From Raillietiella orientalis (taxonomy: Eukaryota), in NCBI GenBank assembly GCA_036172245.1, contig JAYWIR010000014.1, positions 3,348,001 through 3,412,000 on the forward strand: a stretch of DNA of 64,000 nt, given 5' to 3'. The position numbers and the translations under genes are program-made. Positions 1 to 64,000 of the stretch are shown one piece after another. Positions within the stretch are counted from its first letter, which is position 1; every line of letters starts with the position of its first letter. The notes below the pieces were generated by a model. It made no database searches. It worked only from the letters and a program-made list of their open reading frames with translations, and was not told the origin of the DNA.

Positions 1-120
1 GTCCTCTTTGACAGGTCGCCACGGTGCTCTTGCACGGAATCTTGTTGCGCTTCCAGTGTGATCATCCAGGCAGATGCAATCAAACAACGGTTACGCGGAC
101 GACCTCACTTGCACGTGTTA
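1..120 (+). mobile_element. Non-LTR RT fragment (YADD)
   Basis: NGYADDLTC encoded around 86-112; context is decayed. Confidence 0.4.
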
Positions 121-459
121 TAACCGAAACAAAGTCAAAGCCCATTCGATTTAGGCACTCCATATAGTAATTAATCGACGTTTGGCAATATAATAAATCA
201 GCTATGAAAGGCAGCTAGAATCTATGGCGCATGGTTTTATAAATAAATAAATGAGCTGGATAACGATAAACCTATGTTATTTGTTGCACTGATTTACCTG
301 TGTGTCCTGTAATTCACCAGAAACCCCTTGCAGTCCTTTTACGTGATAAACGGAAAACACATGCAAAGTTGTAAGGAAAATAAACACGATAAAACAGCGC
401 AAGAATAGGGAAGGAGTCATGCCGGCGTTCGGGTTAGCTGGTCTCCACATCCAATCTTA

Positions 460-1750
460 AAAAGAATCCTCTGGAGGTGGCTTTTCAATGTTGTCTAAGA
501 GTAAGCAGGGGCCAGATAGAAACCCTGAGGAAGGAATGAAATCCAGGTCACTAAAGTGGTGTGCAGTGAGGGCTTTGTCAGTCAAGGCATCTTGTTTCTC
601 CTGCTTGGTCTCCTTTCGTTGTCACCACGGCGCATTCGCTTCATGATAACGGGTTCTCCACAAAGTCAACGTTCCCCACAACGCAGTTGCTATCGCAGTT
701 GCATGTTGCTATCGAACTCACCAGACTGACACTTTGACTTTGGCCAAAGTGGTCTGAGCTCTTTGTGTTGACTGGGTTGAGTTGGCCTTCTTCTTCTTTA
801 CAGTTTATCAGTTTCGCAAGAAAGGCAGCTCCGTGTCCGATGATGGAGGCGTTCAGAAAAGAATCTCCACTCGTAGTCGTGCTTCTTTGATGCTTAGTTC
901 TGGAGGGCTGCTGAAACGCTTCCAATTTCGATCCCTGCGCTTTCTTCTTCGAAATTCATTCTACCGCAACGACTCAGTGGTTCATTCATACAGGTCGCAT
1001 CCTCATAGGTTCCATCTTGCCTCCTCGGGGTCAATATTCGTTGGGCTGCAGAGGTAGGTCAACTTGCACTAGTTTGTCCAGCACGGCCAGTTGTGTCACT
1101 CACTCTTCATCCTCTGCAACTCGAGCCTTCAGTATATCTTAAAAAATTTTCTGTGTTTCGTAGGGCTTCAGCACACTTTTGAACATAGACCTCGAGGACT
1201 CATAAAGAAAGGGGTCCAGTGAAGAAGCATTACTTGAAGATGTATGTGGATGAAGTGTATATTATCTTTTCGGGTTGACAGAAATGCCTGTCTGTTCGAG
1301 AAAAGATGACATGGATGTGCAAAAACATCTGTTTAATTGGCAAACAAGCAAAACATGCAAGGTATTCACGTATATTGAAGAGCAGTTTACCACCATTCCA
1401 GTCAACATGACCTCTACAAGACAATGCTGCTCTTCCTTCTCCAAAGATTTCTTGACACGACAAAACTGCTTGGCTCTCGTTTGTAGGGATACTGAAGCAC
1501 CGAGGCAAGTCATTACTTTCTCTTAGAACTTCAGAGCGTAGCTCCATTTTGTGCAGCGCCCTATGGCACCCAACAGAAACCAGCTCTAGAGAAAACAGGA
1601 ACCGATGGGATGTTTTTGCTCTCTTGATTTCTTGTTCTTTCGCTATGGATTTGCTACTGCTGTTGTTATTGTTGGTAGTGGTGATTCTCCTCAAGATTGG
1701 AAGACGAACTGAAGAGCACCCTGATGTTTCATGATTCAAATACTCCATTA
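460..1750 (-). mobile_element. Decayed L1/Tx1-like ORF2 fragment (AP endonuclease and linker)
   Basis: Frameshifted EGRAALS / LVEVMLTGMVVNCSSIYV resembles the EN beta-strand region. Confidence 0.4.
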
Positions 1751-2399
1751 CTATTTCCTTCAGCTGTTATTTGCTATATCTCATTTCTGCTGAGATCGCC
1801 GCAGATCGGAAGGGGCCAAAAAATCCCTTTTAGGGATCCTATAGAGTTCTCGGATTACCAAAAGTCTCGGAGTACCAAAGAGATCGATGCATCGAGACGT
1901 CCGGACGGTGACTTTCACATAAACAACGAACGAGATCCACAGCGGTATATCCAAGTGCTCTTAAAGGATACGAGCCACACGCACTCGGGTCTAATATTGT
2001 ATGTGGAACAGAACCATTTCCTGCAAACAGGAGGTTAAAGTATCATCTGTGCCATTTACGTGACTACGAATTTGATCTGGCACAGAGAGAGATTTCTCGT
2101 GCCAGATTTCTCGCGTCTTTGCAGGCCCAAGCGACTGGCTCCTAGTCCAAAACGCTCGAAGAAGAACGAAGCCGGAAGATAAACATCGATTTTACATACG
2201 CCATGAGTTTTCTACAATGGTGGAAAGCATAGCCTCTGGCATCTTTATCCTCAGGTGCCTAGCACATTTCCTCTTCATCTTGGGAACCCCTCCATTAAAT
2301 CTTCACATCGACAGGCCTGAAAGTCGCTGCTCATGAGCTCGACTGGAATGCTAGGAGTGATCTACCTACGGCTGTGACTCAACACTTTCTAGAAACCCC

Positions 2400-4200
2400 T
2401 TTGCGGTCACTGACACCGATCATCCGGCTTTACCAGGCGATAGGAGGACATTCTCAACAGAATCTGCAGTTTAATCCAATACAGTAGCGAGTCTTCAGCA
2501 GACAAGAAAAAGCACTTCTTTGTGTTTGCTCTAGGACGCCAAGCGCAAGTGGTAAATCGAGAGGAGGTCTCACGCGATAGATGCGTACGAGTGCACACAA
2601 AGAAAGTTCGATGCTGGGCAGATCTGTCCGCGCTGCTTTTCGAAACCGAGTTTCCGGGTCAGCCCGCCCTCGCTGGAGACCGCGTGGATCAACGCACGTG
2701 CCGACATCGGTAGAAATGGCGGCAGCAGGAATGAATGGACCTGCTCGAAGAGCGCATGCCCTGCCGCCGCCGGAACCGTCGAGAGAGAGCCCGAGCAGCC
2801 GGCCTCTCCGATGGTGGTCGAAGGATAGTTGCCGGAATCATCTCGCGACATCATCCCGTGGCTATACCTCGACAAAATGAAGCTCCTTGAGGTTGTCTCC
2901 AGTATCTGATACAGCCGTGACATCCATTGGAATTATGGGGTCGGACATCCTCCCGACGAAGGAGATGCCCGGAGCACTGATGTCCCAGAGCTGGTACCAA
3001 CCGATGGGTAGGTGGGCAGAGAATTCTTGGTCCGGACTGCGGAGACGGGCGTGCCCGGTGACCGGATGTTTCTCACGGAATCCGAAGAACGAACCCGTGC
3101 GCAAGGACAGGCAGCAGGAACGCGGGGCGACGCGAGCGCCCAGAGGTGTCTGTGCTGCTCGCCAGCCCGGCGACGCTTCCAGCCACACCAAAGTCACGGG
3201 ACGGTGAGGAAGCGCTGAAGGACCACCTTCGGGGCGGCGCACACGGACCCCAATAAAGCCTAAGCTCGACGCCCCTGATATGGATCTTTTACCTCCACTT
3301 TCTAAATTATGTTCATAGCCTCTTGTCATGAGTAGAGGTTTGCCCCATCGAGACAACCGAGGAAGATTCGACTTCGCTTCAGAAGCTGAGGGGTCCGTCA
3401 GGATGGAGTCTTGCTATTGAGTAGCTCTTGGAAGCCAATCTTGGCTGGAATTCATAGTGGCGGCCAGAGAAGGTGTCACCATTTCCAGGAACGCGACCAC
3501 TTCTACGGGAGCTCCAACGACTCCATCTGCTTGCCCAGCTTCATGTGAGAGAGTGCTGCCTGTGTGACGCCGCCTTCGTTGCTTGTTGGACATGCTGATC
3601 ATAGCCATGCAAACCAGCTCACCAGGAAGAATCCCTGGACACATGAATGAGTTTTTGCAACGCCCCCTGCAGTTCGCATCCACGAAATCAGAAAGTCTGC
3701 AGGCGCTCAGAAGATCTCGATCGCCACGAGCACGCCTTTCCTCCTAGAAGAACTCCTGATTTTCCTACCCTTTCGCGGTTTTGCGATTTACGGGATGCAA
3801 GAACACTTTGACTCGGGAGCTGCTTCCTTCCTCCGGAGTCCAGTGTTCTAAGCCATGGCTCCTGTGATTCATCACTTGCTGGAGAGGAGGCACTGAAAAG
3901 TCAGATGTCCATCCGGGTTCTCGAGGAACTTTGGGAACCATCAGGCACGTTTGGTCTCCTCGAGGTGCGGTACTGTGGCGGGACTCGTTCTTGCTGACTT
4001 TTGTCTTTTCGAGACAACTGAGAGCTCCCAGAGGAGAGCCGAGCAGGAGTGTCTGCTCGTGCCGGCCCACCAAAGAATCTCTTCTTTCCCGTTTTCTCGC
4101 GCGTCACAGGAAGCAGACCGGAACCAGAGAAATCACGCGGTCTTTGCACACACCTTCTAGGAGATGAAGACCCTGGGGAAAGGGAGGGAGATGGCGAAAG
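2400..4200 (-). mobile_element. Decayed L1/Tx1-like ORF2 (RT N-terminus to zf-RVT); includes the left IR arm
   Basis: RGDRDLLSACRLSDFVDAN (like KGD..L.NWRPI), LQKLIHV, KW..YQGR, LGSVCAAPKVVLQ..LWCGW, HALFE. Confidence 0.6.
2504..3293 (-). repeat. Left arm of a 790-bp inverted repeat (post-RT part of an L1/Tx1-like ORF2)
   Basis: Reverse complement of 7201-7990; I could see only about 3 differences (1 substitution, two 1-nt indels). Confidence 0.97.
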
Positions 4201-4249
4201 CAAAGGAAAGCTCCGATTGCAGTTAATTTCGGTTCAGGACAAATTCAAT

Positions 4250-4480
4250 TTAGTGATTGCCAAATGAGGGCCGCATGCCACTTGAAAAGCGGGAGACCAG
4301 TTCAGAGGCATCTGTTTTCATACTGGATGCTGAGAGATTAAGTACGCACGTGTTCCCCCTCCAGCTGAGCTTTTGCGAAGCAAAGGCCAAGTAATTGGGG
4401 GATGACAAAGGAGGGGAAGGATGAAAAGAATTATGCGAGCAGCTTCCATTTTGGTGAAGTTTCCTGAGCACGTGGAGCAC
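4250..4480 (-). mobile_element. L1/Tx1-like RT thumb fragment
   Basis: KLSWRGNTCVLNLSASS matches the LS.RGK..VLN..A.S motif. Confidence 0.5.
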
Positions 4481-4598
4481 GGAAGAGAAAAGACAAATTG
4501 TGAAACAACTAATAAGAGGAATTTTGCATTGAGAGGAAACAGAGGGTTTCCGTAATCAGAGAACGCAAGAAATGTCTAAGGAGTTGTGGAAAAATGGA

Positions 4599-5790
4599 TC
4601 AGATGATCCGACTGACTTCCTCGTCGTTGACAACTAAAAGGGAGTTTTTGGCCAGGGAGTGGGAGAGGTGGAAGTGTGTCAGGTAGAATGCAGACCCAGT
4701 TTCCGCTTCAAGGCTTCGGTCTATCTCTCTATGTCCTGACTCATCTTTCCTCTGGCTGTGTGGTCCTCCAGAACAAGCACGCAGTACTTCTGAAGGAAGA
4801 AGAGGTCCTTGTTCAAGTGCTTCTTAAACTCCTTCTCCTTGAGAAGTCTTCAAAGATTCCTTCCGGGACTCCTTCATCTTCTCGAAGCCGAGCAATGGGT
4901 CACTTGCTGTCTTTCATGCTGGACGAGATTCTCGTCTCCAGCACAATCAGCGCGTATGGCTTTTGGAGGCTGAGCAGGAGGTGCTTGGTCTTTAGCACGT
5001 TGAAGAAGCTTTCGTAGCACCTGATTCAGCGTGCTGCCTGTGAAGAGACCTCCTTTTCTTAGATACCGTCCCGGATAAGGAAGAACAGTCTGTCCCTCCA
5101 GAAAAAATGGGAGCGCCCGTCAAGGAGAGATGGGTCTCTTAACTTGTTCTCGAAGTTGTCTGTCTCCTCATGGACTCCTCTGATGTCAGCCAGGTAATGG
5201 AAACAGCCCGTATCCTCGAGACAAGAGGCTGCGAGATGCACTCCAGAGTTCCTCGATGATCTGCGATTCTCTATTGTCTTCCTGTTCCTCTCCCAGGGTA
5301 AGAACTTAACGATCATCTTGCTGTCTTTTTGCAAGGGGTAGTGGCTTTGAATTGCATGCTGAGGGAGGCACACAGTGCCTCTGTTCTCTTGGTAACTGGC
5401 ACTGGTTCCTCACATGGACGTACTATTCACCAGAAGACGTTCATAAGCATCAGGAACATCTTCCAGTCATGACCTGAAGCCACCATCAGTGCTGTCATCC
5501 CAGAGGACAACACTGTGGACCGAGCATTTCCGGCATGCGGAATCGCATCGACCAAACAGGTCCAGTGGGATAGCGAAAACCCCCGGAGGCTCCGAACACG
5601 AGGCTGAAGTTTGGACCACCGCAGAGGTGACCACTTTGTATGATGCCCTCACATCACTAGGAACTCCTCCGCCGTGAAGACCCTTGAAAATTCATCATGC
5701 AGAAGTTATTCCTCAACATCAAGGAAACTGAGAAGCTCATTTTTTCATTCAAGACCAGGGAACGCAGCGGTCACGATATGCTCGCATAGG
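4599..5790 (-). pseudogene. Unidentified intronless decayed ORF (about 400 codons)
   Basis: Long GC3-rich reading frame broken by several stops and frameshifts (...MIVKFLPWERNRK...FFWRDRLFFLIRDGI...CYESFFNVLKTKHLLL...KEKEFKKHLNKDLFFLQKYCVLVLED...VNDEEVSRII*). No LINE motif recognised. Confidence 0.5.
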
Positions 5791-6089
5791 AGGGGGGAAG
5801 CTGACTGGATGGAACGCACTTGGGTCGCGGATTTACGACGAGTTTCGTGGTTACCTAGGGGATTAGGGTTGAGAAGGATCTCGAACGATTTTTTTTAGCC
5901 ACGCGGGAGCCAGGACGTTCGTTTCTTATAAGGAAAAGCCACATGGGGATGATGTTCCTATGACTCATCAGTTCGGAGTGTGACACAGGCAACTCTCAGG
6001 CCATCTGCGGACGCAGACCGCACTAATAGGGTCGAGAAGTAAAAAATAGATAAAGAGATAGATGTCGAGGGAGAGGGAGGGAGGGAGTT

Positions 6090-6550
6090 GCCGGATTACG
6101 GGTCATTTCTGCCGCAAACTGCGCATGATGTAGATGACACCATTCTTTAATGTGTATGTGGCCACCTCATCATTCCTTTTAGCGGGGTCGCGACTTTGAA
6201 GGTAACTCTGCCGGCATAGGTCCGGGGCGAGGCGTACTAATCGCCATGCTGCGGATGCAGCCCGTGATCTCAATCACTGCAGCTGGAGAAAAATCTCCTC
6301 TGGAGAAGAGAGCGCCACACGAGGCTCCTGGGGGTGTTCGTGCCGTTCTGACAGCAGAGGGAACGGTCTCGTCCTCCCTACTACCTCAGTGGCGTAGCTG
6401 CAGGAAGTGGATGTTGAAGGTGAGGAGCGATATATCCAAGGGGTCCTCCGGAGAACACCGGCGACAAGAGACGATACCTCTTGCCGCATTCATCTCCTTC
6501 GTTTCCACAGAAACAACCGAACAGAATAGCCGGAAACATCTGTTTTTCAC
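6090..6550 (-). mobile_element. LINE ORF2 3' fragment
   Basis: MVSSTSCAVCGRND zf-RVT-like remnant. Confidence 0.35.
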
Positions 6551-6689
6551 AGAAGGCAGAGTCCGTTTCCTTGCCCATAAAGATCATGGATTTCGTTTTT
6601 GTTTTCCAGTCAATCGATAAAGTTCGGAGGGTGTAGTCAGTTGCGTGTGGTTCTTCGGCTAAAAGACCAAAAGGGTGGCAGAACACTTA

Positions 6690-7200
6690 CCAACGCCCAA
6701 GACACGGCACTCCCTACGAATTCAAGGAAGGCGGCTTTCGGAATTCCCACAAGTTCGCTACGACTACGTGGCGCCCCCGTCGCCTGCATGCCACGCAGCC
6801 GCCACAGGCGCTCCGCTTCGAGAGCGGCTCGTGGAGTCGGCTCTCATCCGGCTGCCACGCAATCCCGGGGATGCAACTCCCATGGCCAAGACCGAGAACG
6901 GCCGCTTGCCGTGGTGTGTCCCGCGAGAGTGTCCCGGAGACAATCGCTTCGAGGAAAGGGGAGCGTCGGAGAGGGGAGAGACGAACAGGCAGAGTTCCCG
7001 ATTGCCTCCTTCGTCGCGTTGCTCTCTCCTTTGGGACGTTCTGTCCAGCGCCGGAAACCCACGCGACCAAGCGGCGACGGCCTCACGCCTTCGAGTAGGC
7101 CGCGTGGCGTGTGGCCGTCGCCAAGTGCTGCTGTTTCCGTAAGCGTTGCTGGGGAGGAAGAGAAAGAGGTGGTGACCATGGTGTGGTGGGAGAATGCGGC
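6690..7200 (+). mobile_element. L1/Tx1-like endonuclease/linker fragment abutting the right IR arm
   Basis: IQGRRL..YVAP, PRGVW, VWWE motifs in shifting frames. Confidence 0.45.
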
Positions 7201-7990
7201 GGTAAAAGATCCATATCAGGGGCGTCGAGCTTAGGCTTTATTGGGGTCCGTGTGTGCCGCCCCGAAGGTGGTCCTTCAGCGCTTCCTCACCGTCCCGTGA
7301 CTTTGGTGTGGCTGGAAGCGTCGCCGGGCTGGCGAGCAGCAAGACACCTCTGGGCGCTCGCGTCGCCCCGCGTTCCTGCTGCCTGTCCTTGCGCACGGGT
7401 TCGTTCTTCGGATTCCGTGAGAAACATCCGGTCACCGGGCACGCCCGTCTCCGCAGTCCGGACCAAGAATTCTCTGCCCACCTACCCATCGGTTGGTACC
7501 AGCTCTGGGACATCAGTGCTCCGGGCATCTCCTTCGTCGGGAGGATGTCCGACCCCATAATTCCAATGGATGTCACGGCTGTATCAGATACTGGAGACAA
7601 CCTCAAGGAGCTTCATTTTGTCGAGGTATAGCCACGGGATGATGTCGCGAGATGATTCCGGCAACTATCCTTCGACCACCATCGGAGAGGCCGGCTGCTC
7701 GGGCTCTCTCTCGACGGTTCCGGCGGCGGCAGGGCATGCGCTCTTCGAGCAGGTCCATTCATTCCTGCTGCCGCCATTTCTACCGATGTCGGCACGTGCG
7801 TTGATCCACGCGGTCTCCAGCGAGGGGCGGGCTGACCCGGAAACTCGGTTTCGAAAAGCAGCGCGGACAGATCTGCCCAGCATCGAACTTTCTTTGTGTG
7901 CACTCGTACGCATCTATCGCGTGAGACCTCCTCTCGATTTACCACTTGCGCTTGGCGTCCTAGAGCAAACACAAAGAAGTGCTTTTTCTT
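7201..7990 (+). repeat. Right arm of the 790-bp inverted repeat
   Basis: Reverse complement of 2504-3293. Confidence 0.97.
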
Positions 7991-9113
7991 CATTTCTATC
8001 AAGGTTTTTTCGTGTTTATTGTTTACGTTTCATCATCTCACTACTGGTCGTAAAGATTGTATCTGGAGTGGTCACTTTCACTTTCGAAGCTGATAGCAAG
8101 TATCGGAGCGCAAGAACGGAAATTCCAAAGATAAGCTGATTAGTCTCCAGAACATGATAAAAGTGGATTTCTTGGAAACTGAGACTCTGTGAGTGTTTGT
8201 GATCGACTAGAGCATCTTCTGCTTAGATGTTTCCCTCTTTCGCTCTCTCTCGCTAGCCCGCGAGCGCATGCGAGATCTCCGATGTAAATCACTGCTTTCG
8301 AGAGAAAGTAGAAGATTAAGGATCTTCTCTCCTGAATTTCAGGTTGAAGGAAGATTAAACGTCACAACTCAGTCTCGAAAAGCAAACCGTGCTGTACCCA
8401 AGGACAAAAGCAGATGCGAAGGGAAGACTGGGCACGGAAAGGCCTTCAGGGATGTGTCGCGCTCCAGTATTTCATAACTAAATTTGTAGGATTTGGTTTT
8501 TTAGTACTGCCAAGTGAGAGATTCAATGGGAACGCTTGCTGCATTGTCGGAATGGAGATTTATCCGTACACTTTACAGCTTCTGCAACCAGTGGCGCGAC
8601 GACGACACACAATCAGGTATGTGACGTCACACGCTAAAGGTGTAATGAGAAAGATCATCAAATGTGAGTTGCATGATGTTGGAAAAACAATGCCACACAA
8701 TATTCTGGTTGTTCTCCAAACATTATGCCTATAGAGGGAATAATCTTCGAGAAGGAGGATGTTTGAATTGAGAAACAGAGCAGTCCCTTACACGGAAACT
8801 GAAGGAATACGCAGTCTGGGAAGATGAGAAACGGAAGAGTCATCATTTGGAAAAATGAAAGTGTTTTTTCGAGTTTCGATTTTCTTTTGAGGCAGTCTAC
8901 AGATAAATCAATAGTTCCTATTTATTTGAGAGGATGAGATCAGAGGCAGTTGGAGAGGAGGAAGCGTTACCATTTTTAGAACTGGAGTCCAAAATCTTTT
9001 GAAGACGATGAACGCAAATCTCTAAAACGAAATGGACCGTATCTGTCACAGAGCCCACAGTTTTTTTTTTTTCTGTGAAAACCCTGACTATGACCAGCCT
9101 AGAAAACAGATTT

Positions 9114-9149
9114 AAATATTATAGAAGCTTATGAGCTTCTATAATATTT
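9114..9149. repeat. Perfect hairpin, 16-bp stem, 4-nt loop
   Basis: AAATATTATAGAAGCT-TATG-AGCTTCTATAATATTT. Confidence 0.9.
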
Positions 9150-9379
9150 GTATTCGTGGTCTTCAGATTTCTCTTCCTAGTTTGCGCTTGAGCTGATATT
9201 CGTAATTCCCAGAGTCCTGCTAACAATTTCTAAGCAGTTTCCGATTCATTTAACAACACTTAGTATTGACAAACAGTTCATCTGACTTCCGGTCTTTTAA
9301 ACTGCAGATCATTGGCACTTCCAAGCACTTCAAAACTAAAAAAGACAGATGAAGATGGAGATGTTTCTTTCAGGTGTAC

Positions 9380-10430
9380 ATCCATCTAGTCGGTTCGAAT
9401 GGTCACATGAGACACGTGGTTTCATGAGCTGCTTGATCAGATGAGATGAACTGAATGATCGGATCGCGATGGTTCAAAGTATTCAGTTCAAACCATTTGG
9501 GTGCTCAAGTGGTTCACACTGCCCTATGAATGGCGTGGAATGCGCAGATCCAAGGAAGGCACCCCTGTGCTTTCCATGTGGTTCATGAGTGCCATTGTAT
9601 TGACTGGAGTATTTCCAGTTCAGCGTTTTCTGAGAAATATCTCCATCTCTGGGTAACAGGCAAGTTAGACATCACCTCTGGGAGGTATGCTTTGGGGAGT
9701 AGCAGTGCTTGTCAGAGCAAAATCGTCTTAGGTCTTCAGTGATAGAGAAAATCCCAGTAGGGCTTGCCACTTGCTCCACGGAAGATGAGGCGTTGTATAG
9801 TTTTGATTCGCAAGAAATTTTACAAGATTTTTGCTACCGAAAAGTCAAGGAAAGTTGGATGCTGCGCCCGTTTCTTATCGGTTCGCGCGTGTCATTGTGG
9901 TGTCCGGATGATGTGTGTGACTGTTGTTCCATCGTTGTTATTCGTCTCCTATTTTTGGAAAAACTCACCTTGCGAATAGAATGAATAAAGGGAACGAATT
10001 AGAATCACGGCCCACCAATTTTTCCTATGCGAATGGGAATCGCCATGTTTCTGTTTGACCTCACGGCCGCAAGCGTGCAACCTAGGGATGGCCCGGACCT
10101 CGAGTACAGCCGTGCACGTCGACGGAATTCTGTGTCGTGCAGCTACGCTCATCGACGTTCTAAAAGTTTCGTTGGGAGAACGCGGAAGTTTCTCTGCAAG
10201 GACGCTCTTTACAGGATTTGAGCTTCGTTTCCTCGTGACTTCATCTTGGCTCATCTGAACTGGTGTGCCTTCAGTTTGAGGATGACACCAAGAGGTTGAA
10301 GCATCGCGGGCTTGAATCAAGGAAGAGGTTCGAACTTCGGGAAGGTACGATTTGGGTTTCAGACGGCGATGTTTGGTGTTGGACTGTTTAGCTGAGAATG
10401 CGCCACTTGCGGATATCCAGTTCATAAAGA
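9380..10430 (-). mobile_element. Decayed LINE RT fragment
   Basis: TFLDFSVAK and KLYNASSSVEQVASPTGIFSITEDLRRFC (like LY..ASS.V..NG..T..F.I..GVRQGC). Confidence 0.55.
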
Positions 10431-10559
10431 TTGCTCTTCTTGAGTCTGTAGCTGCCGAGCTGTTCGTATGTTAGCAGCACTTTTTTTTTTTTTTTTAATA
10501 GGCCCGTAGCGACTCCCACGAGGAGATCGTTACTATTGGCCTAGGACGATGGAAATCCT

Positions 10560-11580
10560 TGGGTTCTTCTTTTTCTTCTGACTTTGCTGTTCTTATTCGC
10601 TTTCTTTCAGTTTTTTTTTTTTTTCTTTTTAAGAGTTTTCTTTTTTTTGGTTCGCTAAGTACCTCAGAGCCGGTCGCGTGCCTCGCGGCGCACGTGGCTC
10701 TTTTTTTAAACATTAAACACACTATTTTGTTTCCACGCCCCTCCGCCCGCGGCAACCCGCAGGGCGGCGTTTAATTCTTCAGGATAGTGGGCACCCCGGG
10801 CTGGGGGTCCGCCCTATGAATCCAGGAAGGGCTCGGAGTCCGTTCCTCTCACGCTTGGGGAGGGATCCCCCCGGACGGTGAGGATCGCATCTCCCACCCT
10901 GGTTGTCTCCGAAGGGGAACCCCGAAGGGAATCTCCTTCCTCATTCTCTCCGGAGGGACACCCCCTGGGAGGGGGGTGGTCCTCTCCATTTTTTCTTCTC
11001 CGAAGGGAACCCGGAAAGGATCCGCTTGTAGGAATTTCCTCCCTGGAGGGAACCCGCAAGGGAACCGCTCCTTGTTCACTCTGAAGAGAACCCCGAAGGG
11101 ACGCTTCCGAAACTCAGAAGGGGCGCTGCAGCTTCCCGCAGGGAATCGCTCTCTCTCGCTTCCTTGTGCACTCTGTGAAGAGGCGACGACTCGGAGGGTC
11201 CCCCGGTGGGGGAAGGGGTCCGCTCTCCGTTGCACGACAGGAGGGGAAACGCCCCACTCCTTGAATCCTGGGAGGACCCGAAGGTCGACTCCGATTGTTC
11301 CGGCCTTCATCGGGAGCTTCCGGCTTAATCCACCTCCGGTGCCACGCCCGAATGTCTCGGCCAGCGCCATGGCAGGAGAAACTCGGAACTCGACGACGCA
11401 GTTGTGTCAGAGTTTCTGCCGGAGTATACGAACCCGCGACCCATGGTGCCACGCGCGGAAGCCTTAACCACAAAGCCTCCGACGCGGGCAGCTCTTTTGG
11501 GGGGAAAAGCAAACCCTTCATCCCCATCCTATCAGGCGGTGGGGCAAGCAAACTGAATTTGTCAGACGCGATCGTCACGA
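10560..11580 (-). mobile_element. 5'-truncated LINE 3' end (family C) with tandem-repeat 3' UTR and poly(A)
   Basis: Poly(T) on + near 10612-10630; array of roughly 40-bp units at 10830-11110; homologous to 38510-39020 (shared CTTCTCCGAAGRGAACCCGGAAAGGATCCGCT). Confidence 0.65.
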
Positions 11581-13300
11581 CTTAAGCGTGCCATGGGGTC
11601 ACACGTGCAAGGTGAATGCATTTTCGTTCGTGTCACAGAAAACGCGTCAGAAAGACTGCCAGACCTAACTGATGCAAGAATGAATCACTTCGCTTTCGCA
11701 TCCGTAGGCTTCTCTTGTACGGCTTTCCTCCCCATTATCGCCTGTGGGAGCATCTCTTGGGACAAAGATTGGAAGCACTGGGAACTCGGAGCCGAAAATG
11801 GTAGGAAGACAAATAGCTATCGATCGAGGTGGTACTGAAACAAAAGGAGAGAGTCTTTTTGCAGTCACCACGCGGCTTCCTAGCCGCTCTCTGAAAAATT
11901 GTTGCACTCTTCTCCCTCCAGGCCAGAGACGCGCGAGTCATTCATACTCCAGCGCACGAGTATGCTGCACGAGTGCTTCGGCTTCCCTTCATGTCATCCC
12001 AGGAAGCAGGCTCCCCTTCTCTCTTCTTCGAGACCGCAAGACCGAAAGCGAGGCCTGTTCCTCCCCTCCCCTCCCCATCCTAATGGCGTAACCTCCTCGC
12101 CGCTCGCTCTGATGCTGCGAGAGCACCGGAACACGTTCTGGCATTGAAGGTTATCGGGGAGGAGTGCGGAGCCGATGGCATAGTCAGCTACAACCATCCC
12201 CCCAAAGAACGGACTTGGACCCGTGGCCGGTGTGCACACGGAAAAGCCACGCGCTCGCGCACGTGCATGCAAGCAACGAGGCGTGGATCGCTGCACCGAG
12301 ATGAGTCAAGATGGAGAGAAAGCTCACGCATCTGGAAACTTCGACCGCCAGTTCCAGCTCGAAAGATATAACGGAATCTTCCTCTTGATGGAACAATACC
12401 AGCCAAGGACGCCGTTCGTGTTCCACTCAACCACTCAAGTGACTGGTGACATTTCGTGTTCCTATCCCCTTTAGAAATAATCGATAAAGTTGGTCACAAA
12501 GAACCAACACCAATACAGATATCTTCTTTGAAGGGGATCGTAGAGAAAAAAGCAGCTCACTCTGTAGCCCTTCGAGTGGAGAGGATTTCTAGCCCTCAAC
12601 TTACTCAAACGCATTTTTTCGTCATCTTTGTCTTGATGTTGTTTCTTTGCGTGCGTCGGCTGATGAAGTTCGAGCAGCGTCAAATTTTGCTTTCTGGAAT
12701 CAGCGGCGTCCTGCTGCTTGCTGCTTTCAGTAGTTCTCAGGGAATTCGTGAAGCTTCGCTCGACTGGAAGCGGTGATCTTTCGAGGTCCTTCCTGCTTTT
12801 TCAGACCCTCTCCCCGACGACTTCAGCTGTTCGCGCTGCTCCCCTCACAGGTTCTGTCTTTTCCGACGGCACTTGTGAGGTCTTTTCGGCCCGAGCCCAG
12901 TAGTCCTTTTCCTCTCGCAGTCTCTATCAGTCCTTCATCTGCCTTCTTCACGTTCAGCTGCGTTTGTTCGTCGAAATCAACGTACAGTCCAGCTGCTTGC
13001 ACTTCGACGCTGACCTGGCCGTTTCGTGAACGCAAGAAACAGGAAGGATTAGCAGCCTTCCCATCACCTGCTCTCCAAGCGCGCAAAGTGGCTGGGGTGT
13101 TTACTGTGTCGCTAGAACACACCCGCTGAAGTAAAGCGAAGGACACCGTTGCGGCAACCACGAAAATCTCTCTGGGGAGCTGAGGAGACGCGAACTCCGT
13201 GGTGCTGACGTCCTCGTCCGTGAAGGGAAAGCTGGTCGTGGAACTGTGCTTTCGCTGAGAACCGGTTCCCCGCTCCGCACCAAAACGCGGGACATTCCTT
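11580..13300 (-). mobile_element. CR1/L2-like LINE ORF1 end plus ORF2 endonuclease, decayed
   Basis: GLYVDFDEQT...ARGKG (ORF1 C-terminus), VVEWNTNG (EN start), FFGGMVVA, SEFPVLPIFV. Confidence 0.55.
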
Positions 13301-13329
13301 GCCAGAGAAAAAGAAGGGGGGAGGGGGAG

Positions 13330-14120
13330 GGGAAGACTGTTCATGGCAAGTAACAGGTGGATTCCATTGCGTCCGAGAAGACCTATGCAACAAAGAGAGC
13401 CGCGTACTGCAACGGAGGCACCAACATCTGCTTGCTAGCAAAGAAACTGCGAGAGGTATTCCAGCAAGCCACGGTGCTCAAGAGATCGAAAAAGAGAGAT
13501 TTTTGTCTGCCGTCATGCAGTTACCAAGAGCATTTGCGCAATACTGCAGAGAATCGAAAAGATGCATCGAAAACATCTGGAGCGTGCGGAGGTTTCCAGA
13601 AAAAAGACAAGCAAACAGATGGGAGCTCTGGAACGATGACTTGGATAATGCAACCAGCCTGCAGAGAAACTTTCTGCCTCGGAAAACTTTTCCCAGAAAG
13701 CAGGGAACATTTCTAGTGATGAGTCTTCACACACGAAATCCTGATACCACGTTTCGTTTTCGTGTGCAAGCACACAAGTACTCTCCATGGGAACGTTGGA
13801 ACTGAAACGTTAGGACCTGTAAGAGAGGTCGCCATGTTTTTGAGGAAAAGGAAGCTCATCCACATTTAAGAGAAATGCCTTGTTTCCTCCGCCGAGGACC
13901 TGCTGTTTCCACTGCAAGCGTACAAACTTTCCACTGCAAAGTTCCAAACTCCAAGAATGCACCGCAAACGATGCATTCTTGGAGTTTGGAACTTGAGGAG
14001 TTCACCCAGGTAACGAATCATGTCGGGATGAGGCTACCGAAAACTTCGATTCATATCCGGTCTGCCAAGGCGCTGGAGTCGCCCCGGGAGTGACCACTAA
14101 TTTTCTGAGTACGATGATCG
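13330..14120 (+). mobile_element. LINE ORF2 EN-RT linker fragment
   Basis: YCRESKRC..W..WELWN and a KA.G..GVTTNFL remnant. Confidence 0.5.
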
Positions 14121-15097
14121 TCAAAGGAGATACCTTCTCCCGAACTCGGAGAAGGACTCTCATCTAAGAAAACACAGATGTTTGGCAATTCGCTAATTAG
14201 GAACATGAAGTCTTTCAAACTTACCTCTTGACTCCAACTTCCGGTAGGATTGCACTAGCACGCAGCATCAAAAGAAGTTCCTTTCCTCATCTTCGAAAAC
14301 CTGGGGCGTTTAGGGGAAGCAGAATTCCGGTTGACGAGGAGATTCGAATACTGTTTGACCTACTCCTTTACCCCACATCTCCAGTCAGATTATGAAAAAC
14401 TGTTGGTGAAGAATCGGCTGAATTCTCAAGATCCAGCAATGTTTTTCTGGTTTAAAACTGAATTAGTTTTATTGCAACCATTTCTTAATATGCGTAAATT
14501 ACATTCACAGACTGCAAGAGTCACTCAGTAAGTTTTGTCTCTCTCTCTCTCTCTTTCTTTCTTGTCCAAAAATCATCGCAAAGCAGGATTTTGCTCAGAA
14601 ATAGTCACTGCTTCTGTCAAACACTGTTTACCAGTTAGTCTCCAGTCTTTGTATGCTTCCTGCAGCCCGTAGAGAAAGAACTGTATCTCTTATCAGTGAA
14701 AGTCCTCACATACCCGTGCCTCCATTCCCTTCATTGACTGAATCATCATCTTTGAACTTTTGTCCACTAACAACATTGTGCAGCGCACCAAATACATACA
14801 TAGAAGTGTGACAAAAAAAAAGTCTGAAACATTAGCTCATTTTTGTGATGACTTCCGTTACCTACAAACTGGAGTGCAGTCCCGAATCAAATCATTGAGC
14901 GAGAAAAGATCTCCTTGCGTTTTCCACCGTTAAAACTGGTTTCATGAGCCTGTGGCAAGTCGATCCTTCCGGATAATTTCGCAAGCACACGCGACATTGA
15001 CCAGTAGCAAGGCTGAGGGTGAGGACTTCTTTGCTCCTTTCACCACAATCAGACTAGTGCAGAGACCCTCTCACATGTCTTGCCCTTCCATCAGCAG

Positions 15098-15272
15098 TTC
15101 AGTCTCTGGTTGTGAATATCTCCGGCTGCTCTTCAACCATCAGTAACTGGACTGCGACGCACTTCTTCACGATAACGCCTTTTCAAACATCACTACCACC
15201 GATGAAGGTCAGAGTGCCCTCACACTGCATTATCGAAGAGCGAAACATTCGAAAACAGTGATCATGAAATTT
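15098..15272. repeat. Dispersed repeat, about 170 bp, copy 1 (direct; copy 2 at 18999-19172)
   Basis: Shared CTCTTC.ACCATCAG.AAC.GGAC, CGCACTTCTT, ACCACCGATGAAG, ATCGAAGAGCG blocks. Confidence 0.7.
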
Positions 15273-16049
15273 TGCTTCTTGGCTAGAATGATTTTTGAAC
15301 GATGTAAACGTATGAAACCGACAACTTTTTCAGTGGCTCAAAAGGTTGTTGTCTTCATATGTTTACTATTAGCTTTTTTGTGCTCACCTTAAGAAGGAGT
15401 TTGCTGGCATAAAAACCATCAGGGCATCAAATTGAGTCTCCCGAGGAATTGTTTTTGCGTGGAAGTCAATAAAGAATTTGCAGCTTTGCAAGTTCGACAA
15501 TAGATACATCAATACCTTCTACTAAATGAAACTTTTCCATAGCCCCCATGAGCCATGAGATTCTACGAACTTCCTTTACAAGTTTCTTTCTGTTTTGCGC
15601 TTACTGAGGAAGAAATCTTTTGAAAAAGCCATATGAATATTTTGTATTAGACTTGAAGATTTCGTTTCTAATTGCTACCCGACTCGTGTTCTTAAACAAG
15701 CAGTGCTCTGAGTACTCCTAGATTCTATACATGCATTCGACATTGGTCTCGGGCAGCGTCTTATGTGCCTTTTGTTTTTTAGATAAGATGCCAAAATATC
15801 GAAAATATAATGAGATGGTAGGAGACTGAAGGATGCTGTCTTCCTACCAAGGTGGAGTGTACTACAAGTCGATGATGGCTACATTCCCGGATTGTGATCA
15901 GATATCACTGAGACAAAAGCACTCATCTAGTTCACAATCATAGAAATTTCCTATCAGAGCACAAGCTGAAGTAAGTCAAGCCTCTCATGATTAGCATCAA
16001 GAAATCTTGGTACAAACAAAACTTGATCCACTCGTGATTGCTCATGTTC

Positions 16050-17000
16050 TTTTCTGATTTCTAAATACGATGATTCAGCATCGCTTTCCCATCATTACAT
16101 GGATTCTCAGTTTTAAACTGCAAGAACCATTTAATCCATAAGGATGGGAATTATGTGGTGCAAATCCTCTTCCTTCTGGATGACGGACTATCTTTTGCTT
16201 GCATCCTCCACAGTTAGAACGCTTTCTTCTCATTTACTTCAGCAGTTGGATTTCGTCCAACTATAGACTTAGTAGAAAAGAACAACGGGGCTGCAAATCA
16301 AACAACCGGGAAAGAGAATGAGTATCTTCCCTATCCCATTTTCTTATCTATCACATCCAGCCTTCGTGCTTGTTTGAAGCAATGTTGACTTCCCTATCTA
16401 TGACTACCTATTTAACTTGACTGCTTTGCATCTGATCTGTGCCCTAATAGTAGTCATGGTCATTTCCGCATTTTTTTCTTTTTTCCTGAATTACCCATTG
16501 AGCCATCACATTCTTACTCCTACCGTTAATTCAAATCATTTGTCATCCCTATTCTGCTAGCAATCATTTCACCTTTGTAGCTTTCTTTGCTAACTGCCGA
16601 ACTCTCCACCAAAAGAACTGCACAAGTTACATTCAAGGCAGGTCACATCTTTTTGAATTTGCAATCCGATAAGCTCTATCCCTCCCAATTCAAAATGTTC
16701 CCACCATTGATAAATTTAGAGTGCTTCACCTTCCAGGTGCTCATCTTCATTATGACAGTAAGGATGGAGTCGTCACCCTACCACTGATCGGACATCCTCA
16801 AAAACCAAAATTGGAGAATCGATCCTAAACTTCCTTATTAGGTGACAATTTCTGTTGGACACATTTCTTGGCATTATAAGTTAAAAGAAGTCTTCGAGCA
16901 ATCCCCAATTAACCTCGAAACATAGGAATGCGAAACTCTTATGAATGTAGGCAGCTTGGGTAGCTCTACGCAGCATTCACTCATTTTTTTTCTTCCTTTT
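16050..17000 (-). mobile_element. AT-rich L1/Tx1-like RT C-terminal fragment
   Basis: LTYNAKKC, KMSTWKVK..LSMVG, QFFWW..., AQWV. Confidence 0.6.
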
Positions 17001-18998
17001 GGAACTTGAGGTTTTTCTTCAAAGTGTCATGATTTTTCCTTATTTAGATTTTCGTTGAAGGAGATAAGTGTGTATGAAAAATCATTCTTGTTCGTACAAG
17101 AATTTCTGGATGCTGGAAACTCATTACTTCTGATTTCCAAATAACAACTATCACGATAGTTAGTGATGCCCGGTAGGAATTTTATTCTGAGAAATGTTGT
17201 GTGATGAATTACAGCTGTTATGATAACAAAATAGAAACTTTATTACGATCATCTGTGTGAGTAACCAACATCTTGAACTTTCCTATTTTTCCACAATGTT
17301 TAGTAGTAGCTGTCCCAGCTCTTTACAAATAGCAATGCAAGATATAATACTCATGGTTCTTTGCAAACAAATATGGAATTAAAAGGCATCCATTTTCATA
17401 TCCACAGTCTTATTGAATTCTTCTCGCTTGCTATCAAAGATATCCATGCCTTCCAGTTTACTTGTGGGCCATCTTTTCTCTCATAATACCACTTCTCGAG
17501 GCCCTCATCTTTACAAGGGCGCGCCTTATGCATAAGGATGGAGTCCGTGATAAAAGAGCGAAAAGCATTCGCTCGTGATGTTCCATGTATCGTTATGTGA
17601 TTTTTTATTCTTAAGAAAATTTCCTTCTACAGAAATCCAGCATTCTTGTGTTTGTCCTTCGAGCAGTTATGCTCAGGAACTTGCTTCCTTGAAGCACTAA
17701 CGCCTCAATAGCAACCAATTCAAAAGTTGCTATTTAACCAATGTACATCATTGAAAAATCCATCGTCGAAGAAAAAAGCACTTTTTGGAGTTTAAATACT
17801 TTCGCTGTTAATGGATTTGTGCAGTTTTTTGTACACCGACTGAATTTGCATTATATATTTTGATCACATCTGAATCTGACTTGATTTGCTAAACTAGGTT
17901 CGAGATTTTTCTAGAGCATTTTCAGACAAGTGATTTTAACCTTGCTTACTTCCTCCTCCTAATTGTGATCTACTTCAACAGAATCGTTTCATTTCATTCT
18001 GTAACCTTGGGAAAATCACTGGAGCTATTGAAATCACTTGCTTTCATGAGAAACATCATTCTTTTTTTTAAAAAAAAGTACATTTTGTTTTCTTCAATGT
18101 AGCTTAATCAGGAGAAAATACTTTTTTCAATACACTCCTATTGTGAAACCAAAGAGACACCTATTCAATAAAACATGGAAGCATGAATTAATTTAGTTTC
18201 TTTCGTCTTTTCTATGATTACAAATTTATTTTCATATATACTGACTTTTTTTGGAATGATTCATGTTTTTGTTTTTTCTGCTAAGCCTTCCAAAGTGGTT
18301 AGTGAGAAAGCAATAGACAGCTTTCTCGTGGTTCTATTTTGGACAGTAATAAGGAGAGAAGTATATTACAGGTTTTCTATGGTTCTTTGACTGCTTCCGT
18401 AATTATGCTCTTGATTTTCATTTACCATGCCAATACAAAGGCAACTTTGTCAGTAAGTACATTTTCTTGTATGGCTGTTGTTATGTTAAAAAAGTAAGAG
18501 CGACAAACTTTTTTCCTCTCTCTAAAACCAAGTTCTCGAACTAATTTGAATGCACCTACTATGAAAAAGCTTTGTGATCCCATTTTTTGATTTCTAAAGC
18601 GCATTTTGATAACTTGTTGCTTTTTTATCGTATTTCAAAGTTGTGGGCTCATATTCTGCCGATTTTTTTTTTTTCCGAAATGGAAATAAGAACACAAATG
18701 CTGAAAGAGTGCATCTACATTATTACAATAATCACTGTATTACATACAGTCCATTTCTTTAACATATTCCGATTAGTAAATACCGAAACATCGAGGGATC
18801 GTCGGCACTGGACGCTGCAAAATTTTCAAGGCGAAAGTTTACATTTTAATATATCATGCAAATTTATGCTACAAACAACGTTTTGTAAAGAAGTTCCAAC
18901 GCACATCATGGTTGTGTAACGTTCATTTTTTTAACGACCCGTACTCTGTTTCCATGAGCACATTCGTTGCAACCTTATCCTCCATTCCTTTTTTGATT

Positions 18999-19172
18999 TT
19001 CAGTGTCTGTTGTGGACAATCTCTCACTGCTCTCTTCGACCATCAGCAACCGGACCACAGGTTGCGGCGCACTTCTTGAGACTCCGCTTTGAACACCACT
19101 ATAACCACCGATGAAGATACGAGTGTTCCATCGAAGAGCGGAGCATCCGAAGATTCGGCGTTCATTAAATTC
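18999..19172. repeat. Dispersed repeat, about 170 bp, copy 2
   Basis: Aligns to 15098-15272, roughly 70% identity by eye. Confidence 0.7.
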
Positions 19173-20130
19173 ATTCCAGTTTTGTCGACGTGCAATAATT
19201 TAGGGCGGCACCCCTTCAATTCGTTTCGCATGCTTATTGCAGATTGTCTTTAGTTTTCCTCTGTGCATTGTATTTTATGGATGGGTCGTAAAAGCAAATT
19301 TGTTGGATATGGTGATTAACGTTGCTCAGGTTTTTCCAAGGTTATTTGGAAAAGCATATCTTTGTGGAAGTGAATGCCATCTGTAGAAACATCGCTCCCC
19401 ATTCCGGAATGTAATAGGAGTTTTGGGCTATCATTTGATTCGCGCTGTGTGTGTGCTTCACAGAATTGCTCCCTAATCGGAGGCTTTGGGCTCTTTCTAT
19501 CAAAGTTTTCGAAATGCAGCACTTGTTTGCCAATGTGTTAGTTACAAACACGGGATTTCAGCTTACCTTCCCTTGCATACCTTTTGCCTCTTCTCCTACA
19601 TTGCAAATCAAGTAACTAGTGCTGTGAAGGTATCATGGAGTAGAATAAAGGAAACCAGAGTCTGTAGGATGCAGAAAAGTTCACATTAGACTGCTCTAGC
19701 GATGACTCGTTTTCATGATGCATTCGTTAAAGGATCAAGACATGGTGTAGAGCAAAGGCATTAATGAATTTCCAATGGTAAGGTTCGTTGCAAACATAGT
19801 AAAGGAAAAAACTGATGGTTTTATATGGAGGAAAGACAACTCTGAATTCGGACCGTTCAACGTGAGTGTGATGTTGCTACATGAAAGCGAGGTTTTCTGT
19901 TTTAGCATGCTTTATGTGTAGTGATTCGTTTATGATGATTCAGGTGAATAAGTTTAAATCATATTTTCAAAGACATTGACTGCAATTATGTTTGTAACAC
20001 CAAATGATCATTTTCGTATTGAAAATGAACTGGTGAATAAGCAATCAGCATCAGCATAGGTATTTTAAGAATGTCCATATCAGATGTTGAGGGCAGGTTT
20101 CTTCCAGTTGCTTTGCATGATACAATAGTG

Positions 20131-21688
20131 ATGCATGTATTAAAATACCAGAAAACAAAAACTTTAGTTTTGTGGTCAACCATACCCACCATCATTTCTT
20201 TATTAAGCATTGCTTGTTTTTATGTACCACAGTCAAGTAAGTGTCTTCTCTATCAAGTACATCTTCCACATAACAGAATTTTGCTTTCCGTTGTCTCTTT
20301 TAGATCTATCAAAAACAGACAAACATATCCTCCAAATTATCTGGTGGACTCCATTTACTGTTCCAGGAGATAGAATTATTAGTTGTGCAAAGGGAAAATG
20401 TTTAGTAAGTCAGGATAGATCATACTCAGAGAAACACAGCATCAAGGTATCCTACACAGGAATTAAAGCTGTATACACATATGTAGGCATTTTTATTCTA
20501 TGGGAGTAATTTTGATTATCATGACTTACCATTGCCAAGAGATCAGCATCATTACTGGGGACTATTACATGAAGAGTCCCCTAAAAATCAGCCTGTTTTT
20601 TGTCATGAAAATATGCTACGCTTGTTTAACTTTACTTCTACTTTTCGCAGGGAAAGTGATTTTCCTTTGACTTCCCTTCATCTTGGCAGTCTGAAAATGC
20701 TCACAGGTATTAAAAAATGCATCTATATGATTATCTCAAAATAGCATTTTGACATCAGATACCAGTTATGTGGTACCATTGAGTAGGAAGAAAGAGTTTC
20801 TGGAGAAGCATGCTCCTGTGATATATGTGCAGTCCAGCTGCGATACACCATCTCAGAGAGACGTTTTTGTGCAGCAATTAATGCAGTACATATCTGTGGA
20901 CAGTTGGGGTTCTTGTCTACATACTCACAATCTTATACCTAAGTAGGTAGAACTTCCTGTAAACATCATTTTGTGGACATAGATTGCAGAATCAGAATAC
21001 AGCTATGCATGACCCCCAGTTCTTACACTTGATTGCTTCTTATAAGTTTGCTTTAGCAATTGAGAATGCAATTTGCTCAGATTACATCACAGAGAAATTG
21101 TGGCGCCCACTGCATGTTGGTACAGTGCCTGTATATTTGGGGTCACCATCAGTTCAAGTACAAGCAGAGTTGTGTTTTCGAATTATTAGGAATGGTTTGT
21201 CTTCTAGGACTGGTTGCCGCATCCTAAATCAGCTATCCTTGTACAGGACTTTGCAAATATAAAAGAGCTTGCACATTATATTCTAGCAGTGAATAACAAT
21301 GACACTGCCTATCAAATGCATCTTCCACATAAACAAAATTATGTTTTGAACGAGAACTTGTTAAATACTATGCAGAACCGCACTTGGGACAGCTTCCAGG
21401 ATAATGGCAGAGGCAACTTTGTTCAACACTTTGAATGTTTTGCTTGTGATTTACTGCATGCAGACCATCTTCTTTATCAGAAAGGCCAACAACCTTTTCA
21501 TCAAGCCAAAGTATGTAGTCAGTGAAGATGCATGGCCAGATTTTGTTTTGCAGCATGATCATTATGGTTGTCCCAAACCCATCTCTGCCTTGAATATGGC
21601 AGTTAATACGAGTAGTTGGTGGGTTGACCAGTGGGAAAAATCCAAACAGCTTGCTGATTTTATTGTGCAGCTTGTGGAAGGAAGCTAA
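20131..21688 (+). CDS. FUT10: Alpha-1,3-fucosyltransferase 10/11-like (GT10 family), 7 exons, 421 aa
   Basis: Exons 20131-20236, 20304-20446, 20487-20706, 20759-20942, 20983-21157, 21208-21510, 21554-21688. All introns are GT-AG and the phases join into one 1266-nt ORF. N-terminal TM anchor ([19 protein letters not shown]), then [44 protein letters not shown] and the GT10 motif [39 protein letters not shown]10 versus FUT11 cannot be resolved by eye. Confidence 0.95.
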
Positions 21689-21869
21689 GAGTAATTTGGT
21701 TTCACAATGTTGGAGACCCAGATATTTGTTATGCAAATCCAACCTTAGAACTCAGCATGCAAAGGATAATATGATTCTCACAGTGACAAACAAACAGATT
21801 TTGGTAAAGAACCGAACCGAGCCCACGTCTTTGTGAGCATCAGCAACAGCAGGTTAAAAGGATTATGAT

Positions 21870-22450
21870 CAACAAAAAAGGCCTGCCGTTACTGAAATAT
21901 GAGGAAACAATGGAAACGAGAGAGCCCACAATAAGTTCTTGCAAATCGCCTCATGTCGACAGCTTTTTGAATGCGGACACCTCGAGGAACTTCCCAAGCT
22001 GCTCCATACGGTACATCCCGGAAACAGCCCCATGCTCGCGGCCCTGTATGCCGATCCCCCCTACCGCAACGCGAAAAGTAGAAACCCACGAGTGCCAGGC
22101 AACGAGAGATTCGTGCACCAGTCAACAGGAAGTCAGGTTTGCCCGAAACCTTCTCCCTGAACGACTCCACGTTGCAGGGGATCCGCTTGCAAGGGAGAGC
22201 AGGAGGAAGGTCCGTGCGATCCTTGCAAGGTCTCTACCTTCGCGCCAGACATCACGGGAAACCGAGATGAAATGTTTGACTGGGGAGAGCCGCACACTTT
22301 GTGATGAGGACTCACCCCTTGGGAGTTCCAGTCTGAAATCGCTGAAGGCTTCAAGTGACCTCCACCAAAGCGGATCGGATTCTTCCACGTGAATTCTTAG
22401 GTCTAACCTCAATCGGGAGGTATCCCGGATTCTCGCTATGTTGGTAGTGG
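21870..22450 (-). mobile_element. LINE zf-RVT 3' fragment just downstream of the FUT gene
   Basis: GAKVETLQGSH..SC zinc-finger remnant. Confidence 0.45.
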
Positions 22451-22899
22451 CCGTGTGTTATCTCTCGAAAAAAAATTTTCAGATCATTTTCACCCCAGTG
22501 TTCTCTTTTTTTTTTGGTTTTTCAACTTGTGCACGAGACTTTATCGGCAATTTAATTCTTGCAGTCTTCACTTGCAATTTACATTAAAAATCCGTGAGAA
22601 GGACTCTTGTTCTTCGGATCAAGAACGAAATATTACTTGTGTGATTTTACATACAGCAATTATGTGTTAGGCGATATTGGAAAATTAGTGAACCACCTTC
22701 TGTTCATGTGCATAACAAATCAAAAAAGAAACGAATATATTTTTATATGTATATATATATTTTTTCAAACTGGTGTATGAGGACTACTCACGTCTCCATA
22801 TGAAAGAAGTTTCGGCAGTACAACGGAACCCACATGTGTTGGTGGCTAGACGTATCAGAAGTTCGAAGGGAAACGCTCTCCGTACCTATTCTCCAAAAA

Positions 22900-23900
22900 G
22901 TCGTAATTAAGGAACCGTTTTTTGTTCAGGGATTTATAGATATTCGTATTGGCACTCTTACGACATGCACCTTACTTCTGTACAAGGCTTCAACATAAGT
23001 CATGTCCAATCCTAGCGATGCTTTCATACTAACAACGAATTGCGGTGGTGATGTTCATCAGATGTTTCAAAGGACCTGAGGTGTATTCCTCGAACATCTT
23101 TCTCTTCACAAGCGATGGCACTTTTGTTTTCAGATAAATGTTTGCCTTGGTGTGCGAGGAAGATTTTCTTTGCAGTAAATTTCAGATAGAAATGCATTGT
23201 ACGTCCGTGCCATCTCGCGTAATCTGGATTTGAAATCACCTTCCTCACTCAAATCTCAATTTTACGTACACTGCAGCATCTGAGTGGTCTTAATAGAAGC
23301 TGCTGAGGAATGTTTATTATTCTCGTGAAATCTCTTTGCCAGGTAAATGCTCGTATTTCACTCAAATTTCGATTTTCCGAAAAATCCCTTTGGCAATCTG
23401 ATTTTTTTCTGCTTTCTGTATTCCTTCCTTCCGGAAGGAGTGTGCCTTTCACAAAGAAACAACGAGTTGTAGCATTGCACGTTTTGTTTGTTGAAGTCCT
23501 TGGTCCACTCTTCCAGAATGTCATGAATTTTGTCTTCCAGGCAACTGTGCATTCGCCTAAGGAAAAGAACAGACAGCTGGATCTCAATCAGCAACGCCTT
23601 GTAATTGCAACTTTTTCACATGTTGAGTGGGATAAGGATTTCAGGAGCAAGGAAATTTGAATTGCCATAGGGAAACTGACGCTGAAAAATTCATGTGCTG
23701 ATTTGAAAACAGCATTTTAAATTATTTACGATTAAGCCGCTTATTTCTCCCTATTCCCACAAACTTAAAATCCCTCCGGAAGGAGAAACAAACTGTAGTT
23801 TTTGCTTCCAAAATAGAATCAAAACCATCGTCCCAAAATTTAACCTTCTGCAAACTGAAACCAAAGTTACGCCGAATGACCTTTATGGAACAGGAAGAGA
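22900..23900 (-). mobile_element. L1/Tx1-like RT C-terminal fragment
   Basis: NFGFSLQKVK, FKFVGI, FMTFWKSGPR. Confidence 0.5.
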
Positions 23901-24399
23901 GAAAGTATGGCATTCATTTACTCGCAGTTTGCTGCCCCTTCCAATATTCCTCGTTCAAGTGGATGCATTTTTTCACTTTCATCGTAATTGGTGTGATCTA
24001 CAAAATAAAAGTTACAGAGAAACAAATTTTGTGGTTTTATGTGAATGAATTTCAGGTTCAGTCCAGCAGGCAATATCTGAGTTTGCCCCGCAAGGAACTG
24101 GGACAAGGAATGCAAGAGGAAACTTTGCTGGTGGTTCAAATGAATGCGCGAAGATGAAGATGTATGCGAGGGCAAACTCTGAACTGGTCTACCGAGATCT
24201 GCCTGTGCACTCGAGTCTTTCTAACTTCTCGTATCCAAGTGTATCCCGGACTAGCAGGGATCCTAGGGAGCTCGTTTAATCATCAGGAGGAGGGAGAGTT
24301 TCAGGTGGTATTCGAGAAAATGACCAATGGACTGCTCCCCCCCCCAAAAAATCGCCCATCTTCTTCATGCAAAAGATGGATAGTCTAAGATGAAACTGC

Positions 24400-25250
24400 T
24401 TTCTTTGCCTATCTGAGAGAAGGGGGGGAAAAAAATCACGTGTACTTTCTAAACATCGAGGAATCTTCATTTCGAAAGAGTTCACGTTTAAAGAAAGTTG
24501 CATATTACCATGCACATGTAAAGCCTTGTGCTTCAAATGTGGGCTGAAGCGAACTGGCACGAACCGCTGAATACGTGAGGCAATGATTCCATCTTTCTTC
24601 CGTTGTAAGATGTTCTCTTCACCTCTACGAACATCAAGTGCATAGGATAATATCTGCAAAATTACCTGCCTCAGTATCTCCATGTTAACAAACATTGACA
24701 TCCTCTCGTTTTCTGTTCGTCATAGATGCATCCGTGCTGCACCTCATGGATGTCATGGCATCCCGGTTGTGAGGGATCTGAGAGAGTCGCATGCTGTTGC
24801 TTCTCCGTGCGATCATAACTCTTCGTAAACCCTGCATAATAATCTTGTCCTCTCGTCTTTACTGCAGGAGCTGTTGCCCTGAGACCTCCAGATTATAAAA
24901 TTTGTTTCTTTCTGTGTTCCCGTCCCAGATTTCCCGATTGTAAGGTTGCTCCTCAAAGATTTGCTAGTTCGTGAGTTTCACGCTGAAACTTCACACGCTG
25001 TGTTGGCACGACTTCCCCGTTTTCAGCCTGTAGGATTCCAGCTCCGACTCCTCCCGGCGAATTCTATTTCTTCCATCCGAAGGTCCCCGCATTCTGACCG
25101 GCTAGTTTTTCTCGTTTCTTCAACTATGAGTTGTTTTCTCGAGCTTCGGAGAGGTCACAGGAAACACCGAGCACGAAGAACTTGGATGCTCGTCCGGCAA
25201 CCGTGGCATGACGAGGCGAGGCACAGGAGCGAAGGAATCGAGTAAGAAGA
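24400..25250 (-). mobile_element. LINE ORF1 remnant
   Basis: ENERMSMFVNMEIL (like LEQ.SR..NIEI) and FVPVRF. Confidence 0.45.
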
Positions 25251-25859
25251 CGGAACTCATGATCTTTGGCTGTTTTATTTCAGGATAGTAAGAAAATTAT
25301 GGAAGGCATAGTAATGAGATGGTTAGAGGTTAAGTAATGGTTGGGAATAGTAGTAGGAGTAGTGTAGTGATCAGTGATGGATATCAAATGTGGTAGAGTC
25401 GGTCTGGATTGTAGAATTTACGTTTGCGATTGTGATTTCCTTGCGAAATTTGTGTTTGCTATCGATTCTGACGAGGCCTCGGGACCGAGTCGAATCGCCT
25501 GGCTATGGATCTGTGAACCGATTCCGTAGACTTCTGAGTATCTGCTGAATAGGGTTCCTGGCTCATCTCGGGGAACACATGCTCAAAGTGAAACACCAGC
25601 TCATAGCACCAGAGTGCCATCGGTAGAGGCTCAAGGTCATATTGCCATCACTACCTGAATCAAGGGAAAAGAACTTTTTGCTTGGAAAAAGTACCGAAAG
25701 TAAGAAACAAATCCGATCGGCTGTAAACCTCACAGAGAACGGAGCACGAAGAAATTGGTTGTTAAGTGCATGAAAGTTTTATGTGATACTGTTCACGATT
25801 ATATCATTATTAGAGTGCCCAGAAGAAGTGAAATAATTCGATCCTACATGGCATCATTC

Positions 25860-28100
25860 TCGTCAGGAGTGGTGATAACCTCGGGAACAGCTCCTGGAAA
25901 TTCATCTAGCTTGAAACTTAGAGCGATCAATTAGAATCCGTTCAGAGGACTGATAGATAAGTTGACTTACCATTTTGAGAGGAGCCAACTTGTGCTGAAA
26001 CTAAACATTCTATTAGCATTGCCTCAAGGGTCATCTTTGGAGCCGAAAAAACAACTGCATAATAGGATCCTCAGAATGTACACTGGACACCAGCACATGT
26101 TCTGCGTCCATTACCGGGTGCAGTTATTCTTTCATTGCTTGCTGAGCTGTTGGTTTTAAGTTTACAAGTGCATTTATTTCTCGAAATTTCCTTTTGCTCC
26201 GGTTGAAACCAAAGGATGTATTTTATAAATCTCAGGTAGATCCCTAAATCCGAAGCTCTCTTCCATACAATCACTCGGACAGGAATTCATCGGGAAGACC
26301 GTGAGATCGCCAGTTCACAGAGGCCCTGTGTGCTCAAGGAAGGTCCGGACAGCAAATCCCAGCGTACCTGGAAAGCAGCCGGAAGTTCGCTCAGACCAAG
26401 AGACACACACGGAGTCAAAATAGGCGAAATTCAATGAGCCAGGTCAGCTTCCTTTACATTAGCAACATTGCTCTGAAATCTGTAACCAATAAACGGAATC
26501 CGCAAATTGTGGCAACGTGGATCGATTGCCCTAGTTGCCTTGGCATCTGGATTCTATCCACTTGGTTAGCGGGAACGCGCTTACCATAAGATGGAGTCAT
26601 GTCCTGTAACGGAGAGGGCTAACAAACGCATTTTCATTCAGCGTCTAATAGAACATTGGAAGGAACAAACACGTGAGGTGCTTATCGTCAGCCTAGGTTG
26701 TTTCATTAGATCTCTTCGCGGTATGGGTGTGATTATTTTGTTTACTTTACTCTCGCATCTGGCATCGATGTTTAGCAACGCGGAGACTATAATCCCTACA
26801 GTACCGCAGTCATTCCTCTGAATAGTGTTGCTTACCTTCCTTTGGATTCGTCTGATATCACACATATGTTGTCCACGAACTCATCCATATCATGTATTAC
26901 TTCTTGATATAAACAGTAATGAAGCAGTTTACAAGCGCCTACTGTGCCGTCCTTCCTCGTACAATTATCAGCGGTAGAGAATTGCTAAAAGCAAAATAGA
27001 GACTCTAAACAGTTGTTTCTTACCACTGGGTTACTGGGGTCTCCCAGGCTGAGAGTTTCATTGAGTTTGCTGATGAATAAACTGTTATCACCTGTGAGGG
27101 CTGATTCCCAGGAAACTAGAGGAAACTCTGAAATAAAACAGTAATAATGGATAGGTCCACACTTACATCTTTGCTTTGTGCAGATACAAGAGGCTTCACG
27201 ACAGAGGTGGGTTACAAATCCCAACCCAAGCACGTGTCTCGATTTATCCAAATTTTCCACCTTCAGGACGGTTCGTATATTCCTAAAGCCCGTACGCGAT
27301 CCTCAAACAGTGCTTTAGATGGAATGAGCAAAGGGGAGTTTTATTGGCACATACTATCGGATGTTTGGAATCAGTTAAGTCTACTGCAGTTTCATCTATT
27401 CGTGAGAAATGGGGCGCAACCAAAAAGAATGCTTCTGAATCCAGATTCCCTCTTTCTATCTTCTACCTCGCCACCTACCTAGGTAGGCACGATGGAAACG
27501 GAGATTCATACGAACAAATTGCTTCTGATTCCTTATGAACATTCCTTCCGTTTTTTTTAAGGGAAGTTTTTTTTTTTTTTTCCTTTTGTGGCCAAATTTT
27601 ATGGAAAGCTTTCGGACGTTCGAGCCACAACGAGTAAATCAAAAGGTACTCAGTGGAAAATTATCAAACCATCCCAAGGGATTACAGAGCGGAAACTTCC
27701 CTTCCCAGATCAGTGGGAAACATGGCAATTTACAAGCCATTTGCAGACTCTTATCCTTTTGACCTAGTGGATGGGCATTTTGCTTTCTGGCGTGATCTTC
27801 GGCACAGTCCTCCGAAGCGGAACTTCGGCATGTTCTTCGGATTATTTGTTTACGCGAAAACGTGCGGTCGCTTACTCGTGGCTCTTTTAGATCCGGCAAG
27901 GAAGCATTGCGACTACTCTCTGGGGCCTAAGACCGAAGTGGCAAAAGTGACCGAAACACACCGGAGATTCCTCATTCCGGTAAAAAGGTCATCAGGGTGC
28001 AGGGATTACGAGTGTGGATGAAAACACACGCGAAAGGAACTTTCACACGTTCAGAAACGTTAAGAAGCAATCAGACTTTTTCTATTAACCGCCACTTTCT
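25860..28100 (-). mobile_element. Cluster of three decayed LINE RT fragments
   Basis: TAPGNG (25860-26280); GF.., YCFISEF, YG.VRGQ (26450-27520); MPKFRFGGL with poly(A) near 27567 (27570-28100). Confidence 0.45.
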
Positions 28101-28399
28101 TTCCAGAACTTTTTGGCACCTCTGCCTTTTTTCGGTTAGCCACCCTCAGTGAGTGTGCGGTTCTTACGACCACTATATCGACCACTTCCGTCGCCACGTT
28201 CATCAGCTGCTTTCTCAAGGGTTTTGCATTATAACGGGCGAGCAGTAATTCTCCCCAGTGCGCAGTTCCCCCTTTTCCTTCTCCATCGGTGGAAAAACAT
28301 AAAGCTAATCAGGCACAGTATTGAGCAGCTCTGCTACGTAGTCCACGTTTCCAGTAGAGGAACAGGGAGTTGGGAGTTGTCAGGGAGTTGAGTCAGCAG

Positions 28400-29650
28400 T
28401 CAGGAAGTTGTTCCGATCCAGGAGAACGCACGAACCAAAGCTGGACGTTCAACGTATTTGGTGGACTGCTAATGTGACTTTTGCGACTGGAAACACTCCT
28501 TGTTTGTTGATGCATCCGGCTTTAGGCTTACAAGAGCAGTGGAGTGGTTCTCAGGAGCAGCTGCATGTGGCTAAGCCAAAGAGATGAACCCTTGTTCATA
28601 AAGATTCTTCAGCCAAGTAATAAGATATGGCGCCTGTAGTATCAAGAATACCGACCGAGATCTCCCTCGCTGCTGGAAGCATCCTTTTCCGTTTTGTTTT
28701 TCGAATCTCGCTTTTGGAAGAGGATATGCCTCTAACGATTCTGGAATGCCTCTGTTATTAACTTCGTACATAAGGCGGAAAACGAGGCAACTTCTAAATA
28801 AGAAAGGACCGTCGCAGGGAGCCCCTAAGACGCAATATCACAAACTAATTATGAGGAAATGCTCGCGGTTTTTTAATGATCTTCGACCGAATTCGGAGGA
28901 AAGTACCTTTGTCTTTTGCACGACTATAATCATCTCCGTCTGCTGAGCGACAGAAAGGAAGCGCTGGAACTGCACAAGGCTTCAGAACCACCAGACTCAA
29001 TCGATCCAGAAGCTCACAAGAGGCATGCTCTTCCGAGATGATAATTTCGAGACTCAAAACAAGGCTGGCGTTGAGTAAACGCAGCATGTAATCTCTTAGA
29101 GGTCTGGTTTGTATCCGCGAAGAAATGTGATCTTGTAAACGGTGCTGTGGTATCCGGAGCTACATAGTTTCTGCATCTTCGAAACACCGCGTTGCAGCAT
29201 AGCGTCAAAGATCAGAGATTGCTGCATCCAACAGCGATGCAGGCAGACAAACAAACAGAAGCGCAGGAAAGCGAAAAAGGCAGCTCCGAATGGTCCGTGA
29301 ATTTCCAGTTCCCTGCAGATATCCTCATATGCACTGGCTTAAAGGAATTCTGCAAATTCGGAGGACGTGAGGTGACGCCCGTATCTGACAGTTAGATCTC
29401 GAAATCCACGCAACATTGGAAAGTCATTCAAGATCCCAAAGATTTCCTTTCGAGGTGTGCATCCTCTGAGATGATCGAGAGTTCCAACATAGATGAGAAA
29501 ATGCTGTTAAGTTGCACCCGGACAACATGGTGAATTTTTTCCAGGAACCAAACCCCTCCAGCACACCAGGAGCAGCTTCCTCGAAATCGCGGGCAAGAGG
29601 GTTCCATATCTTATCCCAGTCAGTACCCTCGCTTTATCCCGGCAAAAGAG
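28400..29650 (+). mobile_element. L1/Tx1-like endonuclease plus linker fragment
   Basis: IQEN, VKDQ, GSSEWSVNFQFPAD..LKEFC (like G.G.WK.N..LL.D), HWKVI. Confidence 0.5.
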
Positions 29651-30499
29651 TTCTCCTGCACTGCTTCTTCCTTTCTTGTGCGTAGGACTCGAGGAAGGAT
29701 CGACGATCCCTTTCCGGATGACTTGATAATTCTAAGAATTTTGTCGCATACGTCCGTCTGTTGGTTGGTGATTCCTACTGAATCCCACGCTGAGACAAGC
29801 GTGCTACAGAGACGTAGCCTTAAACAGCCCGTGATCTGAGGGCGAAGGGAGCGCGTTAGAAGCAAAGGGAAACGGCGTGATACGAGAGCAATTCTGGGGC
29901 TGCTAAGGAACGAGAGAGAAGGACCTTCGAGTCACTGAGTCTCTCGCTCTGGCTCCCATAGAGGGCAGGAGATGAGAAGGGAAGCACGCTGCTCGCAGCT
30001 CGGAACTGTCTTCGAGGGACGAGCCCCACCCGTCCGTCTTCCCCACGCTTCTTGCCACGGGAGCCAGCTCAAAGAGCAGCCCTGAGAGGGACAGGAGATG
30101 CAAGAAGGGAGGAGGATGAAGTGCGCAGGACCAACTTCAGGAATGGGTGCGGCCGCTCGAATAATCTCCTTCAAGCCCGAGGGACATTTTTTTTCTTTCT
30201 AAACTCGTTTCCGGCTCTTTTCTGGGTCGTCCTCAAAGAAGAGACACACCAAAGGTGTCTTCCTTCCTCCCTCCCCCCCTCCTCTCCTCTCCCGAGGGTG
30301 AGAAAAGAAAGAGGATCAGTGTTCAAGCAGGCACACCACACTTGAGAGTTCGCGCCGAACGAAGGGGAAAAAATGAAACCAAACGTTTACTTACTGTCAT
30401 CGAGAACGAAATCCTGGTCCGAAGTGATGAAAGGCGAGGAGGTAGCGAGTCTTAAGGTCCATGTTGGAAGATGGGTCCTTACGGTCTGCGCCTTTAGCG

Positions 30500-31010
30500 G
30501 AGCATAGAAGGAGACGCTCTGAGCACCTGGTCACATGAAGAGTTAGGAGTGCCCCCACAAAACGCGCCTCGAGGTGCAGTCAGTGGAAGGATGGAGGAAG
30601 GTAGAAACTCAGGACAGACAGATTTCCTCCCCTGGTTTCCTGTGGCTCGACTTGGACCCCAGAAAGAAAAGGGGCGTGGAGAATCGAGATAGTGGCGCCG
30701 AGTATGCCACGCGGCCAACATGAGAGACGCTGCCTGTCAGGTAACGCGTAAGCTACCTGTCGATCCAGTCTGCCCATGCTTTTCGAGAGACCGAAAAGGA
30801 AAAGGAAACAAGGAAGCCCTTCTTCTAATCGGAAGCGTCTTCCCCTGCCGTCCACTTCCTACTGCAGGTACTCGACTCCGAGACTGCTCGTTGCCGAGAC
30901 AGAGAATCGCACGTGCGCGTAGCGGTGTGCAAAGATCTCGGCCTCCGCTTTTGCCTGAGAACCATCCCCCTCTAGAACCAACATCCAAAAAGAACAACAG
31001 CTGGTAGATG
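30500..31010 (+). mobile_element. LINE zf-RVT 3' fragment
   Basis: KETL..GHM..ECP...GWRKV. Confidence 0.4.
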
Positions 31011-31199
31011 CGCAAGAAAGCTCGACATAACGTGAGTATGCTGCTCCTTGTTCTCATGTCTTTTTGTTTGTTTCTGTCCTTGGGAAGTTAAGGAACGATG
31101 AATCCACCCAAAAAGGAATTTGCTCATTCCCCTCCCCCCCCCCCCCCCCCCGAAGACACGCCTCTCCGGGCTTCCGGTTCCGATTCCTCATCTTTTCAC

Positions 31200-31800
31200 G
31201 TCGATAGATGCCTCCAAATCTGGATTAAAGGTCCCCTCCTGTTCCGTGCAGCATTCGGTCCCAGATCTGTAGGTCACGAAAGCATCGAAAGCTTCAGCAG
31301 CAGAAGGGTTGGCTTCCTGATCTTGGATTTGACCGCAAGTTTTGACAGTTCCCTTTTTTTCCGAACAGGTCAGCGGATTGGTTACTCAGATAAACATGGG
31401 GTCCTGCCTTGTAGTTGAGGCGAAAATCTCCTCCGTCCCTGGTCACCATGTCCCCCGATGTCGAATGCAGCAAACTCCTCTGAATGAGCGGTGGGAGAAG
31501 GAGAAAATGGGTAAGAGCACCACATGCAGGTTCTTGAGGGACATTCTCACATTTTTCACCCACAGAAGGCACCCCGCTATTGAACCCCAGAAGGTAGAGA
31601 ACCGAATCAGTTACACAACTAATCAACGCTGGGAAGCTGATGCTGAAGGCATCGCTGCTGGAGAGCAGCAATGCCCTGAGCTTCAGTTCGCAGAATCCGC
31701 CGCAGTTTAGCGAACCTGGATCGATTCCTCCACGAGTGCGAGAGGTTCAGTCATCTGAAAGGTCAGTAAGGAGGAACCACATTCAAGACAGTCACTCAGC
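31200..31800 (-). mobile_element. LINE endonuclease fragment just 3' of the ITIH-like gene
   Basis: RDGGDFR (like GGDFN) remnant. Confidence 0.35.
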
Positions 31801-31825
31801 TGAACGTGATCTTCGCCGCGCTGCT

Positions 31826-33529
31826 TTAGTCGAGATAGGAAAGGAAAGGATGCTGGGAATCTTTGGATATCGATGCCGCAGCAGGACTTGGGGAACGTTT
31901 TGAGCATATCGAGAGAACATTACCCCCTGGTATCATGAAGGTGGTGGGATGGTAACCGAAAAAAGGCGTAATCGACAGCTTGTCAACGAACGCCACAGCC
32001 TCTTGACCTGGCTCGACGGAATAGACCTTCTCAGAGACAGAGTCCTCCTCGTCGGGCTTGACGACAACCATGGAAGTGAGCGGGGTCACGAAGTTGTACT
32101 GGTGAATCCCAGCGGGGTCTTTCCAGAGTACTCGTGAAGCCACTTACCTCCAGGGACAAATTCAGAGCTTTCTCGAGCGTCTCGTTCTTCTTGGATTCAT
32201 CTTCAAGTATTACTTCCTGATCTAAAAGATTCTGGATGGTCAGATAAGCCCAAAGTCTTCTCAGAAAGTTTCCATAGAAGCTCTCATCTTCCTCAGATCC
32301 GGGGCGGCGGATCCCTGTCTCATTCCAAGCAGGATTCCAGTCAGCGATACAGTGGAAGACCAATGACCCGTTGAATGAAGTTCCCTCGACGGTTGAAGCC
32401 ATGTTGGCAGCACCTGACCGCAGTTTACCGGCCACAACAAGCTCTGAACCACTGAAGTAGGTGTCAAAGTTCGTCGCAGTCAGGCTATCATTGTCGACGC
32501 TGTCGAGGTATTTCACGCTGACTTTGCGTAGTAAGGGAGCGGAAATCCCTTGGTAAAAGTCCCTCAGCTGCAAGGTGGCATCGGAGTCCTCGTAAATTTT
32601 ACGACTGAGACCTCCGTTTTGCAACGACAATTTCCGAAGGAAGTCGAAGTCCGCCTCTTTCCCGAACCGCAAAGAAAAGATGGGAATCTTCCTGTCGTTG
32701 TTCTTTTTTACGTTGGAAGCTATCTTTGTCACGTTCACCTCGCCCACGGTAGGCTCTCCGTCAGTCAGGAAAACGATCAGGGGCACGAAATTCTCTGGCA
32801 GCGTGCCGATGCCGAAAGAGGTTTGCTTCAGGGCAGCCGTCAAAGCATCATCAATAGCTGTGCTTCCTATGCCTGCAAGGTTGTTGACTACTTCTTTCGC
32901 ATGCTCTATTGTTTCATTGGTCACAGGCACAGGGCTCACTGGCTCAGCAAGGGCTTTGCAGTGGGTGAGGCCACTGCAAGGTCTATGGCTCCTTCCCACC
33001 GTAGTGGAGGAAGTAGGAAGAGAGGTCGGCTTACGAGATGCTCCTGAAACTTCCCAGATCTAAAAATAAACGAAAAATTTCCTGCTCGACAGCTCCAAAG
33101 GGTGTGTCGTTGTCACTTTGATGTCGGTGTTGAACTCTATCAGGGTGAAGTAATCCTCTGCGTTCAGACTCTCCAGGATAATGTGCATGGCTTCCTTGGT
33201 CTGCTCCAGCTTCCTCCCGTACATAGATCCGCTGGTATCCAGGACAAATACGATGTACTTTGGAACGACGGGAATGTTTTCGGGAGAGAAGAAATGCACA
33301 AAATACCCATCGACCACCTTGATGAACACCTTCGGAGTGAACGCCATTCGGAACACCTCCGCGGACAATACCTGAATCTCGTAGGTCTGCCCTCTGTCCA
33401 GGTCATACTCCACGATGAACTGTCCAGAGATTCCATCATGAGACAAGAGTTTCTGCTGAACAGCATTCGGGTAGTAGGATACCAAGACTTTGTTGGGATT
33501 CTCATAAGTGATCGTAGCGTCTTTGTTCT
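31826..33529 (-). CDS. ITIH-like exons 5-8 (vWA domain and following region)
   Basis: Introns 33371-33318 (54 nt), 33116-33060 (57 nt), 32147-32099 (49 nt); DTSGS MIDAS, IVFLTDGEPT, FSGSELVVAGKL. Confidence 0.92.
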
Positions 33530-36500
33530 CTGGAATTGCATGAAAATTATTCATTCTGCATGCAGAAAACAAGAAGAAAACCCACAGCTGATCGGCGAAG
33601 GAGGAAAAGTAAGATTAATTTCTGAGGCCATTGATGTTTTTCTCCCCCTAGAGAGCCCCAGATGATTCTATTGAGATATGAAAGTAGACCGTTAGCTGAT
33701 TTTTTCCTAAGAAAAGAATCCTCTTCTCCAAATCCAGGAATGTCAAGCTGGAGAATTTCTTCATTCATCTTGCAATGAGCTCTCTACCATCCCTTTTTCC
33801 TGCTCGCAGGATGTGATCATGGTGTCACCGTCGAAGCCGCTTTGTTGGTTCTGAGACTTTGAGCCCCTTGCTATGCCATCCATTTGGATCTTCACCGCCC
33901 TGGTTTGTCTGCAACTACAAAAAGTTATACCTCGAAGCCATTTATCCCATTCGTTTTGTCTTTAACATGCTTGCACTTCTTCAATTGGATCTTCTCTACA
34001 TCTCAGCACATTCAGTTTGAGAAGACTCCACGTTCGAAACCAAAGCGACCTTCGCCCAAGAAGCAAGAAGTCTTCACCATCTGTTCAGGAAAACTCGTTT
34101 ATTTGCATCGGTCTTCGTTTTAAACTCCAAGAACAGAATATCTTCGCACACTTGAATGCGTTTAAATATTAAGATGTTGGTTTATTTTCTACTGTTTAGA
34201 AGCGTCGAGAAAATTTTGTTTGTATGTGGCATCGATGACCATAAAGAAAACACTTTTAGAACATGGTATCGAATTCGAGAGGGAAACGGCTCCCACTCTT
34301 CTTGGCTTCGTTCTTCCCCCTGCCACGCTGCCATTGAACGGTGTGATCGCAGGCAACGCCGATACAGAAATCAAGAACCTTCTGTATGACCTTCTAATGT
34401 TGATTTCGTTTCACTCAGCAAGCATCTGGACCAAATTGTTTACTAACGTTTTACGAAATGTTCCCTCTTGTCTGGTGTTAAAAGACAACTCGGCATTCTG
34501 GAATGCGAGCTTATGGCTCCAGGACAGCCTTCTGTTCCGTCACTCCAAAAGTACACTCCCCAAGAGAAATTAAAGGACAAGTACGCTCGCTCTCTGATTT
34601 TGGTTTCAAGGAGCAAATGGTTCGTTCACGAAAACTACCTCAGCAACGAGACGAGAGAACCGGGCACGAGGATGCTGGAAAAATTCCCGCGAGATCTCAA
34701 CTTCCCTGAATACATGGACCAAATAAAACGGAGCACCCAAAGAGATCTTTTCTAGATTATTAGAAAAACCCAAGAAGAAATGGTTTTGAAAAGTTCCCAA
34801 TATTGGCCTCAGCACTGTTAATAATCTATAGTTTTATACGATTTAGTGTTTCAACATTCATAATAAAATCTCGAAACCATGAAATCATTTTTTCCTTACC
34901 TTCGTAGGAGCATTCTATGCATAAAGTAGAATCCTACCAAAAATGCAAGAATGCATTGCCCCCAGGGCGCGATATAGTTTTAACCGCGATGGCTGGAAAC
35001 AGCATTAAATATGAATTAGTACAGGAAATCGGCTTTCTGCACAAGACCCAGAGTGGGTATTTCTAGGGGCACGCAGGCCAAGATCTGCAGTTGCCGACAC
35101 ACCCTTGAAAGCTGTTCCTCCGTAACACCCGAGACAAAAGCACACGAAAGGGATCGCGCAACGAACAGCCGAGCGTGCGTGAAGTGTTGCACATTCGAAC
35201 GCATAGCTCTGCAGCGTTCAATGTGTTAAATTTAATAGGCTGGGATACTATGCAAAGAGCGTGCAATAGCGGAGTTGACTCCTACGAACAAGTACAAACC
35301 TTTGAACTCAGTTCTGATCCTGACATCGTTGCGTACTTCAGGCAAACGCAACGTGGTGATGGGTCTGGATTCCTCGATCGAAACGTCCACTTTCAGGTCT
35401 TTTACTATCTGACCAGGGTTTATGTTGATGGCATGCTCGTACAGATGCCTCTTTCGTTTCAGAAACTCTTCGTAAACCAACTTGTACACCACCTTCTCTC
35501 CGGAGGCGACGTTAATGGAAACTTTGAAGCGGTTGCTGTCTCTTGACCTACGAGTGAGTGCAAAGTAAAGAGACAAACAGTTTTTTCGAAACTTCTAAAA
35601 ATAACAAAACGAATTGAATCAATCCATCGATCCCAACCATCCAAAGAGGAATTTGGAAATTCTGCCTCGTAAAACAAACGAATAGCCATGATGAACACTC
35701 CTACTGGCAAACAACTGTTACCGTTAGTGATGGGATCTTCGCAAAAGGGTACGCAATATCTTCAGTGAGTCGAAGCACAAAAGCTACATCCATCTTTATT
35801 TCGACTCTCCTGGCAGAGCATCTGGAACTACCCAGAACTTCCTTCCCAGTTTTGAACATGCCACCTCTTGGAAACCCTCTTATAAACCCTTGCATCATGA
35901 CCAACGCACGACTCGAAATTCTTTCTCCAGCAAAGGAAAAAATTTTCCTTGATAGAGAACGTTTCGCTCACTTCACGTAACGTTTCCTTGGAAAAATCAA
36001 CCTGGGCTTATTCGGATCTTGGTTCAGGCGGTGGACGATTTTCGATTAGACAGACTGCGACTGAAATTCTCCTGTCTTCGCAGACACCCCGTTCAGCATC
36101 GAAATCAGAAACAAATGATGGATTTCAACTTTTCACAAATGCTTTGCTGTTATCCTTTAGGTAACAGCAACGCTTGTTCACGGACAACAGTTGTTCCCAG
36201 ATCACACTCCCCCCTATATGATCTATGAAGATCGCACAGGAAGATTCATTCTTCACTATCTGCGGCATACAGTGGTATCAAAGTGCTTAGTCTCTAGCCT
36301 TCCTCCAGCCAATCAGGAAGTACTAAGATCGAAAGGAGTCTTCTCGTCCCCTGACTGACTTCTTTTTTTTTTTTTGCACTAAACGTCAAATTCAGCATCA
36401 GAGAGCACGCTAGCACCACTCGTACAATCTCTCATCCTCACTACCGGGCGAGTAACTGATCATTGTTCAGCTACAGCATTCAGATAACCTTAGTTGTTTA

Positions 36501-39500
36501 TGCATCTAGGAATACAATTCTAAATGAAAATCACATACATAGTCAGATATTGTTACACCGTTTCACATATGTAATCATTCTTATTTAGCGCATCAACATC
36601 CGAGTCCTGGATAACTCGTTTCCGTTCGATTTCACTCCGGTATAAAAGATATACTTGTTGTCCCAGACCCATTTGTCACTGCTTTTGCAGTCAAGTCTCC
36701 ACCTCGCTGTCTGTCGCTGATCTTCTACTTTATCAACATCTACTGCTTTATCTAAATGAAAACCAAAACGAGTCTTCCCGGATCACATCTCCCTTCCTGG
36801 ATTCATTTTTCGATACGTCTGCTGATTTACCAGATCTCTCAAATACCAAAACGAATATATACAAACACGGAGGAAGATAAAGTTCATCACGATGAACTGA
36901 TCGAGACTCGGAACGAGATTTTATGACGAGGAACATCAATTCTGGGGGTATGCCGGCGACTTCAGATCCAGCCTCACAAACGTGCAACATCTGCGATTGG
37001 ATTCAGCTCTTATCTTCAGCCCGAGTTGCTTTCTAATAATTGCGAAACTTCGAAGCTTTTCTTAGATGCAAGATCAAGTGCAACCACCTTGTTGGTCCTG
37101 CTCCCAGAATCCACGTGGAAACCCATGGGAAACCAAAGTGTAATAGCGTAATGGAAAGCCACACATTTTGCCGCAGGTACCTGGTCATCCTAGCTGGTTC
37201 TACGAACAGGCGGGGAATTTTTTTCTCTTCGCCTGAAACGAAATGTCACGAACCCTTGCGTACTGTTTTTTCTTTAAAACACTTGGAAAGAGGGTGAGTT
37301 ATGCAAACAGATTCCCAACTGTTTCTTGCTATGGTGATTTTTTTCTGCAACGATTCGTTGCAGATACTTTTTCAATTTGATACTCGTAAACTTTTTTTTT
37401 TTTTTCGTTTATTTTCGTGTTAGTGCGGCAATACACGAACAGAAGACTTGAAATCGGGAATTATCGTTTTCTTGTCATTTAATTTATTTTCAACAACCCT
37501 ACAATTAATTTATTACGCGTGTATTCTATGTTTGTTAATATGCTACTCATTCGTGGCATCCAGCGATGGAAGCGAACCTGCTCTAAAATATGGATGTTTG
37601 ATAAAGTGCCAGTAATTTAAGGGAAACGCATCGGAACTCATTCAGTGAGCCCCGTGCAGACCCCAAATGCTATTCCTTCAACACCCCACTGCAGCGGACG
37701 GTGCGGCATTTTTCCCGACTCCAAGAGACACCAGGATCTCCTCATGACCTGAAGATGAGAAACAAAAGTGCCGAAATGCTACGAAAATAAAGCGAATCCT
37801 TAGTCAGCAAAGCTGACTAAGGATGCGTTTCGTCCCCACCCTCCTCCCCCTCGTGTGGGATGCAAACTCGCAGAAATGCAGCATCACTTCCACCGAACCA
37901 TTCTTGCTGCAAGCAAAGTGTTATTCAACCATTTCTTGGTATTCTTGACGTTTACACACTTGAAAATTGCAGTCGCGGTTAATGGGAATCTTTTTCAAGG
38001 ACGAGACTCTGCTCACTTCCCATCCTTGCTGGTTCCAGTCTTCCTTAGCAAACTCCACAAAGTATCCCCCCCCCCCACACACACACACAGCTGGAGAAAT
38101 TTGTATCTTATTGCTACCTGGACAACTCCTTAGTGTGCGGAATTCGGTGGACGTTTAGTCGCCACATTTGACGTGCGTGCACGTAGCAACACCCTCCATG
38201 GATACCCTTCTTCTGCCGGAATTTGAGCATCGTGACTTTACACTGGAAAATTTTTTCAACTGCTTGAGAAGACGGTTGCACGGATCGGATCGGATTGTCA
38301 CCGCGTCCCACTCTGGCTGTCAGAAATGCCTTCTTACACCACTGCTTCATCGGTCAGCATCTTCAGGCAGAGATAAGGACGGAGTTCGCCTGCTGGTAGC
38401 GACCAAAGCACGCCGTGCATCCAAAGAAAAACATGAAAGGAGAGCCCATAGAAAACTGAAAGACATTCAGCTCATCGACTCATCACTGACAAACAACCCT
38501 TTCATCAGTCTCTCTTTTTTTTTTTTTCGGGTTTTTCCTTCTTTTTGGTTCTCAAGGAGTGCTGAAAAACTGTTCGCTTCCTTAGGGAAGGCTCACGAAA
38601 CTCTTTAACGTTGTCCACGCCACCCGAGGATGCGTGCAACTCGTCAAGTTATTGGGGATCACTCCGGAGGGACCACCTTATGTATCCAGGGAGGCTCCAG
38701 AGCAAGGAGTTCGTTCCTCTTATGCTTGGCAGGAAAACCCCGAAGACAAACCACCTCTTCCTTATTCTCTCCTGAGAGACCATTCCTCATTCCTTCTCCG
38801 AAGAGAACCCGGAAAGGATCCGCTCCTTGTTTGCTGCCGCGAAAAGAACCCGAAGGAATGTTTCCCAATTCCTCTGGGGGGACGCTTCCCGAAGGCAGCA
38901 GCGCACTTCCCCGCGCTCTGGAGTATCTCACCCAGAGTATCTCACGAGGGGAAGGAGGCTCTATATTCTACAACCGGAGGGGAATCCTGGAAGGAAACCG
39001 GCTCCTTGATTCCTGGAAGTGAACTTCAAATCCTGCAAAATTCGCAAAGCAAAATCGAACCAACTTTTCTCTGCGAGCCCTCCTTCCTCTGAATCTTAGA
39101 AAATCTTAGAATGAGTCTGCAAAATCTTCCACTGTGGAAACTGGGAGTGGTGTGTTCCGCACGCTGCAGTGCTCGCAGCCTCCGCATTGGAGCACTACTC
39201 AGGTTGCAACGATCTTCTCCGTTCGAGATGGTACGGATACAAATTTGCACGCATCCAAACAGCAGCGCTGAGGGGGAGGGAGGGGAAACCGCTCACAGCA
39301 GCGCTGATCTCCGAAGTGTCCCAGCAAATCATCAGTCTGAAATGGTCCTGCAAGCGTCTTGATTTCCCGAGCAGTTCCATGGACCTCTTGCTGCACTCTC
39401 ATATGTGAGCACCATCAAGCAGTCACCCGGCTCAGTGGAGTTCATTTCTCCCGAAACGAATTAATGATTATCGTCATCGGAAGGTCTGCACGAATCCATC

Positions 39501-42500
39501 TCTGGAAGCCGTGTCCCTGGACACGAGATCGCTTGCGGACACCCGTACGAAGAAGACATACTGCCTTCGTGAGAGATGGGTGATCTTGCCACGGCTAAAA
39601 CACTCCCACGCACTCCGCATCCACCTGCAGTTTTCGGAGGCAGATCCACACCTGTTTTGTTCCTCCGTGCGTTAGCATGGAAGTTCCCTGTGGTCACGCA
39701 AATCCCTCTCGGGCTTTTAACGCGGAGTCCAGAGAGGACCCGGCATTCCGAATGGCGCGGTGATGGTCTCTTGTGGGGCTCGCTGCGCGTCCTTCACAGA
39801 CGGTGCTCCTTTCGGCAAAAATCGGTGCTTATTGCGCGTTCGGGAGAAGACTTCACAGAACTTGCAAGCATTTCACTGAGCGCGCGATGGTGAAATGATG
39901 GCGGATGATAGTGGTCCTTGGGGTTGGAGAGGTGAGACGCACCCGGGTGCCCCGTCGGAAGTGCCAGCGAAGGCACACTTGCACGCGAGACAAAAAAAAA
40001 CAAAGTTTGCCCCAGAAACAACGCCGTTGCTGCCCTCTGACGGAAGCACAAAGCGCAGCTGCCAACGAGCTCTTCTCGAGTTCAAAGCAGGAGTCGCAAT
40101 GGACCACAACGCGGCTGCGTCACACAGTGAAGCCATGAACAGCCTGCACCGTTGTGCAGCGAACGCGAGATCCAGGCAGCAAGACGCGAAGATGCCACGG
40201 TGATGAAATGACGGCGAGGCAGCTTCCGCGCGGACCACCACACGCAGGCAAATGATTTTACCGGCAGTGGGGACGTGACCCCACAAACCAAAACATATGG
40301 AACGACTGGTAGTACGACATCATCGACTGGAAAGGAGAGAAACTAGGGCGACAACGTGAGGATACATTAACCTAGTCCCCCAGGATGGCTAATCACACGA
40401 AAAGTTCAGTGCCACGAGGTCGGTCCGCTCCCCCCCCCTTCTTGAAGAGAAAGAGCAACTAAATTCTCGCTTTCTTCCACAGTTTTCCTCCCGTGACGCA
40501 GGAGTCTGGAGGTCAGGAGTGAGGCGGGAGAGGAAGAACACGCAGAAAAGAGCGATTTAGAGGCTTCCAGCGCTCTTCCTCATCCCCGGCTGCATCGCAG
40601 TGCCCAGTGGCCTTCACCTTGGGAAGCGCCCCCTTCGACGCTCTCAGACCGTGAGCGTCGCGTCGAGCGGGAATCCGATGCCGCTTGCCTGAGACTCCAG
40701 AGACTCTAGAGAGCATTTTTCTGGTGACACGAGTGAAGCCAGGGTGCCGACTCGAGGGACAGTGAATTGTAAGGGACGCGGGCGGCGAAAGCCCTCGTTG
40801 GTCAAGGACTGTGTAGAAGCAGCCTCCGCGACAAAAGCGTAACGCTGCCCACCGTCTATTCCCGGAAGCTGTTCACTGGGAGGTAGCATTCGTTCCTAAA
40901 AGAGTTTTTCTGTAAAAGGACGACACCCCGGATCCCCTTGCCACGCAGCGGAAGCCGAAAGATGAAACCCGCCGGACCAGCTACTGCCGCCGCCTGCAGG
41001 CACACATCCTCGGACACGCGCACAGTCAACGTCCGCTCGCCGCCACCGATACTCACTCAACGTGACCCGCGGTCCGACCTCTCTCCACAGCCACCTGGTA
41101 GTCCAATTTCGCTTGCTCCTTCTCCTTCACGTAGGCGTAGTGAGTTCTGTTCTTCACCTGGCTGAAAAGGGAGGAAGAGGGCGGAGAGCGAAGGTCAGCA
41201 AGAGGGGGGAGGGGAGGCGGAGCCTCTCGCAGCGCGCTCCTTACATCGAGAAGTTGGAGATGAAGGCGGATTCGGGAAGCAGGAAGTCGAAGGTGGTCTC
41301 GAGGGCTCGGGAGTCGGCGTTCTTCATCCTGCTGGTGACGACGGTCGTGGCGTAGCGCCATTTTATGGTGGAGTTGATGTGCAGGTGCGTGACCACCAGC
41401 TTGGATCCCGGTTGGCTCGTCTGGAACACGGGATTTTGAGATCACCGCTCGCCGCCGCCGTCCCTTCGCGCCGCAAGGGGAAGAGCCACTGACGAGCCAA
41501 TAGAAAGCGACCCCCGAGGACGACGTGCCTCCCGGACTCCAAGAGAAGCAGCGGCGATCCTCTTCCTCCCGCGGCAATCCCGGAAGGCATCCAAGAAACT
41601 TCCGCCCAAGAAGAGCGAGCAACGACGGAAGGCAGTCCCGCCGACTCCGCGCGGCGCCTTCCCAGAAAGAGACGCAGGAGAAGCCTCCAGGAAGTGGGAG
41701 ACGCGCCCATTCCAGAGAGAGGGAGAGATTCTTGGCGCGGGAAGGATCTGGAGGTCGTCCCTCATCCGGGGGATCCAACGCAAGTTGGCGACCCTAGTGG
41801 CAGCAGCCACCCCAGGGGGCGCCCCAGCCGCAGACCAGAGCAACGCGCGTCTCTTCCGTGACTCCCTTTCCTCGAGGGAGTCCCAGAGGCGCACACCCGT
41901 CGCGTTCCGGATCCCTTGGGCGACGGGCCTGCTGATGCAGGGATCGCTCACGTCGTCGCGTGGCGGGCTCACTCGCGTCCGGGTGGCCCGCCGCCCTCTC
42001 CAGGAACGCCCCCGCAGGGGAGAGCTGAGCGTGCCCGGTCCACCCGAATCTCCTGCCGTCCGCTCGCCACGGGGAGGAGCAGCTCCCGGGAGATGAGGCT
42101 GCGGGAGCAAGAGCTCAGCTCCAGACGCCGAAGGGGCGCTCCCTGAGGAGCACGGCGGCCGCCGTCTCCGCCGAGGGAGCTCGGCGCCGAGACATCCCCC
42201 GGCGGCGACGCTGCAGATCCCAACGTTCGTCTCTGCGCCGCCCCAGTTCGGGAACATCCTCATCAATCACCGGGAGTCCCGGTCCGCCAATGCAAGAACC
42301 CAGGTACAGTGATCAGGAGGGCAAGCCTACCTGACCCTCCTCCTCAGGCACCGCTACGCTTTCCCACGAACCCCGAGATGAAACGAAGAGGAGGGGCGTG
42401 CGCACTCCGGAGTTCGACGGAGCGCGTGCGCTAACTGGTTCGGAAGGGGAGCTTCCTGGGGAGCACGGCTCTGGCGACGAGGCGAGTCAAAGAAGATCAT

Positions 42501-45500
42501 GCGGCCGCCGGGTTTGACCACGCCTGGGCCGCGGTTTCACCCTGCCCGGATCCGCCCCGCGCGGGAGAGCGTTGGTCACCGCGTGGATGCGAGTGGGGAG
42601 CCGCGAGGACGGCAGGGAAGTGCCGAGCTGCGACAGACCCTTCGCCGCGAATCTTCGAAGCGGCCGGCAAACGGAATTTCCTGTCTTCAGAGGGAGGAGG
42701 GCCCGAACGCCACCACTTGCCGTCGTCTCTCCGAAGCTGCTCGCGTTTGCCCTGGAGCGGCGCACCGGCACGCCTCTGCGGGCGCGAAGGGGGAGGAGTG
42801 ATAGGGGGAGGGAGGGTTGGTTTCGACGCGTCTGGCTTCTCTCCGGGACCAGGCAGCGCACCTGATCGTGGGATCAGATACACTGTGATGCCACGCGTTC
42901 CCTGCTGCTTCCGTCGCATTCGATAGATGGCTCATTTGCGATCGCGCTCGGCGCCAACAGTGCTCATCTTAGAAACTGTTCCCACAACGGGAGTAGGGAG
43001 GAGGGTTGCGACCTTCCGCAAACGTTCTGCTCTTGTAAACTTTTTTTTTTTTAAAAAAAAAAAAAAGATTTTTTTCTTTTCCGGAACATTCGACTTTGCG
43101 CTGTTTTTCTTTGGAATTCCTGTAGGCAAATAGAAAGGTCAGAGTCGAAAAAGCATGGAGGAGGGGCGTGGGGTGCTGCCAACCGGCGGCCACGATAGCG
43201 CAGTGAGGCGGCAGCTCGGATGCTGCAGGAAGGAGAACGTCAGCATTGACGCAAACAGGGATTCCTCCGCAGCGCTCAGTTGCTCGGCATGCGGCAACCA
43301 CCCTGCCACCTGGAGCCATCGAAATGGATCGGGGACCGAGGAGCAGCCGACCGCCGCGGATGTGACCGCACTCGAGCGAGGATGTTACGAGGAATTAGCT
43401 GCGTGCCCTCGAGACCTCGGGGCAGAAGGGCGTGAGCGATCAGAAAAGGCGGTGCGCTGCCCCGCTCCTGACGCGGCTGTGGGGCAAGCATGGCCGAGGC
43501 CACCCCAAATGTATCGGAGCATCCGGTTCGCGCTCGTCCATCTTTCTGTAAATGCAGATGATCACCGAGTAGGTTCGCGCGGACGGCGAGTATGTCCACT
43601 CCAAAGGAAAGCACCAGCAAGACGACTGCGTACCGTACCGTACCGGGAAGGAACCAGAGTAAAACGGGACTTGCGCGCCCACCGGTGCACGGGCCGGCCG
43701 GCGCGACCCAGGGATGATGCGCACGTTGCAAGGACGTCGAACCTGCTCCAAAGCGAGACCGAACTCCAGCCAGCGCAATTACCAGGCGTTTCACGCGGTT
43801 CCTCTACGTGCGAAGGACCCGCAAGAAAAGGTGAAAATCGTTAGCCACAGGAACTCAGCAGCTGTTACCTGGAGCCGCCTCACCTCTTGCACGTCCTCCG
43901 ACGTAAGCGGAATCAGAGTGAGCGGCAGTATGACGACGAGAGCTCCAAGACTCCCGAAAGAACGTGGCGCACGAGCAAATGGACGTGAAATTCCATTGCC
44001 GAGCGGAGGGAACCCGGAAACGGGACACGAACGGCCCGTGCCTCGGACAGCCGATGGGACCACTTTCTCGCAGATAGGGCTACTCGCAAGTTCTTCCGCG
44101 AGCGCAGCCGCAGCTCTTCTGTGCAACGCATGCTCAGGGACAAGTGAAGGCAGATGACGTGGTGCTGTAAGAACTTTGGAAGGCGCGGTTTGTTTCAAAT
44201 GCCGCATGGAAGCTCCGTACGCCGCTTCTCCCGCACGGGCACCTTGGAAGCGCGCCTCAAGGCTCAAGGGGAGAGCATCGCCCTCCAGCGACGGTTCGAG
44301 GTCTCCCTCTTTTTCCTCTGCGTCAGGAACCGTTGATCTCTCGAGCATCTCTGCATGCAAGCGGGAGGAATGGTCCCTGCTGCCACTTTCCGACGTGACT
44401 CATCGCGCCCAGGAGCATCCCGCAGCGGAGCAAGGAAAGGCCATCCTCTCGATGGATGGACGACCTCGCGGTAAAAACGGTCAGCTTTTCGGGAATGGCT
44501 GCTCCGCACGTGTCGTTCAATGAGAAGAGCCGAAGAAGAACGGGCGAGAGGTGCGTTCTTCTTCAGCTCGCGTCGGGCGAGAGGAGAGGATTGTTGGCCT
44601 TCGAGGTCATTACCTCGGATGTCGATCCCGCGTCCACCAAGAAATGCGCTAGAAACGAGCGCGGGCAACCACGACGACGCTCCGTCCTTCGCGCAACCTG
44701 GGAACGTTTCATACGTCTCCGCGGCAACCTCCCCCCTTTTCTAACGGAAGGTGCAGTGGCGGAAGGGCGCAGAGGCTGCGCACGCGATATTTCCCAGAAG
44801 AGCCGCGCTTCTTTGAATCCTCTCTCCCTCTCCCTCTCCGCTTCAACAGATCCCACGTTCCCGTTGGAGGGAGCAGACTTCCTGGCTTTCGCCTGCTATC
44901 GGAAGCTTGGCTGGAGCCGCGTGTCGCTGAGCAAGCACTCTCGGTTGCACGCTCGTTGCCACGTGGAGACGGGTGAGGGTGTAACTGGAGCTGCGCCGCT
45001 CCAAGTCTCCCTGGCACGGTCTGGCGAAACCCTGACCTCACATGGGAGGGAGGCTGCAGCTCTTCGGTGGCGCGAAGAGATTTTGTGTTGGCTTCATCAG
45101 AGAGGAAACAGTCGAAGATGAAAACAGAGGCGAGGGGGAGACGGTAACCAAGACGAGAACGGGGGTGAGAAAGGGGTGAGGTGAAGTTGGTGCAACCCAG
45201 GGAACATAGATGGACATTGGGGATCGAAAAGAAAGGTGAACGCCTGTGGCTTTCACTTGCGAAATGGATGCGTGGGTGGGAGCATTTCCAGGGAGACTCC
45301 TCTTCGGGTAGGAAACGCCCTTCAGATCAGCATTCTAGTCACTGGTTTTTCGATCATTTTTCCCTTGCTGAGCACCACGCGACTCCCACATTTCCCCTAT
45401 TCGAGCATCCTTTTGAGGCGAACCGATCAACTCCCGTCCTGGCCGATCAGTGCAGCTCTTGCGGACCCATGTCCGAGCTGACCTCGGGGCATCCGCCTCA

Positions 45501-48500
45501 GGGAGCGCGGAGCGATGAACGGATCTCCCGACCTGAAAATCGACTCACACGAGACGTTTTTCGGGAGCGATGCCGTCATCTTTAGGATGCAAAGAAAAGG
45601 TAGCGGAGGGAAACGAGCAAGGGGAAGGGGGTCTCCTTTTCTCTTTCCCGGAGGGCTAACAGGAAACCTGGCAGCAGTGAATGTGGAGCGAAGAGGATGT
45701 AGAAAAAGACAAAAGGAAGCAAAAAAATCGGAGCAGCACCGGAAGAGAGAAGGGGAAGGCGCCATGAAACAGGGAAGAAGCCACAAAGAAAGGGATGTGC
45801 CGCTCAGTCCGACGAGGTGGCGACACACGAAAGCACGAAGACAAAAAGTAGGACCTGCCTGTCCTCGGATCGGAGGGGGAGCAGAGCGGCTGGTCGAGAG
45901 GAAGGAACGAGAGCGAGAGGAGGAACAGAAAGAGAGGAATTCGGAAGAACTCCATGCACCCGTCTCCACCGCACGGAGATGCAAAGGTCATGCCGGGCAA
46001 AGGGAGCTCCCTTTGCCCGGTCAGTTGCAGTCTTCCTGACAGGAAAGGAGCAGGCCCGCGGCGGCATCGTATCCCGCGTGCGTACCGGCAAGGTCCACAC
46101 CCGAGGCAGCGAAAAACCCGCGGCGGGAAACCACCAACGGCGGCGCCATCCGTCTCGCGACCGATCTCCGAGAACGGTCGCTTCGTCATCGGGGGTGCAG
46201 ACGAGGAGATTTTTCGTCAGAAATAAACACAAAGGAGGGTCAAGGATTTCCTGCCGCTGACCAGGGAGAGCAGGAATCGCTTCCAGCCTTCCCGCCTCCT
46301 CCCCATCTCCGTAGCTTCCCTTTTCTCGTTTTTCCAGGTGAACCGCAGGATCCCAGACTTCGCTGGCGGAGCTGCGCGCACCTTCCTGCAGCCCTGCGGT
46401 GCAGCAACGCTGCGCAGGGCCGCGGCGTTGCTGTCACCTTTCCATGCGCGCTGAACTGACACGCCCTCGAGCCAATCTCCTGCTACCTTCTGTCCGGAAG
46501 GCAACGATTGTAACTGTGCAATGATGATGATCATGTTCGAGAAACAGAACTTTCGACTTCGCGTCCCGTCACCCGCAGGGAAGGGATCTCTATGGCCTTC
46601 TCGGCTGGCTCGACTTGGATCGCGCGTGGTTCGACGAGTCAGCGATCCTTTTGCGGTGGACGGGCGTCCTTTTGAGCTGAGGGGTCGAAGCCTCTGAAGA
46701 CACTCCAAGTTTTGAAGTTATGTGCTTCGTGTTATGTTATGGTCAAGAGATTTCCCTCTTCGGATTCGTCCTTCCTGTTCTTCTGGGCTTGAAGATCTCT
46801 TCTTTGTTCCGGGACTTCACGGGGCCATCTAGCACTGCCCTTTCGGTTCCCGGTTGACGCAGCCGATTCGAGGGCGAGTCCCATGGCCCAGCTGCAGAAC
46901 GGATCCCTTGAGCAGTCGCTCTCCGACTGTATCAGGGATCGACCGTCAACACTGAGGCTTCCTCTGCAGCTTACGTGAGAATCCGCGGCAGCGGACGTGC
47001 GTTCCACACTTCGCGCTCCGCCTTACCACGTGTCATGCGAGTTTTCCGTTGCCTCCGTCTGGAGGTTACTCTTCAGGACCCTCTGCCTGTTTGCCCATGA
47101 TGACTGCAATCGTGCAGATTACCCGCAAACCCGATCTCCAATCTGTGAAGTTTCTTTCTGCCTCTCCTTTCCCCGCATCTGCTCCATCAGCATGCCCTCT
47201 TCGCTCGCGATGCCGTCTGACTTGAACGTCGGCACCTGTTGCCGCACCCAGTTCCCTGGGGGACGGCGCTTTATCCGGGCATGACCTTGGTCCCTCGACG
47301 TGAAAGACGCCGCTGTTCCCCGAAAAGGCGCGTTCCCAGTGATCCTCGATTTTCCTTTTCAACGAAGCGCCCTTCCGCAACCGGTGGCCGTCGCAACCGC
47401 CTTCGCCTCCTGGGCGAGAGGCAGCGACCGTGAGCGCGCGAGGAACTGCGACCAAAAAGACATGCAGTAGCCAGCAACCAGCATCTTTGGTTTAAGGGCA
47501 GATGCAATCATCTCAGAGAAGAGCTCTTCATTCGGCGAGAGATGGAAAAGCTTCTTAGTCTGGACCATGGAGTTTCGGGGTGGAAAGGCTCAGCTGTTTC
47601 CCAGCAATCCGTCTTGCAGCGTGTGGATGCAGTTCACCCGCGGCCGCACACAGTTGGGTTGGGAGATGAGGGACCCTGACCCATCCCCCGCAGAGTGTCA
47701 TACGATGCTTGAGACGGAGATCGGCATGGAGACGGAAGTGGGATGGAGGAGGGTGCACTCGAGAGAGACGTCGTCTCCCACCCTTGAACGTCGAGGGTCC
47801 CAGAGACGAGAGGGAGGGAGCGGCGGCACCGGCTCGTTTCCTGACTCGCCGGAACCTCGGTTGAAATGGCTAGGGTGGGTGCCCGGAGCAGCGAGAACTC
47901 CTGGCAGAAATGATCCCGATCTTGTTTCTTCCCCGATCCCCTCAGGGATTTCCGAGAGCAGCTTCCTGAGGCGGCAGAGAGGGGCAACCCCTTCTTGATC
48001 TCGCTCGGTTCGCTCTACCTCCTCGCAGCTTCCCACTCCAGAAGGCTTGTCGGCCAATCGGCGAAAGCGACGAGGCCTTCGGTAACGAGAAGAAGGTTTC
48101 CGGACTTCCTTGGAAAGAGGTCTGACCTTTTCGGTCACAACCGCCTCAGTGAATACCCGGGTGAGATTCGGAGAGAGTCTGGTCCTGAAGACTCTGGGAC
48201 GATGCTCGCCCGCCATGCAGGGAAGGGAAAGAAAGGGGAATTCCTCTAGAGATGAGCGGAATGAACGGGAATCGTATTTTGCGGGGAACATTCGGGATGA
48301 GAAGAGTTCTGGTTTTGGAGCTTTGCCTCCGGGAGACTTGCGAATGGCCTGACCGCGGAGGGCATAGAGGCCAGGCCACTGCAAATGAGAGATACCTGCT
48401 GTCAGATCGTGCTGCAAGCTCCCGGAACTGCTTCCAGTTTGCTTCCCCTCTTCCTCTAGTTTTTCCAAAAGCTCATCACCAGTCCCTAAGGAAACGACGA

Positions 48501-49942
48501 CAGCCTTTCTGCTATTCCCTGTGGGCAGGAAAAAGTGCTCCAGCTCCCGCAGCTCCGACTTCAGGATTAGGAGAACAAGGACGAAAAGTTACCGTTATGT
48601 CTCGGGGCAGATTCCAGAGCTTCTTGAGCCAAAAGACCACAGAAAAGCTAAGCGCGCAAACGCCGAAGTTAAACCAATCAACTCCTGGACGGATCGGGAA
48701 TGATTCCCTACTTCGGAAGGTCGGACCCTAGAGATTGAGAACGCTTGGTTCACACATTTGTCTCTGTTGCCAGTAGTGGGTCACGTGGCAATCAAAGCTT
48801 CCGACGTTGAGAAATTTCAGTTCGGTCATGAGGAAAACATGGTTTTGATCGGGAATTCGACAGGAATCTCCGTGGGGTAGAATGGAGCTATTGAAAACAA
48901 CAGTCTAAACGACCCTTACCCATTCTTGAATAGGTGCTGTCAGGGCACCAAAGAAAAAGCGCCGAGTGGCTCGTTAAGTCCCAGAAATGGGCTCTATTTC
49001 TTCAGGCTCGGAAGCATTGGGAGAGCGACTTCTGAGGGTAACATCTCTTGTTCGTCATGCGTACATATCATCATCATGAATGTCATCATTTTTTTTTTTT
49101 TTTTTTTTCACCGAAGATAGCAGGCGACTGACTAGAAGTCAGATCAGCGCATACCGAAATATGAGAGCGGAATCTCTGTGGAGCAGTTGGGTCCTGCTTC
49201 AGTAACGCAGCATCTAGAATTCTCAACTGCCTGCTACATTTCAGCGGCAGAGAACCCCAGACTCTTCGAAACAGGATACAGCTCTCCAGGCGGAATAGAC
49301 GCCCCCGCAAGAAACGAATGAGCTGAGAGCCTTGCCCGACGGCACGTCGCATCGAGCCACTTCCGTTCGTTCACATTTGCTGCACGGACGCATTCACGGA
49401 CGAACTATGAAATTCGGCGAGCGACCATCGCAGTAGGCAGGATAACACGTGTACACACGCAAGCACATACACATGCGCAATGCACAACGCATTCTGTACA
49501 ACGATTCTTCACCCGGGTCGAGTTCTCTCGCTTTTCCTCTCGGGCCAAACGAACGGGAGGAACCACCAGGTGATTCCGAGAGGCCAGCTTTCCCCCTCGC
49601 AATCTGCTATGTTCTGGAAGGGTCTGTCCCCGCTCAACAGAGCATTCCTTTTTTTCCAGGAAGGAAGACTTCAAAAGTCGACAGTCGCTTTCTCCCTTCT
49701 ACAGCCGCACAGTCCCCACGCCCGGACGTGCGGATGCAATCATCGATTCCAAGCAAAGAGGAAAGAAAGGAAAAGAGGAAGAAGGAGGGGAAAGAAAAAA
49801 AAAAAAGACATACTTGATGTGGCACTTCCGTGTTGGTCGTCTCAGTCGTGGGCAAGGAATGCACCTCTGCGTACGCGACGAGCTCCCAGACGAAAAGAAC
49901 ACTGACGAACGAAAACGACGCGGCAAGCGCCACACGCCCCAT
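31826..49942 (-). CDS. ITIH4: Inter-alpha-trypsin inhibitor heavy chain-like protein (signal peptide, VIT, vWA), 8 exons, about 733 aa
   Basis: Exons on minus: 49942-49814, 41420-41245, 41161-41057, 35547-35300, 33529-33372, 33317-33117, 33059-32148, 32098-31826. All GT-AG with matching phases. VIT motifs (RYATTVVTSRMKN, LPESAFISNFS), GQFIVEYDLDR, DGYFVHFFSP, MIDAS VFVLDTSGSM/FLTDG, RLWAYLTIQNLL, YNFVTPLTSMVV. The 3' end is uncertain (possible donor near 31923). The symbol means ITIH4-like; orthology is not established. Confidence 0.9.
33600..34130 (-). mobile_element. LINE ORF1/ORF2 junction remnant in ITIH intron 4
   Basis: VFLNR.. ORF1-end-like, then MNEEILQLDIPG (like the EN start). Confidence 0.35.
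34170..34760 (+). mobile_element. LINE zf-RVT 3' fragment in ITIH intron 4
   Basis: EIKNLLYDLL, KCSLL...ILEC, LILVSRSKWFV. Confidence 0.5.
35300..35547 (-). CDS. ITIH-like exon 4
   Basis: SRDSNRFKVSINVASGEKVVYKLVYEEFLKRKRHLYEHAININPGQIVKDLKVDVSIEE; phase 2 in, phase 1 out. Confidence 0.92.
35700..37250 (-). mobile_element. Decayed LINE RT fragments in ITIH intron 3
   Basis: QGFIRG..KMDVAF; LLHFGFPWVSTWI. Confidence 0.45.
37796..37824. repeat. Perfect hairpin, 13-bp stem, 3-nt loop
   Basis: ATCCTTAGTCAGC-AAA-GCTGACTAAGGAT. Confidence 0.9.
37880..38480 (+). mobile_element. LINE RT fragment in ITIH intron 3
   Basis: IAVAVNGNLFQG..FPSLL, YLDN. Confidence 0.45.
38510..41000 (-). mobile_element. 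Family C LINE (EN to poly(A)), internally deleted
   Basis: RGVVLLQK / DGGQRY (EN) at 40800-40950; HI.EC and YHLERR (zf-RVT) at 39200-39420; 3' UTR array and poly(A) homologous to 10560-11270. Confidence 0.6.
41057..41420 (-). CDS. ITIH-like exons 2-3 (VIT domain), split by an 83-nt intron 41244-41162
   Basis: TSQPGSKLVVTHLHINSTIKWRYATTVVTSRMKN...AFISNFSI / QVKNRTHYAYVKEKEQAKLDYQVAVERGRTAGHV. Confidence 0.92.
43040..47000 (-). mobile_element. Near full-length decayed L1/Tx1-like LINE in ITIH intron 1
   Basis: ORF1-like PFSEIG..FRCLGCG (46200-46050); EN GNVGVAW..SEGRFL (45400-45310); RT LASSPICEKVV..GNGISRPF; zf HRLF..FCPEV; A-rich tail near 43040-43080. Confidence 0.65.
47000..48750 (-). mobile_element. 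Second decayed L1/Tx1-like 5' portion (ORF1 + EN) in ITIH intron 1
   Basis: DCWETAEP..TPWS...ISR (like the EN D.WR..P..TW..SRID motif). Confidence 0.45.
49814..49942 (-). CDS. ITIH-like exon 1 (signal peptide)
   Basis: MGRVALAASFSFVSVLFVWELVAYAEVHSLPTTETTNTEVPHQ, 43 codons, phase-0 GTATGT donor matching the phase-0 acceptor at 41421; core promoter directly upstream. Confidence 0.75.
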
Positions 49943-49957
49943 CCTTGACAGATTAGT

Positions 49958-49993
49958 AACTGAGCTCTGCCTTCTTCTTTCAACGCTTTAATA
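49958..49993 (-). promoter_or_regulatory. Core promoter of the ITIH-like gene: TATTAAA box and TCAGTT initiator
   Basis: On minus, TATTAAA at 49993-49987 and TCAGTT at 49963-49958. The Inr A is 32 nt downstream of the TATA start and 19 nt upstream of the ATG. TCAGT is the arthropod-type Inr. Confidence 0.65.
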
Positions 49994-50239
49994 ACGCAAT
50001 AAGACCTGCGGCCATCGAGTAGGATACGAAGTCGATTGATCGGATGCGTAATAGGGAAATTCCGACTGGAAACTTTCGCGCGCGACGTTCGAGGACGCGT
50101 GTTTATTACCCGGTTTAGGAATTTTCTGATGCCTTCGATCTCTTTCGAAAAACCACCCGCGTCGTTTTGTTTCCTTCGCTACCCGGGGGAATTTTTCCGG
50201 TCTTTCGCGAAGGTACAGGAAAAGCAGGAAACGACTTCA

Positions 50240-52960
50240 GGAAAACGATTGTGAGGAACCGCATCTGAAGCGAGCGAGACTCAGCGCCAAGAGGACGAAT
50301 TTCCTGCTTCCCGAGGTCGAGAGAGACCTCAGAAACCAGCCGATCGGGGGGTCTCTGTAGAACTCCTTCCAATTTAACCACCGCTTTCCTCGTGAGCTGA
50401 ATAAAAATGCGCAGAGACAGGTAACTGCAAGATTTTTCTCCCCCCGCTGGACACTCCAACACACAGAGGGGACTCTTCAGTGGAGTTCTCGGTTGGAACA
50501 CCTGCGACACTGTCCTGTGGCATCTCGGAAGAGCTTTCCCAAAACGGCCATCCGAAGTCCACCAAACAAGCAAGACAAAACTTCAGCCAGTTCCTCCTGT
50601 CTGTTGCTCCTACTCCCGATTCGAGAGCTCCCTCCCCTTTCCTTTTATCCTCGCAACTTCCTTCACAGCAGAACAAGTATGCCGATGTCCTCGAGGAGTG
50701 GCCATCGATTCCAGTACCTTTCTTCCACCTCCCGTACCTGCCTTCCTTCTACCAAACCGCGCACCAATGTAGCACATCCTTTGAAGCGTCGTGGAACAGA
50801 AAACAAGAACGCAAACAAGAAGCAAATGATCTGAATTTTTCCTTTGCAAAACCGAACGAGCGAACGAGAGGTCGCTTCAAACGCGAACTCGGACAAGGGT
50901 CCGGTGTCACGTGCTGATAGCACGTGACACGAAATCCTAGAGAGCACCTAGAAGCTCGGATGCATCGGGTGCTTCCGCCTTCGAGAATCAGGGGAACCCC
51001 ACAATGAAGGTGCAGGTCAGAATGAAGATGGACAGATGTCAGAGTGAAGCGAAAGGTTGTCCTATCGTTCGATCTGCGCCGATGGCGGGGAGTCCTCGGT
51101 CAGCTGAGTTCGTAGCCACCGAGACGCGGGCGGGGAATTCTCATACGTGGAAGCAACTACGGAGGAAGCGGAAACTCACTCCTCCGACGTGCACTTCCTC
51201 CTGGAGAACGAACTCTCGTATTCTGTTTTCTTGTTTGCTTATGGTTGTTGTGGACGTCGCTCGGTGTGGTGTGCCTGCTTTCGTGCCCAGCATTTTTCGC
51301 CCACCATCGTCCTTCCCAGAACATCATTACTGATGTTCTGGAAAGGGAAGAACAGCGCTCCCTCATGCGGTTGATTTCGAGCAGCGCCCCTCTCATGCTC
51401 GGCTCGTGAGGCTGTTTCCTCTCCCTATGCAACTCGACCGAGAGCATCCACGAGAGGTGGATCTAAGAGAAAACTCGACGAAATAGAAAGCGGGATGCAA
51501 GTCTGGAGAAAGATTCACCCTGAACACCTCGCGCCAACGGCACCGCCTGCAGGCAAAGCCTGTTTTTTCATGGGCGCATTCCAGGAAATTCGGAGAGCAA
51601 AGCAAGCATCTTCTTGGAACTGTATCCGCCTTTGCTGAACCTACGAGACCCAAGAAAGTACCCGGTCGCACCTCATTTCCTTTCCGTTCACCGGGAAGGA
51701 AACGAGGTTAAATATCAAACGATATAAGAACCTTGGAAATCCCTTTTTGGTGATCGTCCCGCTCTTATTCTCTTGTCTTCCATCAAGTTGGTGAAAAGCG
51801 CCCTGCAGAATCTCGAAGCTCTTGAAAATGGAAAAGCTGCTCCACGGGCTGGCGGAATCATGGATAAGGAAATTGGGGTGAACGGTCCTCGGGCTCGACC
51901 TCTGACCATCTTCTGCCTTCACCTCTGCTTTGTTATACGATCAGGTTCCTGCTCTTTTCCTCCTCATCTTCTGCATCCACCGTAGCATCAAGCTCGCTGT
52001 ATCCGCATCTTGTGCCCAGAACACCTCGAGTCTCTGCCTCGAATATCCTCCTTCAAGCTTTTTACTGGCTTCGCGCCCTAAATCCTTTCCTCCGTATGCA
52101 GCAAACTCACGCCAAAGACAGCCATCAGAGAAGGTGCTGAAACCCTGGGAGCCAGAGTGTCTTGAAACTGCGCCGAGAGCGGCAGCGAGTCATACGTATG
52201 GAGTCATTTCAGTCAGCGAGTCATTTCCGTGGTCCAAGGACCAGCGAATAGACCCAAGCCTCGGATAGAAACAGGCATTGCTCTCGGGGTACACAAAACC
52301 AGGACACCTAGTGCCGGACGCCGGTGACACCGATCCCCCGGACGAATCGACATTTCCATGTGTTCGTGTATTCGTTTCTTTACGCCTTCCCCTCTTCCGG
52401 ACTCTGCACCCGCAGTGTGCAGCGGATTACTGCTCCCTTCCTGACCTGTGCACGCTGCTTCTCAGTAGTAAGAGCTCCGGAGCATCTGGATGTTAGAAGA
52501 GCTGCAGGGCACATACGATGTCCTCATTATTTCCAAGAGTAGCACCTTTCTTGCTCGTCCAATCGACCGGAATCGCACCCAGTACCACCGTGACGGTCGT
52601 GGCGGTCATACTCTCACGCTTCCAGGCATTCCCACGCCGTGCGATGGACCCGGAGCACATATGGGCAGCCTAGTCATCTGCCCAATGAGGCTTCTTCTCT
52701 CGTGTTCCGCCGTGGAAGCGCGTCTTTCAGAAAAGCTTGCAAGAACTTGACCAGCGAGGACAACGACCAATGGGATAGCGAGGCCTTCGGAGACCTCGAA
52801 GCCGCCTTCAGCAGGTCTCATCGTCAGCGCGTCACAATCGTGCAGAACACTCTGGTTAGAGGATGCTACTGCCGTCTCCAAAGGATCTAACCTGAGGTTT
52901 TCATCTGCACCCTGGGCATGGATTTCCGTCGTTTTCTTCGGTTCAGATGAGCCACACTCT
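50240..52960 (-). mobile_element. Decayed L1/Tx1-like LINE (ORF1 zinc knuckles, EN, post-RT, zf-RVT)
   Basis: RCYSW..GHRMCP knuckle near 52500-52550; ARGAAF..DFQGSY (EN); KERGG; CWSVQRGE. Confidence 0.6.
50904..50930. repeat. Perfect hairpin, 12-bp stem, 3-nt loop, containing two CACGTG E-boxes
   Basis: GTGTCACGTGCT-GAT-AGCACGTGACAC. Confidence 0.9.
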
Positions 52961-53469
52961 TGCATCCTACCTCTTTTTTTCGTGTCCATAAGAAATGTGA
53001 ATCACGTTGCTAATTTTAGAATGCTTTTTCCTCTCCACTGCTTTCAAGTTTGCTCGACACCTCGCTCCCATACAGCGCGATCTCCTACCACGGCCTTCCT
53101 GCTCTCTGTTCCTTTTTTCGGATTCCTTGACCGTTGTGTTGGAGGACTTTTCAGGTGGAACTTTCTAGAAGAATCGGTACCCCTTGATTTTACATAACAT
53201 CCACCTCCCTATCAAATCCACCATCGATCCATGCTATCGATTGTCATCTTAAGCAAGAGTCTTTCTCTGTTGAATCGTCCCCAAGAAGAGCGTGTATCAC
53301 TTCCCAGGGAGAGAGAGAGTTTCTGTCAGTTATCCGAAGCCGTAGAGTGAAGAAGAGACCGTGGACTCGCGAAAACAGGACGCGACCGAGTTTGCTCCCA
53401 GCACTGAGGTCCTCATGCTGCGGCTCGCTGGTGCTTTCTTAATCTTGCTGGAAACAACATGGAGACAAG

Positions 53470-54450
53470 GAAGATGAAGCATTTATGCACACTCGCTTGT
53501 GATCCACAAAAAACAAAATGAAAGCATCAGAACCCCTGATGAAACAGTTCTGATGAAGCTCATAAAACAACAACTTAATTCCCGAATGGAAAAGTGGAGT
53601 GCTGCATCTATATACTCAGAAGTATCAAACTGGCATATTTTTGATGCTTGATTCCCTGAAAGCTTTTGAATGGTTTTTGAATGGTTTTCCACAAGATTCT
53701 CAATCACCTGGGCAATCTCTGCAACAAATGGCTGTGATAGTACGAAATGCTCCTAATCTTTTTGTAGCTACTAAACTTCTCGATCCATGCGGATTAATCC
53801 GTGTCGGGGATAAGAACTTGTATTGCTGCATCTTAGCAGGTCATTTCTTTCCCCTTGAACCTTCTTGCTTGAGAAGTCGCACCCACCATTCTTGTCTCAA
53901 GCTTGCAGCGAAACACCCGTTGCTGGTAGTGCATCCGGGATACGAAGCCAGGTCGAATGCTTTCCATCTGCTCAGGGAGTCAAGTGCGTTGTCTGGAGAC
54001 TGGGTCAACGTTTCGGTTCCTGCTGTGGCTTCCAGCACGTCTGGGATACCGCTCCTCAAATTGATTCCCTCCACACGAGGTTTGAGTCTGCTGAAGGAGG
54101 CTGCTTTGCTGGACTCAAGGCTCAGATTTCATGTGGAAAGGATCGATTTGAGGATGGCCAGAGGTTACTCTTCGTTGTCGCCCGGACTTTCCCATGAGCA
54201 GTAGCGCGACAGGTTGACTTCTCCGGAGAGACTGCGGTGACGGGAGCTTGCTACGCATCCAGCTGAAGCATCAGCGGCATTCTTTGAGGTCATCGGTAAG
54301 CAATACAGGCACTGAGGCGAGAGATGCTACCGATGATAAGGAGATGGCAGCTCCCCCTCCCGGCTCTCCAGAGTGAATATCAAAGCCAGGGATCTCGAAG
54401 CTCAACTGTGAGGTCAGGAGTGCGTGCAGACCTAGAAAAGCAAAGAGGTG
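53470..54450 (-). mobile_element. L1/Tx1-like RT fragment
   Basis: SLSRWKAFDLASY (KAFD motif), EPGGELP, PGDNEE.PLAI. Confidence 0.65.
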
Positions 54451-54599
54451 TTTCTTAAGGAGTGGTCCTCATGTTGAACCTCTTACTTTGCCGTGTTGTT
54501 CTTGAGAGAAGCCGGAGACAAATCGAAGAGCGCAGAATCGAACAACGGAGGGTTCTTCGGTAGAACGAGGATTTTGCCCCAAAGACGCCAGAGTTCTAT

Positions 54600-56440
54600 T
54601 TGAAAAATAAATCACAAGTCAGAGAGGAACAGCATCTCCTGAATACAAGAAATATCGAAAAAAAAATAAAAAAAAGAAGTCCACTGGGGATGACCAGCGG
54701 CACGCAGGCTGGCATCTAACAAAGAAAGGAACGAAGGAAGGGGACAACAAATAAATGAAAAAAAGACGGGAAAGTAGGGACAGGGGACTTTGGTTTGATC
54801 CGTTTCTTTCTTTCTAGAGGTCTCAATCTCACTGATGACCTCTTCTGGCAGATGGATCACCTTGCAGCCGTTCTCATCAAGGCGGCTGCGATGCTGGTGG
54901 CTTCTCTTCGCTGCGAACGAGACTCCAACACATGGCGGACTGTCACTATGGCGCAGATGCAACAGATGGTTGCGATCACAGCGCCGTCTTCATCTCGGCC
55001 GTCTTCTTTCTCGTCTTGAATGAATAAGCGCCACAGCAAGTCTGAAGCGCGGGGTCCTGTGGTCGACAGAGCGCCGAAGCGCGTCTCCGCCACATATCCT
55101 CCAGGGTACCGCATATCCTCCAGGGTACCAGTCTAACAGGAGGCGCGGGAACGATTCGATCGCCCCGCACCTCAAGCAGTTCGGGAAGATAACTCCTCTG
55201 AGAAAGCAGGTGCCTGCGCTGATTGCACTGGAATTCTTCGTGCGCAAACATCAGAGCGTCCCGTTTCCAACGGAGCGGGAACACGGAAGTGTCCGCACAC
55301 AGGGAAGAGACCACGAGTTCTTCGGGAGGCACAGCAAACAGGTCACTCCATCGAAGCAGTCCCTTTTCCTGGAAACGAGGAGTGGAGGTGTTCACCAACT
55401 CGCTCGTCTTGTAGCCGTTCAGTTTTTCGACTCCTGCACTGTTGCAGAACTCCCACCGCGACGGTTGGCTGCTGTCATTCCTTGCCATGAGGACAGACAG
55501 CGCTGTAGCATTGATGATGATGCACTGGGATCTCGGGATCTCCCGTGCAACGACCTCCGACATCACTGGACACTGGGAAGTGTGGACCTGAACTGTGCCA
55601 GGTGCGGGGAGCGGGAATCCCTCCCGCACCTACTTGCGAATTGTGTTGCCCCCCCGACCCCTCTGGAAACGCTTTTCCGCATTCCTAGGAACCCCTGGCG
55701 GCAACTCCAGGGACGTTTTACGACCTCTCCTCGTACGCGGCAGCTTCGCTAGCAGCTCTTTGCTGCCTACAAGGGTAGCTGCCTGGAGTGAAGCAGGAAG
55801 AGGGCAGAGAGACAGGAATGCCATCCACTTTGCTGCTCGCTTCATGAGGATGGCAACAAGATGGTGCCACCTGGAAAACAACATCCAGAAAATGCTCACC
55901 AGCATCTTTGAAAGGATGCAGAGGATCGCCTCCAGCAGAACGTGGTTTCTTCCCGTACCCAATCCCATCCCTCCGAGTTTATTTATTTATTTTTAATTTT
56001 GGTTCTTTTTTCTTTTTGTTTCCCCCTCTCTTCTGCTGCCGTGGCGGACCTCACCGGTCTGAATTCCGTTAACACGCAGGTTTGCTCTGGAAAGGACGTG
56101 TTTGGCACCTACTGTCCAACTACAGGGACTGTGATTGTTTATTTTTATATGAAACAAATGCCCCGGAGCACCCGGGTGATAATCTTAGGTGGCATCCTAG
56201 GACTCCAATACCTCTTGCCTCCAGGCTTTCCAGTTTTGGGGGCAGCAGGGTGAGCCACCATCCAAGGGTGAGCTACCAGAAGTGAAAACAGATGCCTCGG
56301 GGGGCAGCCAAATCCGGTCCCCTTACTGTGGGTTGTGCGAAAGAATTCCAGCGCTTCCAGCGCATCGCCGGAGGATGTGGAGTACCGGAGCGCACCAGTG
56401 CCAAATCCATAATTTGCCACAAGGGAGAACGAGGTTTAAA
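54600..56440 (-). mobile_element. LINE family A copy 1 (3' part of ORF2), interrupted by family B at about 55511-56160
   Basis: CLRCGAIESFPRLLLD zf-RVT; colinear with 56450-58330 on both sides of the insertion. Confidence 0.75.
55511..56160 (+). mobile_element. LINE family B copy 1 (5'-truncated), nested antisense in A1
   Basis: LPCNDLRHHWTLGSVDLNCARCGERESLPHLLANC zf-RVT; homologous to 57165-57671. Confidence 0.8.
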
Positions 56441-56449
56441 CCCGATCAC

Positions 56450-58330
56450 GCCGGAACGTTTATTTTGCAAAAAAAAAAAAGCAAACCACAAGTATCAGGG
56501 GAATTGTATCCCCTTGAAAAAGCAAGAAAAGCCATTAAAAAAAAAGTTCTCCCGGAATGACCACCGACACGCAGGCGGGCTTCCGAAAAGTGGGGAACGG
56601 AGGGTGGGACGATAAATAAATAAAAGAGAGGGGAGGGCGGAGACAGGAATTTTTGGTAGAAAACGTTCCATTACTTCTAGAAGCGACTCTGGATGGTGGC
56701 GATCTCCCTGGCGACTTCTGGTAGCTGATGCCACCTTGCTGCTGTTCTCCTGAGGGCTGCTGCCATGCTGGTGGCCTCTCCTCTCCGCGAACTTGCTTTT
56801 AACACATGACGGACTGTCACTATGGTGCGGATGCAACCGATTGTAGCGATCGCAACACCTTTCCCCAGTCAGCCTCCGGTGAAGAAGCGCTGCAGCAGGT
56901 TCGTGGCAGCGTCCTGGGGTTGACGGAGGGCCGAAGTCCTGCAGGGCACTACCGTTCTACAAGAGATGCGGGAGTAATTACATCGCTCCTCACCTGATGC
57001 AGTTCATGGAGGCAATCCCCCCGGAAACCAGGTGTCTGCGTTGATTGCACTGGAATCCTTAGTGCACGAATAGCAGAACATCCTGTTTTCAGCGTAGCGG
57101 GAACACCGAGGTGTCCACGCAATGGGAAGAGACCACTAGTTCTTCTGGGAGCACACCAAGCAGCCAGCATCCCTTGGTGCACTGACGAACAATCCCAGGG
57201 ACGTGATGAAGCGCCTCTTAGTGCACGTTGCCCTTTCGCCCGCCGCATCCCTAACAGCTCTTTGCTGCCTACGCGGGACTGTGGCGGTCTGGAGCTACGC
57301 GAGAGGATGAAGGCACGATAGGAACGCTACCTGCTTCGCCCTGCGCTTCCTGAGGACGGCAACTAGAAGTGCCTACCTGGGGCATACTCAGATGGAACTT
57401 TCCGGCATCCTGGAAAGGATGCAGAAGATGCCATTCAGCTCCCGATGATCCTTTTCCTAACCCTCCCAATTTTTTATTACATGTTTTTTGTTTCATTTTT
57501 ATTTCTGTTTGCCCCCTTCTTCCCCCCCCTTTCCGCTGCCGAGGAGAACCTCATCGACCTGCGTGCCCATTAGTCGACAGGTTCCGAACTCATTCGGACA
57601 CTGTAGGGCCGACGACCCTACACATGTGTGTTCATTCTTAATAATACGCGTGACGCGTGACCGGATGATAAACCAAGCAGCTCACTCCACCGAAGGATTA
57701 CCTTTTCTCGGAAATAAGGAGTGGCAGTGTCCACCAACACGCTCGTCTTGCAGCCGTCAAGGAGTTTTTCGACTCCTGCAATGTTGCAGAACTCCCATCC
57801 CGCCGGTTGACTGCTGTCATTCCTTGCCCTGAGAGTAGACAGCGCTGCAGCAAGGGGTGAGAGGGCTAACCGGGACATTGCGTCCAAAATTGCAAGAGAT
57901 CCCCCAGTAGCTTGCGTAAGAGACTTTGCAGCGGCTGCAGTTCCTCTGGGTGCAGTTCCAAAGTAGTAGTCCAGTGCTCCAGAGCTTCCTCCTGCCGGAG
58001 ATTCCAGTAAATGGGGCGGCAGGAGATCCATGGATGGGCTAACAATAATGAGGACAGTCGCCTCAGGGGGTGACCGAATCCAGTCCTCCGGCGTGAATTG
58101 GGCGGCAGCAGCGAAAGAAGTACTACAATGGCAACTCATCGTTGAAGGATGTGGGAGAACGAGGGAAGGAGGAGAAACGAATCCAGTCATCTGGCCGTCA
58201 GTTGACGAGCCAGATGACGAGCGCGTGCATGTTGAACTCCTAAAACTGAGGCTCCATTCTGTGATAAAACGAAACGTCGCCTTCCTTGCATCCGGTCTGC
58301 ATCTAACCTGCCACCGTCGAGAGTCGCGGT
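56450..58330 (-). mobile_element. LINE family A copy 2, interrupted by family B at 57165-57671
   Basis: 56660-57163 matches 54800-55341; 57672-57852 matches 55335-55510; 58000-58155 matches 56230-56385. Confidence 0.75.
57165..57671 (+). mobile_element. LINE family B copy 2, nested antisense in A2, with 10-bp TSD
   Basis: Flanked by ACCAAGCAGC at 57155-57164 and 57672-57681; homologous to 55677-56090. Confidence 0.8.
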
Positions 58331-58379
58331 GGATACATCAGAACAGAGGCACGGCGTCGAAAAGAGCATTACAGCAGCA

Positions 58380-59230
58380 TGAATGATGCTCTACAGATCC
58401 CGTCCTGCGACCGGAATAGACCCCGCCCACCTCCTGTATGCTGACTACGGCGTGGAACTGGGATAAATTCTTCTGGAAGTCGTGCTCGCCCAGTGCCTGC
58501 AACGATCCCGAGTCCGCGAGAAGGGACATTGAGTCTCGAACACTCTTCAGACCGGAAATGATTGCATCTTCGAGAGAGGAGCCAGGGGAAGGGAAAACTG
58601 CGGTATCCAGAAAGAGTGAATGAAGATCCGAAGCTCGTGTTTTGGAGATCACTGGATCCGAAGGTCAAGATTTCTCAGAGAAGGATCAAACTCATTGGAA
58701 CATTGCCGCTTCCAACCACCCTTTTCTCCCGGAGCAACACCCTTTGTCAAGCAAGAGAAGGAGGGAATTGGGTTGGCACTTCTTTCTCCACCCCCTCCCA
58801 AACATCCTGAGGGGATGGTGGATCCATAGGAAGGAGGAAGTGGAGCATTGATTCAGGTGCGAACCGGGCTCCTGTTCCTCGCTTGCGGCCGCGTGGCCAC
58901 GGCGTCCGCGCGCGGCACCAGCGCCGTGGGCTCGAAGTTCCCCTGCGGGATGACGCTGACAATAGTTTGGGATCCAGAGTGGTACTGGTAGGATGCTGCT
59001 CTGGTCAGCGGCCCTACTACCCCCCGATAAGCCCGGAAGTAAGAGCGGACCTTTCGGATCCTTCCCGGGAATCAGGGAGTGATTTCTTTCGGGGCGGCCC
59101 CTCCTTGCCTCCTGCTCAACTCGGGTGCGCGGCAATGGAGGAGTGCTCCCGCGCGGCGGCGTTGCCGAGCCGCTCCGATGCACCTTTTCATCCAGATTTC
59201 CGGGGCATTTATTATAAAAAAATTATAATA
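58380..59230 (+). mobile_element. LINE 3' end, probably family C-related
   Basis: IDPAHLLYADY..LLEVVLAQC, VFWRSLDPKVKI; AGAGCGGACCTTTCGGATCCTTCCCGG resembles the reverse complement of the family C unit; A-rich tail. Confidence 0.5.
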
Positions 59231-59329
59231 AAAGTCGTAACATCAACAAAATTGTGGTAGAACACTTGTCTCTACCACGTATGGAGGACTTGCCAAAAAC
59301 CGGTACGCAGACCGGTGAGGTCCGCTGAG

Positions 59330-60140
59330 AGAAAACCACAAAAAAAAGAAAAAAAGGGGAGGAGGAAGTTTTCTGGGGAGAGGAGGGGACTGGGAAGGGA
59401 TCACTGTTCGCCTGGAGACGCCTTCTGCAACCTGTCTAGGATGCTGACAAGTGCTGTTTTTAAGTTTTCTAGTGGGGCCATATTGAGGCGGTCTTAAAAA
59501 AGATCCGCGTCCAGTAGATGGTACTGTTCAGGATGCTGACAGGTGCTGTTTCTTTGGATTGAAGAAAAGGTCATCGGGAAGCGGTCCTCAAGAAGATTTT
59601 CTCTTAATGGATGGCATCGCGGCTATGGAGACCTTTTCTTTCCGCGTTCCACTTTGCCGCGATTCCTCGCACACAGCAGAGAATTGCTAGAGATGCTGCT
59701 GGCAGCAGGGTGTCACGCGTAAAGAGGCGCCCAAAGGGATGTCTTGGGGTCACCTACCGAAATTTTGAGGATCAACAAGAGTCGATCCCAAAGGGAACGG
59801 AGGTCGACACAGTCTATGATTAAGTGCACGAAGGTCTCCTCCTCGCCTCACTTTGCACAATGGGCATCGACACTCCGCCGTGTCCAATGATGGAGGCGTG
59901 CTTTGCATGGGATTCCCCCATGCAACACTAGCAACGCCACCTCATGCCAATTGAGGGGGAAGGTGCCACTGTCCCAACACGCTGGGGCCACTTCAGCTCC
60001 TCCGGAGTATCGCGAGCAGCTCGTCCCAGCGTGAAAGTCCTTTTGTCGGGACACCCGGGGTCGCAGAGTCCGCTAGGTACCGAGTTGTACGCGGGTGTAA
60101 AAGTTTTTTCCTGCCTTGAATAAGGCAGGATACTTCCCAC
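59330..60140 (-). mobile_element. LINE family B-related copy 3
   Basis: IPCKARLHHWTRRSVDAHCAK*GEEETFVHLIIDC, clearly similar to the B1 zinc finger. Confidence 0.75.
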
Positions 60141-61399
60141 TTTGCCGGTTGATTGCTGTCCTCCCTGTGAGGTGAAACAACGGTTCTTCAGTATTCAGCG
60201 GACCACCACCACTACCAAAAACAACAAGCTGGAAGGACGCGGGAAGTGGCAAGGACTAACCAGGATTTTGATCAGGAGATGTGGAAAGCAGGAAGAGGAC
60301 GTTGAATTCCTTGCAAGCGTCGCGGGCCTTGGCGACGGAGGAGGGAGCTGCCTTCCGGTGAAGGAACGAGAGGTCGCAGGCGCAGCGAAGCGGACCGCAT
60401 ATAGCATAAACCAAGGAACCTCTCTTGGGAACTCCTCTCTTTGAAAACTCAGTGTTCATGATGGAGATCTGAGGAATTTTCATTCCTCCGAAGCATGCAT
60501 CAGATGATGAGCATCAGCCTGCATCTTCATTCGTGATGTCGGTAAAATTTTCTTAATTTCAGATTAATTGCAACATTCCTGGGAGAGACCAGCGAGTTTC
60601 AAAACGTACGGGTTGAACCACACAACACATCAGAGCAACTGGATCAGCTGTAGCTGTAGGCAGCCTTTTTGTCCCAGAGGACTGCAGGACCGCTCCAGAA
60701 ATGGGCGATGGGTCTGTGGTCCGTTCTAGCAATTTCTTAAATTTAAAATTCATAATGGTCAGTTTTCTATTTAGTTTTTGCTTCCTCTACGATATGTGGA
60801 TGCTCTTTAATTGCGACGATCCAACAGTCAGTTTGCGTTGAGTTTGTCGATGCTGAAGGCGGCCGCAACGGAAAAGGAATGAAAGAGATAGAAAAACGAG
60901 TTTCTATGGTGAAAGAGCAGTTACATCCATGGAATATGGAACGAAACACTTATAGATGGGGCGCAAAAAGATTGCAATTCTAGAGAAAACCTCAGACGTT
61001 TCTAGACTGAATTTTCAAATTCGTTAAAGTCTTCTCAATCTGTTTCCTCGGTAGATAAAATAGACTGGTTATTTCTAGGCGTGAAAAGTTCTTTTTTTTT
61101 TTTTTTCATGGTTGTTTCATGGAACGAGCAAAGAAATAGTTTAAATTATTGGATATTTGTATGGAATTAGTGAACTTTTTTCGTAAGGCATACTGCAAAA
61201 AAACACCAACTAACCAAAATGATATGAAGTATTAATTTTTATTGATAGTTTACCATTGTGGCTGATTAGCAATGCATCTTAGCAAAATTTCCTCGCGTGA
61301 ACGTTTCCTCTTTTTTCTGTTTTCCTCTGTCAGCAGGGGGCTGCAAACAGCAGCGCGGGGCTGGTTGTGAAGATTTTCATCTGCAAGCCTGCTCCAGTG

Positions 61400-64000
61400 T
61401 TTACATTCCTCAGTGGTCATTCTCGAGAAGAGTCGTTTGCACCGTTCCACACAGAACACGCCTTTCTACGGCATGTCGTTCCACAAATGGACACTTCTCT
61501 ACAGGAGCACAGGTCTTGGAAAATCCAGCCGATGAAGGTCGAGTGAACTGAGGGAATCCCGAGCCTGCATGTGAATTCAGTCCGGATGGAAATTTGAAGG
61601 ACCTGTGCAAGGTCGTACCGAGAACGAAGCAGGCACGGAACTCTTCCCTGTTCATTTGGCTAAATATGGCGAGCGCCTATTTCCGAATTCTTCTTCAAGT
61701 TTTTCACATTCTTTCCCATGGTTCACGTTCGATACCAGATTCGTTGATAGCAGTGCGACGAGACGTGCAAAGTCGTTGCTAGGAACCTGCTTCTCCCACA
61801 AGGGAGGTTCTCTTTGGAAGGCAGTTCATGTGAAATGGGACCTTGAAATTTGATATTCATAAGGGCATCGATGCTACGAGAAATGGGATACCACCAAGCC
61901 AATCGTTCTCCCTCATTTCATATACTGCATTGCCCTTTAAACTAAGTAATCCCTTTGAATTCCCAGAAACGCTCTAGCACTTGACCTTTAGGGAGCTATC
62001 TAACATGGGAGTGATGCAGAAGACATGCATAGGTATCTTGTATCTAAATCAGGTATGAATCGCTTATTTAAAAATCGCTGAAACTGGTGACAGCTAAGAC
62101 CACGAGTCCTAATGATATTCACGCACGTGGTCACCACAGACTTTACTGGATTCTTGGTCGAGCTCCGGTCACAAAGATGCTCTTGACTCACTGGCAGAAC
62201 ACGAAACTCTCCCGAGTCAGGACACCAAACGCTAATCCTCGTTCGGTAAGGCTAGGAGACCATCGTTTTCCCCAGCCGCTGACAGAGGTCAAGGCTCTGT
62301 AGCCACACCACAAGTTCTTTATACGGCAGGATTTCAATTTAATGACACTTCCTCGACCAAACCTTTTCTCGTGGAACTGCAATTTCTCGAAGTAAATCCT
62401 CGAAGATATGTATCTGTCCATCTGCTCTAATAAGAGGTGACAACTGAGCTGTGTTTTCATCACTTGTCCGGTTAAGTCCGAATAAAGGGAGAACATTTTT
62501 TGCATCCCGCAAATACAGAGTCGTTCAGACTAGTGGCTATCTCGTCAATCCCCTCAGGGACGGCTCCGTGGGATAGAAGTCCATCGAGCAGACTGAGACT
62601 GTCGGAGCTCAGCTGCAAGGCCTCCTTTTCTTTACTGGTATTTGACATTTTAGCAATTCATCATTTACAAAAATAAAGATTTCGTATATCATATTAGAGA
62701 TCTGAAGCGAAACATTTTGACCCGACCTGCACGTACTTTTACACTTGTGGTTGCTGACCAACCTGGCATCCTGTTCATCGGCAGATCTCTTTGCACAATG
62801 GACGTTTCTTGTATAGCAGCAGGAAGTAATCAGTAATTGATTCTTGATGATGAATTTTTTTTTTCAACGTTTTTTTTTTTCAAGTGCTGGCCAGCCTCCT
62901 ACCAAAGGGAGTAACTCTGACACATACAACTCTGAGGGCAGCAGGTTGCCCATTGCTGAAATACTTGTGCCTAGTGTACTCCTGCAGTAAGTGCACCACC
63001 TATTTGTGGGTTCACCGTTACGTGAGAATAGGTCTTTAGTGGAAGCGTTCGGTTCTTTCCTTCTCCAAGATAACTATTTTGAATCAAAGTCCGAAAATTA
63101 AATCAAAGCTTATCAGTTCAATTATACTTTTGGGCTATTAGTTCATTTTAAGGTAATACGATTCTCGACTGTTTTTTTCATCCAAGACGATTCTATTAGC
63201 AGATACTCCGTAGGAAAGTTCGAGTCGAAGTGGATGACCCGTGCATTTAAATATCGGATCGAGTTTCATCAGCTTGCTACCAAGGTAAACAAGCTATCCA
63301 TGTATTCTGAAGCCTTCCCCCCCTCCTCCACGCTCGACTCCTGAAGCAAACCCAAGTGCTTCCTTCTATGCAAACGTCTATTTCATCATTAGTTTCAAAT
63401 GTAGTTTCACGAACTACAGGTGCTCTGAAATTCAGACCGCTCCGACCGGGAGGTAGCCACCAGTCTCCTTACCCTTGCCCTCTGGGGAACGGCGCTCCGC
63501 CGAACGGATGGGAAAGACCGCTGGACCGCGAACACTGTGCAGCTCTCTCCCCTAGTGGAAACACTCGAAACTGATGTTCGCCTGACGCCTTTCCAGCCTG
63601 CACGCCAGTGCAAGTGCCTGCAGAAAGAAAATTCCAGTCTCAGTGACGGCACGATCACTCAGTCCATTCCCTTGATTTTCGTCACCCTCCCTGAAGCGCG
63701 CTAGAGGTTCCTAAAGAGTTTCCAAGAACCACGCGCTCATCCCCGGATGTAGGACGACCTACCCCGGCCTAGACTTCAGCTTCCTATGCATGGCGATTGG
63801 TTGGCTAGCGAGTAGGCTATGGATCAAATGGCTGCTTTTGGACAAGGTTCCCTCTCCGCCACCAGCATCGCCGGCGTCGAGAAAGGTTCCTTGTTGCCCA
63901 CTGAAACTTCACTCTCTGGCCAGCGAACGTGAGCGTGGCGATTCCAGGAGCTCGACTCGCAGGAAGAAAGATCGAGAATCAACTTTCGGTTCCGCTAGGC
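61400..64000 (-). mobile_element. Several decayed LINE ORF2 fragments
   Basis: EPWERM (61400-61860); CQIPVKRKGGL (62100-62650); LSKSSHLIHSLLASQPI (63300-64000). Confidence 0.45.

Follow-up and report, generated by a model that had tools for sequence, protein, structure and literature searches.

A LINE family of Raillietiella orientalis that inserts preferentially at one site within a sister LINE's ORF2

In the 210-Mb, 491-contig assembly that holds the 64-kb stretch of DNA analysed here (the window), the LINE family B2 has a hot spot of insertion at one site in the ORF2 of another LINE family, A (A, B1, B2, D and Z are family labels coined for this analysis). We consider it probable that B2 belongs to the L1 group of LINEs and has an APE endonuclease with a sequence preference, that its best target is this one site in the ORF2 of its sister A, and that it is a member of a local radiation of LINEs. 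Each such insertion destroys the ORF2 of a competing LINE.

The nested LINEs of the window

Self-comparison of the window revealed two tandem, minus-strand copies of family A, named A1 and A2 (67% identity over 752 nt and 83% over 179 nt), each of which is split by a plus-strand, 5'-truncated LINE, B1 in A1 and B2 in A2. The initial annotation had correctly recognised both A copies and the inserts that split them, but it had placed the end of A2 at 58330 instead of about 58152, and had assigned both inserts to a single family B. The 3' part of A1 (3' end, 3' UTR and the end of ORF2 with its zinc finger; 54571-55510, minus strand, from the self-comparison and an A reference) contains an empty B2 target site near 55335. 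It is followed by B1, which lies antisense to A1 at about 55511-56184 (plus strand; the similarity to other B1 copies begins at 55511-55540), and by the 5'-truncated remainder of A1 (56185-56422, minus strand; 954-1199 of the A reference). According to the A alignment, the 3' part of A2 (56435-57164, minus strand) and its 5'-truncated remainder (57673-58152, minus strand) carry the two copies of a perfect 10-bp target duplication, the left one (57155-57164) ending the former part and the right one beginning the latter. Between these two parts lies a 508-bp, 5'-truncated B2 (57165-57672, plus strand), antisense to A2 at the hot spot, i.e., codon 1017-1018 of the A ORF2. B1 has no target duplication, and about 95 bp of A were lost at its 5' junction.

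The target of the A insertions is present, with no strand assigned, at 54562-54570 (9 bp), 56423-56434 and 58153-58164 (12 bp common to these last two copies). In the window, its 9-mer is restricted to 54562, 56426 and 58156, which mark the outer boundaries of the A1-A2 pair and the join within it; these three target copies bracketing A1 and A2 show two successive family-A insertions at one site. Further right, a single-copy spacer that is not A (58165-59185, no strand; its matches are itself and three of only 50-60 nt) separates A2 from B3 (about 59186-60157, minus strand). B3 is a 5'-truncated member of yet another sister LINE family (58-60% identical to B1 and B2) and indeed lies outside A, in single-copy DNA, as had been noted for a third B-like copy. 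The reported relatedness of A and B also holds, since both are ORF2 3' ends, corresponding to codons 865-1182 of the near-intact sister copy L241. No LINE domain was found by Pfam in the decayed reading frames of the window.

B1 and B2 share 64% identity over 352 nt and differ in their 3' termini, and each has closer relatives elsewhere in the genome (71-77% identity for B1 and 78-83% for B2), which rules out the single family B. The two composites are separate events, as had been proposed, made by different families. On the A reference, their 3' (priming) junctions are about 290 bp apart (663 versus 954) and their 5' junctions about 186 bp, not the 170 bp or so given at first for the distance between the insertion points. 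As B1 and B2 are two families at different sites, the window alone provides no evidence of repeated targeting; the proposal of a LINE that prefers a sister LINE in a fixed antisense orientation, argued from these two events, fails on that ground, and B1 displays no clear preference, but the proposal holds for B2 genome-wide. The window's B1 junction was found in one of 28 other independent BLAST matches to B1 (L012; 981 bp, with a 13-bp duplication), and the B1 target motif is weak. B1 in A1 is best explained by a different family that inserted there by chance or with a weak preference, and the junction common to L012 and the window may reflect a minor hot spot or an old shared ancestry, which are equally compatible with the data. 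Two other candidates for B1 in A (L214 and L216) turned out to belong to a sister family inserted in another LINE (83-84% identity, versus 66-68% to A).

The composites had also been described as tail-out imperfect inverted repeats; their arms are related and opposed, but they share just 56-60% identity, and their longest exact matches measure 8-10 nt. Since each arm has its own 3' end and the arms are so little alike, we rejected a twin-priming 5' inversion of a single element. Elsewhere in the window, we observed an 801-bp inverted repeat (2504-3303 and 7191-7990; 99% identical, about 3.9 kb apart) and, upstream of the composites, minus-strand exons (32031-33614 and about 41053-41160) of a split VIT/vWA (inter-alpha-trypsin-inhibitor-like) gene.

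B2 at the A site across the genome

A sequence begins at the same base in five of the 29 best other BLAST matches to B2. A 16-nt 3'-end pattern gave 201 matches, and the 90 examined comprised 44 B2 copies and 46 copies of other families with the same terminus. The BLAST and pattern sets were merged without using the flank as a criterion, and the window copy and five repeated or duplicated loci were removed; 15 of the resulting 68 B2 copies (22%, 95% CI 14-33%; 14 of 67 when one more tandem pair is counted once) occupy the A site, all of them antisense. Seen from the A side, B2 is present at the site in 10 of 29 other A copies. The A-site pattern (up to one mismatch) occurs at 85 places, of which a hand count assigned 41 to a start with the B2 3' end, 42 to the A left flank and two to neither with certainty; near-duplicates are among these places, at least one place is the left duplication at a site already filled, and the pattern is biased towards the older type of A.

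The other 53 of the 68 B2 copies lie elsewhere than in A, including eight at a second hot spot, one site of an abundant repeat; the specificity of B2 is therefore loose. This repeat, which we had considered as a possible B3-like LINE, is actually unrelated; it is dispersed, is present in the window at 10400-11500 and 38500-39050, and matched 44 of the 244 collected sequences. Nor is the A sequence the 3' tail of B2 itself, as it is absent from those 53 copies, and A stands on both sides at 15 loci. None of the 82 unique B2 ends in the collected loci falls at the homologous site of B2 itself, and all 14 B2-labelled ends mapping to codons 1012-1018 are within A sequence. Fixed-site preference in a multicopy sequence, a Tx1-type trait, is displayed by B2 and not clearly by B1 (1/28).

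One ancestral A-with-B2 composite might instead have been multiplied, through A-driven retrotransposition, segmental duplication or gene conversion, a reading that we regard as very improbable from the following lines of evidence. First, among 26 distinct B2-filled A loci, A continues in register on both sides at 15 (its 5'-side sequence being absent from the stretch read at the other 11), and a clear 10-15-bp target duplication is seen at seven of these 15. Second, 13 of the 15 two-sided loci hold B2 alone (the other two have further nested inserts), and they do so in 13 lengths (138, 508, 706, 737, 910, 994, 1300, about 1340, 1392, 1499, 1669, 1815 and 2051 bp). Third, we built a tree from the final 450 bp of 69 B2 copies, omitting short, interrupted and duplicate ones; it rejected a single clade for the 20 A-site rows as against the 49 others (p-AU 5.5e-5; 16 changes versus 17.5 when shuffled). 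A second tree, with 168 bp of A flank in 43 rows (23 versus 20), likewise rejected a single clade of filled hosts (p-AU 0.007); both trees are largely star-like. Fourth, the nearest relatives of some A-site B2 copies are copies outside A.

In favour of multiplication, duplicated pairs exist (four B2 pairs), together with conversion-like tracts. Moreover, B2 bodies 96-98.5% identical, with differing flanks and lengths, lie on the same contig (L128/L129 and L063-L065; 97.8% and 98.5% among them), and the four best matches to the B2 of the window are all on the contig of the window, which suggests local conversion, recombination, or recent local copying or hopping. Conversion or local copying may also lie behind the absent left flanks at some filled loci, thereby blurring junctions. 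The different 5' junctions largely refute the single-composite reading, and from the differing B2 lengths and both trees we rejected one duplicated composite. Taken together, the 13 lengths, the target duplications and the lack of a single clade for B2 or for its hosts indicate that the A-site B2 copies are independent target-primed insertions.

Target motif and the excess of insertions in A

The 41 B2 junctions outside the hot spots yielded the motif ~gCAC[A/G]|CCAA (its left half from only 16 sites, where the left side could be read from the duplication), both sides of which are shared with the A site. The older A site matches it almost perfectly, and the homologous site of B2 itself departs from it in the left half (three copies read). 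The presence of the motif on both sides of off-target insertions is consistent with a B2 specificity carried by the endonuclease domain.

LINEs insert by target-primed reverse transcription, an established pathway. By analogy with it, the B2 endonuclease would nick the sense strand of A and the freed 3'-OH would prime cDNA synthesis off the B2 RNA; the asymmetric motif would set the antisense orientation, and the A copies would offer B2 many harmless landing sites. The motif, being common to the off-target and the A sites, accounts for the site and the orientation, and not for the 22% frequency. With 600-3000 A copies as input (an estimated copy number), an additive motif model predicted 0.3-5% of the insertions at A, and the probability of at least 15 of 68 at a rate of 5% is 1e-6. 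The perfect 10-mer occurs 1638 times in the genome, versus 1177 times for the reversed control; with about 1200 background perfect 10-mers, the per-site excess at A is roughly 4-16-fold, and could be near 1 at the upper limit (2/16). Since the A site is used above the motif prediction, longer-range recognition or survival bias would contribute. Of these, recognition beyond the short motif is likely from the model and the counts, and survival bias may be a partial source of the excess.

It could also be that B2 evolved a steep preference for a short motif regardless of A, that hundreds of A copies match this motif perfectly by chance, and that insertions persist better there. The motif on both sides of the off-target sites, the 78% of B2 copies outside A and the background of perfect 10-mers, which is of the same order as the number of A sites, all agree with such a coincidence. 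Nevertheless, we hold it unlikely, because the additive motif falls short of the frequency observed, because about half of the near-consensus A sites are filled while more than 1000 background perfect sites are intact, and because the coincidence would have to yield recurring sites in LINE ORF2 sequences repeatedly, across several sister families.

A younger, supported A clade (99/97) has the B2 site empty in all of its 14 sampled copies, as compared to 10 filled sites among the 15 remaining A-side copies (Fisher p 0.0002). When the youngest members of this clade are compared with older A, six positions of the 15-nt target window differ, versus 15% divergence overall (binomial p 0.018), and the most diverged window within 780 nt of A overlaps the B2 site. 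It is possible, as judged from these sequence differences, that the younger A escaped B2 through a change of the target site. Two observations count against the escape, namely that most B2 copies are about 20% diverged, and that the changes in the target site also change amino acids; alternatively, the mobility of B2 may have been over before the expansion of the young A. A comparison of the old and young A sites could show directly whether mobile elements evolve so as to evade each other.

Classification and sister families

The L1-group domain tests were run on the RT of A and on the sister L241 (2541-8030). L241 is a near-intact, full-length LINE 72% identical to B2, inserted antisense within another family with a 12-bp duplication. 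Its ORF2, which contains one stop, matches Exo_endo_phos (1e-13), RVT_1 (7e-23) and zf-RVT (6e-5, under the curated cut-off), and its best PDB match is the L1 ORF2p (1.6e-47), R2 being far weaker. Its ORF1 has CCHC knuckles, with a weak Pfam match (E 0.0075). An ORF2 comprising an APE endonuclease, an RT and a zinc-binding domain, a separate ORF1, a variable 5' truncation and target duplications of 8-17 bp are all traits of the L1 group; the poly(A) tail of the narrow L1 clade is absent, as a fixed 3' end joins the target directly. This terminus (the last 30 nt) is common to all families and tail-less, and has an AATAAA signal followed by a short G+C stem. A functional stem-loop there was rejected, for although predicted at five of five ends it is no better than in shuffled sequences (z -1.3 to +1.05). 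RT identity among three families is 65-75%. None of 42 homologs was a labelled Tx1 protein; in the RT tree, these three families group with one metagenome protein in a long-branch clade (SH-aLRT 100) whose neighbours are not resolved.

The LINEs of the Tx1 clade offer the closest parallel. In the accessible parts of two reports (PMC4494074, PMC6719617), Tx1 of Xenopus targets Tx1D, the crocodilian Tx1-Mar targets Mariner-N4_AMi, Tx1-8_Crp and Tx1-4_AMi target LTR retrotransposons, and Tx1-9_AMi targets Harbinger. B2 would work like these transposon-targeting elements, being an APE-type LINE that loosely prefers a fixed site within another mobile element of many copies; furthermore, tandem insertions around a target duplication, as in A1/A2, are described there for SINEU-3. 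The Tx1-clade targets given in the same parts are DNA transposons, LTR elements, RNA genes and microsatellites, whereas B2 targets the coding sequence of a sister LINE from the same radiation. The available part of a study of Zepp (Chlorella, Coccomyxa) and ZeppL (Chlamydomonas) describes L1 LINEs nesting in their own copies, in one centromeric cluster per chromosome (PMC8226300). Like them, B2 is an L1-group LINE that enters LINE sequence, in nests rich in 3' ends; as far as that part goes, B2 differs from them in entering a different family at one base instead of its own homologous site. B2 and A are dispersed over many contigs, with nested clusters also present, and not gathered in one cluster per chromosome. 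In what is accessible of this literature, the transposon-targeting LINEs described so far are directed at DNA transposons, LTR elements or themselves. A full-text literature search, to which subscription papers and Repbase reports were mostly out of reach, revealed no LINE that targets a fixed site in a different LINE family; the supplementary target tables of PMC4494074 may bear on this point. Mammalian L1 (ORF2p structures 8sxt and others) shares with B2-type families the endonuclease-RT-zinc-finger ORF2, the 5' truncation and the 8-17-bp target duplications, whereas these families have a short G+C-rich end in place of poly(A), a gag-like CCHC ORF1 and GC-rich, family-specific motifs.

Contrary to the Tx1 cases, several sister families insert here into each other. 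We scanned 311 3' ends (233 unique) in loci collected around LINEs, positions being given as ORF2 codons of L241; this LINE-centred collection inflates the fractions that follow, and does not thereby explain the recurrence at one codon across diverged hosts. D-type elements insert in the sense orientation at codons 148-149, in the endonuclease GDFN motif of sister LINEs (13 rows mapped; junctions in, e.g., L112, L122, L123, L130, L132 and L188), and 22 near-identical young flanks of this type may be segmental copies or recent insertions. Z-type elements insert antisense at codons 564-570, at the RT DLRKAFD motif (four mapped and two more with the same flank). Antisense sites also recur for young A (5 of 23 A ends at codons 434-437), for a sister family of B1 (4 of 14 ends at codons 54-57) and for another family (3 of 4 ends at codons 1125-1128). 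Insertion orientation is family-specific. These closely related LINEs with different readable motifs are a natural series for tracing how the specificity of APE endonucleases changes.

The sense site of the D type means that neither an always-antisense orientation nor retention as hairpins can be a general rule. The initial annotation had proposed that such composites are kept because their read-through gives hairpin dsRNA; this RNA would feed small-RNA silencing. Most recurring sites are antisense, and the arms of the two composites pair slightly better than shuffled ones (-329 versus -270 to -299 and -424 versus -355 to -380 kcal/mol), but the diverged arms reach only about 30% of the energy of a perfect duplex, and retention does not explain a one-base precision. 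We consequently find this proposal hardly credible. Returning to preferences of the endonucleases, we tentatively raise the idea, itself somewhat doubtful, of an arms race of LINE against LINE, as opposed to LINE against host, in which a guild of LINEs would have family-specific endonuclease addresses in each other's ORF2, some of them at catalytic motifs that are hard to change (GDFN, DLRKAFD), with A escaping B2 by a change of site.

Apart from the LINEs, L099 carries a single-exon frame of 474 codons (3033-4454), the product of which presumably resembles an otopetrin-type membrane protein.
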